Both the position numbers and the translations under genes were made by a program. DNA of 61,847 nucleotides, filler included, from a bacterium (lineage in GTDB: Bacteria > CLD3 > SB21), in the NCBI GenBank assembly GCA_013360215.1. It is 7 parts of 7 records of this genome, joined end to end, with 100 filler letters (N's around TTAATTAATTAA, not from the genome) between each part and the next. Parts side by side here need not be neighbours in the genome. Positions count along the whole stretch, not along the records: positions 37,758 to 44,088 come from JABWCP010000052.1; 6 more parts are not named here. One strand, given 5' to 3'. The notes beneath the pieces are model-generated. The model did not search any database, was not told where the DNA came from, and worked only from the letters and a program-made list of their open reading frames with translations. Within the stretch, counting starts at the first letter, position 1. Each line of letters opens with the position of its first letter. Below are positions 1-61,847 of this stretch, piece by piece.

Positions 1-789
1 ATGTTCATCCGGGCGATATCCCGTCAGAGCGAATACAAAGTCGTTGGCTATAATTGTTTCCTGGCGTGTAATCACGTTTTGAATCGTCACTTCGTTATCA
101 GCAATATGTGTTACCACCGACTGCAAATGTAATGTTAGCGCACCTTCCTGAACACGATTCATAAAATCCGGTAGTATCCAGTATTTCACGCTCTTTTTTA
201 TTTCTTCGCCCCGATGGATGACGGTGACTTTTGCTCCGTAGCGATATAATTCTAATGCAGCGATACAAGCCGAATTTTTACCGCCGACGATCAACACGTT
301 TCTTCCATAAAAGGGATGCGGATCGGTATAATAATGCGATACCTTCGACGATTCTTCGCCCGGTACAAATAATTTATTGGGTTGATCATAATAGCCGGTC
401 GCAATCACGATATGCCGCGCTGTATAACGCTTCTGTTGACCATTCGATTCGGTGTCCACCAAAAAATCGTTTGATAGATTTTGAATCGAAATCACTTTCT
501 CGCCGGTACGAACATTCAAAGAATAATATTGAACGACACGCTTATAATATTGAAGTCCTTCTTCCCGTGTCGGTTTAGGATTCGGTGTAGTAAAAGGTAC
601 ACCGCCGATTTCCAAAAGATCACTGGTCGTAAAAAAAATCATGTTGGAGGGAAAGTGATAGATCGAATTAACGATACAACCTTTTTCGAGAACCACATGC
701 GACAAACCGGCACGCGCACATTCGACGGCGCAGGATAGCCCGGTCGGCCCGGCACCGATGATCACCACATCAAACTTAAACGTATCCAT
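1..789 (-). CDS. ypdA: YpdA-family FAD-dependent oxidoreductase (putative bacillithiol disulfide reductase); 3' end runs off the window
   Basis: Not in the ORF track. Manual translation from ATG at 789 gives MDTFKFDVVIIGAGPTGLSCAVECARAGLSHVVLEKGCIVNSIYHFPSNMIFFTTSDLLEIGGVPF...KPTREEGLQYY, with a GxGxxG FAD motif and YpdA-type EKGxxVNS/LEIG/PTRxE signatures. Start codon overlaps the dnaG stop codon by 1 nt (TGATG). Confidence 0.85.
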   Translation of the reverse strand, partial: MDTFKFDVVIIGAGPTGLSCAVECARAGLSHVVLEKGCIVNSIYHFPSNMIFFTTSDLLEIGGVPFTTPNPKPTREEGLQYYKRVVQYYSLNVRTGEKVISIQNLSNDFLVDTESNGQQKRYTARHIVIATGYYDQPNKLFVPGEESSKVSHYYTDPHPFYGRNVLIVGGKNSACIAALELYRYGAKVTVIHRGEEIKKSVKYWILPDFMNRVQEGALTLHLQSVVTHIADNEVTIQNVITRQETIIANDFVFALTGYRPDEH

Positions 790-2657
790 CAAAACGGCAC
801 CTCATCGGTATGCTCGCCGGTTTCATAGAGCGAAATGAGTTTACTTTGACGAACGGCCTTGATACGATCCGCGATATGTCGAAGTGAAGCCATGAGTTCG
901 GCAGGGTCTTCTTTTTCCAATTCACGTACACGAATCGCTTCACGTACCGTCTGTTCCTCTAATTGTAAATCGTACAACTGCATTTCGCGAATGCATTCGG
1001 AAAGTTCGTATTTGTCCTCCACGATAGCCTGGCGCGGACCGGCTCCGAAAATCAGCCTTTCGGCCGCCGTTTTGATTTTTACTTCACAATCCTGTACGAC
1101 CACATTGTAATCGTAAGGCGTTTCTTCCATATAAAGCGAGTGGATTTTTCCGATCAACGTTTGTATGGCCGGATTTTTGAAATCGCGCGGTTCGACATAA
1201 CCAAAAACGTATTCGCATTGCGACGGGTTAAGCAGCAGTTCACGCAGGATACCGCGCTCCGCACGCAAAACTTTTTCGGGAACAGATGACGACGACGTAG
1301 TCAATGAACTCGCCGGAGCATGCGAAATGACGATCGGTTCTTTATCTTTTTGGCGTGCCACGGCGCTGCGATTTTTTTGTACCGCCTTTGCAACCAACGG
1401 TAACGCGGTATCCAATTTGCGCGCCACTTCTTCGATGAAGGCATTACGCTTGAGACTGTCGTCCATCCGCGCAATGATCTGCGCCATCTCCGAAACCGCA
1501 TTGGCCTTATCGTTAGCCGTACGAAGTTTATCCGATTTCAACCATTCGACTACGCGAAAATTGATATAATCCTGCCCCTTTTGCACCAACTGTTGCATCG
1601 CGCTTTCACCGGCTTCGCGCACATAAGAATCCGGATCATGTTCTCCGGGCAGAACGACGATTTTGACATTGAGACCTGCCTCCAGCATGATAGCGCCACC
1701 GCGTTCGGCCGCACGAATGCCTGCCTGATCGCCGTCGTACACCAGACATACATTTTCGGTATATCGCCGAATGAGCTGTGCTTGCTCAGCCGTAAATGCC
1801 GTACCGCTCGATGCCGCAACATTATGAATACCAAATTGAAACAAACTTATACAATCGGCATAACCTTCGACGATGATCACTTCGTCCATCTGACGAATGC
1901 CGTCCTTGGCTTGCGCTAGGCCATACAGCACTTTACTTTTATGATAAATCGCACTTTCCGGCGAATTAAGATATTTCGGTGAATTCGGTTCATTCCGCAT
2001 TTGGCGGCCTCCAAATGCGATCACACGCCCGGAAACATTGCTGATGGGAAACATGAGGCGATGGCGGAAGCGATCATAATAACCGCCCGTCTTAGGAATG
2101 ATCAACCCGGCGCGCTCAAGTAAGCGCGGATCTACCGATTCTTTTTTGGCATACTCGAACAATCCGTCCCAACGATCCGGTGCATATCCGATACCGTACG
2201 CGGCGATCACGGCATCATCAAAACCGCGTTTCCGCAAATACTGACGCGCTTCATCGCCTTGAGGTAGAGTCAATTGCTCGGCAAAAAAAGCGGCGGTCAG
2301 TTTGTTTATAAAATATAATTCTTCGATTTCCGAGCGTTGATTGATTTCCTCCGGAGAATGGTCTTGCGGGATCGGGATATTTTTTTTCTCGGCGAGGAAT
2401 CGTATGGCTTCCGGATAACTCGTTTTTTCGTATTGCATGATAAACGAAATCACATCGCCGCCGGCTCCGCAACCGAAACATTTGAAAATTTGTTTATCGG
2501 AATTAACGGAAAATGAAGGCGTTTTTTCGTTGTGAAAAGGACACAACCCCCAAAAATTATGACCTTTCTTTTTGAGTCCGACATAACCCGATACGAGTTC
2601 GACCACGTCCCATGCATTTTTAACTTCATCTATCGTGTGTTGAGGAATCTTCGCCAT
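789..2657 (-). CDS. dnaG: DNA primase
   Basis: CHC2 zinc finger (CPFHNEKTPSF...CFGCG), DRFRHRLMFPI, PKYLNSPE, and TOPRIM motifs IVEGYAD, YDGDQAG and DPD. Confidence 0.98.
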   Translation of the reverse strand: MAKIPQHTIDEVKNAWDVVELVSGYVGLKKKGHNFWGLCPFHNEKTPSFSVNSDKQIFKCFGCGAGGDVISFIMQYEKTSYPEAIRFLAEKKNIPIPQDHSPEEINQRSEIEELYFINKLTAAFFAEQLTLPQGDEARQYLRKRGFDDAVIAAYGIGYAPDRWDGLFEYAKKESVDPRLLERAGLIIPKTGGYYDRFRHRLMFPISNVSGRVIAFGGRQMRNEPNSPKYLNSPESAIYHKSKVLYGLAQAKDGIRQMDEVIIVEGYADCISLFQFGIHNVAASSGTAFTAEQAQLIRRYTENVCLVYDGDQAGIRAAERGGAIMLEAGLNVKIVVLPGEHDPDSYVREAGESAMQQLVQKGQDYINFRVVEWLKSDKLRTANDKANAVSEMAQIIARMDDSLKRNAFIEEVARKLDTALPLVAKAVQKNRSAVARQKDKEPIVISHAPASSLTTSSSSVPEKVLRAERGILRELLLNPSQCEYVFGYVEPRDFKNPAIQTLIGKIHSLYMEETPYDYNVVVQDCEVKIKTAAERLIFGAGPRQAIVEDKYELSECIREMQLYDLQLEEQTVREAIRVRELEKEDPAELMASLRHIADRIKAVRQSKLISLYETGEHTDEVPF

Positions 2658-2658
2658 G

Positions 2659-4200
2659 CTACAATCCTTTCAACAACTGCTGTGCACGAAAACGAATACG
2701 ATTTCCGTCAACATACGATGCGTCATCCGTCAGAAGCTTCAAATCGGATTTGGCTTCACTTTTTTTACCAAGCTTGACCCGTGCCGCGCCGCGATAGTAG
2801 CGGTTAAATGCCGTGCGCCATTTTTCTTCACCGTCATCCGTTTGTGTATCGAGCGAAGCGGTAAAGTGACGCTCCGCTTCCGGATAATTTTCCAATGCAA
2901 ATTGTGTACGTCCGATATAATAATGAATCTGCGAAACATACTTTGTCATTTCCGGTTTATTGGAAGCGGAAGCCAGCATTGTATTGAGCGTGGTCAGTTG
3001 CGAAGGTTCCGGCTGGATGAGCGATTTCTGTCGGATTTTGATAAACTCCATTTCAAATTCGCCGATCGGATATTTCAGGCGATTTTTAGCGCCTTGTACG
3101 ATACCTTTGCCGCTGCGCGCATCATCCCGCGCTTTTTCGTACCAAATCTCAGCCTTTGTACGATCTCCGGATAATTCGTAGGTCTCAGCCAAATAATACA
3201 ACGCAGAACCGGCAACCCAGCCATCTACCATTTTAAAGAGAACGCATTGATCGGCGATCGTTACGGATTTATTAAAATAGGTAATCGCTTTAGTGTAGTC
3301 GCCTCGCAAGCGTGCCATCCGGCCTAAAAAATACGAGGCCAACATTTCAGCCGAACGCGTAGTTTGCGATGTCTGAAGTATGGATTGCTGAAAAATTTGC
3401 TCTGCCACGGAGTAGTTTTCCAAATAAAAACTGACCATGCCCGCTTGATTGATCAGATACGGGTTACTGCGAAAGCGATCCATTAACTGGGAAAAAATCC
3501 TCAATGACGTTTCGTAATCGCCTTCTTCGAGATACACATTGGCGAGAAAAAATTGCGCTTCAAGATTAAATATTTTTCCGTGCCGGTAAGTTTTTTCCAA
3601 CTGCGCAATACCCGTCGCCCGATCTCCGCTCAATCCAAATAGCGAACCGATGGCATCCATCCAGCGCGGTGCCGCCGCCGCATAATAATTATACATACCG
3701 ATACTAAGGTATGCGTCATAATACAAAGGATCCGCTTCGATCACATCTTCATGCAAACTTTTGGAGCGTTTGGCATAATAAAACGCTTTGACAAATTCGC
3801 CATGAACGGCGTGATACCGCGCCGAATTCCCATACGCGGCGCCGCGATAAAAATCACCTTCGGTTTCCTGATGGGCTTGTGCGGCATATTGTTCGGCCAC
3901 TTCGACCGTTTTATCATTCCATTTTTCGAATTCGTCCCCTGTCATACGCGTGTTATGACCGGATAAAATCTGATAAAAATACGAAGACCCTTTAAAAAAA
4001 TAACCGCGCGGGTGCAAAGGATCGAGTGCGATCAGCGAATCAAACACGGCGTCGGCCGATTTGAAATCCAGCGTATAAATGCGTTCCTGACCTCGACGAA
4101 TCAATTCGTCCGGCGATTGTGCGGCGATCCATGGGCTGATACATAAGAGCAGCAGGATTTTATAAATGCGGATCATCATGCGGGAAATATAAGGAAGCAC
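2659..4200 (-). CDS. Secreted tetratricopeptide-repeat protein
   Basis: Signal-peptide-like N-terminus (likely ATG at 4179) and several TPR-like helices (FFLANVY, YYLAETY, YYIGRTQF, YYRGAAR). Stops 1 nt before the dnaG start. Confidence 0.8.
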   Translation of the reverse strand: MLPYISRMMIRIYKILLLLCISPWIAAQSPDELIRRGQERIYTLDFKSADAVFDSLIALDPLHPRGYFFKGSSYFYQILSGHNTRMTGDEFEKWNDKTVEVAEQYAAQAHQETEGDFYRGAAYGNSARYHAVHGEFVKAFYYAKRSKSLHEDVIEADPLYYDAYLSIGMYNYYAAAAPRWMDAIGSLFGLSGDRATGIAQLEKTYRHGKIFNLEAQFFLANVYLEEGDYETSLRIFSQLMDRFRSNPYLINQAGMVSFYLENYSVAEQIFQQSILQTSQTTRSAEMLASYFLGRMARLRGDYTKAITYFNKSVTIADQCVLFKMVDGWVAGSALYYLAETYELSGDRTKAEIWYEKARDDARSGKGIVQGAKNRLKYPIGEFEMEFIKIRQKSLIQPEPSQLTTLNTMLASASNKPEMTKYVSQIHYYIGRTQFALENYPEAERHFTASLDTQTDDGEEKWRTAFNRYYRGAARVKLGKKSEAKSDLKLLTDDASYVDGNRIRFRAQQLLKGL

Positions 4201-4231
4201 ACACTAAACACAAAGGCTATTCACGGCATGC

Positions 4232-5323
4232 TCAATCAAAGGTTATCCAAGCACCGGCATCCGGTATTTGCAGTTCGCCGTTTATTAAACCGTCGGCTTT
4301 CATGTTTCGCAGTAATTTGACCGGCTCGCCCATCGGTTCGTCAGCAAGATCAAATGTACCGTAATGCATCGGAATAAAAGTTTTTGCTTTCAGATCATGA
4401 AATCCTTGTACCGCTTCTTGCGGACTGGTATGGGCAGACTTCATGATATGCTGCGGTTTATACGCGCCGATCGGCATCAAAGCTATGTCAATTTTACCAA
4501 ATAACCGGGCGATTTCGCCGAAATGCTCTCCATAGGCCGTATCACCCGAAAAATAAATCGTGGTTCGCGGCGTACGAATCAAAAAACTTCCCCACAGTGA
4601 ACGATTATTATCCCACAACCCGCGTTTAGACCAATGAATAGCCGGGAGGAAAATAATTTCAAAATCTTCTTCCAGATCATATTTTTGAAACCAACCGGCT
4701 TCCTGAATGGACACATATTTATTCATGGATCGAACTGTCGAACCGAGACGCAAGGGCAGCAGTATTTTCATCACACGTGAGCGCCAAGTACTCAGCGTAT
4801 CCGAGTCAAGATGATCATAGTGATTGTGCGACAATAAAACATAATCCACGGACTCCAAATGTGAAATCGGCATCGGCAGCTCGGAATAACGTTTCTGCAA
4901 CGGCGCCGCCGTAAGGCACGGATCGGTAAGTAACCATTTATTACCCAGGCGGATCAGAAAAGAAGAATGACCAAGCCACATCAAACCGTTCTCATTAATT
5001 GCGCGAAAATCTTTCACGTTATGTGTTGTTACACGAAACGGATCATTTTTCTTTTCTTCGCGCTGCGGATTTTCCGATAAAAACCATTTAAAAATCACAC
5101 TGAACGGTTTGAGATTGGGATTCAAATCGGAATTCAGAAAAATGCCGTCCCGCATCGGATTTCCGGCGTAGTTTTCACGAACGGTGGTAAGCGCTTCGTT
5201 GCGCACGTATTCGACCAAAGTTTTTTCCTCCGGCAGCATACCCATTGCGCTCTGACCTGCAGTAAGTGCCGCCGACTGTACAGCACAATGTCGGAGGAAC
5301 CGTCGTCGGGATAGCTTTTTCAT
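4232..5323 (-). CDS. Metallo-beta-lactamase-fold hydrolase (NAPE-PLD/RomA-like) with twin-arginine signal
   Basis: WLGHSSFLI, SHNHYDHLD (HxHxDH), HWSKR, FSGDT, PIGAY and PMHYGTF motifs; N-terminal SRRRFL Tat motif. Confidence 0.88.
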   Translation of the reverse strand: MKKLSRRRFLRHCAVQSAALTAGQSAMGMLPEEKTLVEYVRNEALTTVRENYAGNPMRDGIFLNSDLNPNLKPFSVIFKWFLSENPQREEKKNDPFRVTTHNVKDFRAINENGLMWLGHSSFLIRLGNKWLLTDPCLTAAPLQKRYSELPMPISHLESVDYVLLSHNHYDHLDSDTLSTWRSRVMKILLPLRLGSTVRSMNKYVSIQEAGWFQKYDLEEDFEIIFLPAIHWSKRGLWDNNRSLWGSFLIRTPRTTIYFSGDTAYGEHFGEIARLFGKIDIALMPIGAYKPQHIMKSAHTSPQEAVQGFHDLKAKTFIPMHYGTFDLADEPMGEPVKLLRNMKADGLINGELQIPDAGAWITFD

Positions 5324-5751
5324 GATTTATATTTTTTTATAGTGTACCGTATCAGATAATTAGCCAAAACAAGCCCGCCGGCCATTACGCACAGCAACAA
5401 TGCAAAAATCCCTATCATGGTATTTCCGCCGCGCCATTGACCCGTACGATTCAAAAATTCAAAAAAAAGTTTATTTAAAAAAACATAATCGGCGATCGTA
5501 AAAACGGTAAAAAACAAAAACGCATACACAAACGATCCGATGTGTTGACGGGCAGTGAATGAAAAATTGGCAAGTATAAGTAAAATCAAAAAAGCCGCCG
5601 GTACGCCGTAGGTGAGCCATTCAGCATACGTATGGTAATTGAGCACGGCTTGCTCAATAGATGAAGTATCCATTACGGCTTGTTTCGCTTGGAGCAAGCA
5701 ATATGAGAACACGACTACAAAAACAAATAACAAGACATAGAACCATTTCAT
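5320..5751 (-). CDS. Hypothetical membrane protein (about 4 TM helices)
   Basis: 143-aa ORF with four hydrophobic segments; ATGA overlap with the downstream hydrolase gene. Confidence 0.7.
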   Translation of the reverse strand: MKWFYVLLFVFVVVFSYCLLQAKQAVMDTSSIEQAVLNYHTYAEWLTYGVPAAFLILLILANFSFTARQHIGSFVYAFLFFTVFTIADYVFLNKLFFEFLNRTGQWRGGNTMIGIFALLLCVMAGGLVLANYLIRYTIKKYKS

Positions 5752-5827
5752 ACATCACATCCCATACTATTTCACAATAACCTACGCCATTGTCAGAAAT
5801 AAGGCAAGAAATTCGGTAATCGTAAAA

Positions 5828-7246
5828 TTACTTTTTAGATGTGGTAGAATGCTCTGCTTTCTTCCTAATACTATTAAATTTTTTATCGGAACGAACGCTA
5901 TTCAAATCGGGATCCGTATCAAGTAACGGCACATCATTAAATCCAACCTTTACGGCCGTTTCAAGAGCATCTAAAGCCTTGTTTGTTTTACCGGATAAAG
6001 CCAAAGCGCATGCTAAATTATAATGCGACGCCGCATCATCCGGCCATACGGTTCGCGCCAAATCAAAACAAGCGACGGCTTTTGGCAAGACACGTTGATT
6101 TAAATATCCGTTACCGCGCGCTCGGCAAAGACGTGCTATATAATCTAAACAACGGTACGCTGCATTACTCTTTATTTCATTTTTGGTGTTATATAGCGGT
6201 TGCCATTCTTTCGTTAGTTTGTACAACATCTGAAGCTGCATGTCCCGTTCCGGTTCAAACAAAGGATTTTCCAAATTAAACAAAAAATCGTCCATAATAT
6301 TTTGCGTGTGCACTTCGCGTTGCTGCAAATCGGATCGCAAAGCCATTTCGTCAGAATAGGCTTTTAATTTCTGTACGCTATCGGCTAGTGCAACAAATGC
6401 AGAGCAAGGCATCGTAAAATGAAAATCATCATATATGGCACGCGCCATCCGTGCCGCATCAACAAAGTTTTTTTGATGAAGTGATGTTTTCAATTGTTCA
6501 TGCCGTTTGTCAAATAATTGAGCAATCCATGTGCTATCCGGTGTTCGTTTCCCGTCACGCATTTCATTTAACATCATCCATTCAAACCCCTCTGAAAAAT
6601 CAGTGAAGGGAGCCCATTGATGTATGCCTTCAAATTCGACGATGCGGTGCATCATTTGACGTTTGGATAGCTCTTCGTCGAGATAGATCATTTCACTTTT
6701 GTTGTAATCGCGATTGCCATAGAGACCATAAAAGTATCGAAAAGGAATGATTGGGGGTATCGCCTGGAGTGTGCTAAAACCGGCGCCGATGCCGATAATA
6801 CCGGTGACCTGTCCGGGATAACGTGTGGCTAATTCCGACGCCGTACGCGCTCCGCCAGAAAAACCCGTGGCGTAAACACGATCCGGATCTATCGAAAAGC
6901 GATGATGCGTATCTTTCCAAACCGCATGCAACGCATCAATGCATACTTGCCACGGACCGTTTTGCGAATTCCATGAACATACCATGATAACGCCGTACCG
7001 CTCCATGATATCGGCATAATATGCTACGGGATACAGCGCATCTTTTTCGGGTTTAAAGCAATATAGAATCGGATATTTTCGAGACGAATCATACCCTGAA
7101 GGTAAAAAAAGTGCATAGGCTTGCGACGTATCATGTTGGCACACGATTTTAGAAATAACGCGATCCAAGGGTTTTATTTGCGATACAACAAAGGTATAGC
7201 TCACAAATGCAAAACAAACAAAGTAAGATAAAAACATACTTTTCAT
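5828..7246 (-). CDS. Secreted alpha/beta hydrolase (esterase/depolymerase-like) with C-terminal TPR domain
   Basis: YALFLPSGYD...YPILYCF, IDPDRVYATGFSGG (GxSxG nucleophile elbow), FEGIHQW; C-terminal HYNLACALALSG...ALDALETAVKVGF...DPDLNSVR. Start taken at ATG 7246 (MKSMF). Confidence 0.8.
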   Translation of the reverse strand: MKSMFLSYFVCFAFVSYTFVVSQIKPLDRVISKIVCQHDTSQAYALFLPSGYDSSRKYPILYCFKPEKDALYPVAYYADIMERYGVIMVCSWNSQNGPWQVCIDALHAVWKDTHHRFSIDPDRVYATGFSGGARTASELATRYPGQVTGIIGIGAGFSTLQAIPPIIPFRYFYGLYGNRDYNKSEMIYLDEELSKRQMMHRIVEFEGIHQWAPFTDFSEGFEWMMLNEMRDGKRTPDSTWIAQLFDKRHEQLKTSLHQKNFVDAARMARAIYDDFHFTMPCSAFVALADSVQKLKAYSDEMALRSDLQQREVHTQNIMDDFLFNLENPLFEPERDMQLQMLYKLTKEWQPLYNTKNEIKSNAAYRCLDYIARLCRARGNGYLNQRVLPKAVACFDLARTVWPDDAASHYNLACALALSGKTNKALDALETAVKVGFNDVPLLDTDPDLNSVRSDKKFNSIRKKAEHSTTSKK

Positions 7247-7353
7247 AACATACAATTCTCTTATGTAATTGCTATCAATGTACGATCCTAACAACAAAAA
7301 GATGCAAATTTATATAGAACAATCAGCATCACTTTAAGAGATTTTTCAGAAAA

Positions 7354-8052
7354 TTATTTTATGGTTTTTATATACTCATGAGAACAATGCGGACAGATAG
7401 AATGCGTAAATTGAATACTATAATTGTCGTTGAAAAATTTTTCCAAGCGAACCCATTGATATTCATCATCCCTTATTTTTTTACAAAAAGAGCAAATCGG
7501 AACCAATGCATCAACCGCTTGGTGATCTGCACCTAAATCAACATGAAATTGCATCTTGAATTGATTAAACAACCGTTTGGCGGTTCGAATAATCAGCCGC
7601 TCACCTTCCGGATGTATCCTCAAGGGTTTCGGGTCGCTTAATACAATATGGCCTCGTATGGAGCCTGAAAAAGGATAACCTCGCACATGATACGGAGGTA
7701 AAAAATATTGCGGATCTTCACGCATCAATACGGGGCAAATACCCGTGCAGCTATCCGGGCATGAATTACAATGCGATGTTACGCGTATGCTTCCGGATGA
7801 AATATACGCTGAATCTTTACTTCCAAACCAATAGTGCAACATCTGTTCTGCATTTTCATCCGGCGATGAACATGCTAAAACACCGGCACTTTCACACTGC
7901 AGAATACGCGGTAATGCATAAGAAACAACAGGTGGAAAGAACTGATCTTCCAGTGCAAAAGTTTCACCGTAAAACGAATGGATTAATTCGTGTTCAGCAA
8001 ATTCTTTACCCAGAATATCCCCAATGTTAATTTTATTCGCCGCTGTTTTCAT
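7354..8052 (-). CDS. Hypothetical signalling protein with C-terminal CxxC...CxxC zinc-binding-type domain
   Basis: C-terminus VPICSFCKKIRDDEYQW...FTHSICPHC matches a module commonly appended to response regulators and PAS/GAF proteins. Confidence 0.7.
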   Translation of the reverse strand: MKTAANKINIGDILGKEFAEHELIHSFYGETFALEDQFFPPVVSYALPRILQCESAGVLACSSPDENAEQMLHYWFGSKDSAYISSGSIRVTSHCNSCPDSCTGICPVLMREDPQYFLPPYHVRGYPFSGSIRGHIVLSDPKPLRIHPEGERLIIRTAKRLFNQFKMQFHVDLGADHQAVDALVPICSFCKKIRDDEYQWVRLEKFFNDNYSIQFTHSICPHCSHEYIKTIK

Positions 8053-8086
8053 TACGATCTAAAAATATCCTGCGAAGGGCTAATGG

Positions 8087-8650
8087 CTAATACGTACCGC
8101 CACTTGCGGACCGTTCTAAATAGCGTTCTTTGATGATTTCCCAATGACGTAACTCATGGCCGGCAATATGATAAACAAAAGCACGTACGGATCGATGACT
8201 ATTATTTTCATCGGAATATCCCATGCGCAATAACATCTCATCGGTAAAAGCATTAAACATGGCCACGGTTGCATGACGCACGGCTTCGTATTCCGCAAAA
8301 ATACTCTGGATACTTCGCGCGCTCGCGCCACTTAATGCGGCATAACTATCCTGATCAAAACCGGGCAATTTTTGTTTCTCGCCCCTCGCGAAACAAAGTG
8401 CGCGGTACGCGTAAATTCGTTCATCATCCATCATGTGAACCAACGTTTCTTTGATATTCCATTTTTCCGGTGCGTAACGATAATGTAAAATATCGGAAGA
8501 GAGTTCGGTGATGTTGTGACGAATCTCGAGGAAATTATTCATCAAATGATATAAAACAAGGCCGTCATTTTTCAATAAATCCATATATTTGGCCGAATAA
8601 GCCGGATATTCATTGGGCAAAGGCTTCGCGATAATTCTTAGCAAACTCAT
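8087..8650 (-). CDS. DinB-family protein
   Basis: YRYAPEKWNIKETLVHMMDDERIYAYRAL...LPGFDQD...HIAGHELRH; conserved His triad of the DinB/YfiT superfamily. Confidence 0.88.
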   Translation of the reverse strand: MSLLRIIAKPLPNEYPAYSAKYMDLLKNDGLVLYHLMNNFLEIRHNITELSSDILHYRYAPEKWNIKETLVHMMDDERIYAYRALCFARGEKQKLPGFDQDSYAALSGASARSIQSIFAEYEAVRHATVAMFNAFTDEMLLRMGYSDENNSHRSVRAFVYHIAGHELRHWEIIKERYLERSASGGTY

Positions 8651-8778
8651 ATAGAATTTTCAGATCAGATAGGGTTATTCAGACAGAAAGCCTTACCGAT
8701 GTACATTCATGGGCGTGAAAAAAGTTTAGCAACTATAGCTCAATAAATTTATAAAAAAAACTGCAACATGATCGTTTA

Positions 8779-9198
8779 TCAGATCATATACATAAGAACT
8801 GAAGCCAATGTATTTCCAATCACATGATAACCGCCTGTCGCTAAACCATACATGAGTGGTCTCGGAGTATTTGGGTTAATGGCATTGGTAATGGAAATAA
8901 CCATACCGTACCCCACACCAACGAGTAAACCTAATTTTACAGCATCTGTTACGCTTGTAATCGAGCACCATTGTATCAGTATGGCTGTGGCAAAGGTTGA
9001 AATGATGCACCCCATAAATGGGCCAATATAATAGATAACACCCCACTTCATGTCTTTGGTGCGTGTAAATCCCAAAGCTTTATCATAATAAGAACCCGCA
9101 ATAAACGGTGAGAACCACAAGGCTCCCAACATGAAATAAGCAAACCCCGCAACCGCGATAGCCAAGAAATTCAACTCTCCCATACCTAGTTTCTCCAT
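8779..9198 (-). CDS. DUF1761-family membrane protein
   Basis: NFLAIAVAGFAYFMLGALWFSP N-terminus and four TM segments. Confidence 0.75.
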   Translation of the reverse strand: MEKLGMGELNFLAIAVAGFAYFMLGALWFSPFIAGSYYDKALGFTRTKDMKWGVIYYIGPFMGCIISTFATAILIQWCSITSVTDAVKLGLLVGVGYGMVISITNAINPNTPRPLMYGLATGGYHVIGNTLASVLMYMI

Positions 9199-9224
9199 AC
9201 AAACTACTGAAACATGATCTAAGA

Positions 9225-9977
9225 TTATTTAAGATTGTATACTATCGCGGCATCTAAAGAATACACGGTACCATAAACTTTTTGGAAATGATCGCTACCT
9301 GATATTTTATGACTCCATGACATGCCCGGTTCGATCACGATTTTTACCGGTAATACACCCAAGGGAAACACAGCGGCCGGCTTAAGGGCTATGCCAATGC
9401 TATGGGCAGGACCGAGCGTCGACTGATTAGCTAGTTTCTTTTGATTTTCATAAAAAACGGAAACCGTTGGAAAAAGAAAACTGAAATAGCTTCGTTCCGG
9501 AAACCAGGTGGATTTAATATTCCATTTATCAATGGATAGTTTCGTGATACTCTCATCCACATAACTGGTATTGTACGTAGAGTATTTTACACCCAAAGCT
9601 AATTTGGATTTGATCGGATTCGATGAGCCAATTTGAAATGGTACATAGTATGCAACAGATCCGGCCCAATAACGCGCGGCGCGCGATTCAACGGGATAAA
9701 TCGTAATATCACGATTCTTTATGATTTCTCCCCAGCCCATTTCTGCCTCAATTTTTTTATATCGTACCCCAATATAAACCGAGCGATCCGATATGTCATT
9801 GCCGAGCTCGCCTTTGAGCCCCTTTAATTCAGGGGAATGATCTGCTGATCCGGAACTATGATCGAAGAACCAGCCACCTTTGACATAAAAACCAACCCCG
9901 TGTTCAATTGTTTCTGTTTGAGCCAAAGACTGTCGGCCAAGGGAAACAAGTAACGCGATTACTATAATAAACTTCAT
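9225..9977 (-). CDS. Secreted hypothetical protein, possible outer-membrane beta-barrel
   Basis: Signal peptide, alternating aromatic beta-strand pattern, aromatic residue near the C-terminus (AAIVYNLK); AGGAG RBS upstream. Confidence 0.55.
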   Translation of the reverse strand: MKFIIVIALLVSLGRQSLAQTETIEHGVGFYVKGGWFFDHSSGSADHSPELKGLKGELGNDISDRSVYIGVRYKKIEAEMGWGEIIKNRDITIYPVESRAARYWAGSVAYYVPFQIGSSNPIKSKLALGVKYSTYNTSYVDESITKLSIDKWNIKSTWFPERSYFSFLFPTVSVFYENQKKLANQSTLGPAHSIGIALKPAAVFPLGVLPVKIVIEPGMSWSHKISGSDHFQKVYGTVYSLDAAIVYNLK

Positions 9978-10048
9978 ATTAGACTCCTTTTAATAAGCTG
10001 TGACCATGAGTAGCGACCGTGCATCACGAAGCGACGGTAGAACTGACA

Positions 10049-10510
10049 TTATTTATAAATAACCAAACCACTGGCTACCATGGTAAGAAGTCTTTGTGCC
10101 CCGTTTATCTTTCCGATTTCTTCATCGGAACGTCCAGCATCTTTGAGATAATTGCGAGCCACTTCTTCGGAGACTTCTTTGACTTTCAATACGCCTTGCA
10201 TTTTTACTTTACGGCGGGCTGCATCTTTGGGAATAAAAAAGCTATCATTTTTAAATGAGATTCGCATCGGCAATATTCCCGATTCGACTTCCATCCAGCA
10301 ACCACGAGCTTGACATACCGTTTTTATTGTTGATTCGACGACGATTTCCTGTCCGTCGTATGATTCGGGATTATTTAAGACTTCCGGCATCGTAACCGCT
10401 TTGTTGAGAGTAATCCCTTCACCGAATTTATCGGCATTTTCTTGTTGCTCATTTTTACTACAACCAGAAATCAATAGCATTATTAAAATGCCACATATTA
10501 ACAATCTCAT
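10049..10510 (-). CDS. DUF4920-family lipoprotein
   Basis: Lipobox ISGC; FGEGIT...VCQARGCWM...FKNDSFFIPKD...ASGL. Start taken at ATG 10510 (MRLLIC). Confidence 0.8.
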   Translation of the reverse strand: MRLLICGILIMLLISGCSKNEQQENADKFGEGITLNKAVTMPEVLNNPESYDGQEIVVESTIKTVCQARGCWMEVESGILPMRISFKNDSFFIPKDAARRKVKMQGVLKVKEVSEEVARNYLKDAGRSDEEIGKINGAQRLLTMVASGLVIYK

Positions 10511-10554
10511 AAGATGTCCTTTCGTTATTAAGTTTAATAATCTCCAACATCGCA

Positions 10555-11631
10555 TTATAAGTCAACCATCATGAGACTGCGATCATACGAACTAATTGCC
10601 AATATCCGATTTCCGGATGATGTGATGGACCAATACCCTGACACCGTTTCATCACCTCCGATTTTAAACACATTTTTTCCTTCATCATTGGTGATATAAG
10701 TTGATTGCCATCCTCCGAATATAACAAGTTTACTCTTCGTCATATGCGCAGCCCACAACCCTTCTTTCAAATCCTTTATATGCCATGTTTCACCACCATT
10801 ATTGCTTTGGGAAAAGGATTTTCCATTTGCGCCGGAAATAGTAGCATATAGTTTATTTGGATTTTCATTATCCCATATGATTGCAGGTACCTCAGGCCAC
10901 TCGTTAGATTGATTGGACACTTGTTTCTGTACTAAATACCAATTATAGCCCTGATCCTTGGTTTTTATTATTTTTCCTTTAGAAGCTCCGGCTACGAAAA
11001 TATTTGGATCCGAAGGATGCATCCGTAGCGTACACGAATATCCGAAACCCGTAAGTTTACGCAACTGCCACGTCCGTCCCGTATCCTGACTTACATAAAA
11101 ACCGGCATCTGTATAACTCATGAAAAAAACCTGTGCCGGATTTTGAGGATTAAAAGCCATCGCCTCGGCATCGGCATCAACACCCGGTAGGACGTTAACC
11201 CAATTCTTTCCTCCATTTGATGTTCGGAGCAAGCCCGATGAATGAACTCCTCCCGCAAAAACGATATGGGTATCATTAGGACATACGGCTATAAACTGTA
11301 CATCGCCCGCTCCCTGATTCGTTGATGTGTCAATTGTAGGAGACATAGCGGCAGGCCACGTTTCGCCGCGATCATAACTAATAAGAATTCCACCGCGCCC
11401 TACATAATCATTATAGGTATTGACGTAGATTGTATTGGGATTGACCGGATTGCTAGTAATGGCCTTAGCTACTTTGGTTAAAGAAACTCGCCAACGTACG
11501 TCTGTATATGGATTAACAGGCTCCGTTTTATCCTCGTTTGTTTCTTTGCTTTCGCAGGAGAGTATAACAAAACCCAACAGAAAAACATGCCAATGAATAC
11601 GCGGCCATTTCGTCAGTAGAACCTTGATCAT
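10555..11631 (-). CDS. Lipoprotein with BNR/Asp-box repeat beta-propeller (VPS10/sortilin-like)
   Basis: Lipobox ILSC; Asp-box repeats SYDRGETW, TSNGGKNW, SQDTGRTW, TKDQGYNW, SNNGGETW. Confidence 0.8.
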   Translation of the reverse strand: MIKVLLTKWPRIHWHVFLLGFVILSCESKETNEDKTEPVNPYTDVRWRVSLTKVAKAITSNPVNPNTIYVNTYNDYVGRGGILISYDRGETWPAAMSPTIDTSTNQGAGDVQFIAVCPNDTHIVFAGGVHSSGLLRTSNGGKNWVNVLPGVDADAEAMAFNPQNPAQVFFMSYTDAGFYVSQDTGRTWQLRKLTGFGYSCTLRMHPSDPNIFVAGASKGKIIKTKDQGYNWYLVQKQVSNQSNEWPEVPAIIWDNENPNKLYATISGANGKSFSQSNNGGETWHIKDLKEGLWAAHMTKSKLVIFGGWQSTYITNDEGKNVFKIGGDETVSGYWSITSSGNRILAISSYDRSLMMVDL

Positions 11632-11691
11632 TATAAACTCTCTTCTTTTTAGATCACTTGTTTATACGCATTGTGCTTTATTAATAATCTC

Positions 11692-13833
11692 TCACCCGTT
11701 CACATGTTCAGGAAGCACTTCATAAGGCTTTGTCACCGTACCGCGCATGCTGCGGTATAATGCATCGTATTGTCCGTTGATATACTTCTGAGTAAACTCC
11801 ATATATTCGACAATACACTTATTTTGTTCGTCTTTATAGATAATGGCGGCTTGGATCGTACGATTCAGGATCGCACCAGTAATCGGGTGCCGCTCATAGT
11901 ACCATTGCGGATCCGTTTGAATCACACGTAATACATTAAAACCTTCTGACTTCAAAGCGGAACGTATGCCTTGCTCAATCGTTTTTTCGAGCACGCCTCC
12001 TTTAGGCGGTCGAGCATTTTGTATTTTAGATTTAATTAAGTCGTCACCCAAAGCTGCAAATTTTTCTAACCCTTGCGACCCATCAAGTTCAAACGATCCG
12101 GCTGCAAAGTTTTCATTATCAATACTCAACACCACTCGGATTGAATGCAAACGTGGGGATAGTTGAGATAACATCTTTGCGGCTTGTGCGCCGACTTCGG
12201 GGCGATCGGTTTGCCCCGCATTGGGAGCCACTTCCACTTCCAAGGTCGTAGCATCCATCAAGGTTTTATTGGAAGCCATGATTTGATATTCCACCGTTGC
12301 CATAGGAGCCGCGTACGCATCGTCCGCAGGCACATCCACATAATATTTGATACGCACCGTTGGATTGGCCGTGCGGTACATTTTGGGTAAATCCTTGACC
12401 ATTCCGGTAAAATAAGCCATCGCGTATATTGGTTCACCCCCGTTGAAAAACTCGGATGCGGTTGACGCGTTTTCCTGTTTGATGGAAATTCTGCTTTTGG
12501 AAAAAACAATTTTAGATTTGTTTTCTTTATGAAAGGTGCTTGTAAAAGCTGTCGCTTCAGCAGCATCAATTTCTGTTTTCATTTTTTCAACAGTTGATAA
12601 CGCATCCTTACGCAAACGTTGAATCGAAACATCATCCGGTTTTACCAAAAGCACGGCATCGGCCATAATTACGGCCGTTTCGGCTTTTTCTAAGGCCAGA
12701 CTCAACTGTGTTTTACCATTGGCTTTATATGCGTAAGCTTTTTCAATATGCGAATTGATATCAGCGATATACCCTTTTTTGAGATACGCATTAAATTCAG
12801 TCGGAAATTCTTTTGTTAAATATTCGATTTGTGACGAATTGACATCGTTGTTCTGTTTAGTATTATTTAATGCACTGAGTGCTTTGGGGTAATTTATTTT
12901 GGCACAGTTTTCATAAAAACTTTGAGCTGCATCTTTCGTGAATGCCCCATATTGCAATCCGTTTTGCAACAAAAATTTGCCCTCGAAGTAGGCTTTATCT
13001 ATGAGCTTTTTAAATCCCTCACTCGAATTTCCGGACGATTCAATAGCCTGTAATTCTTTTTCATATTGCAATAAATCCGCAGCATAACTTGATGTACTAA
13101 GTTGCGGCCATTCTTTAATGGCATTTTGCAGTGCCGTGCGCGCTTCATCTAAATCGTCTTTCGCTTGCGAAGTCATGTAGCTATCATAATTGGAGCGTTG
13201 TTTCAATGACGCGACCTGATCTTGTACATCGGATACCATACGCCGAATTTTGGACTGAACTGAAATGAATCGCGATTTTTCGTTGAATGTTTTTTTTGCT
13301 TCTTCGAAATCTTGTTTGATTTCGCGCATAGCCGATTCATAGACATCGGCATTGGCAAGCAGTTTTCCTGTGCGTACTGTTGTTAATGATTCCTGGGCAC
13401 GGGAATGATGTATCTCGAACTTCGAAAATACATGATCGGCAATATTCTGATCCTCTTTGCTGTTATCCGTTTCGACCTCCGTTAGACATTCCAGCATGCG
13501 AACGATATACGTTTTTAACGTCTTCACTTCGAAAGGATCGCTATCCGCCGATACCGTCAATTTTTGATAATCATCATGAGTGCTTTTTTTTGATTCGGAG
13601 TTCTCTTTTGCAGCGGTCGAACCTTGTTGTATTTGAGGAATCTCTCCAGCTTTTTTTTCAGTTGCAGTGGATTTTGACGGATCGTCTGATTTCTTTGATT
13701 TGTCTTTAACTTCTTTTTTACTTTCTTCTTTGTTTTTTTTCTTAGCCTTATCCAGAATTTTTTTACCGTCAGGTATTTGGCCAAATAGCGTCAAAGGAAC
13801 CATGACGAGAATCAATAACATCGCTTTATACAT
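11692..13833 (-). CDS. Secreted hypothetical protein with Lys/Glu-rich N-terminus and helical central region
   Basis: Long ORF; signal peptide from ATG 13833 (MYKAMLLILVMVPLTLFG); no family recognised. Confidence 0.7.
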   Translation of the reverse strand: MYKAMLLILVMVPLTLFGQIPDGKKILDKAKKKNKEESKKEVKDKSKKSDDPSKSTATEKKAGEIPQIQQGSTAAKENSESKKSTHDDYQKLTVSADSDPFEVKTLKTYIVRMLECLTEVETDNSKEDQNIADHVFSKFEIHHSRAQESLTTVRTGKLLANADVYESAMREIKQDFEEAKKTFNEKSRFISVQSKIRRMVSDVQDQVASLKQRSNYDSYMTSQAKDDLDEARTALQNAIKEWPQLSTSSYAADLLQYEKELQAIESSGNSSEGFKKLIDKAYFEGKFLLQNGLQYGAFTKDAAQSFYENCAKINYPKALSALNNTKQNNDVNSSQIEYLTKEFPTEFNAYLKKGYIADINSHIEKAYAYKANGKTQLSLALEKAETAVIMADAVLLVKPDDVSIQRLRKDALSTVEKMKTEIDAAEATAFTSTFHKENKSKIVFSKSRISIKQENASTASEFFNGGEPIYAMAYFTGMVKDLPKMYRTANPTVRIKYYVDVPADDAYAAPMATVEYQIMASNKTLMDATTLEVEVAPNAGQTDRPEVGAQAAKMLSQLSPRLHSIRVVLSIDNENFAAGSFELDGSQGLEKFAALGDDLIKSKIQNARPPKGGVLEKTIEQGIRSALKSEGFNVLRVIQTDPQWYYERHPITGAILNRTIQAAIIYKDEQNKCIVEYMEFTQKYINGQYDALYRSMRGTVTKPYEVLPEHVNG

Positions 13834-13931
13834 TTTTATGCCTTTGGATTTAGCGAAGTTACCCTCTTTCTGCTTTGCAGCAGAAAGAGGGGCTTCGGTT
13901 CTCATGGGAGGAGGGTTATTTTTGTTTTATT

Positions 13932-14489
13932 TCAATCCATCTGATCATACAAGGATTCCAGCTTATTAAGTACCGTAGTCGGATTGGTAGATGTAACCCA
14001 AACCGGATCCAGTTTTTTTATACTGGCATTGCACGCAGTAAGGTCATTCAAATAGTATTGGCAAAACGCCTTGTGGAGTATAAGATCATTGAGTTCAACG
14101 GATGGATCATGGACAAAATAGTATTCGGGATCCCAGCGTTCGACAAAATTGGCTGCATAGATAGCCGAAGCATATCGGCCCGTTTCCCAACTGGTTATGG
14201 CAATCCCTGCGTATCCGTCTAATACGGAATCGGCAGCGGCAATACGGAAAGCACGATCCGCTTCGGGAATACTGTCCATACGAAGCAACGTCCAACCTAA
14301 TCCAATACGCGCATTGGGCCCATTAAGTGCTGAAAATTCAGCATAAGCTCCGTCATAATCTTGATTTTCAAATTTTTTCCAGGCAGCATCCAGTAAACTT
14401 GCTTCGTAGTCGTCACAAGCACCCGTGGCACAGGTCAGGATTAATGACAAAAATAAAATCGGCTTCGAAATATGTTTTATATGTTTCAT
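13932..14489 (-). CDS. TPR-like lipoprotein
   Basis: Signal peptide ending TGAC; TPR-like helices (AWKKFENQDYDGAYAEF, ARIGLGW); starts 20 bp after the large surface protein. Confidence 0.75.
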   Translation of the reverse strand: MKHIKHISKPILFLSLILTCATGACDDYEASLLDAAWKKFENQDYDGAYAEFSALNGPNARIGLGWTLLRMDSIPEADRAFRIAAADSVLDGYAGIAITSWETGRYASAIYAANFVERWDPEYYFVHDPSVELNDLILHKAFCQYYLNDLTACNASIKKLDPVWVTSTNPTTVLNKLESLYDQMD

Positions 14490-14509
14490 GTGATTATAGG
14501 TTTGATGTT

Positions 14510-17500
14510 TTATTTGAGTAATACCATTTTTTTGGAAAGTATGCCGTCAACCGTCTCTAATCGGTAGATATAGATACCGCTCGGCACCGCCGATCCTTTC
14601 TGATTTTTCCCGTCCCACATCACGTTATGATAACCGGCTGTTCGCTGTTCGGAAATCAAATTGCGAATCTTTTGACCAAGCATATTATATACGGCGATGC
14701 GCACATAGCCATCATTTGCAAGGCCAAATCGAATGCTTGTGCTCGGATTAAATGGGTTCGGATAATTCTGTGCCAAATCTAACGACTTAGGTATCTCCGA
14801 AAAGGATGAATCATATACGAGCGCATATCGCCCGCTTTCATTGATGCTGGTATATACTCGGTTTTCATCGGCGTGCGTGATCATAGAGCGTTCCCAACCA
14901 CCCGTAGCATCTAATCGTGTAATTTTCAAATGTTTTGTAGAAAATCCGGGAATTGTAAGATTCCAATCACTCCGATGTGCCGGGGTGATATTAAAACTTA
15001 ACTCCGAAGCCCACGACTGCGAAGCGGTTGATAAGATTTCGCAAGTTTGCAAAATGTTTGATCCGTTATTGGTCAAATCGTTGTCCGATGAAATCTCTGA
15101 AAGAATCAAATAACCTTCGGCGCGCGCTGATGATTTCAGGATACGCATTTCCGCTTGACCGGAACGAAGTACACTTGTACTGCCGGAACCCAGATCGGCT
15201 ACGACATATGTTTTGAGAGCAATGGCTTGATTGAGGATCGTATCATTGGCCGTCACTTCAAAAGCCAATTCCCCGTCGGCTGTGATTTCGTATTCAGCTC
15301 GATACATACGCGTATGCGCCGGTACGATCTGTAGCGGGACTGTCGTGTTATTGATTTTTAGCGAAACCGACGATAGTGGTTCATCCGATACAGCGTAAAA
15401 CTCAATCCGATCTTTTAGAACCGTACTTCGCAAAAGACCGGTGTGCACCACCGGTGCCTGATTTTCTAAACCCAATCCCTGCAAAGGAATTCGCAGTTCG
15501 CGCTGGTATCCGTCGTGACTAAGAATGAGCGTATCCAGAGATACACCTATCGCCGACGGTGTAAAATGTACACCCACGCGCAACGTATCGCTATCAATCG
15601 AATACGGTAAACTGCTTCCATCAAAACTATAACCGGATGTTCCGGCACGCGCTAATCGAATAGCCGTTACATTTAGAGGCGCTTTGGGAGCATACAGTTC
15701 TACCTGACGATTCGAGACATAGGTTACGCGTGTATTGGGAAAACTATATTGAAGTTCTTCCGATGTAAGTACCGAAGGTTCTGTCGCGACGCCCTCCAAG
15801 GTCAACGCAAATACTCGGCTATCGTACACGACACGTAGTGTGTCCGAAAAAACACCTTCGGATTCAGGTTTAAATTTGACCCATCCGATCAACGTATCGG
15901 GGTAACTATGATCCAGCGTATCCGCATTTTTTCCGTCCCAACTAAACACATCACCGGAATACATCACAATTTGTGAAATAACGGAACCGGCATCCGCATA
16001 AAACCGTAATGGAACGGAAATACTATCAAAGGCCTTGATGCTTCCGAGAGAAATTACAGCTCTGTAACTATGATCACGCTCCAGTATATTACCCGCCGAT
16101 GAAGGGATATAGCGCGTTGACCATAGGGACGAATTGAACGCGCTGTCTTGTGTGGCCGCAAGTGTTTGACCTTCCGATAATCCCGGAACCGAAATTGCCC
16201 ACGTACCTTGTGTATCCGCGTACGTACCGCCGATAATATCCGAAGCTTGTGTTTTTCCGGGCTCATCTAAAAATAGTTCAACACGCGAACCCGGCTGTGC
16301 TTTTCCCCACACGCCTACATTCGCAATCCCACCCATGATGTGAGGAGGCGTTACGCTGTTCTTTGAATTGGAAGGCAGCGTAATACCGCTTTTGTTTTCA
16401 TAAATACGATTCCAATACCACCGATTACTGTTGGACTCCACATCGACAATACTGATACCTGAAATATTATTATAGGCAATAGTATTATGTTCGATCAAAG
16501 TGCCGAATGTATTCGATGTGATGCTAATCCCAACGCCGCTATTCCCACGCGGAATAGTACCCAGTGAATCGGCTACACCAATAGCATTATGGTGAATGTG
16601 CGTGTTATACGTATTTGATAAATTAACCGCATTAATTATCGAACCGATTTTATTATAAGCGATGGTGTTACCGCGAGCCTGATTAACAGATATTCCGTGC
16701 CCGCCGCCGCGTATTTGATTTTCGATACCAAGACCGATAGCATTGCCTTCAATATGATTGTGATTCGCCCCGATCCCAATTGAAATCAATTGCGTGGACC
16801 AGGAGATACTGTTTCCTTCGCCTGACGTGCGCGATCCGATGCGATTATTTTCTCCGTTGATTTCTAAAGCGATATTAAATCCTTTGGGGCCGTTACCCAA
16901 AACATCAGCCCCTATTATATTTCCCGATAAAAAGCATGAATCGGCAAACACCTGTATTGCGCGACCGGCATTGGTTCCGGCAAATATATTTCGATGTACT
17001 ACACTGGCATGGCCCCACAAGATCAGTGCCGTATTGTTCGGTTCTACCGTCACACCATCCGGCATAAGCCCGAAAACGTTGTTCTGCACTTCGATAGCGC
17101 GGGAAGATGTATGCGTGTTGATTGCCGTACCTTTATTGACAAAATAATTACGACCGTCGTCGCTGCCATCGCCCAAGATCAATCCCGATGCCGCATTCTC
17201 GACGCCAATACCGCCACGTACTAACGTAGCGCTTCCGTCTGCATTCAAACCAAAATAATTACCAAGAATATGATTGGCGGTGCCGTCCTGAACGTAGATA
17301 TCCACTTGCGTTGTGGAAAAAACATTCCTTTCTCCGACCGTCGCTCCGCCAATAATATTTTCTGAACTCCCCGACACCAACTGAATTCCCCGATTAAGCC
17401 GGCCTGCGCTGAGACCCGTACTGTCCGTACCAAAATAATTACCGATGATGGTATTGCGATGCGCTTGTATAAGAAGTAATGCCGACGCGTTTTCACCGCT

Positions 17501-18520
17501 ACCGAACACATTACGTCCCGGTCGTGTGTGGTGGCCAATCAGGTTATCGTCGCCATAAATCGTCAAACCGGCGGCCAAAAATGGCGCCGGCGTTTGGCCG
17601 TCATGTTGCAATCCAAAAATATTGCCCATGATGACGTTACTATCGGAATGCACTTCGCCATAGGTCAAGTAACTCGCGAAAACATTGGGATTGACGTACG
17701 AACCGTCCTTTTTACCTCCGATTTTAGTAGCTTGCCCGTGTATAGTCAGCGCTCTATTGCTAAACACCGTATCGGATTGAATGCTCGGATTGTTGAATCC
17801 AAAATAGTTACCGTACACGCCGTCTTCACGCGCCGTGGCGCCGATATACAATTCTGTTTCACTGCTCGCGGCAAAATAATTTCCCAAAAACGTATTAAAC
17901 CCCGACGAATGATCCGCTATGGCCGTACCGTTCGGCTCGATCGCCGCATAATTCGAATACGGATACGGCTTTGCAAAACCGAAGGCATTGTTAAGAATAC
18001 CATTATTTTGCCCCTTGATGTAAATACCGGTACGGCAGTTTGATATTTTATTATACGTGATAAAGCATCCGTTACTTGCGATATAAACCCCAATCTTAGC
18101 ATCGAACATATTGAGTCCTATTATCTCAACCATCTGTCCGGCTTGAATCGTCCATAGTGTGTCATTCAAAGGATCATCCGCATGCAAGCCCCAATTATTA
18201 AACAAATGCTCCGACGGCAGTTCTCCGGAACTTACTTTTACACCTTCCGTGACGATGAGCGAACCGGATGTCAAGAGGATATCGCTATGATTAATGATAA
18301 TATTATCTTGTCCCGGCCAGGTATTAGCTTCATATACGGCGCGTCGTAACGATCCTTCAGGGCCCGGATTCGGGCCATCCGTACCATTGGTTACCAAAAA
18401 AGACTGCTGCGCGTAGGATGAATACATCCCTACACTTTGAATACAAAGGCCTATAAGCATCCATAAAAGCACTCGCGCTTGACTCAACATGCGTGACATA
18501 ACAACCGCCATATAATTCAT
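14510..18520 (-). CDS. Large secreted surface protein: parallel beta-helix repeats, Ig-like (ASH-type) domains and C-terminal FlgD-Ig/sorting domain
   Basis: Signal peptide; GSLRRAVYEAN cap; repeated GNxFG/GNxIG beta-helix turns; VKFKPESEGVFSDTL and VHFTPSAIGVSLDTL Ig-like units; LAQNYPNPFNPSTSIRF...YNMLGQKIR...WDGKNQKG...PSGIYIYRL...KKMVLLK. Confidence 0.85.
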   Translation of the reverse strand: MNYMAVVMSRMLSQARVLLWMLIGLCIQSVGMYSSYAQQSFLVTNGTDGPNPGPEGSLRRAVYEANTWPGQDNIIINHSDILLTSGSLIVTEGVKVSSGELPSEHLFNNWGLHADDPLNDTLWTIQAGQMVEIIGLNMFDAKIGVYIASNGCFITYNKISNCRTGIYIKGQNNGILNNAFGFAKPYPYSNYAAIEPNGTAIADHSSGFNTFLGNYFAASSETELYIGATAREDGVYGNYFGFNNPSIQSDTVFSNRALTIHGQATKIGGKKDGSYVNPNVFASYLTYGEVHSDSNVIMGNIFGLQHDGQTPAPFLAAGLTIYGDDNLIGHHTRPGRNVFGSGENASALLLIQAHRNTIIGNYFGTDSTGLSAGRLNRGIQLVSGSSENIIGGATVGERNVFSTTQVDIYVQDGTANHILGNYFGLNADGSATLVRGGIGVENAASGLILGDGSDDGRNYFVNKGTAINTHTSSRAIEVQNNVFGLMPDGVTVEPNNTALILWGHASVVHRNIFAGTNAGRAIQVFADSCFLSGNIIGADVLGNGPKGFNIALEINGENNRIGSRTSGEGNSISWSTQLISIGIGANHNHIEGNAIGLGIENQIRGGGHGISVNQARGNTIAYNKIGSIINAVNLSNTYNTHIHHNAIGVADSLGTIPRGNSGVGISITSNTFGTLIEHNTIAYNNISGISIVDVESNSNRWYWNRIYENKSGITLPSNSKNSVTPPHIMGGIANVGVWGKAQPGSRVELFLDEPGKTQASDIIGGTYADTQGTWAISVPGLSEGQTLAATQDSAFNSSLWSTRYIPSSAGNILERDHSYRAVISLGSIKAFDSISVPLRFYADAGSVISQIVMYSGDVFSWDGKNADTLDHSYPDTLIGWVKFKPESEGVFSDTLRVVYDSRVFALTLEGVATEPSVLTSEELQYSFPNTRVTYVSNRQVELYAPKAPLNVTAIRLARAGTSGYSFDGSSLPYSIDSDTLRVGVHFTPSAIGVSLDTLILSHDGYQRELRIPLQGLGLENQAPVVHTGLLRSTVLKDRIEFYAVSDEPLSSVSLKINNTTVPLQIVPAHTRMYRAEYEITADGELAFEVTANDTILNQAIALKTYVVADLGSGSTSVLRSGQAEMRILKSSARAEGYLILSEISSDNDLTNNGSNILQTCEILSTASQSWASELSFNITPAHRSDWNLTIPGFSTKHLKITRLDATGGWERSMITHADENRVYTSINESGRYALVYDSSFSEIPKSLDLAQNYPNPFNPSTSIRFGLANDGYVRIAVYNMLGQKIRNLISEQRTAGYHNVMWDGKNQKGSAVPSGIYIYRLETVDGILSKKMVLLK

Positions 18521-18563
18521 TGGAATCCTTTATTTGATGTGGGCATACGGCTCACGATGAGAA

Positions 18564-19451
18564 TTATTTTGATTCTGAAAGTAGTTTGTACAGCATATTT
18601 ATATACTGCTCCGTAGTCTGAGCTCCGCCTTCACCGAGGTAATTATATTTTTGAAATACGGGGGTCTTCAAAAGTTGATCCGACGTTTGTTTATTCCTTA
18701 GGCCTTCTTCCGCAGCTGTTACGGTCTCTTTGAGCATAATGATATATTCATGCAGCGCTGGCATCGTAGCCAATGGCCCGTGCCCCGGTATGATTTTGAC
18801 ATCCGCAGGAAACATCTTTTCTATTTTGTCCAGCGATGCAATCAATTGGTGAATATTCCCTCCGCCGTCACTGTACACGCCCGGGAACATGCCATGAAAA
18901 AATAAATCACCGAGATGAAGTACATTGGATTGAGTAAAATACACCACGACATCGGCTGACGTGTGACTTCCGGGTATGTGAATAATGCGAATATCTTCCC
19001 CATTGACGGTTAGGATAAGACTATCCGATAAAAATACGCTCGGCATCATATCCAGAGTCGGTGTGGTTTGGGTATGCTTACTACGCAAACGCTTGGCTAT
19101 GTTTTCCTGTCCTATAATAACCGCAGATGTACGCAGATTTTTGTTTCCTTCGATGTGGTCACGATGAAAATGCGAATTGACCACCCACCGGATGGGTAAA
19201 TTGGAAAGCGAAGTGGCCGCTTTTTTCATTTTTTCAGTCATAGAGGCGTACATCGCATCCACCAACAAGACACCTTCATCACCGGCCATCACAGCTACAT
19301 TACCGCCGCCAAATCCGTTTTCACAATCCATCATCCACACCTTACCGGCGACGGGTACGGTGCGAATACGAATACTATCCTGCGCTTGCGAGAAAAGATT
19401 ACTGTTAAGAGATAAAAATAGTCCGCTCGCTAAAAACCAATTCCAAAACAT
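18564..19451 (-). CDS. Secreted metallo-beta-lactamase-fold hydrolase (cyclase/glyoxalase II-like)
   Basis: GGNVAV...LLVDA, NSHFHRDHIEGN, HTSAD, HLGDLFF, IPGHG. Start uncertain (19451, 19469 or 19493). Confidence 0.85.
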   Translation of the reverse strand: MFWNWFLASGLFLSLNSNLFSQAQDSIRIRTVPVAGKVWMMDCENGFGGGNVAVMAGDEGVLLVDAMYASMTEKMKKAATSLSNLPIRWVVNSHFHRDHIEGNKNLRTSAVIIGQENIAKRLRSKHTQTTPTLDMMPSVFLSDSLILTVNGEDIRIIHIPGSHTSADVVVYFTQSNVLHLGDLFFHGMFPGVYSDGGGNIHQLIASLDKIEKMFPADVKIIPGHGPLATMPALHEYIIMLKETVTAAEEGLRNKQTSDQLLKTPVFQKYNYLGEGGAQTTEQYINMLYKLLSESK

Positions 19452-19701
19452 TTTGAATTCCTTCCACATGAGCACATGAGTATTATTACACAATCCTACC
19501 GAATCAAAGATTCACGAAGTTGGTTAACTATTAATAATAATAATAGATCAACTCTACGTCCGCGTTAATCCAGATTAACTCAATCAAATTTTGATAGTGA
19601 AAATTTACAGATAAGACGAGATGCGCGCTAACGGTAGTGGGTCAATTATTAGCGGTTTTGTTGCAACTTATGTTGCGGAGATTGTTTTTAAAGATTTTAG
19701 A

Positions 19702-22700
19702 TCAGATCGTATCGGAGGGATTTATGCCAAATTCATCGCGAAAAGCTTTGGTAAAGTGTGACAAACTGGTATAACCGACATCGTAGGCGACCTGCGTCAC
19801 ATTACCGGCTTGTGATTCCAGCAAACTTTTGGCTTTCCGCAAACGTAGTTTTCGTATGAGTTCGGATGGAGTGGTATCGGTAAGCGCGACTAATTTGCGA
19901 TAAACTTGAGAGCGACTCATGGCCAATCTTGCACTGATCGCCTCAACACTAAATTCAGGATCCGACAGGTTCGACTGTATGAGTTGCGTTAATTCTTTCA
20001 AAAAAAGATCGTCCGGTGTTTCACCTTCAAAATCCTGATCCTTGATAAAAATTTCTTTGGCGTATTTTTCACGCAAAAGTTTCCGGCTCTGAATCAGATT
20101 GGCTATACGCGTTCGCAATTCTTTTTCGTTAAACGGTTTTACCAGATAGTCATCGGCCCCGGTCTCCAATCCTTCAATCTTATCTTCGGTATCGGCTTTG
20201 GCCGTCAATAGAATAAGAGGAATATGGCTGGTTCGGCGATCGGATTTCAACTCCCGTGATAATGTAATACCGTCTTTTCGGGGCATCATCACATCAGAAA
20301 TAATAATATCCGGTGTTCTTCGCAAGGCCTCCGCCATACCGTCTTCGCCGTCCGCAGCTTCAATGACACGATAATCATTGCTCACTATACCGCGGATATA
20401 TTGACGTATTTCATCGTTATCTTCGACGATCAACAACGTATTTTTATCGGCATCCGTATCGGCAGCTGTGGTGCTTTGAATCGGTCCGGCAACATCATCC
20501 CATTCGGGCGCGCTTTCTTGGGAATGCGTCTCCGATTCGGTGCGCTCGTCATCGGGTATACTTTGTTCGATGATCGGTATCGTAAAGCTAAAAACCGTAC
20601 CCTCTCCTTGACGGCTCCGCGCTGTCAACGATCCATGATGGAGATGCGCTAACTCTTTGGCCAATGCGAGTCCTATGCCGGTACCGGGGTACGCACGCGT
20701 ACCCGAATGATCGGCTTGATAAAAACGATCAAAAATCAAAACTAAATCGGTTTCACTGATACCGATACCCGTATCTTCGACATCTATTGTCAACGCGCCT
20801 TCGTTCGCATATACTTTAACAGATACACCGCCCTCGTTTGTAAATTTGATCGCATTGGAAAGCAGGTTAAATAATATTTTTTCGATGACATCGCGATCAC
20901 GATACATAATCGGAAGATCAGGGGTTAAGTCAAGTGTCAGCGATAATTTCTTTTTATCGGCTAATGATTCAAAAGAAAATACCACCGGTTTTATGAAATC
21001 CCAATTACCACGATAAGCTCTCAACTTCATCTGGCGGTGTTCGATTTTTGAAAGATCAAGAAGCTGATTAACTAATCGCAAGAGTCTGCGTGTATTGCGA
21101 AGCATGGATTCTATAGTAATTTCATCCGCCGGTTTTTCTTTCATTGATTCCAGCGGGCCTTGTATTAAGGTTAACGGCGTTCGGAATTCGTGAGAAATAT
21201 TTGCAAAAAAACGTGATTTCTGCGCATCCAGTGCTTCTAATTTTTGCGTCTGCACGGATAAAAGATGCGTACGCTCTTCAACAATACGTTCTAACCGTCC
21301 CTTTTCACGCATAATCTGAAAATATCGCCACCGCACAATTCCCGTAACCATCGCCATAAAAATCGTACCATATAGCAACCATGCCCACCAAGTCCTGAAC
21401 CACGGTGGAAGAATCGTGAATCGCAACATCGTTGACTGGGTGACATGTTGAGCGTTGATTGCTTTCACATGAAATACATAATCGCCTTCGCTCAGATTAG
21501 AATAAACGCGCAACGCTTCAACACTCCAATCACCTGGCTCTGATTCAAAACCTTCAAGCCACGTTTGATAACGGGTCATGGTTTCATCAAAATATGACGT
21601 GGCTCCGTACTCGATGCGTACCGAATTAAACGCATAGGGCAATATTATAGGTTCAAAACGCCGGTCATTAATAATAAGCGATGAGTCATGCCCTATACTA
21701 AAACGTGAAATGACCGTATGAAATGTTTGCGAACGCACGATACGGGACAAATCCATACGCAATATACCGTCGTCCGTAAGAAACCATACGTAGCCCTGCT
21801 GATCACGATACACTTCGTTAGGCGCAAATTGTTGGGTATGATTATGTATACGCCAATACCGATGGTTATCCCACCGCCACGAGACGCCTTCGCGATGCCC
21901 ATTCCAAACGGCGGATGAAGTAAAAAGCCAAATAGTACCGATATTATCCTGAAGTGCTTTGATGATATTTGTCGTATCCGGAAAGAATGATGTACTAACC
22001 ACTAATTCATTTATTCGGTAATCATATCTAAAAAGCGAATCATGGCGCTTCATAAAAATCATCGAATCGGCGCTCAGCACCATGCGCCATGCTTCATCAA
22101 ACGCGTGAGTTTTCATGTTTTTCAAATCAACTTTGTACACCCTGCCGTAATCCGATTCGACCCATAAAAAACCCTTTCGATCACTTCTCAGCTGCGCAAC
22201 GCCGGCAATATCGTCTGTATTTGGAATAGGTGTTTCACGATTTTCAAACTGATCATACAACGACAACCCCACACGCTTTCCAAGCACTAAAAAACGCTCA
22301 TCCAGTACGGCAATACTTGTCGCATCGGGAGTATTTGCAATTAGTTTATACTGTCCATTTTTTTCAATAGACAACAAACCTCGTCCGGAGGCAAAATAAT
22401 GTTTATCTCCTACCGTGACGCCGCCGTTGATCCGGCCAAAATTTTGAGGAATAACTTTCCCGTTTTCAATTCGGTAAAGATCATTGAGCGTACCGATATA
22501 AAAATTACGACCTGTTTGGGCTATAGCGTAAACGCAGCCTTTTATACCATGTTGTTTTTGTAATACGCTTAGCGGCGAACGATCTATTTTATTAATACCA
22601 TCTTCCGTTACAACCCATACGTTACCTTCACGGTCCTCCATAACATTACGCGTAGAATTAACGGATAAACCATTATCCTCATTGATAATATTAAATTGGG

Positions 22701-23493
22701 TTAGTGTGGAATCAAAAAAAATTACACCTTCGGAACGTGTTCTGAAAACATATCCTCCATCCGATAAATGAATCCCGCTTCGGACATCTTTCGCCGGATA
22801 TACAAGCCTTTCTTCGCCGTTTACCCATACTGAAATTCCGTACGTCGTGCTGGCAACAATTTTATTTTCGCCGCTTATCAAAACGGAATATACCCTCGGA
22901 ACATTTTTAAAGTATGGTAATGGAACAAGTGAATCCCCGATGACCTCTGCTATCCCCTGATCTGTGTCACCGAAATAATTAACAAAAATTCGATTTTGAG
23001 AAATATTACCTGTTCCGAAAAATTGTTTAGGCCGCCGAGATGTTATCGAATCCCCGTGATATCGGAATATGGCATTCCGATCAATAAAAATGACTTCATC
23101 ACCACGTATAAGTACATCACGATTAAGATCAACCGGCGTATGCGCCGGGACCAAGGGTTTAAGCGATACCACGCGCGGCTGACCGCGTTCAAAATCAGCA
23201 TAACCTAGTTGCTGAAATCCGCCATAAAATAATTTTCCGGTTCGTTCATCAATTTTTATTTGATTAATATCAATTTCATTAAGTAGACCGTTGATTTTTT
23301 TCCACCGCGCCCCGTCAAACGTAAATACACCGTTATAGTTTATCACATATATAATGCCGCTGGAATCCTGCGTAATATCAAAACTCTGCGGGTGAGCTCC
23401 GGAGGGATTATAGATGGTAATACGCGGCGGGATATCCTGAGCGGAAACTATGACCGCAAACCAAAGTACAACAAAAGAAAATGTAAAACGCAT
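19702..23493 (-). CDS. Hybrid two-component sensor kinase/response regulator (beta-propeller, Y_Y_Y, TM, HisKA, HATPase, REC, AraC)
   Basis: YSNLSEGDYVFHVKA, ILPPWFRTWW, FFANISHEFRTPLTLI, NLLSNAIKFT, DTGIGI, GTGIGL, LIVEDN...SDVMMP...LLTAK, and an AraC HTH (YDVGYTSLSHFTKAFRDEFG). Confidence 0.95.
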   Translation of the reverse strand: MRFTFSFVVLWFAVIVSAQDIPPRITIYNPSGAHPQSFDITQDSSGIIYVINYNGVFTFDGARWKKINGLLNEIDINQIKIDERTGKLFYGGFQQLGYADFERGQPRVVSLKPLVPAHTPVDLNRDVLIRGDEVIFIDRNAIFRYHGDSITSRRPKQFFGTGNISQNRIFVNYFGDTDQGIAEVIGDSLVPLPYFKNVPRVYSVLISGENKIVASTTYGISVWVNGEERLVYPAKDVRSGIHLSDGGYVFRTRSEGVIFFDSTLTQFNIINEDNGLSVNSTRNVMEDREGNVWVVTEDGINKIDRSPLSVLQKQHGIKGCVYAIAQTGRNFYIGTLNDLYRIENGKVIPQNFGRINGGVTVGDKHYFASGRGLLSIEKNGQYKLIANTPDATSIAVLDERFLVLGKRVGLSLYDQFENRETPIPNTDDIAGVAQLRSDRKGFLWVESDYGRVYKVDLKNMKTHAFDEAWRMVLSADSMIFMKRHDSLFRYDYRINELVVSTSFFPDTTNIIKALQDNIGTIWLFTSSAVWNGHREGVSWRWDNHRYWRIHNHTQQFAPNEVYRDQQGYVWFLTDDGILRMDLSRIVRSQTFHTVISRFSIGHDSSLIINDRRFEPIILPYAFNSVRIEYGATSYFDETMTRYQTWLEGFESEPGDWSVEALRVYSNLSEGDYVFHVKAINAQHVTQSTMLRFTILPPWFRTWWAWLLYGTIFMAMVTGIVRWRYFQIMREKGRLERIVEERTHLLSVQTQKLEALDAQKSRFFANISHEFRTPLTLIQGPLESMKEKPADEITIESMLRNTRRLLRLVNQLLDLSKIEHRQMKLRAYRGNWDFIKPVVFSFESLADKKKLSLTLDLTPDLPIMYRDRDVIEKILFNLLSNAIKFTNEGGVSVKVYANEGALTIDVEDTGIGISETDLVLIFDRFYQADHSGTRAYPGTGIGLALAKELAHLHHGSLTARSRQGEGTVFSFTIPIIEQSIPDDERTESETHSQESAPEWDDVAGPIQSTTAADTDADKNTLLIVEDNDEIRQYIRGIVSNDYRVIEAADGEDGMAEALRRTPDIIISDVMMPRKDGITLSRELKSDRRTSHIPLILLTAKADTEDKIEGLETGADDYLVKPFNEKELRTRIANLIQSRKLLREKYAKEIFIKDQDFEGETPDDLFLKELTQLIQSNLSDPEFSVEAISARLAMSRSQVYRKLVALTDTTPSELIRKLRLRKAKSLLESQAGNVTQVAYDVGYTSLSHFTKAFRDEFGINPSDTI

Positions 23494-23558
23494 ATTTACA
23501 GATAACCAATACTAACTACTTAGATGTAGCAATGTATGCAAAAAAGTTGAAAACGGTC

Positions 23559-23591
23559 AAAAAAAAAGCAAGGCTCTCAGCCTTGCTTTTT
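23559..23591 (-). terminator. Intrinsic terminator, possibly bidirectional
   Basis: Perfect hairpin AAAAAGCAAGGCT-CTC-AGCCTTGCTTTTT with a long A tract on the left (U tract for minus-strand transcripts). Confidence 0.8.
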
Positions 23592-23611
23592 ATAATCACT
23601 ATAACCTCAGG

Positions 23612-23704
23612 TTACGAAGCCGCGCCGAGCGTTTGCAGCTTCTGCATAAGCGCCGTTGCAATTTGCGCCTGTGTGCCGCTCGGATAGGCATATCCAGTAC
23701 CTAG
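23612..23704 (-). pseudogene. Orphan 3' remnant of a TPR-like lipoprotein paralog
   Basis: Reads LGTGYAYPSGTQAQIATALMQKLQTLGAAS-stop. Resembles the C-termini at 37565-37657 (IATLLLNKLEAL) and 13932-14489 (VLNKLESL). No start codon; followed by the terminator. Confidence 0.45.
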
Positions 23705-23743
23705 CCGTATGATCTTAAACTTAAAGATGAAAATTTCACTAGG

Positions 23744-24916
23744 TTACTGCACTGGATCGTATTGCATATGCACGGTAGAAGTTATTGTGATATTTGGATA
23801 CCCCTGTCTTGTGAGAACTGCAGTCCAAATTACTCGACCACTTGGTAAACAATAACCAGGAGGCGGGTTTTCATTAGGATAGCACGATCCTAATGCAAGT
23901 GAAATAATTCCTTTTTTGACTGGAGAATTTTGAACACTGACAGCAACATACTCATTTGTATTTATAGCTTGATAAGTCAAACTGGCAACTGAATAACCAT
24001 AAACACTCGGATCATAACCGTTCATTCTCGGAATATATTCGTATGTTGAAATTGTTTGCCCATTTACCCCATTGACAGGATATCTTTGTCCGAGAATATA
24101 ACTTGATGGCGGTGTCCAAGTTACCTGCAAAGATAGCTTTCCGCTTATAAATTTCCTATAAGAATTTCCGTCCGGATTTATCAATCCAAAAGCCATCCAT
24201 CCATCTGGCAATCTGCTTATAAAATCATTATAAAAATCTGAACCAGGAGTTGAATTCAAGGTCAAGATATCATTTTGAAAATTACCATATGATGTATTAC
24301 TATTTGACATTGCATTAAAAATATCATCAAGATTTGTATTATTACCATTGACAAAAGACGGTTTAAGTGATGTTTTGACAAAATTTGTTAGCTGTAAGTG
24401 CGCAAATGGACTACTAGCGCCATTATCATTATAATATGTGTACATAGTCGAAAAACCTTGAATACTGTATATCGTTGATCCTGGAACTATTGCACCAGTG
24501 TTCCAAATATACAATCCTCTTCGATATAGGTATCTAGTATCTCCAGCCGAAGGAGTATCAATATCCTCTCCAAGAACTCTAACACCATCAAGCGATCTAT
24601 TGTAAAAATACCATGTCTGGTTCCAGTAAGAGCTGAATTCCTTCTCTAATGTCCATCTTTCAAACGGATCAATAGTAGTAATATAAGTTACAGGTTGGGG
24701 GGGTGTTCCGCCGCCTTCATCTCCTGGAGGTTTATCCAAAAAAAGATTGTTCTGTGACATTATATAGGTATTTGAATGCCCATCGCTCAATTCCGGGACA
24801 ATCTCTAAATTATCAAAATCATTTTTCTGTACAACATCTTGATTTACCTGTACATCCTTATTCTCACATGACAACAAGAAAACAAGAATCAACCCACCTA
24901 CACTTAGCTTTTTCAT
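23744..24916 (-). CDS. AT-rich hypothetical lipoprotein
   Basis: MKKLSVGGLILVFLLSC lipobox, strong AGGAGG RBS, Pro/Gly linker; no family recognised. Confidence 0.75.
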   Translation of the reverse strand: MKKLSVGGLILVFLLSCENKDVQVNQDVVQKNDFDNLEIVPELSDGHSNTYIMSQNNLFLDKPPGDEGGGTPPQPVTYITTIDPFERWTLEKEFSSYWNQTWYFYNRSLDGVRVLGEDIDTPSAGDTRYLYRRGLYIWNTGAIVPGSTIYSIQGFSTMYTYYNDNGASSPFAHLQLTNFVKTSLKPSFVNGNNTNLDDIFNAMSNSNTSYGNFQNDILTLNSTPGSDFYNDFISRLPDGWMAFGLINPDGNSYRKFISGKLSLQVTWTPPSSYILGQRYPVNGVNGQTISTYEYIPRMNGYDPSVYGYSVASLTYQAINTNEYVAVSVQNSPVKKGIISLALGSCYPNENPPPGYCLPSGRVIWTAVLTRQGYPNITITSTVHMQYDPVQ

Positions 24917-24985
24917 GAAATCCCTCCTACTCCTAAAGATTAAGTATGCTACCGATATTGAAAATAATTTATTCTATGATGTTGC

Positions 24986-25014
24986 AAGCTAAAAAACTAT
25001 TTTTAAAATGTCAA
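24986..25014 (-). promoter_or_regulatory. Putative sigma70 promoter of the AT-rich lipoprotein gene
   Basis: Minus strand reads TTGACA, 17 bp spacer, TAGCTT. Confidence 0.45.
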
Positions 25015-25039
25015 TATTTAAAATAACCCGTTGTGTGAA

Positions 25040-25310
25040 TTAAGCGAAAGCATATTTGATAAGGTTAAGATTTTTTTGATTTTGATGATTAAAGAGTTGC
25101 GAAATAGTTAGCGCCGTGATTTTGGAAAGTATTCGAGTTTTAAAGCCATCCAAGGATTTGGCATAGTTGCGCTGGATCATAAATTGATCACAGAGTTGCG
25201 AAAAAAGAGTTTCAATCCGTTTACGTGATTTACGAAGGATGGAAGGTTGTTTAACATATTTTTTTTGATTGGCACGCATAGGTGTTTGCAGGTTAATACG
25301 GGCCGAGGTA
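25040..25310 (-). pseudogene. IS982 transposase, C-terminal fragment
   Basis: ...INLQTPMRANQ...RKRIETLFSQL...IKYAFA-stop; the stop codon lies inside the terminal IR. Confidence 0.8.
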
Positions 25311-26057
25311 TGGACTTGCTATATTGTAAAGGACACTGAGTTAAGGTAAATTAACTTAACAAAATGAGGTCAGAATCATGCACATTATCATAAGGCAGTT
25401 CACAGGCGAGTATAAGCTTGAGACCGTGCGATTAAGCTATCAGCGTGGTAGTATAGTGGAGTTAGCCTCCGAATTAGGCTTGCGTCCGTCATTGATTTAT
25501 CGTTGGCGTAGCGAGTTTGAAACAAGCGGTGAAAAAAAATTTTCCGGGTAACGGCCATAGCCGGACTAATGAGGATGAAATTGTACGTCTCAAGCGAGAA
25601 TTGGCGGATGGACTTGGCTGATCGTCAGATCATAGGATGGTCATTTTCTCAATCTATGACGAGTCAAGCTACGGCCATTACAGCCTTTCAAATGGCATGT
25701 ATTAAGCGTAAGCCTGCTCATGCGATGATCTTTCCTGACCGGGGTAGTCAGTATGCGGCTGAAGCTTTTCGTAATCTTTTGGCTAGTTATGGAATATGTC
25801 AGAGTATGAGCCGCAAAGGTAATTGTTGGGACAACGCTGTAGCGGAATCCTTCTTTAAAACCCTTAAAACGGAATTACCAAAAGGGTATCAAAAATTGAC
25901 GTATGAAGAGCTTCGCATGCAGATATTTGAATATATCGAAATTTGGTATAATCGAAAACGTTTACATTCGGCGTTGGATTACAGAACGCCTATGGAAATG
26001 GAATCTTTATTAACACTTGTCGCTTAACCAACTGTCCACTTTTATGTGGCAAGTTCA
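25311..26057 (+). mobile_element. Internally deleted IS3-family element (747 bp)
   Basis: TG...CA ends with imperfect IRs (TGGACTTGCTATAT...GGACA vs TGAACTTGCCACAT...GGACA). Frameshifted orfA (RQFTGEYKLETVRL...ASELGL...LIYRWR) fused to an orfB C-terminus (DLADRQIIGW...DRGSQY...SMSRKGNCWDNAVAESFFKTLK...YNRKRLHSALDY). Confidence 0.88.
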
Positions 26058-26400
26058 TAGTGTCTATGATGAATACCAATGGGTCGAGGTTAAGTTCTTG
26101 TACGATACGTTGACGCAGGCTTTCGATAAAAGAAAACAATTTACGGCGGCGTACATTATATCCGGAGCGATCAATAAGTGCAGGAATTGTTTTGGGGTAT
26201 CGCCGAAGATGCGTAAACAAACGGTTTTCGCTGTCTATGGAAAGAATTTCACTGCTGAGACTCAAGGCCATCACAGCGGCATCGGATAATTTAGGACGAG
26301 GGCCGGGTTTAGGGATATTACCATGCCCATCGAAACGGTCTGATAAATGTTGATGTACCATTTTGAGTACGCGAGCGAATGTTTCTTTGAAGTTGTGCAT
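26058..26400 (-). pseudogene. IS982 transposase, N-terminal fragment
   Basis: Starts MHNF at 26400 and is cut just after the first catalytic Asp (IIDT) by the IS3 right end. Confidence 0.8.
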
Positions 26401-26499
26401 GAATTTGATTCCTAAAAATTTCAAATTCATTTTTAGTACAGCCAAATTCATGCCAACATTATATTACTTTAATTCACACAACGGGTTGAATAAATGATT

Positions 26500-27699
26500 T
26501 TAAATCAGTTTTAATTCCGACAAACAGGTTTTGATACGCTCAAACGAACGACCGATATCGCTATCTAAACCGACGGACATACGAACCAAACCATCACCGA
26601 GCCCCATCGCTTGACGCTCTTCTTCCGGAATTTCGGATGAGGTACTATGCCCGGGAGCGCTGAATAGCGTTTTAAAATAACCCAAACTCACAGCGAGGTA
26701 TCCGACTTTTTCTTGCTGCATCCGCGTCATCAAAGTTTCAGCTTTTTCCGATGTACCGGCATCAATCGCCAGCATACCGCCAAATCCGAATTGTTCATTC
26801 ATCATAGACTTAAGGAGTTCATGTTGACGATGCGACGGCAGCCCAGGATAATATACCCGTAACCCCAATTTTTCAAGCTCCGTGGCAATATAAAGCGCGT
26901 TACGGCTATGCTGTTGGATGCGAATATGCAAACTATGTAAATTTTTCAGAATACTCGCTGCGCGCATGCTATCAAGCACAGGCCCCATAAGCATACATGC
27001 TCCGGAATTGATATCCGTGAGTTGATGGATGAATTCGTCACTGGCGCAGATGCAGCCCGCTACGCAATCGCTCGTACCGTTGATAAATTTGGTCAAACTG
27101 TGAACCACCACATCCGCACCTTGGCGAATCGGCGAAATGGTCATAGGACTGAAAGTATTATCAACCACGAGTTTTGCCTTATGCGTATGCGCCAGTTTTG
27201 CAAGCGCGGGTATATTGGCTACTTCCAGCAAAGGATTGCTCACCGCTTCGGTATAGATCACCCGCGTCTTGGAAGAGATTAATTTTTGAATGGCAGGAAT
27301 GTCTTGCATATTGACAAAATGAACTTTGATCCCGAGTCGTGGAAGAAAATTTTTGAATAGCGCGTACGTCCCGCCATACACCGTACGGCTGCATATCACT
27401 TCATCGCCGGTCATGCATGATTGGAGTATGGTCGAACTGATGGCGGCCATGCCGGACGCCGTTACCTGAGCGGATGCACTGGCTTCGAGGGCTGCCAGTG
27501 AACGCGAAAGTTCTTTATTGATCGGGTTCCAGTGGCGCGAATATAGAAAACAACCTTCGATTTCGTGATCAAACAATTCACGCATTTTATCCGGTGACAT
27601 AAAAGTATATGTCGAAGAATCGGTAATGGACGGATTGACATCGCCGTATTCACCGAATACCCAGTGATCTTGTATCGCAAGCATGGGATCATAACTCAT
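26500..27699 (-). CDS. PLP-dependent Cys/Met metabolism enzyme (methionine gamma-lyase / cystathionine lyase family)
   Basis: YSRHWNP, SGMAAI, YGGT, EAVSNP, VDNTF, HSLTKFING (PLP lysine), AVSLG and LVRMSVG motifs. Confidence 0.92.
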   Translation of the reverse strand: MSYDPMLAIQDHWVFGEYGDVNPSITDSSTYTFMSPDKMRELFDHEIEGCFLYSRHWNPINKELSRSLAALEASASAQVTASGMAAISSTILQSCMTGDEVICSRTVYGGTYALFKNFLPRLGIKVHFVNMQDIPAIQKLISSKTRVIYTEAVSNPLLEVANIPALAKLAHTHKAKLVVDNTFSPMTISPIRQGADVVVHSLTKFINGTSDCVAGCICASDEFIHQLTDINSGACMLMGPVLDSMRAASILKNLHSLHIRIQQHSRNALYIATELEKLGLRVYYPGLPSHRQHELLKSMMNEQFGFGGMLAIDAGTSEKAETLMTRMQQEKVGYLAVSLGYFKTLFSAPGHSTSSEIPEEERQAMGLGDGLVRMSVGLDSDIGRSFERIKTCLSELKLI

Positions 27700-27896
27700 A
27701 GCAACGCCCTTTCCTGAAGTATTTCATCAGAAAAAAAGGCAAATACGCTCTACATCCAATGATATTTGTCAATAAACGCTTTAAAGTTTTTTAATAATTA
27801 AATAACTACATAATTATTTTATTTAATATCACACTACAAAAAACCGTCTTGTAAAAGTACGGCATCTTCACAAAACGGTTAAATATAATACAAATG

Positions 27897-28454
27897 CTAT
27901 TTTGCCGGGGCCAGCATAACGCCATCCACCACATGGATAATCCCATTAGAGGCAGGAATGGACGCAATGATCGTAGCATTACCATTGACGATAACTTTGC
28001 CGTCTTTGACGCTAAACGTCGCCGGCTGACCGCTAAACATATTCATTACCTGACCGTCACGAAAACTTTCGGATTTGAAGATACTCACATTCACATGATA
28101 AAATAATACGTTTTTAAGCGCACTTTTTTTCTCCGGTTTCAAAAGCTCTTCGACGGTTCCTTTGGGCAACTTTTCAAACGCCGCATTCGTCGGCGCAAAA
28201 ACCGTGAACGGGCCGGGATTGGCCAATACATCCACAAGGCCGCTGGCTTTGAGTGCCTCGACAAGCGTCGTGTGATCTTTGGAGCCGAGAGCAATTTGAA
28301 CAATGTTCTTCTGTGATACATTGTCATTCACAGCCGACATACCGGCCGGCATATTGGCGCCGCCCTTGTCCGAGTTATCCGACGGCTTCGATGGGGATTG
28401 GCAACCGCTCAATACGATGCCGGTAATCACTAACAACATCATTAAACGTTTCAT
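27897..28454 (-). CDS. Fasciclin (FAS1)-domain lipoprotein
   Basis: Lipobox LSGC; HTTLVEALKASGLVDVLANPGPFTVFAPTNAAF...YHV...ASNGIIHVVDGV; AGGAG RBS before ATG 28454. Confidence 0.92.
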   Translation of the reverse strand: MKRLMMLLVITGIVLSGCQSPSKPSDNSDKGGANMPAGMSAVNDNVSQKNIVQIALGSKDHTTLVEALKASGLVDVLANPGPFTVFAPTNAAFEKLPKGTVEELLKPEKKSALKNVLFYHVNVSIFKSESFRDGQVMNMFSGQPATFSVKDGKVIVNGNATIIASIPASNGIIHVVDGVMLAPAK

Positions 28455-28591
28455 AAAACTTCTCCTGAATTTTATCATAGCGGTTCACGTTTTGAACCTG
28501 ATTAAATATATATTTTATTTTAATTAAAGTCAAAAGAGTCTTAAATCTTTAATTAAAAAATTTTTATACTTTTTCTTTTCCACCCAGCTGA

Positions 28592-30064
28592 TTAGTTCAT
28601 CATATCAAGTTTGTTTTTGGCTACGCGTGCCAGTCGGTGGCGTTCCCATAGCGGAGGGAAATACTGCTTTTCCTCGGTAAATTTTTTTACTTCGTCCTTA
28701 AGTATTGCACGAATGGCGTGATGCCGCTCTGAAAACCACTGATTGCGCAGAGCCGCCGTTGCACTCATTCCTTCCGGGATTGGCCCGACTTTTCCAAAAA
28801 AATTTAGAATTACAGAATAGGCTTTTGCTATTCGGGCCGGCGGTAAATACCACATGTTATACTCTATCGGTTTGCCGGCATCGGCATCTTCCAGCATGAT
28901 ATCAATCACGGCATTATCCAGTTGATCCTGTAACAGCGCAGATGCATTTCGCCATTCGGCTACGACTTGCAGTTGCGGATCGTATTCGAGATCCGCCGGT
29001 TCCTGTGTTTCAAAATGCCGAACACCGAAATACGACAACCATTGTTTGGTACCCGGCGACGTGATACGCGAAATACCCATCCACAAACCGATTCCTACCG
29101 ATTCATACGCCGACGAAGCCACCTCGGAACAAAACAATGCGCCATGATCGCGGTAGTTCATAACAAAATCGTACGGAATGTGCTTTTGCAAGGCCGCCTG
29201 AAGGGCAAAATCCGCCGCTTTATGCGGCGCCATCGGATCGCCGGCCAAAACAGGAATATCATAGCGCGGACGCAAGATCAAAATGCGTAATTTTTTATCG
29301 GCGATGTATTCATCCCATGTTGCGATTGCAACGCCTTTCTCAATATGCGCCTCAATCAATGAAATTTTTCCGGTCGCCGAATCAATATGCACAAGCGCGA
29401 CATGCGAAAAATTACCCGGAAAATCATTACCGCGGGCAATCAATGCCGATGTCGGCGCACCGCCGCGTGATACCAAAATATCACCGCTATGCAACGTAAC
29501 ACCCAATACCTCGGCATGTGGTGTAACCGAGGACTCCGCATGCCCGAAACTAAGCTCCGTAAGTTTTTCGGTCTGCGATTGTAGTAGAACTTCTTCAAGT
29601 GCCGTACGCATACCGTACAAAATACGATAAAGTCTTTCTCTAGTGATACGATCGGTCATATCCCAACTACGGCTTTGCCTCTTTACGGCGAATCGCAAAC
29701 TCATAATAACACGCGAAAAATCAGCAACGTATTCCGGCTTTACCGCAACGCGGGTAGCTAAATAATAAACGCTCCGCTCAATATGCCAAAACAACGCGTC
29801 GTTTGGACTCACAGCATTAGTATTCAGTGTGTCGGCCATGCGTTGTAACTGAGCCATGGATTGTTGAATCAATTTGTCCGTTTGTAAGCCCTTTTCATTA
29901 CGTGATGCTACAAATTCGCGCTCTAGCGTTTGCCACAAACTGTCCTGATTCCATGTAAAAGACTGAATAATATCCGATTCTGAAGTTATCCATGTTTCTT
30001 CAGGAATCATCAAAAAGAAATAAAACAAAATAATGCCTAAGGTGAATTTGTATTTTTTTCCCAT
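28592..30064 (-). CDS. Permuted papain-like NlpC/P60 (YiiX/YebB-like) cysteine hydrolase with N-terminal anchor
   Basis: LHSGDILVSRG...FSHVALV (His) precedes YDF...LFCSEVA (Cys), the circularly permuted order. Confidence 0.8.
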   Translation of the reverse strand: MGKKYKFTLGIILFYFFLMIPEETWITSESDIIQSFTWNQDSLWQTLEREFVASRNEKGLQTDKLIQQSMAQLQRMADTLNTNAVSPNDALFWHIERSVYYLATRVAVKPEYVADFSRVIMSLRFAVKRQSRSWDMTDRITRERLYRILYGMRTALEEVLLQSQTEKLTELSFGHAESSVTPHAEVLGVTLHSGDILVSRGGAPTSALIARGNDFPGNFSHVALVHIDSATGKISLIEAHIEKGVAIATWDEYIADKKLRILILRPRYDIPVLAGDPMAPHKAADFALQAALQKHIPYDFVMNYRDHGALFCSEVASSAYESVGIGLWMGISRITSPGTKQWLSYFGVRHFETQEPADLEYDPQLQVVAEWRNASALLQDQLDNAVIDIMLEDADAGKPIEYNMWYLPPARIAKAYSVILNFFGKVGPIPEGMSATAALRNQWFSERHHAIRAILKDEVKKFTEEKQYFPPLWERHRLARVAKNKLDMMN

Positions 30065-30295
30065 TGCTATATCACATTCCTCAATTTGTTTATCCAGAAG
30101 ATGCTCATTTCCTAAATCATAATCGAAAGCTTTTTAAAAATTTACCAAAGATAGGGTATGCTTGGATAGTAAGGTATGTTTATACTATGGAATACTTACA
30201 TGTGTACTCAAATAAAAATATTTAAAAAAACCTGTAAGTTTTTGAGATAAATCCGAACTCTACATATGAACATCACGAAGCAAAGGGAATATTTT

Positions 30296-30600
30296 ATGCA
30301 CCACCGATTAATCACTCTTATGCTTTTATGGTTTGCAGCCTTAATCGTATTTCAGATAACCCCTCTTTCGAAATCACTAGCAGGCATTGACGCCAAGACC
30401 CGCCTCAAACTCAAACTGCGTAAACCGGATATTGTTGACATCAAATTCATCAATGCCGGTAACTGGCGTTACGCCATGCGTAATCAGGGATCCTTTATGT
30501 ATGACAGTCCCGATAGTGATGGTAATGGCAATAATGCCGGAGGAATATTTCCACGTGGCTCAGATGTTAGTATCGTCTTTGCCGCCGGTGCATGGATCGG
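30296..30600 (+). CDS. Secreted protein, 5' fragment truncated by contig end
   Basis: Signal peptide, then INAGNWRYAMRNQG...GGIFPRGS...IVFAAGAWIG; runs into the N gap. Confidence 0.65.
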
Positions 30601-30700
30601 NNNNNNNNNNNNNNNNNNNNNNNNNNNNNNNNNNNNNNNNNNNNTTAATTAATTAANNNNNNNNNNNNNNNNNNNNNNNNNNNNNNNNNNNNNNNNNNNN
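30601..30700. other. Artificial contig linker
   Basis: 44 N + TTAATTAATTAA (stops in all six frames) + 44 N. Confidence 0.98.
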
Positions 30701-33700
30701 TCGTATCGTATCCGCTCCGCTATGGGACTCCGCATACGTCACCGCATCACGCAGTGAACCGGCACCGGCATCGTTGGTATTGATGACTAATAGCGGATCG
30801 ATAAACGGCGCAGAAAATCCCGACGTCTGTTCATTATATTCCTGAATCGCTGTATAGCGTGTACCTCCGACAGGTGTTACGTTGGCGGTCCAGTTACCGG
30901 AGCCATCCGCACGAACCGTATCTAAGAAATATTCACCTTGATCGGCAGAATCGGCGTAAACGTACACTAGCGCATTACTGTTTGCCGTACCGGCAACTAT
31001 TCCTCCATACGTCCCCAATGTAATCGTAGGAGGATTTATACCCTGCTGCGCACCACCGCTGATATCAATACCGCCGCCGACGTTTTTATAAATAAAATTG
31101 TCGACAAGCAAATTACTGTCAGTTTGTGCACCTTGAATAGTAATACCAAAGTTTCCGTTGTATGCAATGTGATTTGAATCAATTAGATTATTAGATGGAT
31201 AAGAAAATCCATTATCGATAAGTACGATACCGTTCTGCGAATTGCCGATTGGGCCATATTGCATACCGATATTGTTACTAAAGATAGTATTGCCAAATGA
31301 CAACTCTTCAATACGAATGCCATCGCCTGTATTTCCGGTTATCGAATTTCCTTCGACCCAAGCATTGGAATGATTAAAAAGTACAACACCGGCAGTGCCA
31401 TTAGCGCGTTGAATCGTGCCTGTAACGTCAAGACCAATACTGTTTGCTTGAATTTTCACTTTACGACCATATACAACCTGAATTCCAGTAAATGAATTTC
31501 CTGAAATATAATTACTCGTTATTTCAGTGCTATCTGATACGGTATAGATACCATATCCTGTATTTCCGATAGCGTTGTCACCATTGACATCAAGACCAAC
31601 GAAATTGCCTGCGATACGTGTTCGACTAAAATTATAAATACCATGACCTGAATTACCGGAAATAACATTGCGCCCTCCGACAGAACCGTCACCGATTTCA
31701 TTATCCACTCCATCCTGAATGGAAATACCGGCGTTAGAATTCGGAACAGCTGTCGTACCTGCGAGATCAAGCCCGATCAAATTGCTGCGTACTAAGTTAC
31801 TATCCGTGCCAACATCTTCTATGGATATACCGAAATTGCTATTGCCGGAAATAATGTTTCTACCTGAGACCGTTGCGTTCCCGATATTAGCGTGCGTTGT
31901 TCCGTTGTTTAACCGGACACCAAAGCTGTTGCCTACGGCTGCGTTTCCAGACGCGTTGACACCAATATAGTTTTGCAATACTAGTGTGGAATCGGCGTCG
32001 CTCAACACGATACCACCGTCAGGATTACCCGATATGATATTGGCCTCAGCCGGAGCCGACAAACCAATTTGATTTTTTATACTTCCGCTTATGTAAACAC
32101 CGCTTCCAATACCCAGTGCCGTGGTACCGTCTGCACCGACACCGATATAGTTACCGGCAATGAGATTAAAATTGGAATTATTTGTAATAAGTACATGCGA
32201 AGCCATATCAGCGCCGCTACCACCGGCACCCATCACATTGCGCCCACCTGCGGTACCGTCTCCGATGATATTGTGATTGGATTGATTATCCAGCGTAATA
32301 CTTGAACCCCCACCGCCGCCGGATTGGTTGGCCAAAGCCATATTACCATAGACATCCACACCAAGGTAATTGCCTAAGATTGCATTATATGTTGCACTAT
32401 CGAGATAAATCCCTGCGCCGTTAAGATTAGCTTGCGAATTATCGACAATCACATTTCCGGAGCCAACCGCTGTACCGCCGATCGTATTGGCGTGAGCACG
32501 TAATAAGTGAATTCCGTATCCTTGATTGCCGAGTGCCCCGGTTCCGAGAGAATCCAAGCCGATAAAGTTGCCGGTCACGATGTTACTATCTGATTCGACA
32601 CGAATACCATTCCGACCGTTGCCGGAAATAACGTTATATGATCCGCCGACACCGCCGATACGATTGTATCGTGCTTGATTGCGTATCATAACACCGTCCG
32701 AACTGTTGCCTGATTCCGTAATACCGTCGGCCGTACCGATGAAATTACCATAAACGATATTCGAGTCCGTCCCGAGCCCCTCAATCAGAATACCGAATCC
32801 TGTAAACGCGTCCGTATTGTTATAAATATAATTTCGACCTGCGATGGTGCCATCACCGATACGGTTATGGTGCGCGCCATTGAAAATATTAACACCATCA
32901 TTATTATTATATATTCGGCAACCGACGATAAGGTTGTATGCGCCTCCGTTAATATCAATACCGCTCGCCATCGAACCAAAACCGGTAATATTCAAATTAC
33001 GAATTTCGTTGTAATTCGAATTAATCGTCAAACCGATAGGTACATTAAACGGGGCACCGTTTAATGTGATATCCGGTAAACCATTCATATCAATATCACC
33101 GTCAATCACTGTCGAATCATCTGTGATATCGGGCAGCATTGTAGCAGGAAAAATAGTTTGCCCCACCATCGGTACATCAAAACGAATGGTATCAGGCCCG
33201 GCATGCGAATTGGCATAGTTGATTGCAAAACGCAAACTTCCCGTGCCGGAATTATTGTTATTGGCAACGAGTGTCGGATCCGTTAAGCCAAACGGCCATG
33301 TATTAACGGCAAAACCGGACGTGTTACCGGCACTATCTTGTGTAGCCGTTATGTTATAGCCAAAATAATTACGTAAGGCCAGGCGAACATCACCAAGATA
33401 ACCGCCCGATGCATCGGCAAATCCTGTAATCAAAGGGATTTCACCCTGAGATCCGGCATCCGCAAAAACTTGAATGTATGCACCCGGGGCCGCCTGTATT
33501 GCAATCGTCGAATCTTCAAACATGGCCTCAATACGCGGCGGTGCAACGCCACCCTGCGATCCAGAAACGTAATTGATACCACCCAAAGTATTGGCAAATA
33601 AGACATTCTGATCCAATTGATTACTATCCGCATCACTGGCTCCGTCCGCTTCGACGCCATAAAAACCGTTGTGTGCGATGATATTTGCGTTAAAATAATT

Positions 33701-36700
33701 ACCGGTGGTATTAAAAGAAGGGATCGAATAAAGGCTGATACCATTTTGTCCGTTACCTCGGATCAGGGATCCGTCAGCTCCGACTCCGATGTAATTATTG
33801 CGAATCAAATTATTTTCTGCCTTGGCAGCCGTAGCAATGATACGTATACCATGGCCCGCGTTCGAAGAAATAATATTACGACCGGAGGCCGCTCCGTTTC
33901 CTATGAAATTAGCGCTGGACTGCTGGAGTATTATCCCGGTACCTCCGTTGGCAAACGTAGCCACTCCTGCCGTTCCGAGACCAATAACATTCTTATATAT
34001 TTCATTGGAATCCGAAGATGAAAAAATCAAACCGTCGTTGGTATTTCCCGAAATGGTATTACCCAGCGATTCGCCTATTTTATTATACTTCGAAGAAGAC
34101 ATAAAAATACCGGCGCTGTTGGGACGCACAAGATTTCCAGCCGCATTCAAACCGATAATATTGTTATCTACAATACGGTACATACCACCGGTAATATACA
34201 TGCCCTCGCTGTTGTTTGAAGCCACCACGTTATCTCGTACGATGGTATATTCGTCGTTCGTCAACGATACACCATAGCTTTGATTACCAAGCGCTGTGTT
34301 CCCATTGGCGCCGAGGCCGATATAGTTTCCGGTAATGCGAACACTGTCGCCACCGCTAACTCCGACACCGAACGTGGTATTATCGGAAATCACATTACGC
34401 CCGCCAATCGTGCCATCGCCTATCCATATATTATTGGATGTGGACACGGAAACGCCCGCGTTGTTTCCCAACGACGCATTGCCGGTCACATCAGTTCCTA
34501 TATAATTACCTAAAACCCATATTGAATCCGTGTTGGTTATCTGAATACCAAAACTCAGATTACCGGAAATCAGGTTTCCACCAGGCACTGTACCGTCGCC
34601 GATGTGATGGAATCTTGAGTTTGGCCCAATAGAAATACCATTACTACCTCCGAGTCCGTTGAGTCCATCTTTGTCGGTACCTATCTTGTTCCCGATAATG
34701 GTAAACCCATTGATAGGAAAGGAAAATGCACTATTAAGTTGGATAGCGTTGGTATTACCGTTAATCACATTATTCTTGATCGTCCAGCCTTGTTGAGTAA
34801 TACGATAAGTAACATAAATGCCGTTGCCTGGACGCAATGCGACAGTGCCCGAAGCATTCGTACCGATCAGATTATCTAAAATCATCGTCGTATCCACCGT
34901 AGCATCGGAACCACCGTAAATACCCGTTCCACCGCCCGCGATAACATTACGGAACACTTTGTTATCTTCCGCCGTCAACGTGATCCCTTGCGCATTCGCA
35001 CTGATAAGCCCGAAATGGTTATACTGAATCGTTGTGAACGGCGCATCACTTATGATTCCATTGGAAGTAAATCCGTCTATATGAAATCCCTGTATGGTGA
35101 CACGAAGCGCCGTCGCGGACAAATTAAAACCATTAGAAGTACTTCCCTGCCCGTCTAAAAATATATTGGGCAAACTATCATTATTAATATCGGCATTGAT
35201 AAACGTAGAGTCGTCTGTCAACATTGGAAGAGCCGATGCAAGTGAGATGGTAGCTCCATCAATATTAGTTGCAAAACGAATCGTATCGGCACCCGGATTA
35301 GCATTGGCAAAATTGATAGCCGATCGTAACGTACCAACGCCATTGTCAAGAATCGACGTAACAAGCAGCGGCATGGCACCCGACGCGGTAAACGTCGGAC
35401 CGTTAATCAACGTACCGTCATTATCACCGGCCGTAACATCGTATGTCGTCGTACCACTGGATTCATCAAAGTGCCAAAGCCCGGCAAGGCCTGCTTCATC
35501 ACCACGAAGAGGTTTGTGCATATCCGCCACAATTTCCGATTGTGTGCGTGCCACATTCCACACTCGCACTTCGTCAATTTCTCCATTCCAAGCACGACCG
35601 GGAAAACTATAATTATTTCCGATCCAAATCGGCGCATCCGATAAATCAATCGGACCCGAAGCGCCTGAAATACCATCCAATTCACCATCCACATAAAGAC
35701 GCAGTTCGGAATTTCCTATATCGTACACCCCTGCTACGTGATGCCATAACCCATCGGCAACATCTTTGGAGCCACTGACGTTACCGGGGCCTGACGCAGC
35801 AAAATACAATGCGTTTGTCGCGTTATTACGCGTCAAGCGATACGTATTATCACCTTTGGTGACAATCGCTTGCCACACTTGATCAAAGCTATTGACACGA
35901 ATCCAAGCTTCCAGCGTTACTGAATTTGTAAAATCAAAAGCCGCTTCGTTGGCGATTTCCACATACGAGCTACCATTGAAAACAAGCGAATTTCCGGCAC
36001 CGGCCGCTGGAATTGCAACATCTTGGTTGGAGTAAGCACCTTGTGCCGTTCCGGCATTTACGGCGGCTACGCGGTAATACTGAAATGTTCCGTTAGCAAC
36101 GGTTATCGTTTTCGAGGTATCAGAGATACCTCCTGTAGTCGAATCAATTTGGGCTGTCGGATTGGGCGCGGGGCCTGCAAAAATACGATATTTGATAATA
36201 TCATCTTCCGCACCCTTTCTCCATTTCAGAACAATGCTGTTATTTTGTCCCATCGCAAAGAAACCGGATGGTGCAGTCGGAGGATGATTTCGAAGATCCA
36301 AAGCTATTCCGCGACCTTCGTTGGGCAATGTCAAGAGTAGCTCATCTCCGCTTCCGTCCAAATTAATTCGGCGGATTTGTTTAGTTGAAAGGCCTGTAGC
36401 GTAGTACAACTTATCGGCAATGGTATCAATAGCTAAAACATTTTGATCAAATCCGGAATTAGTTGAAATTACCGTAGGGGATCCACCACTCATGGGCGCG
36501 TTTTTGATTTGATCGAAATTTTGATTTCCCCAATAAATTTTCTGTGTTCTAGCATCTAAAACAAGCCCCCAAACAAATGTTTCAGTATACAAATTTTGTT
36601 GCGAAGTACCGTCTAAATTAGCCCGACGAATATTCGTATTGTCGGAATAGTATATTTTGCCACCTGCAACATCCACAGCCAAACCTGTCGGAGAAGATAA

Positions 36701-37216
36701 ACCGCTGACAAGTGTTTCCATCCCGGTTCCGTCAAAATTACCTCTATGGACAGTACCGCCAAACCAAGACGTCCAGTAGATTTTCTGAGCCGCAATATCT
36801 AACCCTAAACCACGCGCCCCACTTGATGAAAACAACAATTCATCGCCACTCCCATCGAGATTCGCCCGGCGAACTTGTCCGCCGCCGTACAGTGTGTAGT
36901 ACATTTTACCACCGGCAATATCCAGTGCTATACTCCAAGGCTGTACAAGGCCGGAATGTACCGTTTGACCACTACTTCCATCAAGTTTAGCTTTGATTAC
37001 CGGCGAAGGATTCGTGTTCTGGGCGTAATACATTCTTGGGCCACTAATCGTCTGCGAATATGACTTCGGAACTGTCACTAACCCAAGAAGCCAAAAGCAG
37101 AGGATCCAAGAAACTGCAAATGTAGCAATTTGTTGGGTTACCTTATTCACAAAAATGAATGTTTTTTCGTTGGATAAAAAAGTAAAATTACCTGAGGCTT
37201 GTAAAACTCTTCCCAT
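30701..37216 (-). CDS. Giant secreted surface protein/adhesin, 5' part (YWTD propeller, FN3, LamG, repeated beta-helix modules); 3' truncated
   Basis: More than 2170 codons open to the contig end. Signal peptide; LDIAGGKMYYT/LDIAAQKIYWT/RRANLDGS repeats; FN3 (YYRVAAVN); LamG (TLEAWI...WHHVAGVYD...LYVDG...GEIDEVRVW); GSLRxAI caps; many GNxIG repeats. Confidence 0.88.
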
Positions 37217-37508
37217 GAGTTTCTCCGAATTAGTGAATTTATTTTTAATTATTTTTAATCAGTATTTTTGCGTACATCGCCCGATCAGATCAAACATGTA
37301 TAAAAATTAAACGCTATATTAATAAATAGTTGGGTAGCCTTACATGCATGTTCATGTAGTAAGTTATCAGTATGCACAATTAAAACACTTCATCGCTGTG
37401 ACGAGCATCACAAAAAATAGATTTTTTAACTAATCGTCAGTTTTTTGACACATAATACCATAAACGCGGTATGCTGTCAATCATTTTTATGTAATGTCCC
37501 CAAACGCG

Positions 37509-37535
37509 ACAACCCCGTCTCATCAACGGGGTTGT
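37509..37535 (-). terminator. Hairpin after the partial lipoprotein gene, probable terminator
   Basis: ACAACCCCGT, 7-nt loop, ACGGGGTTGT; about 30 bp after the stop at 37565; weak U tract. Confidence 0.5.
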
Positions 37536-37564
37536 GTGTAGTGGAAAGGTTTTGTGTGAAGCGA

Positions 37565-37657
37565 TCAGTAGAGTTTAGCCAAGGCCTCCAGCTTATTGAG
37601 CAAGAGGGTCGCTATACCGGGCTGATTGGACGCCGCCGTAAAGGATGGATCCAAAGC
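37565..37657 (-). CDS. 3' end of a TPR-like lipoprotein paralog, 5' truncated by contig end
   Basis: Manual translation ALDPSFTAASNQPGIATLLLNKLEALAKLY-stop aligns with KLDPVWVTSTNPTTVLNKLESLYDQMD-stop of 13932-14489. Confidence 0.65.
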   Translation of the reverse strand, partial: ALDPSFTAASNQPGIATLLLNKLEALAKLY

Positions 37658-37757
37658 NNNNNNNNNNNNNNNNNNNNNNNNNNNNNNNNNNNNNNNNNNN
37701 NTTAATTAATTAANNNNNNNNNNNNNNNNNNNNNNNNNNNNNNNNNNNNNNNNNNNN
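37658..37757. other. Artificial contig linker
   Basis: N44-TTAATTAATTAA-N44. Confidence 0.98.
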
Positions 37758-38100
37758 GATTGTTTTGCTCAGTGGTTCATTGCGGTGTTTAGCTGAGCCG
37801 ATGCAACGTTTTACGCAAGCCGAAGATTTGATTTGTTCGGAAACGGAAATCGTAAACAACCGATATACCGGCGAAATGAGTTCACTGCATCCGTACGGCG
37901 AAAACAAAAAGACATTAGCGATACGTTATTGTACAGATCATCAAATAGCTGAGAGAAACTGCCGGGCCTACGCCAATGAGTGGGCGGATCGTTTTCTTAT
38001 GGAGGCTGTCGGAGAAGCGGTGGCCGTGGATCCGGATGAAAATTTAGAGCGACTTGCACGAATAAAAAAATGGAAACAAATTAACATATATCATGGCTAA
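37758..38100 (+). CDS. HAD-IB (SerB-like) phosphatase, 5' truncated
   Basis: IVLLSGS (motif II), YTGE...PYGENK (motif III Lys), AYANEWAD (motif IV), VGEAVAVDPD. Confidence 0.8.
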
Positions 38101-39529
38101 ATCTTTTTTTCTAAAACAGGCAGCTTGGTTTAAAGATTCTTTACAGGAGTTCACTGTCCCGGATGAGTTTGAAATTGACATGATAGCTCCAGTTGATGCC
38201 CCGGCATTGTCGCGGGACATGATAAAAGAGTCTATTTATCATCCCTTTGGTCCTTCGCTAAAAAATTTAACCCAAGGTAAGACCAAAATTGTTTTCGTGG
38301 TTGATGATCTCGGTCGCCCGACTCCAGCGCATGATATTATTCCTTATGTTTTAGAAATTTTAAGTACCTCCGGCGTGCTTTCGCAAGATATCTCATTTAT
38401 AGTAGCAACGGGATCTCATCGACAACTTTCCCGCGAGGATATGGCGCGCAAAGTCGGTGCAACTATCGTTGACTCGTACCGTGTCACATGCCACGATGCA
38501 TTCAAGTCACCATTAAAAGATCTCGGATATTCGAGAAATGGCTTTCCGTGTATTGCTAATAAAGAGGTTGCTGAGGCTGATCTTATTATAGGTATCGGTT
38601 GTGTTATTCCTCATTCGTGTCACGGATTTGGCGGAGGTGCGAAGCTTTTTTGTCCGGGTATTGCAGGTATGGAATCCATTGTCACCATGCACGGGTTTAC
38701 GCCCAAACGGGGGCGAGGGAATATTGATAATCCAAAGAATGATTGGGATATGCGCTCGGCGTCGGAGGCATTTGTGGCAAAACTACCCCCGATTTTTCTC
38801 ATTAATGTTGTCATGAATTCACAACGCGAAATAAGCGCTATTTTTTCAGGATCTATCCAGAACGTTTTTGAAGCCGCGCGAATAAAAGCGTCTGAAGTTT
38901 ATAGAACAGAAATTTTGGAAGATCAAAAAACAAAATATGATGTGATTTTGATTAATGCTTACCCACTGGACTCAGATCCGGTGCAGTCTGCTAAAAGTCC
39001 TTGGGTGAAAAACATGTTTCCAGATACAATTCAAATTCATATCAACTCGTCTGCGGATGGTGTTGATTATCATGGTTGGAAAGTATTCAGGCGAAGTAAT
39101 TGGTTCACCTTGGTTGTAGCGTCTATCGCTGAGGGCCTAACATTTCCAATAGTTCCCAAATTTTTTAATAATATTTCATCTTGGCCGATCATTCGTTTCC
39201 TCCGAGAACATTTGGTCCGACTGCTTGTACGAATATCACATGCGGATTTTGACACTTATTTATCGTGTCGAGTTGCGATTGAAAAGAGTAAGTCAAGAGA
39301 AGCATCGTCAGTATCAGGCCCGGATAGAAACCGTACCCCTTGGGTTTATTCAGAGTATTTTACGGATGCCGAATTCAAAAAAAAATACAGTAAAGGTACT
39401 CTATTTAAAGATTGGAAATCTGTAGTTGAAGGCATAAAAAAGTACTATCCCAAAGCCAAAATAGCTGTAGTCACTTGCGCACCGGTTCAAATTCCTGTGG
39501 TGAAAGGATCTCATGATAGCACTCATTGA
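38093..39529 (+). CDS. LarA-family (nickel-pincer-dependent racemase/epimerase) protein
   Basis: VVDDLGRPTP, ATGSHR, HDA, LG...G.P...NKEVAEADL, PH...GFGGGAKLFCPGIAG...H motifs of the lactate racemase N-terminal domain. Confidence 0.85.
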   Translation: MAKSFFLKQAAWFKDSLQEFTVPDEFEIDMIAPVDAPALSRDMIKESIYHPFGPSLKNLTQGKTKIVFVVDDLGRPTPAHDIIPYVLEILSTSGVLSQDISFIVATGSHRQLSREDMARKVGATIVDSYRVTCHDAFKSPLKDLGYSRNGFPCIANKEVAEADLIIGIGCVIPHSCHGFGGGAKLFCPGIAGMESIVTMHGFTPKRGRGNIDNPKNDWDMRSASEAFVAKLPPIFLINVVMNSQREISAIFSGSIQNVFEAARIKASEVYRTEILEDQKTKYDVILINAYPLDSDPVQSAKSPWVKNMFPDTIQIHINSSADGVDYHGWKVFRRSNWFTLVVASIAEGLTFPIVPKFFNNISSWPIIRFLREHLVRLLVRISHADFDTYLSCRVAIEKSKSREASSVSGPDRNRTPWVYSEYFTDAEFKKKYSKGTLFKDWKSVVEGIKKYYPKAKIAVVTCAPVQIPVVKGSHDSTH

Positions 39530-40703
39530 TGCACGTAATACTGATAGTTTCAGCAAACTTTTTGATATCACCTTGATTGAACGCATTCTTCGTCAGGTGT
39601 GGGTGGTCGGAGTTCGTGAAGCGTATCTGTACGCGCCTAAACAATCAGTAAATCTTAAAGGGGAATTTATAAAAAAATTTCCTATGAAATTTGGCGCGAT
39701 TCGTGCATTAGATGAATTACCAAAAGATCAAAACGATGTTATGATTTTTGACGGTTCGGCTATTTATGATGATAGGATTATAGATGCTTTAACAAAATCT
39801 GAAAACGATGTTTCGATTATTGATGGACTTAATCCTGATACGCCCATAGCCGTTCGATACACTAATAATCAAACGTGGTCAAGTGTAACTATTAACGATA
39901 AAAAATTCACAGAAGTATTCAAAAGTTCGACCATAAAAGATATACAAACAATGGATACGTATGTCAAATTTTTACGTAAATCATACATCCCTACGTTACG
40001 TTTTGTAAAAGCAGAAGATAACCTGCGAACCATTGAGAATGATCTTTTCGAAAAAACATTTAAATCAGGTTTGGAGTGGATTGCAATATACGGGTATAAG
40101 ATCCCGGTTCGCGAAATGACGAGATTATGTGCGAAAACATCCGTTACGCCGAATCAGATTACAGCCGTAGCCATATTCTGCCGATGGGCGTCTATACCTT
40201 TGTTATTTGGAGGTTGGCTTGCGCTCGGACTAAGTTTGATTGTATTATTTGTTGTTTTAGATTCTTTGGATGGCAAACTTGCCCGAATGACGTTTCGATT
40301 TAGTGAACATGCTGACTGGATTGATCATGGCTCCGTACTACCCACACGTCTTGGCTGGTATGCGGGGTTGGGATGGCACTACAGTTCTGGTGTATGGTCG
40401 TCACAAGCGGGTATGCTAACTATCATAACATTAGTTTGTATAGTTTTGGATGATCTCAATTGGGCTGTTGCCAAACGAATTTTTAAACGTACTCTTTTTG
40501 ATATTACTGATTTTGATGCAAAAGCGCATTTGTTTACTCATCGCCGCAACGATATGTTTTTGATGCTTAGCGGTTATCTTATGGGGTTAGGGTTGTATTC
40601 GTTTTATTTAATTTGCGGGTGGGTCGTGGTCACGTGGATCTGGCATTGCACGCGAATTGTCTATTTATCGAACGATAGTAGCTTGTCAAAAGAAAGAAAT
40701 TAA
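39513..40703 (+). CDS. Nucleotidyltransferase-like / CDP-alcohol phosphotransferase fusion 1
   Basis: N-terminal LFDITLIERILRQ...GVRE; C-terminal membrane domain with VTPNQIT and LDSLDGKLAR (DxxDGxxAR). Confidence 0.82.
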   Translation: MIALIDARNTDSFSKLFDITLIERILRQVWVVGVREAYLYAPKQSVNLKGEFIKKFPMKFGAIRALDELPKDQNDVMIFDGSAIYDDRIIDALTKSENDVSIIDGLNPDTPIAVRYTNNQTWSSVTINDKKFTEVFKSSTIKDIQTMDTYVKFLRKSYIPTLRFVKAEDNLRTIENDLFEKTFKSGLEWIAIYGYKIPVREMTRLCAKTSVTPNQITAVAIFCRWASIPLLFGGWLALGLSLIVLFVVLDSLDGKLARMTFRFSEHADWIDHGSVLPTRLGWYAGLGWHYSSGVWSSQAGMLTIITLVCIVLDDLNWAVAKRIFKRTLFDITDFDAKAHLFTHRRNDMFLMLSGYLMGLGLYSFYLICGWVVVTWIWHCTRIVYLSNDSSLSKERN

Positions 40704-40720
40704 TAAATCGAGATCTAAAA

Positions 40721-41935
40721 TTGTTGAAATTAACAGCCCATATATTACTTACGAATGATTTTGAGCAATATGCTCACCGAGAGGTTTATGGAGTAACATT
40801 CGTTGAAAGGCTTATTCGGCAGTGTAAAGAATTAAAAGTGCATTCCATTAATGTATGGAGTGAAAAAATTATGTTTGTTCACTCGGATGTATACTGTCGC
40901 CCGTTCAATGAATGGAATCAATATATGTCTCAACTGCGAGTTCGTGAAGAAGAGCGAATTATTATTATTGATTCTAATATCATCGCGGATGATCATTTGA
41001 TCAAATATCTGGTCTATCACACGGGTTCGTTGGCAATTACAAATCAGTACCACATAGTTGGAGTAAATACTTCCAGATTGGCTAAAAATAACACCGATGT
41101 TTTTTCCTTTGAAACCGCCAAGAAGTATGTGGCTAATTTTGATCCAAAAGTGATAGAGCCGAATGAAATGAATAAGTACGTTCATGAGTTACGTTTGCAA
41201 TTCGTGCCTTACTTTTTCGTTTATACGCATGCTTTGGACATTCGTCAAATGCAAAACATCATGTATGAAGCTAACTTTAAGGGTACACTTGATTTTATTG
41301 CTACCTACGTGTATAAATATCCGGTTCGAGAGATTACGAAATTTTTAAGCCGCCATTCTTGGGTGACCCCGGATTTTCTTACTATGCTGAGTATCGTCAG
41401 TTCGTTTGTTGTTCCGTTGCTATTAGCTTTCGGTGAAATGGGATGGGCCGTTTTGGTGGGTTGGCTCATGTTCATTTTTGATTCCGTGGACGGGAAATTG
41501 GCGCGACTGACCGTTCGGCTTAACCCGACGATGGGCGTGATCGAACACGCTACGAGTGCCCCAGCTATTTTTTTGTGGTTTGCCGGTCTGGGCTGGTATT
41601 TTTCAAATGGGCAACTTTTAGAGTTTACCCATCCGGCTTCGGCTACGGCGTGGTCGCTGATGGCGCTGTATTGGTTAGATAAAGGGGTCAATGGAATATT
41701 CAAACCGCGCTTCGGTATTGATTTGTATAACTATGCTCCGATAGATCGTTTCTTTCACCTTTTCGCCTGTCGCCGCGCGATTATACATCTTATCATTACC
41801 GTGGGGTGGGCGACCAGCTATCGCGATGAAGCGTTTTACTTTTTAGGTATTTGGATGGTCATCAGTTTTATGTTTCATTTGTTTCGTTGCGGATGGATTT
41901 TAGCTACGGACGAACCTCAAACTGTGGCCGAATAA
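40721..41935 (+). CDS. Nucleotidyltransferase-like / CDP-alcohol phosphotransferase fusion 2
   Basis: VYGVTFVERLIRQ; VTPDFLT; FDSVDGKLAR. Paralog of fusion 1 (FKGTLDFIATYVYKYPVREIT vs FKSGLEWIAIYGYKIPVREMT). TTG start. Confidence 0.82.
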   Translation: MLKLTAHILLTNDFEQYAHREVYGVTFVERLIRQCKELKVHSINVWSEKIMFVHSDVYCRPFNEWNQYMSQLRVREEERIIIIDSNIIADDHLIKYLVYHTGSLAITNQYHIVGVNTSRLAKNNTDVFSFETAKKYVANFDPKVIEPNEMNKYVHELRLQFVPYFFVYTHALDIRQMQNIMYEANFKGTLDFIATYVYKYPVREITKFLSRHSWVTPDFLTMLSIVSSFVVPLLLAFGEMGWAVLVGWLMFIFDSVDGKLARLTVRLNPTMGVIEHATSAPAIFLWFAGLGWYFSNGQLLEFTHPASATAWSLMALYWLDKGVNGIFKPRFGIDLYNYAPIDRFFHLFACRRAIIHLIITVGWATSYRDEAFYFLGIWMVISFMFHLFRCGWILATDEPQTVAE

Positions 41936-41998
41936 ATACACTGTGTGATTATTGCTACAAAAAAGAAATTAATACCAATAGTTTAAACCTATTCAGTG

Positions 41999-43420
41999 AT
42001 GATTCAAAACGCGATAATAATTGCAATAAAATCAACAAACGACGCACCGGATTTTGATACGTTGTACGGCGGAGAGACGTTGATCGGGCGGGCGCTAGTG
42101 GCGATGAGTAAATCCGGCATGAAATATGTAACGATAATATGCCGAATGTCGGATCGTACACTCATTGAACGTTGTGTTAAAGAAGTGGATGCCGAACGCA
42201 TCAGTGTATCTCCTACGATCCATAGTATGGATGATGACGTAAATTTAAGTAAAGCCGTTAATGAGATTACAAAATCATCAGAAAGCACATGGATGCTGAT
42301 GACATATGATAAAATCATTCATCCGACTTTCATTTTGCCGGTACGCGAATGCGTACAAACGCCGGCATTGATTACGTATAACGGCGTTATGCGTCAAGGG
42401 GATAAGGTTATTTTTGGCGAAGAGATGGCGCCCAAGTTTCAAACCCAATTTCAGGATGTTTCGATTTTTGATATGGTATCTGTACAGGATAATAAAGTGA
42501 AAACATGGAATACAGCCGACGCGCCGCACTTCTCAGCCGGAATTTTAGTCGCTCGTAACGCGGATCTTGTTTTAGCAGAAACTTGGCAAAGTATATCTGA
42601 ACTCATAAAGTTTTTTATAACGAAAGAATTATTGAAAACGGTTTCTGTCAGCAACGGTTGGTGTATGCCGGTCAATAAATCTATTCCACCGTCGGTAATA
42701 AAAAACGTTTTTTGGAAAATGGCTTTTAAAGAAATCAGCGGAGAATTTTCTAAAGCTGTGAATAGTAAACTATCCAAACCGCTTACATTTTGGTTTAGCG
42801 CGCACCAGTACAAACCGGATACGATCAGTAATATGTCGCTCGTGCTTTTTATTGTAGCGTCGGGGTTTTTGTTAATACCGGAATACTGGGCTATGGTCGT
42901 TTTTGCCGTAGTTTGGCAGTTTTCAGCCGGCGTGCTGGATCGTTGCGATGGCGAAGTGGCACGTATGCGTAATCATGAATCCGAGGCCGGCGGAAAATTT
43001 GACATGATCGTGGATGACTTACGATTTGCTCTACCTCTGATGGCGTTAGGTGTGGCGTGTTCCCTGGAATTACCGGATGTGCGATACGCCATTGTAGCTG
43101 CGATCACGCTTGCGGGGAGTTTTGCTATTACATTCTTTGAACAAGCTACAATGCGCCGTTTTGGTTATGTGAGTCGCCAAAAACTGAACGTAGATTATCT
43201 GAAAGCCAAAGGTGATACCAGCCGCTTCAGCACCACAATGAAAAAACTCCAACCCGTATTCAAAGGTGATATTCGTACTTTTTATGTGTTTTTGCTGACT
43301 TTTCTCGGCGAGAAAACCATTATTTTTTGGGTATTAGTGTTTTATCATGTATTTGTAAGCGCTCTTGCTTTATTCGGTGCGCTGACGTTTCCGCGATTAA
43401 TAGCGAAAATGAAAAAGTGA
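41999..43420 (+). CDS. Nucleotidyltransferase-like / CDP-alcohol phosphotransferase fusion 3 (IPCT/DIPPS-like architecture)
   Basis: MIQNAIIIA...YGGETLIGRAL...SGMK; complete motif LDRCDGEVARMRNHESEAGGKFDMIVDD. Confidence 0.87.
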   Translation: MIQNAIIIAIKSTNDAPDFDTLYGGETLIGRALVAMSKSGMKYVTIICRMSDRTLIERCVKEVDAERISVSPTIHSMDDDVNLSKAVNEITKSSESTWMLMTYDKIIHPTFILPVRECVQTPALITYNGVMRQGDKVIFGEEMAPKFQTQFQDVSIFDMVSVQDNKVKTWNTADAPHFSAGILVARNADLVLAETWQSISELIKFFITKELLKTVSVSNGWCMPVNKSIPPSVIKNVFWKMAFKEISGEFSKAVNSKLSKPLTFWFSAHQYKPDTISNMSLVLFIVASGFLLIPEYWAMVVFAVVWQFSAGVLDRCDGEVARMRNHESEAGGKFDMIVDDLRFALPLMALGVACSLELPDVRYAIVAAITLAGSFAITFFEQATMRRFGYVSRQKLNVDYLKAKGDTSRFSTTMKKLQPVFKGDIRTFYVFLLTFLGEKTIIFWVLVFYHVFVSALALFGALTFPRLIAKMKK

Positions 43421-43544
43421 AATTATTCATCTTATTTGATTGGAAAACAGTTTACCCCCTTTTAATATGAGGATGCGTCAATTTATAGTTTCTTTTAAAA
43501 TACCGGTTAATACATAAAAGTATGAAAACAAAGTGAGGGGATAT

Positions 43545-44088
43545 ATGCGCTTCATGCAAGGTGTAATATTTACATTGAGTGCGTTGATGGTGATCGTGTG
43601 GATGGAGCCGGTTTCAAAGGCCGAAGCAGGTGGTGATTCTATTTTGATAGAAGATTTTACTTCGTCCAATACGGGTCAATTTCCGAAAGGTTGGGGATGG
43701 TTGGACGGGACGTCGGTTAAAAAGATAAATGAAGCTAAACCCGGTGAAGTACCGTATGTGGTGATGGAAGAAAACGGTAATAAATTTTTACGTGCTGATG
43801 ACAAAGGACAAGCTATCACGATCGTGTCTGATAAAAAATGGAATATCAAAAAATATCAATGCATCCAATGGCGTTGGCGTGTCAATCAATTTCCTACCGG
43901 GGCCAATGAATATGCCAAAGGCAAAACTGATAACGCGGCCAGCCTGTATATCAGTTATTATGTGAGTTTTATCGGCATACCGCGCAGTATCAAGTATATT
44001 TGGAGTAATACGCTTCCGGAATGCGAAACTTTCCGAAAAGATGGTACAGGAAAGGCGACGAATATAGTCGTGGAAAGCGGCACCTCCA
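43545..44088 (+). CDS. DUF3047-family secreted protein, 3' truncated
   Basis: Signal peptide; WRWRVNQFP.GA.E..K..TDNAASLYI...IKYIWSNTLP...IVVESG. Confidence 0.75.
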
Positions 44089-44188
44089 NNNNNNNNNNNN
44101 NNNNNNNNNNNNNNNNNNNNNNNNNNNNNNNNTTAATTAATTAANNNNNNNNNNNNNNNNNNNNNNNNNNNNNNNNNNNNNNNNNNNN
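44089..44188. other. Artificial contig linker
   Basis: N44-TTAATTAATTAA-N44. Confidence 0.98.
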
Positions 44189-45358
44189 GCTGTTCACAAC
44201 CAGCGTGTCACGGCTTATGCCAAACACTGTCGGAGCGAATTGTACATCCACATAAAGCGTATCGCCGCTAAACAATGTATCCGGCAAACTCATACTACCG
44301 ATTTCAAAATACGCACTCATATTCGTCACGCCTTGCACGATCACCGCACCGCCTGTAGCATAAAGTTTGATGTTCGCTTGCGCGCTATCGCTTACAGCGA
44401 CATTACCAAAATCATAACTTGACGGTATCGCCACCAGTGTACCCGGCACGCCAATACCATCCAGTGTTATATTCATACCACCGTTAGTCGCATTGCTGCT
44501 AACACGCAGCGTATCCGTTTCGATACCAAAGACACCTGCATTATACTGTATCGTTACACTCAGTGTATCGCCTGCGTACAACGTCGAAGGCCCTGTCGCC
44601 GATACTACCTGGAATGCCGGACCGGCCAGCGTACTGCTTACCGTTACGGCACCACCCTGACTGTAAAACTTGATCGTCTGCTGTGCATTCTGACCAACCT
44701 GTACATTACCAAAATTCAGCGCTCCGCTACTCGCCAGCAGCGTGCCTGATGCACCTGTACCTGAGAATGCTACAGTATATGTTGATGCGAACGAGTTATT
44801 CGTAAGCTTCAGTGTGTCCAGAGTCGTCGTAAACGTCGTCGGTTTATAACGTATCGTATACACCAACGTATCACCGCTGAAAAGAACACTCGGACCACTC
44901 TCCGAAACAATCGTATAACCGCCGCCATTGAGTGCGCTGCCGCTTACGGCGACTGCACCACCATTGCTGGCCAGTTTGATCACCGCATCCATACTATCAC
45001 CTACAGCCACATTGCCAAAATCATAACTTGAAGGCAATGCCACCAGAGTTCCCGACACGCCTGTACCTGAGAGCGCGACCGTATATGTCGAAGTTACCGA
45101 GTTATTCGTAATCTTCAACGTATCGAGAGTCGTCGTAAACGTCGTCGGTTTATAGCGTATCGTATATACCAGCGTATCACCTGAATACAATGTTGATGGG
45201 CCGATCGAAGATACGATCGAATAACCGCCACCATTGAGTGCAGTGCCGCTCACTGCAACCGCACCACCATTGCTGGCCAGCTTAATCACCGCATCCATAC
45301 TATCGCCTACGGCTACATTACCAAAATCATAACTTGAAGGCAATGCAACCAAAGTTCC
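44189..45358 (-). repeat. Intragenic tandem repeats of 303-306 bp (Ig-like domains)
   Basis: Units begin at 45358, 45052, 44746 and 44443 (GTLVALPSSYDFGNVAVGDS...). The first two units are nearly identical in protein. Confidence 0.9.
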
Positions 45359-48300
45359 CGGGATACCTGTGCCCAAAAGCTCTACCATCAGCGGAGATGA
45401 ATTCTGACCATTGTGATTGACCGATATCGTATCGCGTTCAATTCCAAACACATTAGCATGATATTTTGCATACACCCGCATAGTGTCAGTCAAACCGAGA
45501 AACGTAGGACCGCTAACGGAATCAATATCAAACGAGCCACCGGCCAACATCGATGGCATACCGCTGATCAGCACGTTACCGCTTACAGCAAACAATTTAA
45601 CTTCCGTTATGGATGAAGAGTCACCGACAGGAATATTACCAAAGTCGGGATTGACCACAAAGGCACCCAATGTACCGGAAACACCCGTGCCATAAACTGC
45701 AACATGTGTTATTGATTCGTCGGCATCATTGCTTATAATGGTGACCGAATCTGCATAACTGCTAAATCCATCCGGCAAGAAACGAACAACCAGTTTGACA
45801 GAATCGCCCGGAGTTAATGTGAGATTATTGGGCAGGGTATCCACAATTGTAAATTGGGGACTCCCGCTCTCAATTGAAAGCGAAGTAATATCCAGAGCGC
45901 CGGCGCCAATATTTTTTACAAATACTGTATCTATCTGACCGTTACCACTCAATATCCCGCCGTAATCTAAGTACGTGCCGGTCAAAGTATATACGACGAT
46001 CTCCGGTTGCGGTGCAAATGGCATCGAAAACGCCGAGGTACCCTGCGCACTATCCTGCATAGCCGTAATCGCAGTACCTGCAGGAATATTTACTTTCAAC
46101 GACCAGTCGCCAGACGCATTGGCCGTCGTCGTACCAAGGGTAAAGCGACCTTGGTTAGCGGAATCAGCAAACACCTGAATAAAGGCGTTAGGTGAAGCCT
46201 TGCCATACACGGTCGAATCCGTTCCGACAGAAGTAATCTGCGGGGGCACGATATCGCTTTGAGTACCTGTTTCTAAATAGAAGCCATTACCGTTTCCAAA
46301 AATCACATTATCGCGCACAATGATACTGTCCGTTCCAGAATTCAGCATCGCAATCGCATTGGTGCTGCTATAGGCGATTGTGTTTCCGATGATCGAATCG
46401 CGCGATGCTCCGCTGCTAAGATTGATAGCGTCGCTGGTATTGCCCAGATTTTCCGTACCTGTTACATCCGTACCTATATAGTTACCCTGAATTTTGTTTT
46501 CAGCACTCTTGATAATCCACACACCATAGTTGGCAGACGCTGAAATTATATTCCGTTCAGCCGCCGTAGCGCCGCCGATCAGATTAAGTCGGGGTGAACC
46601 GGAACCGCCTTCATTAATTGTAACTCCGACACCGTTACCGATTGCCGCCATTCCATTGATATCGGTTCCGATAAAATTACCTTGGACAAGATTGGAATCC
46701 GATCCCAAATTGGTAATTTCAACGCCGCTATACGTGTTACCAGAAATCACGTTTCGTGCTCCGGCAACCGTACCGCCGATCCGATTTGCATGAGCACTAT
46801 TGAGTACCACTCCGGATCCGTTGGATATCGCTGCATTACCTGCAGCGTTCGTTCCGATCAGATTACCTTGTATGATTTGCCCGCGCGTACCAATATTACC
46901 TACGACTACAGCAGCACCATTGTTACCGGATATTACGTTACCGGCTCCCGGCAATGTGCCGCCAACGACGTTATCATGCGCTTGATTGAGAATGAATATG
47001 CCGCTCTGCGTATTGCCCAAATCAACATTTCCGTTTATATCGGTACCGATATAATTACCTTGTACCACGTTATACGCAGAGAATCCCTGCATCATAATAC
47101 CGCTGTTACCATTTCCGGAAATAACATTGCGATGATTGGATGTCAATCCACCTATCGTGGTATGCATGGAATTATTATCAAGTGCAATACCCCACGAACC
47201 ATTGCCGAGATCAGACGTACCGTTGATGTCCGTTCCGATGAGGTTTCCCCAAACGTAATTGGAATCTGTGCCCGCATCCGTAATGAGAATACCGGTATTA
47301 GTATTACCGGAGATGACGTTTTGATTTACGCCAAGGGTATCACCGATCTCATTGTATTTGGAACCGCCGATTAAAGAAATACCGATGAGGTTAGGATAAC
47401 CGATGATACCGGACGCATCCGTTCCGACCAAATTATCTTGTACCTTATTATAAGAACTACCGGCAATCAATATACCCGACTGCGGATGATTGGAAATCAC
47501 ATTACCGATGATCTGACTTCCACCGCCGGCATCTAAAGCAATACCGTGATAGTTATTGGGGATCGTAGAATTATCCGAACCGATACCGATGCGATTACCG
47601 CGAATCGTATTAAGAGGACCCGCCGCATAAATACCAGTACTGTCATTGCCGGCGATAATATTACTATCGACAGTCGCCATCGCAAAAATATACACACCCA
47701 AATCTTGATTACCCAATCCGATGGTTCCGGTAGCATCCGTACCGATACGGTTATTACGTATCACCCAGTTAGCACCGGTCGAACCAACACCACCCCAAGC
47801 ATTGTTATAGATCGTACTATTGATCACGGAGTCATTACTCGTTTGGCCGATGATACCATAACGCTGAGCATTACGAACTGTGAGGTTTTCAGCTTTACTG
47901 TTATTACCTGTAAGGCCTGCATCATCAAAGAAAATTCCAAAACGCGCCTGTGCCGAACCGTTTTGTGCATCCAGCGTCATATTTCGAATCGTTACGTTCG
48001 GTGATTGAACACTAAATATTGTATTATCGCCAAATGGGAATGACACGCTCACCTGTACCGTATTATTATTTGTTTCACCGTCAATAACAACCGGTCCCGA
48101 AGCATCATTGATCTCCAGATCCGAATCAATGAGTATTGTAGCATTGGAAATTGCAAAACGAATGCTATCAGCGCCTGGCAATGATGCAGCGGCGGCAATC
48201 GCTGCGCGCAACGATCCATCACCTGCGTCAGCCGTGTTTTTAACAAGTAGGGGATCAAAATCAGCAGAAACATCGGCTGAATAGCCTCCCGCCTGACCGG

Positions 48301-50224
48301 CACTGTCCAAAGCGCTTACACGGTAATAATAAATATTACCGACCACTGCATTCACATCAACAAACGCCGTATCTCCGGCGGCTGTCTGATCAATCGAATC
48401 CGTAAGGGACGGAATAAATCCGGGCGTGGTGCTCCGATAAATAATGTATTTCTCCAGATCCGTCTCAGAATTGTGATGCCACGTCAATCTCACTGAATCC
48501 GGGAAAAACGTCGTAGCCGAAATCCCGGCCACAGTCGCTGGCGCCATCGCCGCCGAAGTTACAAAATCAGCGCCATTAACTAGGTTGCCGTTGTATGCAT
48601 TGGGTGAGGCATCAAGAGCTGTAGTCGAAGCAGACGGTTCATCCAAATGATAAAGCGCTACAAGCCCTACTTCATCGCCGCGATACGGTTTGGCCAAGCC
48701 GGAGGTGATTTGTGCTGGTGCCAGCGCATAATTCCAAATTGACAATTCATCAATCTGACCGTCGAAAGTTCCCCATCCGTTATTATAACCGCCGATCCAT
48801 GCGTTGACGCTTGAAATAGTTCGCGCATATGCACCGTTGGCCTGTTCAACGCCATTCACGTAGAGTCGGGCCATGCTTCCATCAAGCGTTAAAGCCACAT
48901 GGGTCCACGCATTGATCGGAATCTGCCCCGATGATGTGGATACAGCACCTGATGGGAAGCCGTATTCATAGTATAATGTACCATCCGGCAAAAGCCCCAA
49001 TGCAAAGCCGTCTTCATTGGTACCGGAACTTCCACGATTAGACCAAATGGCGTGTTGTTGAGCCGAAGAGGGGTTTATCCAAGCGGCTATCGTCATAGAA
49101 GTATTTTCAAAAGTGCTAGGCAACGCAACAAATTCAGAGTTCCCAGCCTCAAGAGCCAGCGCATTGCCGGATTCAACAACTGGAACGGCGGCATCTTGAA
49201 TCGAATAATTTCCAATTTGTCCCGCACTGTCTTCACCCGTAACTCGGAAGTAGTACATCTGCCCGTTTACTAAACCCGTTGCAGTAAAGGTAGTGTCGTT
49301 GACATCACCGTCTGTCGTTGTACCGATATCCGTTGTTGGGTTAGCCGTGATGCCGCTATAAACATGGTAACGGAAGAAATCGGCATCTGTATTTTTGTTC
49401 CACTTGAGTTCAACTTGACCATTATGCGCAATCGCATATACCCCGGAAGGTGCTACAGGAGCCATGGCGCCGGAAGTTACAAATACAGCATCACCGGCCA
49501 AAATTCCATTATTTATCCCATTAGACCCATCATAACTTGTGGTACCTGTCGCTTCGTCAAAGTGCCATAGACCAACAAGATTCGGTTCATCACCTCTGTA
49601 TGACCTATCTTTCGCAGATTGTATCTGCGCTTGAGAAAACGCAGTATTCCAAATACTAACTTCATCAATTTCACCATTAAAAAACTCGCTAGGGCTTCCG
49701 CCATACGAAGAAGCGCCGATCTTGTGTCTGTTTGCAGTGCTATTAAAAAGTATATTACCTGTTGTAGGCACTGTACCTATTAGGATTCCATTCTTGTACA
49801 GTCTTTTTGAGGTGCCGTCATATGTTGCTACAATATGATGCCACTTGCCCATAAATTCAGTCGGATCAATAACGATATCCAATTCGTTGTAACCCCCACC
49901 AGTATTTAGACCGAAGGTAAGCGTATTACCCGACTGAAATGATAATAACCAATCCGGTGTGGATCCTGAAAGCGGATCTTGCCTTACAATTTCGTAATAA
50001 CCGTTTACAGCATTCGGTTTGATCCATGCTTGAATCGTAATCTGGTTACTTGAACTCAGATTAATTTCATTGATGGACACATAATCGCCAGCACCATCCA
50101 ATACCAACGCATTTCCGGCTTCTATAACCGGCACGACCGCATCTTCATTGGAGAATGCGCTAACCGAATTGCCCGGCCCAACAGCTGAGACTCGGAAGTA
50201 ATACTGCGTGCCATTGGAAAGAGC
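44189..50224 (-). CDS. Internal fragment of a giant surface protein/adhesin (FN3, two LamG, beta-helix module, tandem ASH/choice-of-anchor-D-like Ig repeats)
   Basis: The frame is open across the whole contig (2012 codons). Upstream of the tracked GTG at 50134 it reads ALSNGTQYYFRVSAVG (an FN3 end), so neither start nor stop is present. Confidence 0.88.
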
Positions 50225-50324
50225 NNNNNNNNNNNNNNNNNNNNNNNNNNNNNNNNNNNNNNNNNNNNTTAATTAATTAANNNNNNNNNNNNNNNNNNNN
50301 NNNNNNNNNNNNNNNNNNNNNNNN
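50225..50324. other. Artificial contig linker
   Basis: N44-TTAATTAATTAA-N44. Confidence 0.98.
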
Positions 50325-50383
50325 TAATAATCAGTTTTTGAAATATAATGAAATTACCAATCGACCGACGAAATTTTACGAAA

Positions 50384-50413
50384 TTTACAACCAACCCTCG
50401 GGTTGGTTGTAAA
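50384..50413. promoter_or_regulatory. Perfect 14-bp inverted repeat, candidate operator
   Basis: TTTACAACCAACCC-TC-GGGTTGGTTGTAAA. Confidence 0.45.
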
Positions 50414-50464
50414 ACAACAAAACCGGACATTTCTACTTTGCCTTGACATAAAGGGAAAAAAAAC

Positions 50465-50493
50465 TTGACTTTTTTGAGTCCGAACGCTATTAT
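50465..50493 (+). promoter_or_regulatory. Sigma70 promoter of tRNA-Asn
   Basis: TTGACT, 17 bp spacer, TATTAT; A-rich UP-like tract upstream; ends 19 bp before the tRNA. Confidence 0.75.
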
Positions 50494-50512
50494 TGCCCCG
50501 TTCGATGAACAC

Positions 50513-50586
<74 letters not shown>

Positions 50587-50587
<1 letters not shown>

Positions 50588-50620
50588 AACCCGCGTACTT
50601 GCATTAGGTATGCGGGTTTT
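50587..50620 (+). terminator. Intrinsic terminator after tRNA-Asn
   Basis: AAACCCGCGTAC...GTATGCGGGTTTT hairpin followed by a T-rich tract. Confidence 0.7.
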
Positions 50621-50654
50621 CTATTTTGTGCCAACATTTTTTGAAAGCATCGTT

Positions 50655-51911
50655 ATGCGAAAATCGTTGTTAGGTTTTTGGACATTATTCATCATTCCCA
50701 TTTCATTATATAGTCAGTTGACCGGATTTCATCTATACGAAAAAGACGGTGTTTATAATGTTTCACCCTGGCTCCGTTACGACCGCGCATCCGGATTTTT
50801 TACCGGTTTGACGGGCGATTATTTTTTTATAGAACGCCTCAAAATGCACGGTGAAGGAGGATACGCTTGGGCGGCGCGAAAACCCGATTACCACCTCCGA
50901 TTACAGCAGAGCTTTATTTCAGATAATACGGAATATAGTATCGCTGCGGCATATTTTGATAAAGCCGATACGCGCGATCGGATGGTTTTACCGGAATGGC
51001 AAAATTCTTTGACATCCGTAGTGGCCAAACGCGATTATTATGATTGGTATCGCATCAAAGGCGGAAACTTTGAAATGCGTACCGATATTTCCGGTACACT
51101 CAAAATCACCATATCTGGAACCTGGCAACAGTATCGCAATACCGATGTAAATGCGCGATGGAGCATGTTTGATTGGGGTGCGAAAAAGAACAATGGCCAC
51201 GCGCGATTTCGTATAAATCCGGAAATTCCCGAAGGGCGTGATGTGTCACTCGGTACGGCGATCGAATTGGACACCCGGCCTTCGCCTTTGGCATCTGTGA
51301 GCGCATGGTTGATACACAGCGACTATGCCAATGCCCGTTTACTGCACAAAGCGTTCAATTCGGATTTTTCATACCAGCGTGGGAGCCTGACTATTACGCG
51401 CCAACAGCGCATGTTTGGAAAACAAAAATGGACATTCTACGGCGCCTATGACGGTTTTTCAGGGAACACCGTCATTCAAAAAGACTCTTCCTCGTCGCTT
51501 ACTTACGGCCAGTTTTTATACGATGCCGGCGGCTTAGGCAGTCTGCGCGGATATGGTTATAAGGAATTTTCGGACGGCAATCGGCGCATGCTTTTCCAGA
51601 GTGAATACTATTTTAATGGTTCTTTTTTGCCGCAAACTCCCCTCACCAAAATATGGGGCCTGGGTTTTATATTTAAAACATTTGACCTGATGTTATTTTG
51701 GGATATCGGCCACGCATGGCAAGCCTCGGAAAAAGTCATGTATTTCGTACCCGATGGTTTTCATTGGAGAGATATGAGATCATCTGCAGGCGGTGGTTTG
51801 GCCGTATCGGATTGGATCAAAATACAATATGCTTACGTTTTAAAAGACGGTATCCGAACCCATCGAGGAAATTACGGAATCTATTTCCAATTCACACCCA
51901 AGCTAAAATAA
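50655..51911 (+). CDS. Outer-membrane beta-barrel protein (BamA/TamA-like surface antigen domain)
   Basis: Signal peptide; GGLGSLRGYGYKEF (Omp85 loop-6-like motif); FWDIGHAW; C-terminal amphipathic strand. Start taken at ATG 50655. Confidence 0.7.
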   Translation: MRKSLLGFWTLFIIPISLYSQLTGFHLYEKDGVYNVSPWLRYDRASGFFTGLTGDYFFIERLKMHGEGGYAWAARKPDYHLRLQQSFISDNTEYSIAAAYFDKADTRDRMVLPEWQNSLTSVVAKRDYYDWYRIKGGNFEMRTDISGTLKITISGTWQQYRNTDVNARWSMFDWGAKKNNGHARFRINPEIPEGRDVSLGTAIELDTRPSPLASVSAWLIHSDYANARLLHKAFNSDFSYQRGSLTITRQQRMFGKQKWTFYGAYDGFSGNTVIQKDSSSSLTYGQFLYDAGGLGSLRGYGYKEFSDGNRRMLFQSEYYFNGSFLPQTPLTKIWGLGFIFKTFDLMLFWDIGHAWQASEKVMYFVPDGFHWRDMRSSAGGGLAVSDWIKIQYAYVLKDGIRTHRGNYGIYFQFTPKLK

Positions 51912-51916
51912 TCGCT

Positions 51917-52648
51917 ATGATAGACAGCCAGTATTTTTTTGTCCGGCCGCAGGATGTGTATGCCGATCATTTGGTTCTGCGAGATGACGAATCGCAACAC
52001 TGCGTCAAAGTGTTGCGCAAAGCGCCCGGAGATCGTTTCTATGCGATAGACGGATTGGGGCACGAATTTACAGTTGCATTGGAACATTCCGATAAAACAT
52101 CAGCCCACTGCCGTATTCTTTCGACAGCGAGTAAACCCCGCGAACTCGGATTTGAAATCACACTGGTACAGGCTTTGATCAAAAAAGATCATTTTGACCT
52201 CGTGGTGGAAAAAGTGACCGAACTTGGCGTACATCGTATCATCCCCGTCAAGACGCGACGTTCTCTGCCGGAGGCAGGCCACACAAAAATAGAACGTTGG
52301 CACAAAATCGCATTGACGGCCATGAAACAATCGCGGCGAAGCCTTATGCCGGAAATAACGCCCGTTTCAGATTTAAACTCCGTATTGCGAAGGTACGCGG
52401 ATCGCCCCGTTCAAAAAATTTTTCTGCATGAATCTTCCGAACAACCTCTGGATCCAAACGGAATAAATTTTGCGAAAGCGTGCGATACCATAATCGTCGT
52501 TGGTCCGGAGGGCGGGTTTACGGACGAAGAAGCCGCTAGGGCCGCAGAGTATGGATTCCAAAGTTTTTCGCTAGGCTTACGCCGTTTGCGTGCTGAAACG
52601 GCAAGCATTTGTGGTGTAGGTCTTTTTTCAATGTTTGCACACCCGTAA
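51917..52648 (+). CDS. rsmE: 16S rRNA (uracil1498-N3)-methyltransferase
   Basis: HCVKVLR, EKVTELGV, AMKQSRR, VGPEGGFT, LGLRRLRAETA. True start at ATG 51917; the tracked ORF is over-extended. Confidence 0.95.
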   Translation: MIDSQYFFVRPQDVYADHLVLRDDESQHCVKVLRKAPGDRFYAIDGLGHEFTVALEHSDKTSAHCRILSTASKPRELGFEITLVQALIKKDHFDLVVEKVTELGVHRIIPVKTRRSLPEAGHTKIERWHKIALTAMKQSRRSLMPEITPVSDLNSVLRRYADRPVQKIFLHESSEQPLDPNGINFAKACDTIIVVGPEGGFTDEEAARAAEYGFQSFSLGLRRLRAETASICGVGLFSMFAHP

Positions 52649-52725
52649 AATATCTAAAAACGGGCTTTTAGGGGCATATATACCCGTAATCATGCCACTA
52701 TCAAGGCTTTATACGAAAATACATC

Positions 52726-52754
52726 TTGACAAAAGCCACTTCACGATATATATT
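52726..52754 (+). promoter_or_regulatory. Sigma70 promoter upstream of the HU gene
   Basis: TTGACA, 17 bp spacer, TATATT. Confidence 0.65.
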
Positions 52755-52934
52755 AATATCGTTACAAAAAAACGATCTGTTTTCGATTCGTAATCAAAAA
52801 CAGATGCTTCAAAAAAGTTCTTTTCCAATACTAAATTTCATTTCACGATCGCTCTCGATGGTTAGACTGCTTAAGTTTTGAGTGCGTATGATTAATCAAG
52901 TACGTGCTTTTCACCAAAAAAAGGAGTTCTAACC

Positions 52935-53213
52935 ATGACCAAAGCTGATCTCGTCGCCAAGATGGCGAAAGACGCTGATGTATCGAAAACCAAAGCCGAA
53001 AAATCTTTGGAATCATTCATCGAAGCGATCTCCATGTCCTTGAAAAAAGGCAAAGCTGTAACGCTCGTTGGTTTCGGCACATTTAGCGTGGCAAAACGTA
53101 AAGCCCGTACGGGTCGCAATCCCCAAACCGGCGCTACGATCAAAATTGCTGCGGCTAAAGTTCCGAAATTCAAAGCCGGCAAAGCCCTCAAGAACACGGT
53201 AAAAAAAGGTTAA
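52935..53213 (+). CDS. hup: DNA-binding protein HU
   Basis: MTKADLV...[23 protein letters not shown]...[19 protein letters not shown]. Confidence 0.97.
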
Positions 53214-53256
53214 TCGCTTTCACTCCCTCCGTAATAGGTGAAGAAAGCGGTCACCT

Positions 53257-53295
53257 AAAGTCTCTCGGATATACCGGGAGACTTTTTTATTTTTT
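53257..53295 (+). terminator. Intrinsic terminator after HU
   Basis: AAAGTCTCTCGG-ATATA-CCGGGAGACTTTTTTATTTTTT. Confidence 0.8.
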
Positions 53296-53351
53296 GGCTT
53301 GATTGCCTTACCCTCATCCCATACATTTTGCCGAATGGAAACTATGTTCTC

Positions 53352-53957
53352 ATGTCTAAACTAATTCTTGGCATCTTAGCCTCCGGCAATGGCTCCAATT
53401 GCAGGGCTATCCATAAAGCGATAACCGATGGATTGTGTAAAGCTCAAATCGGTGTAATCATCAGCAATCACGCGGAAGCAGGCGTTTTGCAGTTTGCTCG
53501 TGAGAACGGTATTCCGGCTTTTCATATCGCCAGTGAACAGTTTTCTGAAATTTCAGAATTTCATGCAGCGATCAAAAATTGTTTATCACAGCATCAGGTC
53601 CATTTGGTTGTTTTGGCCGGTTATATGAAAAAAATCGGTAAACCGATTTTAGATATTTACCCGAACCGCATTATTAATATACATCCTGCACTTTTGCCTG
53701 CATTTGGCGGCAAAGGTATGTACGGACATCACGTGCACCAGGCTGTTTTGGAATACGGAGCTAAAATCACCGGTGTTACGGTACATTTCGTAGACCCTGA
53801 ATATGATCATGGTAAGATCATCCTCCAAAAGGCTGTTGAAGTGATGGAAGATGATAATGTGGAGTCCTTGAGTGCTCGTGTGCTGAAAGCCGAGCACGAA
53901 ACCTATTATAAGGCAATAAATCTTTTTGCCAACGAATACGCTGAAAACACTTTTTAG
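53352..53957 (+). CDS. purN: Phosphoribosylglycinamide formyltransferase
   Basis: ASGNGSN, VLAGYMK, INIHPALLPAFGG, GVTVHFVD..YDHG, EH motifs. Start taken at ATG 53352. Confidence 0.96.
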   Translation: MSKLILGILASGNGSNCRAIHKAITDGLCKAQIGVIISNHAEAGVLQFARENGIPAFHIASEQFSEISEFHAAIKNCLSQHQVHLVVLAGYMKKIGKPILDIYPNRIINIHPALLPAFGGKGMYGHHVHQAVLEYGAKITGVTVHFVDPEYDHGKIILQKAVEVMEDDNVESLSARVLKAEHETYYKAINLFANEYAENTF

Positions 53958-53990
53958 ATGATAGATAGAACTGATATAACCAGGAGAGGC

Positions 53991-54998
53991 ATGATGAAAC
54001 CGATGAAAAATGTTTTATGGCTACTGATAATAGGCGCAAGTCTGTTCGCCCAAGGCAAAACCAGTATTGACTCGGACAAACAAAAAGTAGCTATTATCCC
54101 GATTGATGCAGTTAAAATCGCCGAATCGTATGGCGCAACACAGACAGTAAACTGGCAATTGAGCGGAGCTACGTGGAAATCGGCTCCCGAATCACCTTTT
54201 GCTGATCCGGCATCCCTTGCTGCTTTTGCCGAAGCGGCCACGCAACGCGTCATCGAAGCTTTTGTAAAGCTTGGCCGTTTTGTCGTGCTCGACCGTAGTG
54301 CGATGGAAAAAATAATGAAGGAGCAGGATTTCCAACTTTCAGATAATATTGATCCGAACACGGTAACCAATATCGGCGGACTTTTGGGCGCACAATATAT
54401 CGTGAATGGCCAACTACAGCAGGTCAGCACCAATCCGTATTATAATCCGAAAGACAAAACAACGCTGATGGGCTATTCCGGTACGGTAGAAATTCAGATT
54501 ACCATCTTAGATGTGGCCACCGGTCAAGTTATGACATCTAAGCGCGTCAAGGGCAGTACGGAGGTCGAAGGAACGAAAATTCTCGGTATGGCATTATTGG
54601 ACGCTTATGAATCCACACCGATCAAGGCTGCATACAAAGGTCTTAGCGAATGCGGAAGTGACCTCAAAAAATGGTTACGCGATGCATTCCCTGTCGAAGG
54701 CGAGATTTTTGAAATTACTAAAGAAGACAAGAAAAAAGGCGGTGCCACGGTGGTTAATATTACCTGCGGCAAAGATATCGGGGTAAAAAAAGGCGATCGT
54801 TTCCGCGTCTATACAGAAACCGAAGTTGAAGTAGCCGGAAAAATGCGCAAAAAAACCACCGATGTCGGTATTCTTGAAGTGAAAACTGTTGCCGAAGACG
54901 GCTGGTCATCGCTATGCGATGTCGAAAAGGGCGGTAAAGCCATTTCTGAAAAAGTCAAAGCCGGTGAAAAGCTGAAAGTTGTTTCAGTTAAAAAATAA
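53991..54998 (+). CDS. CsgG/HfaB-family secreted protein with C-terminal beta domain (FlgT-C-like)
   Basis: GRFVVLDRSAMEKIMKEQDFQLS...IGGLLGAQYIVNG...LDVATGQV; GKDIGVKKGDRFRVY; AGGAG RBS. Confidence 0.75.
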   Translation: MMKPMKNVLWLLIIGASLFAQGKTSIDSDKQKVAIIPIDAVKIAESYGATQTVNWQLSGATWKSAPESPFADPASLAAFAEAATQRVIEAFVKLGRFVVLDRSAMEKIMKEQDFQLSDNIDPNTVTNIGGLLGAQYIVNGQLQQVSTNPYYNPKDKTTLMGYSGTVEIQITILDVATGQVMTSKRVKGSTEVEGTKILGMALLDAYESTPIKAAYKGLSECGSDLKKWLRDAFPVEGEIFEITKEDKKKGGATVVNITCGKDIGVKKGDRFRVYTETEVEVAGKMRKKTTDVGILEVKTVAEDGWSSLCDVEKGGKAISEKVKAGEKLKVVSVKK

Positions 54999-55016
54999 TT
55001 TTAAATGAATATCTGC

Positions 55017-55053
55017 ATAAAAAAACCCCGAACTTGTTCGGGGTTTTTTATTT
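55017..55053 (+). terminator. Intrinsic terminator with bidirectional structure
   Basis: A tract, CCCCGAAC-TT-GTTCGGGG hairpin, T tract. Confidence 0.85.
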
Positions 55054-55070
55054 ATCAAAACTATGTCTCG

Positions 55071-55169
55071 TGTCTCGTCCTTCAATACGTCCACAGGAGG
55101 AGTAACAGATGCAAGAAGGACAAGGGTCTAGGTTGTATGTGAAGCGGACGCAACGGGATTACAGTTTAG
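55071..55169 (+). mobile_element. Left end of an IS3-family element, truncated by contig end
   Basis: TGTCTCGTCC... end, GGAGGAG RBS, and ATG 55109 reading MQEGQGSRLYVKRTQRDYSL; KRTQRDYS is a typical IS3 orfA start. Confidence 0.7.
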
Positions 55170-55269
55170 NNNNNNNNNNNNNNNNNNNNNNNNNNNNNNN
55201 NNNNNNNNNNNNNTTAATTAATTAANNNNNNNNNNNNNNNNNNNNNNNNNNNNNNNNNNNNNNNNNNNN
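55170..55269. other. Artificial contig linker
   Basis: N44-TTAATTAATTAA-N44. Confidence 0.98.
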
Positions 55270-55636
55270 AGGGCGGCTGGTGATTGCGGATGGTATGACG
55301 GCTAAGTTTGAGTACAATGATCATCCGATCAATCGGCGCTGGCTCGAGGGCTGGGCGGCTAACTTTATTGAAACACCGGAGCGCATGCAAGGGTATATGC
55401 AACAAATGGGGTTTACGGATATTCGTTTTCGGGATATCACACCGTATGTCATGCATTCCTCGCGGAGAATGTATATGCTGTACTTTCCGGCCAAGGTCTA
55501 TCATGCCGTAGTACGAATGCTCGGGCGCCCGTCGCCGTTATTATTCAGAAAAAATGTGGATGCCTGCCGTTTTCAATACATCGCATTCAAACGAAAATTG
55601 TGGATGTATGGGCTTCTGTGCGGCGTTAAAAAATAG
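55270..55636 (+). CDS. Class I SAM-dependent methyltransferase, paralog 1 (5' truncated)
   Basis: GRLVIADGM...GWAANFIETPER...GFTDIRFRDIT...YGLLCGVKK; homologous to the C-terminal half of the downstream copies. Confidence 0.88.
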
Positions 55637-55648
55637 CTGAGGAGTATC

Positions 55649-56497
55649 ATGAGTAATTACCACGATCAGATAGTTGACTATTATCGTGAGACAGAAAATC
55701 ACTACCGTGTGTATTGGGCGCTGGATAAAACACTGGCGATTCATTACGGCTATTGGGATGAAAAAGTAAAATCATTTCCGCAGTCCCTTCTGCGCATGAA
55801 TGAAGTGCTCGCCGAAACCGCGAAGATACAGAAAACGGATCGCGTACTGGATGCCGGCTGCGGTGTCGGCGGCAGCAGTATTTTTTTAGCGCAGCATATC
55901 GGATGCCATGCGACGGGTATCACGTTAAGCGCTAAACAGGTTGCACGGGCGTTTGAAAATGCCAAAGATAAAAACGTCAGCGATCGCACGGATTTTAAGG
56001 TGATGAACTATTGCAAAACAGATTTTCCGGATGCATCGTTTGATGTAGTCTGGGGATGTGAAAGCATTTGTTATGCGGATAGTAAAGAACAGTTTGTTCG
56101 CGAGGCGTTTCGTTTGCTCAAACCGGGCGGGCGATTGATATTGGCGGACTTCATGGTTCCAGCTTTTGAAAATAATCAGGACCCGAGCGTACTCCGCTGG
56201 CTCGACGGTTGGGTCGTCAATTTTCTCGAAACGCCGGATAATTTTAAAAAATATATGCTCGAAGCCGGATTTGAAGATGTCCGGTTTCGCGATATTTCCA
56301 AAAACACACTTCACTCCACTAAACGCCTCGGGCGATTGTATTATTGGGGTAAGGTCTATCTGGCGTATTGCAAAATCATCGGCAAAACGATGGATCCGAT
56401 TCGTTTGAGGAATATTAAATCGGCTTACGATCAATACCAAAGCCATCGTCGTGCATTATGGATCTACGGTATGTTTTGTACGACGAAACCGTCCTGA
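55649..56497 (+). CDS. Class I SAM-dependent methyltransferase, paralog 2 (tocopherol/sterol/RebM-like)
   Basis: IHYGYW, VLDAGCGVGGS, GITLS..QV, FDVVWGCESICY, RLLKPGG; GAGGAG RBS. Confidence 0.92.
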   Translation: MSNYHDQIVDYYRETENHYRVYWALDKTLAIHYGYWDEKVKSFPQSLLRMNEVLAETAKIQKTDRVLDAGCGVGGSSIFLAQHIGCHATGITLSAKQVARAFENAKDKNVSDRTDFKVMNYCKTDFPDASFDVVWGCESICYADSKEQFVREAFRLLKPGGRLILADFMVPAFENNQDPSVLRWLDGWVVNFLETPDNFKKYMLEAGFEDVRFRDISKNTLHSTKRLGRLYYWGKVYLAYCKIIGKTMDPIRLRNIKSAYDQYQSHRRALWIYGMFCTTKPS

Positions 56498-56563
56498 TCG
56501 CACATCAGTTGTTCACGGCCAACGTGATTTTAAAAACAAATATATTTTATAGGTCTTAATTAC

Positions 56564-57409
56564 ATGAGTACATACCATCAGAATATCATCGCATTTTATG
56601 ACGTACTTGAAAATCCACTTCGTATGATATGGGATTTAGACAAGAGTTACGCGATTCACTACGGCTATTGGGACGAAAAAGTAAAGTCTTTCCCGGAGTC
56701 TCTTCTGCGCATGAATGAAGTTATGGCGGAGACGGCGCAAATCAAATCCCACGAACGCGTGTTGGATGCCGGCTGCGGTGTCGGTGGGAGCAGTATTTTT
56801 CTTGCCCGTACGATCGGTTGCAAAACCGTGGGTATTACGTTGAGTGCCAATCAAGTACAACGCGCTAAGAAAAATGCGCAAAACTCCGGCACGGCGCATT
56901 TGAACGAATTCAAAGTGATGGATTATTCGCATACGGACTTTGAAGATGCGAGTTTTGATGTTGTATGGGGATGTGAAAGCATCTGTTATGCAGATAACAA
57001 GGAAGAGTTTGTCAAAGAGGTCTATCGGATTTTAAAGCCGGGCGGGCGCTTCATCATGGCGGACGGTATGGTACAAAAATTTGAAGATAATGATAATCCC
57101 ATCGTGGCTAAGGGACGCGATGGTTGGGCGGCCAACTATGTAGAGACACCGGAGCGCTTCAAACAATTTTTAGAAAATACGGGTTTTACAAATATTACCT
57201 ACCGCGATATTACGGATCATATCATGCATTCGGCCAAACGCCTTTATTGGGTTTCGTTCCCGGCGAAATTGAATCAGTGGATTCGCCCGATGTTCGGAAA
57301 AACGGTTGCCGAACATAATAAAGGAAACGTTGATGCGTGTAAGTATCAGTATTTGGCGTTCAAAAAAAGGCTTTTAGTGTATGGAATTTTGTGTGGCGTA
57401 AAACGATAA
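56564..57409 (+). CDS. Class I SAM-dependent methyltransferase, paralog 3
   Basis: Same motifs as paralog 2; 281 aa. Confidence 0.92.
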   Translation: MSTYHQNIIAFYDVLENPLRMIWDLDKSYAIHYGYWDEKVKSFPESLLRMNEVMAETAQIKSHERVLDAGCGVGGSSIFLARTIGCKTVGITLSANQVQRAKKNAQNSGTAHLNEFKVMDYSHTDFEDASFDVVWGCESICYADNKEEFVKEVYRILKPGGRFIMADGMVQKFEDNDNPIVAKGRDGWAANYVETPERFKQFLENTGFTNITYRDITDHIMHSAKRLYWVSFPAKLNQWIRPMFGKTVAEHNKGNVDACKYQYLAFKKRLLVYGILCGVKR

Positions 57410-57442
57410 GCTGTTTTTTGTAAACTTTCAAAATGAAAATTT

Positions 57443-58297
57443 ATGAATTCGTATCACCAAAAAATCATAGAGTACTACCACGGTACTGAAAAAGCCTATA
57501 AGTATGGCTGGGGTGTGGAAAAAAATCTCGCCATTCACTATGGATACTGGGATGATAAAGTAAAATCTTTTTCACAATCTTTACAACGGATGAATGAAAT
57601 CATGGCGGAAGAGGCGGTCATTTCGATGGGAGATCGTATATTAGATGCGGGTTGTGGTGTAGGTGGGAGCGGTATTTTTTTAGCAAAGACGCTGGGTTGC
57701 TATACGGTTGGGCTCACGTTGAGCCACCGTCAAAAAAAACGAGCGGAAGAAAATGCATTACGCTACAATGTTTCGGAGCGTACAGAATTTCATCTGATGG
57801 ACTATGGCCATACAACATTGGACGGCGAAACGTTTGATATTGTGTGGGGTTGTGAAAGTATCTGTTATGCAGATAACAAAGAACAGTTTATAAAAGAAGC
57901 ATTTCGACTTTTGAAACCGGGAGGGCGTCTCGTGATGGCTGATTTTATGGTGCCACATTTTGACAACAATGCGCACCCTCTCGTTCGCAATTGGCTTGAC
58001 GGATGGTCTGTCAATTATTTGGAAACAAAAGAGCGATTCGGTGATTTCATGGAAAATGCGGGTTTTCAGAAAATCCGTTTTCGGGATATATCGGATAATA
58101 TTATGAACACAGTAAAACTTCTTGGAAAAATGTATTACTTTGGCAAATTGTATCAAGTCTACAGATTCATTTTCGGGTTAGAAAGAACGGCGGTCAGCAT
58201 CGGTAATATCAATGCATCTCGGTGGCAATATCTCAGCAAAAAGGAAAATTTATGGATTTATGGTTTGTTTTCTGCAACGAAACCCAAATTTTTATAA
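57443..58297 (+). CDS. Class I SAM-dependent methyltransferase, paralog 4
   Basis: Same motifs; N-terminal YKYGWG; 284 aa. Confidence 0.92.
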   Translation: MNSYHQKIIEYYHGTEKAYKYGWGVEKNLAIHYGYWDDKVKSFSQSLQRMNEIMAEEAVISMGDRILDAGCGVGGSGIFLAKTLGCYTVGLTLSHRQKKRAEENALRYNVSERTEFHLMDYGHTTLDGETFDIVWGCESICYADNKEQFIKEAFRLLKPGGRLVMADFMVPHFDNNAHPLVRNWLDGWSVNYLETKERFGDFMENAGFQKIRFRDISDNIMNTVKLLGKMYYFGKLYQVYRFIFGLERTAVSIGNINASRWQYLSKKENLWIYGLFSATKPKFL

Positions 58298-58321
58298 GCC
58301 TATCTATGGCGTAAATTATTA

Positions 58322-58727
58322 GTGAATTCCTATCATGAAAATATTGTCCGGTATTATCGGGCGACTGAAAAATCATACAAGGATGGGTGGGGATTAAAAA
58401 AAAATCTCATGATCCATTATGGTTATTGGGACGATAAAGTCTCTTCATTTTCCGAGTCGCTGCTTCGGATGAACGAAGTGATGGCCGAAGCGGTGGGGAT
58501 TACATCATCGGATAGGGTACTTGACGCCGGTTGCGGTGTAGGCGGGAGTAGTATTTATCTTGCCAAAACCCGCGGCTGCCGTGCGGTAGGAATTACACTT
58601 AGTGATAGGCAAGTTGCCCAAGCGGAGACTTTTGCCAAAGACCGTGGTGTATCCGAACAGACGGAATTTAAAATCATGGATTATTGCCATACGGATTTTC
58701 CGGATGCATCGTTTGACGTGGTATGGG
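58322..58727 (+). CDS. Class I SAM-dependent methyltransferase, paralog 5 (3' truncated)
   Basis: GTG start; YKDGWG, IHYGYW, VLDAGCGVGGSS, FDVVW, then the gap. Confidence 0.9.
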
Positions 58728-58827
58728 NNNNNNNNNNNNNNNNNNNNNNNNNNNNNNNNNNNNNNNNNNNNTTAATTAATTAANNNNNNNNNNNNNNNNN
58801 NNNNNNNNNNNNNNNNNNNNNNNNNNN
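58728..58827. other. Artificial contig linker
   Basis: N44-TTAATTAATTAA-N44. Confidence 0.98.
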
Positions 58828-58916
58828 AGATCAGATACACATTCTGCTTCACCAGTACCGGCAGCGTGATGGCTTCATCCATCCCGGTACTTTCAAACTT
58901 TACGGTAATATTTTTT
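58828..58916. repeat. 89-bp exact direct repeat, copy 1 (contig start)
   Basis: Identical base for base to 61759-61847. Confidence 0.95.
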
Positions 58917-61495
58917 CGACCCAGTAGATCATGCGCAAAATTCTGCATTCGCAAATTCAAATCCGTGACCCGGTCATTGCGCGCATCTATAGACCACACG
59001 ATATCACTCATACTGGATATCACATTCCGGCTGAGATCTCCGATCGCTTTCAACATCGGTTTAGTTTCTTTAGGATCATCCGTTTCCTGCACCAATTCAG
59101 AGTACATTGCAATTTTGGACAGATTGGATCCTATATCATCATGCAAATCACTTGCGATTTTAACGCGCAGACGCTCCACGGCTAAAAGTCTATGGACCCG
59201 ATACAAATACACGCGCCACAGAATAAATGCTATAACTGAAAGCACTATGACACGAAACCACCACGTCCGATACCACGGAGGGAGAATCCGAAAATGATAG
59301 GATGCTTCTTCACCGATGACACCATATATATTTTTGGCTCGAACCCGAAACGTGTATTCACCTTCATTCAGGTTAGTATAGATCGCACGGCTTTCTTCGC
59401 TCCAGTCCGTCCATTCGTCGGTAAACCCTTCCATTTTCCATGAAAAGCGCAGCGCTGAAATATCATGATAATGTGATGCCGAAAAGTATAACGTGAGACT
59501 ATTGAACGCATAGGATATTTCGAATGATTCGGGAAATATTGCCGCACCGGAAATCGAGCCGGACCGGAGCAACGAATCATTGTTGAGAATAATACGACGG
59601 ATTAAAACAGGGAACCTCAATGCATAGTCGCGTGTAACTCTATGATCCCATCGTGCCACCCCCTCCGTACCGGCAAACCACGTAACTGAATCCTGCGGAT
59701 CAATATAAATCGGATCGCCCGGAATAGAGATTGTAGAGTCAAGTTGCCAACGATCGGCGGCCAACGGTATTAGTTTGTAAAAGCGATATCCTTTGACAAT
59801 CCAAAACTCCTTATTGCGTAATAAGATATGATTAATGTCCACACCGCCGCGCACAGAAGTGAACATCGCATCCAGATTACTGCGAATGACTTTCGATTCT
59901 GCATCTATTGTCAAACGATAAACTTCTTCGCCGTTCAAGATGTAGGTTTGATTATCTAAAACCGATAAGTTGGAATAAGCATTCAATCCTTTCATCGTAT
60001 GCGCCGCCATAATATGCAGGATCGCATTTTTATCGACTCTGACATAGACTACACCTTGATTACGCAAACTCATCCAATAATAGCATGCTCCGTCTTGGTC
60101 CGATCGATCAAGAACGATTGCCGTAACCTCATCATCAAAAGTGTGAATAGGCTTCATGGAAAAAGAAAACACGTCCACCGCATATAAAATATTACGATGA
60201 GCTGCCAAAATAGTATTATGTCTACTTGGTAATTTGGCTATAGCGCGGGGACCGATCTCCAAAGTTTGAAAAAGTACTTTACGATTGGTATCTAATATCG
60301 CAAAATCGCCGCCGTAGATGATTAACCGTGTAAACATCGTATCCATTCCATAGACAGAAAAATCGGTTCCTTTGATTTTTCGGAATGTTAGTAATTCCGG
60401 CAGAATTTCGTCTGAAACACTCTCCCATAAACCTTGCGTTGTGCCGGCAACAATTTTTCCGCCAAAACGCATAACGCCCGTAACAGCGCCATCAATTCCT
60501 TTTTCGTTACGGATAAACGTGATCGGACTATAAAAATCAGATACCGATAAACCGTTATTATGACCAAACCAAACGCTGCCGTCGGCCGCGTGAAAAGCAA
60601 ACTTTGTGTCCGACAGACCACGCGCATCGCGATTATCGGCGTGCATGCGAATGCGGCCTGTACTATCCATGACGAATATTCCTTGCAACGTACTTGTAAC
60701 GATAATTTCTCCGTTTTTCATACGTACGGCATTGGATATTTTTAAATTTTCCAACGGCATGTTCGTTTTCAATTTTTTGATAAGGCCCGTCGAATCATTG
60801 TATGTATAAATGCCGTCATTGGCGGTAATCACCCAATACGCATGCCGCTCGAAATCAACCATCGCTACGAGTATAATACTTTTGAAAAAATCGCCTCCGG
60901 GCACAGCAACAAATGCCGTTCGAGCGGTATCCCAACGCATTAAACCTTCGTCTCTGTCTTTGATCCACAGCGAACGTGTGGCCGGCAACATGTAGTGAAA
61001 TGTACGTTTGGGCCGAATCCAATGCGCCTTGCCTTGTGCATAGCGAATCACACCATCCAAAGCTCCAAAAAAAACTTCGTTGTTAAATACAACCGTACGC
61101 CATACATGCCTAATCTTCTTCGCCGAATCGCCCCATGCCTTCGATAATGAATGATACTGCATCGAACCGGAAGCATCGGGTTTTAAAAACCCCCATTCAC
61201 TTAAACTGCCGACCCACACGGTACCCGAATCATCTGTAGCTATAGAAAACACGCTTCTTTGCCCATCAAGAGTGATCTTTCGCCACGTCTGTCCATCAAA
61301 CTGCAATACGCCGGCATCATGCCCCCCGCTGGCAAAATACATGACACCTTCGCGATCCTGCGCCGCCGACCAAATCTGAGTACCTCCATTGTACTCTTTG
61401 GGAGAGTAAAAATGAAATTTGGGAACGCCGATACGATCTTGTGCAACGATCAGCACGTTACAGAGGAATAAAATTGAACCAATCTGACGTATCAT
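58828..61495 (-). CDS. Sensor histidine kinase (beta-propeller, Y_Y_Y, TM, HisKA_3), 3' truncated
   Basis: Signal peptide; YTNLNEGEYTFRVRAKN; ILPPWYRTWWF; RVKIASDLHDDIGSNLS (NarX/UhpB-type H box). Confidence 0.92.
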
Positions 61496-61510
61496 AATTT
61501 TGACTTTGAT

Positions 61511-61847
61511 TTATTTTATCAACGGAATTTGTGCTGAAACCCTGACGCCTTGGCCGGATTTGACGTCAAACTTGCCGCCTAAAGATTCGGCACGCATTCT
61601 CATGTTCTTCATTCCGTTTCCGCCCATCGTAACACCGCCTGTGAAACCTCCGCCATTATCCTCCACCTCCAGATGTATCTGCTTATCTTTGAGTGTCAGC
61701 CGGATCACCACCGCCGTTGCATCGGCGTACTTATATATGTTATTCACGGCTTCTTTAAAGATCAGATACACATTCTGCTTCACCAGTACCGGCAGCGTGA
61801 TGGCTTCATCCATCCCGGTACTTTCAAACTTTACGGTAATATTTTTT
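61511..61847 (-). CDS. C-terminal HATPase domain of an upstream sensor histidine kinase, 5' truncated
   Basis: IFKEAVNNIYKYA, VEDNGGGF, GNGMKNMRMRAESLGG; stops 15 bp before the next kinase gene. Confidence 0.9.
   Translation of the reverse strand, partial: KNITVKFESTGMDEAITLPVLVKQNVYLIFKEAVNNIYKYADATAVVIRLTLKDKQIHLEVEDNGGGFTGGVTMGGNGMKNMRMRAESLGGKFDVKSGQGVRVSAQIPLIK
61759..61847. repeat. 89-bp exact direct repeat, copy 2 (window end)
   Basis: Identical base for base to 58828-58916. Confidence 0.95.

Follow-up and report, generated by a model that had tools for sequence, protein, structure and literature searches.

A gene cluster combining a LarA homologue with three CDP-alcohol phosphotransferase-like fusion proteins, and its possible role in envelope lipid or glycan synthesis

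In both the PgsA/PGP-phosphatase and the DIPPS/phosphatase routes, a CDP-alcohol phosphotransferase acts on a phosphorylated acceptor and a phosphatase follows. Fused enzymes of this kind are represented by AF2299 and IPCT-DIPPS of Archaeoglobus fulgidus (PDB 4o6m/4o6n and 4mnd), in which a cytidylyltransferase-like cytosolic domain lies N-terminal to a 6-TM CDP-alcohol phosphotransferase domain. This family forms homodimers, and in PIP synthase the fourth Asp of the signature (D4) is the putative catalytic base, and its replacement by Asn nearly abolishes activity with substrate binding kept (Clarke 2015, PMC4634129). In Bacteroides vulgatus and Prevotella, an NTP transferase, a CDP-alcohol phosphatidyltransferase and a HAD hydrolase are encoded together, and such a triad has been described as a putative, unconfirmed inositol-lipid route (Heaver 2022, PMC9246714). 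The LarA superfamily has been surveyed by Desguin 2020 (PMC7583248), in whose Table S1 the LarA-homologue (LarAH) groups 14-16 are linked at 88-100% to HAD-IB-type phosphatases, groups 14 and 16 also to PlsC and group 15 to FadD, and by Urdiain-Arraiza 2024 (PMC11770544), who reported glycerate-specific LarAHs.

Organization of the locus

The window, the whole stretch of 61,847 nucleotides analysed here, consists of several contigs joined through N44-TTAATTAATTAA-N44 linkers. The operon lies on a contig that covers positions 37758-44088 only (6.3 kb) and has artificial linkers at both edges (37658..37757 at its 5' end and 44089..44188 at its 3' end); the giant genes flanking it are thus on other contigs. 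All six genes of the contig are on the plus strand: a HAD-IB phosphatase cut at its 5' end (37759..38100; ORF 37765-38100, with the frame open as far as 37758, where the contig starts), LarAH (478 aa, 38093..39529; Lar_N, 5.7e-46), the CDP-alcohol phosphotransferase-like proteins CPT1 (396 aa, 39513..40703; CDP-OH_P_transf, 1.4e-4), CPT2 (404 aa, 40721..41935; 2.6e-6) and CPT3 (474 aa, 41996..43420; PF01066, 1e-9), and a DUF3047 protein cut at its 3' end (43533..44088; PF11249, 4.3e-15). The database copy of CPT3 begins at an ATG one codon later.

The first-pass annotation had identified the HAD, LarA-like and three CDP-alcohol phosphotransferase-type genes correctly according to Pfam and NCBIfam HMM matches, and its overlaps of 8 and 17 bp and its gap of 17 bp agree exactly with the ORF coordinates; it missed the sixth co-directional gene, DUF3047, which is part of the unit. 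No terminator-like site was found between the operon genes, the promoter and terminator counts being at the level of shuffled sequence. The tight coupling of the genes, including the 17-bp overlap of the LarAH stop with the CPT1 start, and the absence of an intergenic terminator-like site fit a single transcript.

Of the roughly 213 residues of HAD-IB, the gene retains 113 at the C-terminus, its 5' part being lost at the contig end, and matches PF12710 (3.8e-08) and TIGR01490 (1.2e-13). Full-length orthologues (213 aa) have an FDIDGT motif, and the copy in locus L006 scores above the TIGR01490 cut-off (107.4 versus 98.3 bits). The nearest models are those of phospho-amino/hydroxy-acid phosphatases (histidinol-phosphatase and SerB). 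HAD-IB is not beside LarAH in L004, L009 or any Latescibacterota-type locus, and the phosphatase step is therefore not universal. At the other end of the operon, the DUF3047 protein has a hydrophobic, signal-like N-terminus and is predicted to be secreted; its orthologues come after CPT3 in L003, L004 and L006.

The LarA homologue and the phosphotransferase-like proteins

LarAH shares with the LarA superfamily the Lar_N domain and the two-domain LarA fold: its AlphaFold model (pLDDT 89.7) matches LarA 9eia over both domains (Foldseek E 1.4e-24, TMt 0.78). The equivalents of LarA D72, R75, H108, H174, K184, H200, Q295 and K298, which comprise the two catalytic His, the tethering Lys, the His that binds Ni and the carboxylate site of Arg, Gln and Lys, are all kept and are invariant across 33 orthologues. 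LarAH is thus predicted to be a nickel-pincer-nucleotide-dependent 2-hydroxyacid racemase or epimerase of a separate clade. It falls under the cut-off of every named or curated LarAH model (best 185.9 bits versus 500), has several clade-special invariant Arg (R206, R208, R221 and R245), and carries S-C-H where LarAHs of listed specificity have F-F, E-V or Y-F after H174. Its C-terminal domain is about 45-50 residues longer than that of LarA and unalignable by sequence; the alignment ends near residue 323-368, leaving W358/T359 of LarA unaligned. These two positions are said to set LarAH specificity. No larB, larC or larE was found among the 43 window proteins and 123 neighbour proteins scanned.

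The genomic context also differs from that of described LarAHs. Membrane phosphotransferases and glycan genes surround LarAH here, a context that groups 1-22 (part 1 of Table S1 in Desguin 2020) do not show, and COG0558, COG2244, COG1213, 'phosphatidyltransferase' and 'flippase' have no match in either supplementary file of that study. The nearest parallel in context is with groups 14-16 (NF052592), in which LarAH likewise has a HAD-IB (COG0560) phosphatase and lipid-metabolism genes as partners; since these groups pair with HAD-IB and PlsC, the combination of LarAH and HAD-IB in a lipid context recurs. However, the window LarAH matches NF052592 weakly (45.5 bits versus a cut-off of 740), retains both catalytic His in contrast to these groups, and has CDP-alcohol phosphotransferase-like proteins instead of acyltransferases as partners.

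The first-pass annotation had described CPT1, CPT2 and CPT3 as IPCT/DIPPS-type fusions, each with an N-terminal nucleotidyltransferase-like domain and a D-x-x-D-G-x-x-A-R membrane domain, and this holds for fold and architecture. The motif is found in all three proteins. The AlphaFold model of CPT1 (pLDDT 86.6) matches AF2299 (E 1e-9, TMt 0.74) and IPCT-DIPPS, with structural matches of its N-domain to RmlA, IspD and KdsB; CPT2 can be aligned to the CPT1 family from end to end; and CPT3 aligns to the IPCT/DIPPS model NF041135 over residues 26-451 (8.7e-12; 44.7 bits versus a cut-off of 580), to PDB entries 4mnd (4.3e-08) and 4o6m (3e-07), and to a relative bearing a true AAGMGTRL loop. The profiles of the CPT1/2 and CPT3 families match each other with 99% probability (E 9e-18, 294 columns). 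As a description of the whole proteins, however, it is too strong. The nucleotidyltransferase-like domains are degenerate: the G-x-G-x-R loop is lacking in all three proteins, in 26 of 26 CPT1/2-family sequences and in all but one of the 17 in the CPT3 alignment, the exception not being the window's CPT3. Identity to the A. fulgidus enzymes is 13-17%, and the organisms here are bacterial, with three paralogues in tandem.

The membrane domains differ among the three proteins. Only CPT3 has, as the A. fulgidus enzymes do, the full eight-residue signature (D-x2-D-G-x2-A-R-x8-G-x3-D-x3-D), which is canonical in 17 of 17 sequences of its family alignment. The 6-TM domains of CPT1 (DSLDGKLAR-x8-A-x3-DH) and CPT2 (DSVDGKLAR-x8-M-x3-EH) instead lack the second Gly and the fourth Asp and have an invariant His after the third acidic residue. 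Within their family, Asp at D4 is absent and the second Gly replaced in 25 of 26 members each, whereas D1, D2, G, A, R, D3/E and the next His show either no change or only conservative replacement from phylum to phylum. Judged by these residues, CPT1 and CPT2 form a rare subfamily in which the CDP- and metal-binding residues are kept, the catalytic-base Asp is replaced and an invariant His stands beside the third Asp. The nearest relatives of CPT2 are copies of Latescibacterota/Gemmatimonadota type.

Conservation in relatives and rival explanations

Among 47 loci retrieved with the LarAH profile, 39 belong to the LarAH clade, and a CPT1/2-class gene lies near LarAH in 16 of these within the DNA retrieved; the gene combination is thus conserved in other genomes. 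The 16 comprise all seven relatives of the window's own clade and nine Latescibacterota/Gemmatimonadota loci with another gene order. In the window's own clade (the window, L001-L006 and L009), CPT1 is directly downstream of LarAH in 8 of 8 cases, mostly overlapping. In eight of the 13 tree rows of the Latescibacterota/Gemmatimonadota clade, and in the fragment L036, a string of flippase, GINT1_N protein, GT4 and CPT2-like genes converges on LarAH, so that LarAH is not co-transcribed with it. The linkage therefore persists, at a LarAH identity of about 36%, where the genes are ordered and oriented differently. It changes three times on the LarAH tree, a count as low as which was reached in none of 500 shuffles, co-occurrence statistics being inflated by relatedness. 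The retrieved DNA of the other 23 loci has no CPT gene (17 Caldilineaceae, five PhyH-flanked Latescibacterota/Gemmatimonadaceae, and L020, whose sequence breaks off within its larA gene).

As the window operon is truncated at both ends, its upstream genes were deduced from those of relatives whose LarAH is 45-58% identical. Their gene string contains an NTP transferase matching the IPCT half of NF041135 (4e-19), GT4 glycosyltransferases, GmhA (207 bits), a MOP-type flippase (Polysacc_synt) and a short PgsA-like transferase (2.3e-18), the gene of which overlaps the HAD gene, as would suit the PgsA/PGP-phosphatase logic; the phosphatase, however, is of HAD-IB and not of PgpA/B/C or IMPase type. 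LicD and a cytidylyltransferase are among the neighbours in L003. These upstream genes speak more for an envelope product, a flipped glycophospholipid or glycan, than for a cytoplasmic solute. We therefore estimate a probability of about 55% that the contig holds the 3' portion of a conserved operon with which uncultured bacteria affiliated with Bacteroidota make a phosphodiester-containing envelope glycolipid or lipid-linked glycan, with rearranged versions in Latescibacterota and Gemmatimonadota. The earlier suggestion of a lipid headgroup, solute or surface decoration is narrowed accordingly.

A compatible solute of the di-myo-inositol-phosphate or diglycerol-phosphate type, for which CPT3 would condense a CDP-activated polyol phosphate with a hydroxy-acid phosphate before dephosphorylation by HAD, appears very improbable. 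The best curated and solved matches of CPT3 are indeed IPCT/DIPPS (NF041135 and 4mnd), a phosphatase gene lies within the operon and relatives have an IPCT-like NTP transferase upstream; yet the MOP flippase, GT4 enzymes and secreted DUF3047 share the gene string, no myo-inositol-phosphate synthase (MIPS) occurs among the 123 neighbour proteins scanned, CPT3 scores far below the NF041135 cut-off and the fused domains lack the G-x-G-x-R loop. It is unlikely, though less so, that the cluster encodes a plain phospholipid head-group pathway similar to that of B. vulgatus with LarAH as an unrelated or loosely related neighbour. L002 and L006 have exactly the triad of NTP transferase, CDP-alcohol phosphatidyltransferase and HAD beside LarAH, a likeness at the level of gene types to a cluster that is itself unconfirmed. 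Against this, LarAH is translationally coupled to CPT1 throughout the window's clade and still lies beside CPT2-type clusters in a second clade without the triad, MIPS is missing nearby, and GT4s and a flippase belong to the conserved core; the fused CPT paralogues and DUF3047 are further additions to the triad. Improbable, too, is that LarAH acts not on a carboxylic acid but on a polyol phosphate used by the phosphotransferases, such as glycerol phosphate or inositol phosphate, inverting one of its secondary alcohols: hydride transfer transiently oxidises the carbinol carbon, so that by the mechanism in Desguin 2020 a carboxylate would not be needed in principle, other hydride-mediated reactions are conceivable according to that study, PgsA-like and IPCT-like enzymes abound in the context and the clade-special Arg are invariant, but so are the carboxylate-holding equivalents of R75, Q295 and K298, the three LarA-family papers compared describe 2-hydroxy-acid activity only, and the HAD-IB neighbour is nearest to histidinol-phosphatase and SerB models.

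A more serious, if still doubtful, alternative concerns CPT1 and CPT2, which would be predicted inactive because of the published D4 mutagenesis (PMC4634129). As pseudo-enzymes binding a CDP-ligand and metal, they might be heterodimer partners of CPT3, in a family known to be homodimeric, or a membrane dock for LarAH, which CPT1 always directly adjoins in the window's clade, leaving catalysis to CPT3 and the short PgsA-like enzyme. The near-universal loss of D4 and the second Gly is consistent with this. However, a CPT2-like gene is the sole CDP-alcohol-phosphotransferase-like gene seen in the cluster of eight Latescibacterota/Gemmatimonadota-type loci, and the residues kept across phyla also fit a working site; CPT1 and CPT2 may thus perform a variant transfer with His as the base or be CDP-binding non-catalytic partners.

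Proposed pathway

For the envelope glycolipid or glycan, we infer the order of inversion, linkage and dephosphorylation. LarAH would invert C2 of a small, probably phosphorylated 2-hydroxy acid, the leading guess being glycerate/3-phosphoglycerate or a phosphorylated sugar acid. The CDP-alcohol phosphotransferases would then join a CDP-activated partner, either CDP-diacylglycerol or a CDP-head-group that the separate NTP transferase supplies, to the hydroxy acid through a phosphodiester, and HAD-IB would take off the remaining phosphate, as in the two-step routes described above. Sugars may be added by the GT4 enzymes, and the flippase would carry the product outward; there it may be a target of the secreted DUF3047 protein.

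Consistent with the first-pass view that such a combination was undescribed, no published description was found: our literature search returned no paper with both a CDP-alcohol phosphotransferase and lactate racemase, and CDP, phospho and polysaccharide do not occur in the 2024 LarAH survey. The association of a predicted hydroxy-acid-flipping nickel-cofactor enzyme with phosphotransferases, glycosyltransferases and a flippase suggests that these uncultured bacteria make a cell-surface lipid or glycan not yet described.

The operon contig and its LarA homologue

The operon occupies a contig of 6,331 bp (37758-44088) with six ORFs, all on the plus strand. A HAD-IB fragment, assigned by Pfam and NCBIfam, is open at the contig start and runs to 38100; it is followed by the LarA homologue LarAH (478 aa, Lar_N; 38093-39529), by three membrane proteins with CDP-OH_P_transf domains, namely CPT1 (396 aa; 39513-40703), CPT2 (404 aa; 40721-41935) and CPT3 (474 aa; 41996-43420), and by a DUF3047 protein cut at the contig end (43533-44088). 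The tight packing described in the first-pass annotation (an 8-bp overlap, a 17-bp overlap and a 17-bp gap) is exact according to the ORF coordinates, and Pfam and NCBIfam searches located the HAD-IB, Lar_N and CDP-OH_P_transf domains where they were to be expected. The CPT2-CPT3 and CPT3-DUF3047 spacings are 60 and 112 bp. Promoter-like sites on the contig number 20 against 17.1 in shuffled sequence, and terminator-like sites 8 against 6.1, none of the latter being intergenic; these shuffle-level counts neither prove nor disprove a single transcript. An Rfam scan of the contig returned no RNA family.

Six linkers of the form N44-TTAATTAATTAA-N44 (30601-30700, 37658-37757, 44089-44188, 50225-50324, 55170-55269 and 58728-58827) mark the window as a concatenation of at least seven MAG contigs, so that adjacency across a linker is not synteny. 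The giant minus-strand genes that flank the operon (30701-37216 and 44189-50224) thus belong to other contigs and are uninformative on its neighbourhood. Their products exceed 2000 aa, carry Laminin_G_3, beta-helix/NosD and Ig-like repeats, are both truncated where their contigs end, and probably reside at the cell surface. Elsewhere, one short contig carries four tandem class-I SAM methyltransferase paralogues (55649-58726; Methyltransf_11/25 and CMAS-like matches), the last cut at the contig end, and a 152-aa integrase-core (rve) fragment at 25569-26024 is probably an insertion sequence remnant. A hybrid two-component protein (19705-23493, minus strand) combines Reg_prop, HisKA, HATPase_c, receiver and AraC HTH domains, a make-up typical of Bacteroidota and consistent with the nearest loci being labelled as members of that phylum.

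LarAH belongs to the LarA superfamily by its domain content (PF09861, Lar_N, at 5.7e-46), and its AlphaFold model (pLDDT 89.7, pTM 0.90) was matched by Foldseek to LarA 9eia over both domains (E 1.4e-24, TMt 0.78). Alignment to 5huq and 8ezf recovered equivalents of all of the LarA residues D72, R75, H108, H174, K184, H200, Q295 and K298. Across 33 full-length orthologues (34-64% identity), D72, R75, H109, H174, K184 and H200 of LarAH are invariant, including the two catalytic histidines (H109/H174), the K184 tether for the cofactor (nickel-pincer nucleotide, NPN) and the Ni ligand (H200); equally invariant are Q298 and K301, which correspond by alignment to the carboxylate-binding Gln295 and Lys298 of LarA. 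In the C-terminal domain, the profile alignment to LarA structures ends at about residue 323-368 and does not reach equivalents of the LarA specificity positions W358/T359.

LarAH reached no cut-off of the curated NCBIfam equivalog models for named groups (LarA, MAR LarAH5/6, LarAH10, LarAH14-16 and hexonate epimerase): the best score was 185.9 bits against 500 (NF052593), and the remainder were 162.5/460, 146.1/540, 138/462, 45.5/740 and 35.7/500. The residues following H174, S-C-H, fall outside the specificity patterns given in the accessible text of Urdiain-Arraiza et al. 2024 (PMC11770544). In a tree of 45 sequences, from which L020, L036 and L043 were omitted as too short, LarAH falls within a 38-row clade with support of 100/100, apart from ordinary LarA-like proteins. 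We regard LarAH as a functional NPN-dependent racemase/epimerase of 2-hydroxy acids, as predicted from these features. Neither the 43 proteins of the window nor the 123 neighbour proteins scanned included a larB, larC or larE product. Longer LarAH forms were absent at 838-2390 aa, and the 'near' search (262-837 aa) listed none longer than 493 aa; thus there is no Rosetta-stone fusion in either length range. A LarAH-CPT1 complex prediction, run without controls, scored 0.00 and counts neither way for binding.

Three fused membrane phosphotransferases with divergent signatures

CPT1, CPT2 and CPT3 alike carry the D-x-x-D-G-x-x-A-R motif. The CPT1 model (pLDDT 86.6) matches AF2299 4o6n (E 1e-9, TMt 0.74), IPCT-DIPPS 4mnd and PIP synthases; it also matches 5d91 and has six long helices (residues 213 to 386), in keeping with a six-TM fold, and its N-terminal domain matched RmlA, IspD and KdsB. 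Residues 26-451 of CPT3 align with NF041135, the IPCT/DIPPS model, and the profiles of the CPT1/2 and CPT3 families match each other at 99% probability over 294 columns, N-terminal domain included. These matches establish that the fused architecture proposed in the first-pass annotation is real. Its assignment of the fusions to the IPCT/DIPPS type holds for the architecture but fails at the active cytidylyltransferase loop and at the NF041135 cut-off, against which CPT3 scores 44.7 bits and the other two proteins 24.7 and 17.3 (cut-off 580). The G-x-G-x-R loop is missing from all three proteins and from every one of the 26 CPT1/2-family sequences; it occurs in 1 of 17 sequences of the CPT3 alignment, the distant member P0158, and the CPT3 of the window has a seven-residue deletion at its position. 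The lack of this loop in the fused domains makes it more likely that nucleotide activation would be performed by the separate NTP transferase known from relatives.

The phosphotransferase halves of the two families differ in the eight-residue CDP-alcohol phosphotransferase signature (D1, D2, G1, A, R, G2, D3 and D4). In CPT3 it is complete, with D315, D318, G319, A322, R323, G332, D336 and D340 invariant in 17/17 sequences. CPT1 and CPT2 keep six of the eight residues: in place of G2 they have A or M, and in place of D4 there is V in CPT1 and A in CPT2. Throughout their family (26 sequences), D1, D2, G1, A and R never vary and D3 is Asp or Glu, while G2 is replaced in 25/26, Asp is absent from D4 in 25/26, and His occupies the position after D3 in all 26. 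The TM1 motif P-N-x-x-T is also kept (P213 and T217 invariant, N214 at least 90% conserved); P(D/N)xx(T/S) in TM1 is described as cytosine-binding in the accessible text of PMC4634129. According to the same portion of that study (Clarke et al. 2015), the eight signature residues are 'absolutely conserved', D4 is the likely catalytic base, and its D-to-N replacement nearly abolishes activity with substrate binding retained. In light of the lost D4, the conserved His and this mutagenesis, CPT1 and CPT2 may be either variant enzymes that use the His or CDP-binding, non-catalytic partners. A third motif variant was observed in locus L037, whose CPT2-like protein (12184-13464, minus strand) keeps G2 and D3, has Asn at D4 and lacks the His after D3.

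Both families are rare. A word-indexed search of 5.8 billion clusters yielded 21 CPT1 relatives, and a search among 1.84 billion gave 17 CPT3 representatives with E of 1e-30 or below; the cluster search also found a 99%-identical copy of CPT1 on a 58,422-bp contig. In the ESM Atlas, CPT1 and the DUF3047 protein led to generic CDP-OH_P_transf and generic DUF3047 clusters only, respectively, and a sequence search of the PDB gave no relative of the DUF3047 protein with E of 1 or less.

Conservation of the LarAH-CPT link across genomes

A scan with the LarAH profile, taking one genome per species, gave 47 loci, whose ORFs were searched with the window proteins and with seeds taken from the loci; 123 neighbour proteins were compared with Pfam and 19 with NCBIfam. 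The pairing of LarAH with a CPT gene, part of the combination singled out by the first-pass annotation, recurs both in the window's own clade (the window, L001-L006 and L009; MAGs labelled Bacteroidota or 'bacterium') and in loci of Latescibacterota and Gemmatimonadota. CPT1 directly follows LarAH in 8/8 of the window's clade, and the four loci with enough DNA (the window, L003, L004 and L006) all continue with CPT3 and DUF3047. L006 alone has an insertion between these two genes (14390-18832), made up of a BcrAD/BadFG-type activase of 1028 aa, which also contains DUF2229, and a 444-aa protein. HAD-IB precedes LarAH in five loci (the window, L001, L002, L003 and L006), is missing beside it in L004 and L009, and has no room in L005. 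The 113-aa HAD fragment of the window scores 51.8 against the TIGR01490 cut-off of 98.3 because its N-terminal half lies beyond the contig end; the full-length orthologue of L006 reaches 107.4, and FDIDGT (motif I, DxDGT) is present in all three full-length orthologues.

The relatives also reveal the genes that would lie beyond the 5' end of the contig: a class-I methyltransferase, an NTP transferase of 276-290 aa matching the IPCT half of NF041135 (4e-19), between one and three GT4 glycosyltransferases, a Polysacc_synt flippase and, overlapping the start of the HAD gene with its stop, a 215-aa PgsA-like transferase that bears the full signature. GmhA and a further CPT1-like gene occur upstream in L002 and L006, and L003 adds LicD and a glycerol-phosphate-cytidylyltransferase-like gene. 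Matches labelled 'unk338' lie opposite GT4 genes, on the other strand of GC-rich loci, and were treated as spurious ORFs.

The second clade, from Latescibacterota and Gemmatimonadota, shows about 36% LarAH identity. Here a minus-strand string converges on LarAH in 8/13 tree rows and in the fragment L036, comprising a CPT2-like protein, GT4, in some cases a sulfotransferase, a GINT1_N protein and a flippase; L037 departs from this pattern, carrying two NTP transferases together with a CPT3-like gene. In L010, L015 and loci related to them, the GINT1_N protein (527-538 aa) lies some 1.4-4.6 kb downstream of LarAH, with the flippase on one side and GT4 on the other; L015 has a sulfotransferase in addition. 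The GINT1_N domain takes its name from the plant glucosamine inositolphosphorylceramide transferase. In five rows of a derived subclade (L011, L013, L014, L016 and L017), PhyH dioxygenase flanks LarAH instead of the CPT string and no CPT gene is nearby, which may reflect a second role of the enzyme or relocation of the cluster within the genome. No CPT gene was present in the locus DNA examined from 17 Caldilineaceae loci (about 30% identity) or eight distant LarA loci. On the tree, the association requires three changes, and a value as low arose in 0/500 shuffles, a figure inflated by relatedness; the stronger argument is that the link has survived changes in both gene order and orientation.

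A putative envelope pathway and its nearest known counterparts

LarAH is most often accompanied by a CPT1/2-class protein, by GT4 enzymes and by an MOP flippase. This set points to a membrane-assembled, flipped glycophospholipid or lipid-linked glycan with a phosphodiester, and does not indicate a cytoplasmic solute, one of the products that the first-pass annotation had entertained. In the proposed pathway, LarAH would supply the rarer stereoisomer of a small 2-hydroxy acid, probably phosphorylated; the phosphotransferases would join a CDP-activated partner to it, HAD-IB would take off the remaining phosphate, and sugars would be added before the product is flipped. The glyceroyl-alkylamine phosphoglycolipid of Thermus/Deinococcus was considered as a possible chemical analogue of such a product. 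As to the acid, glycerate or 3-phosphoglycerate is our guess. These candidates are attractive because the nearest NCBIfam models to the HAD-IB enzymes of the cluster are phosphoserine and histidinol-phosphate phosphatases, and 3-phosphoglycerate is the hydroxy analogue of phosphoserine. The existence of glycerate-specific LarAHs, described in the accessible part of PMC11770544, adds to their appeal.

Among described gene sets, the nearest is the putative alternative inositol-lipid cluster of B. vulgatus/Prevotella, which comprises an NTP transferase, a CDP-alcohol phosphatidyltransferase and a HAD protein (Heaver 2022, PMC9246714, in the portion available). L002 and L006 match this triad in gene types; unlike that cluster, the triad of the relatives has no MIPS for inositol-phosphate supply nearby, no family match having been found among 123 neighbour proteins, which places it outside the B. 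vulgatus type. A GDP-heptose-type route, suggested by GmhA in L002 and L006 and by the match of the NTP transferase to an HddC model, was set aside since L003, L004 and L009 lack GmhA and a kinase was not observed. Within the LarA superfamily, Table S1 of Desguin et al. 2020 (PMC7583248), as far as its available content goes, links groups 14-16 to COG0560 phosphatases in 88-100% of cases, groups 14 and 16 also to PlsC, and group 15 to FadD. Pairing of LarAH with HAD-IB in a lipid setting thus recurs elsewhere in the superfamily, although at 45.5 bits against 740 the LarAH of the window is not a member of these groups. A literature search found no paper combining 'CDP-alcohol phosphotransferase' and 'lactate racemase'; CDP, phospho and polysaccharide are not mentioned in the accessible text of the 2024 LarAH survey, and COG0558, COG2244, COG1213, 'phosphatidyltransferase' and 'flippase' were not found in the supplementary files of Desguin 2020.

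The boldest reading, to which we tentatively assign roughly three chances in ten, is that an NPN enzyme serves in cell-envelope biosynthesis, fixing the stereochemistry of a hydroxy acid, for example glycerate, that forms a head group joined through a phosphodiester to a lipid or glycan. The transfer would fall to a hitherto unrecognised CPT branch in which the catalytic Asp has given way to a neighbouring His, yielding a new class of anionic glycophospholipid common to uncultured Bacteroidota, Latescibacterota and Gemmatimonadota. To our knowledge, very few LarA homologues have a known physiological role; if true, the conserved link to membrane phosphotransferases, glycosyltransferases and a flippase would provide the first case of the nickel-pincer cofactor serving in envelope construction, and the finding yields a testable set of candidate LarAH substrates. 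Because their signature is broken while every CDP- and metal-binding residue is kept, the CPT1/2 proteins are naturally suited to probing the proposed catalytic-base mechanism. Should the product be identified, it would serve as a new marker, lipid or glycan, for uncultured phyla that are widespread.
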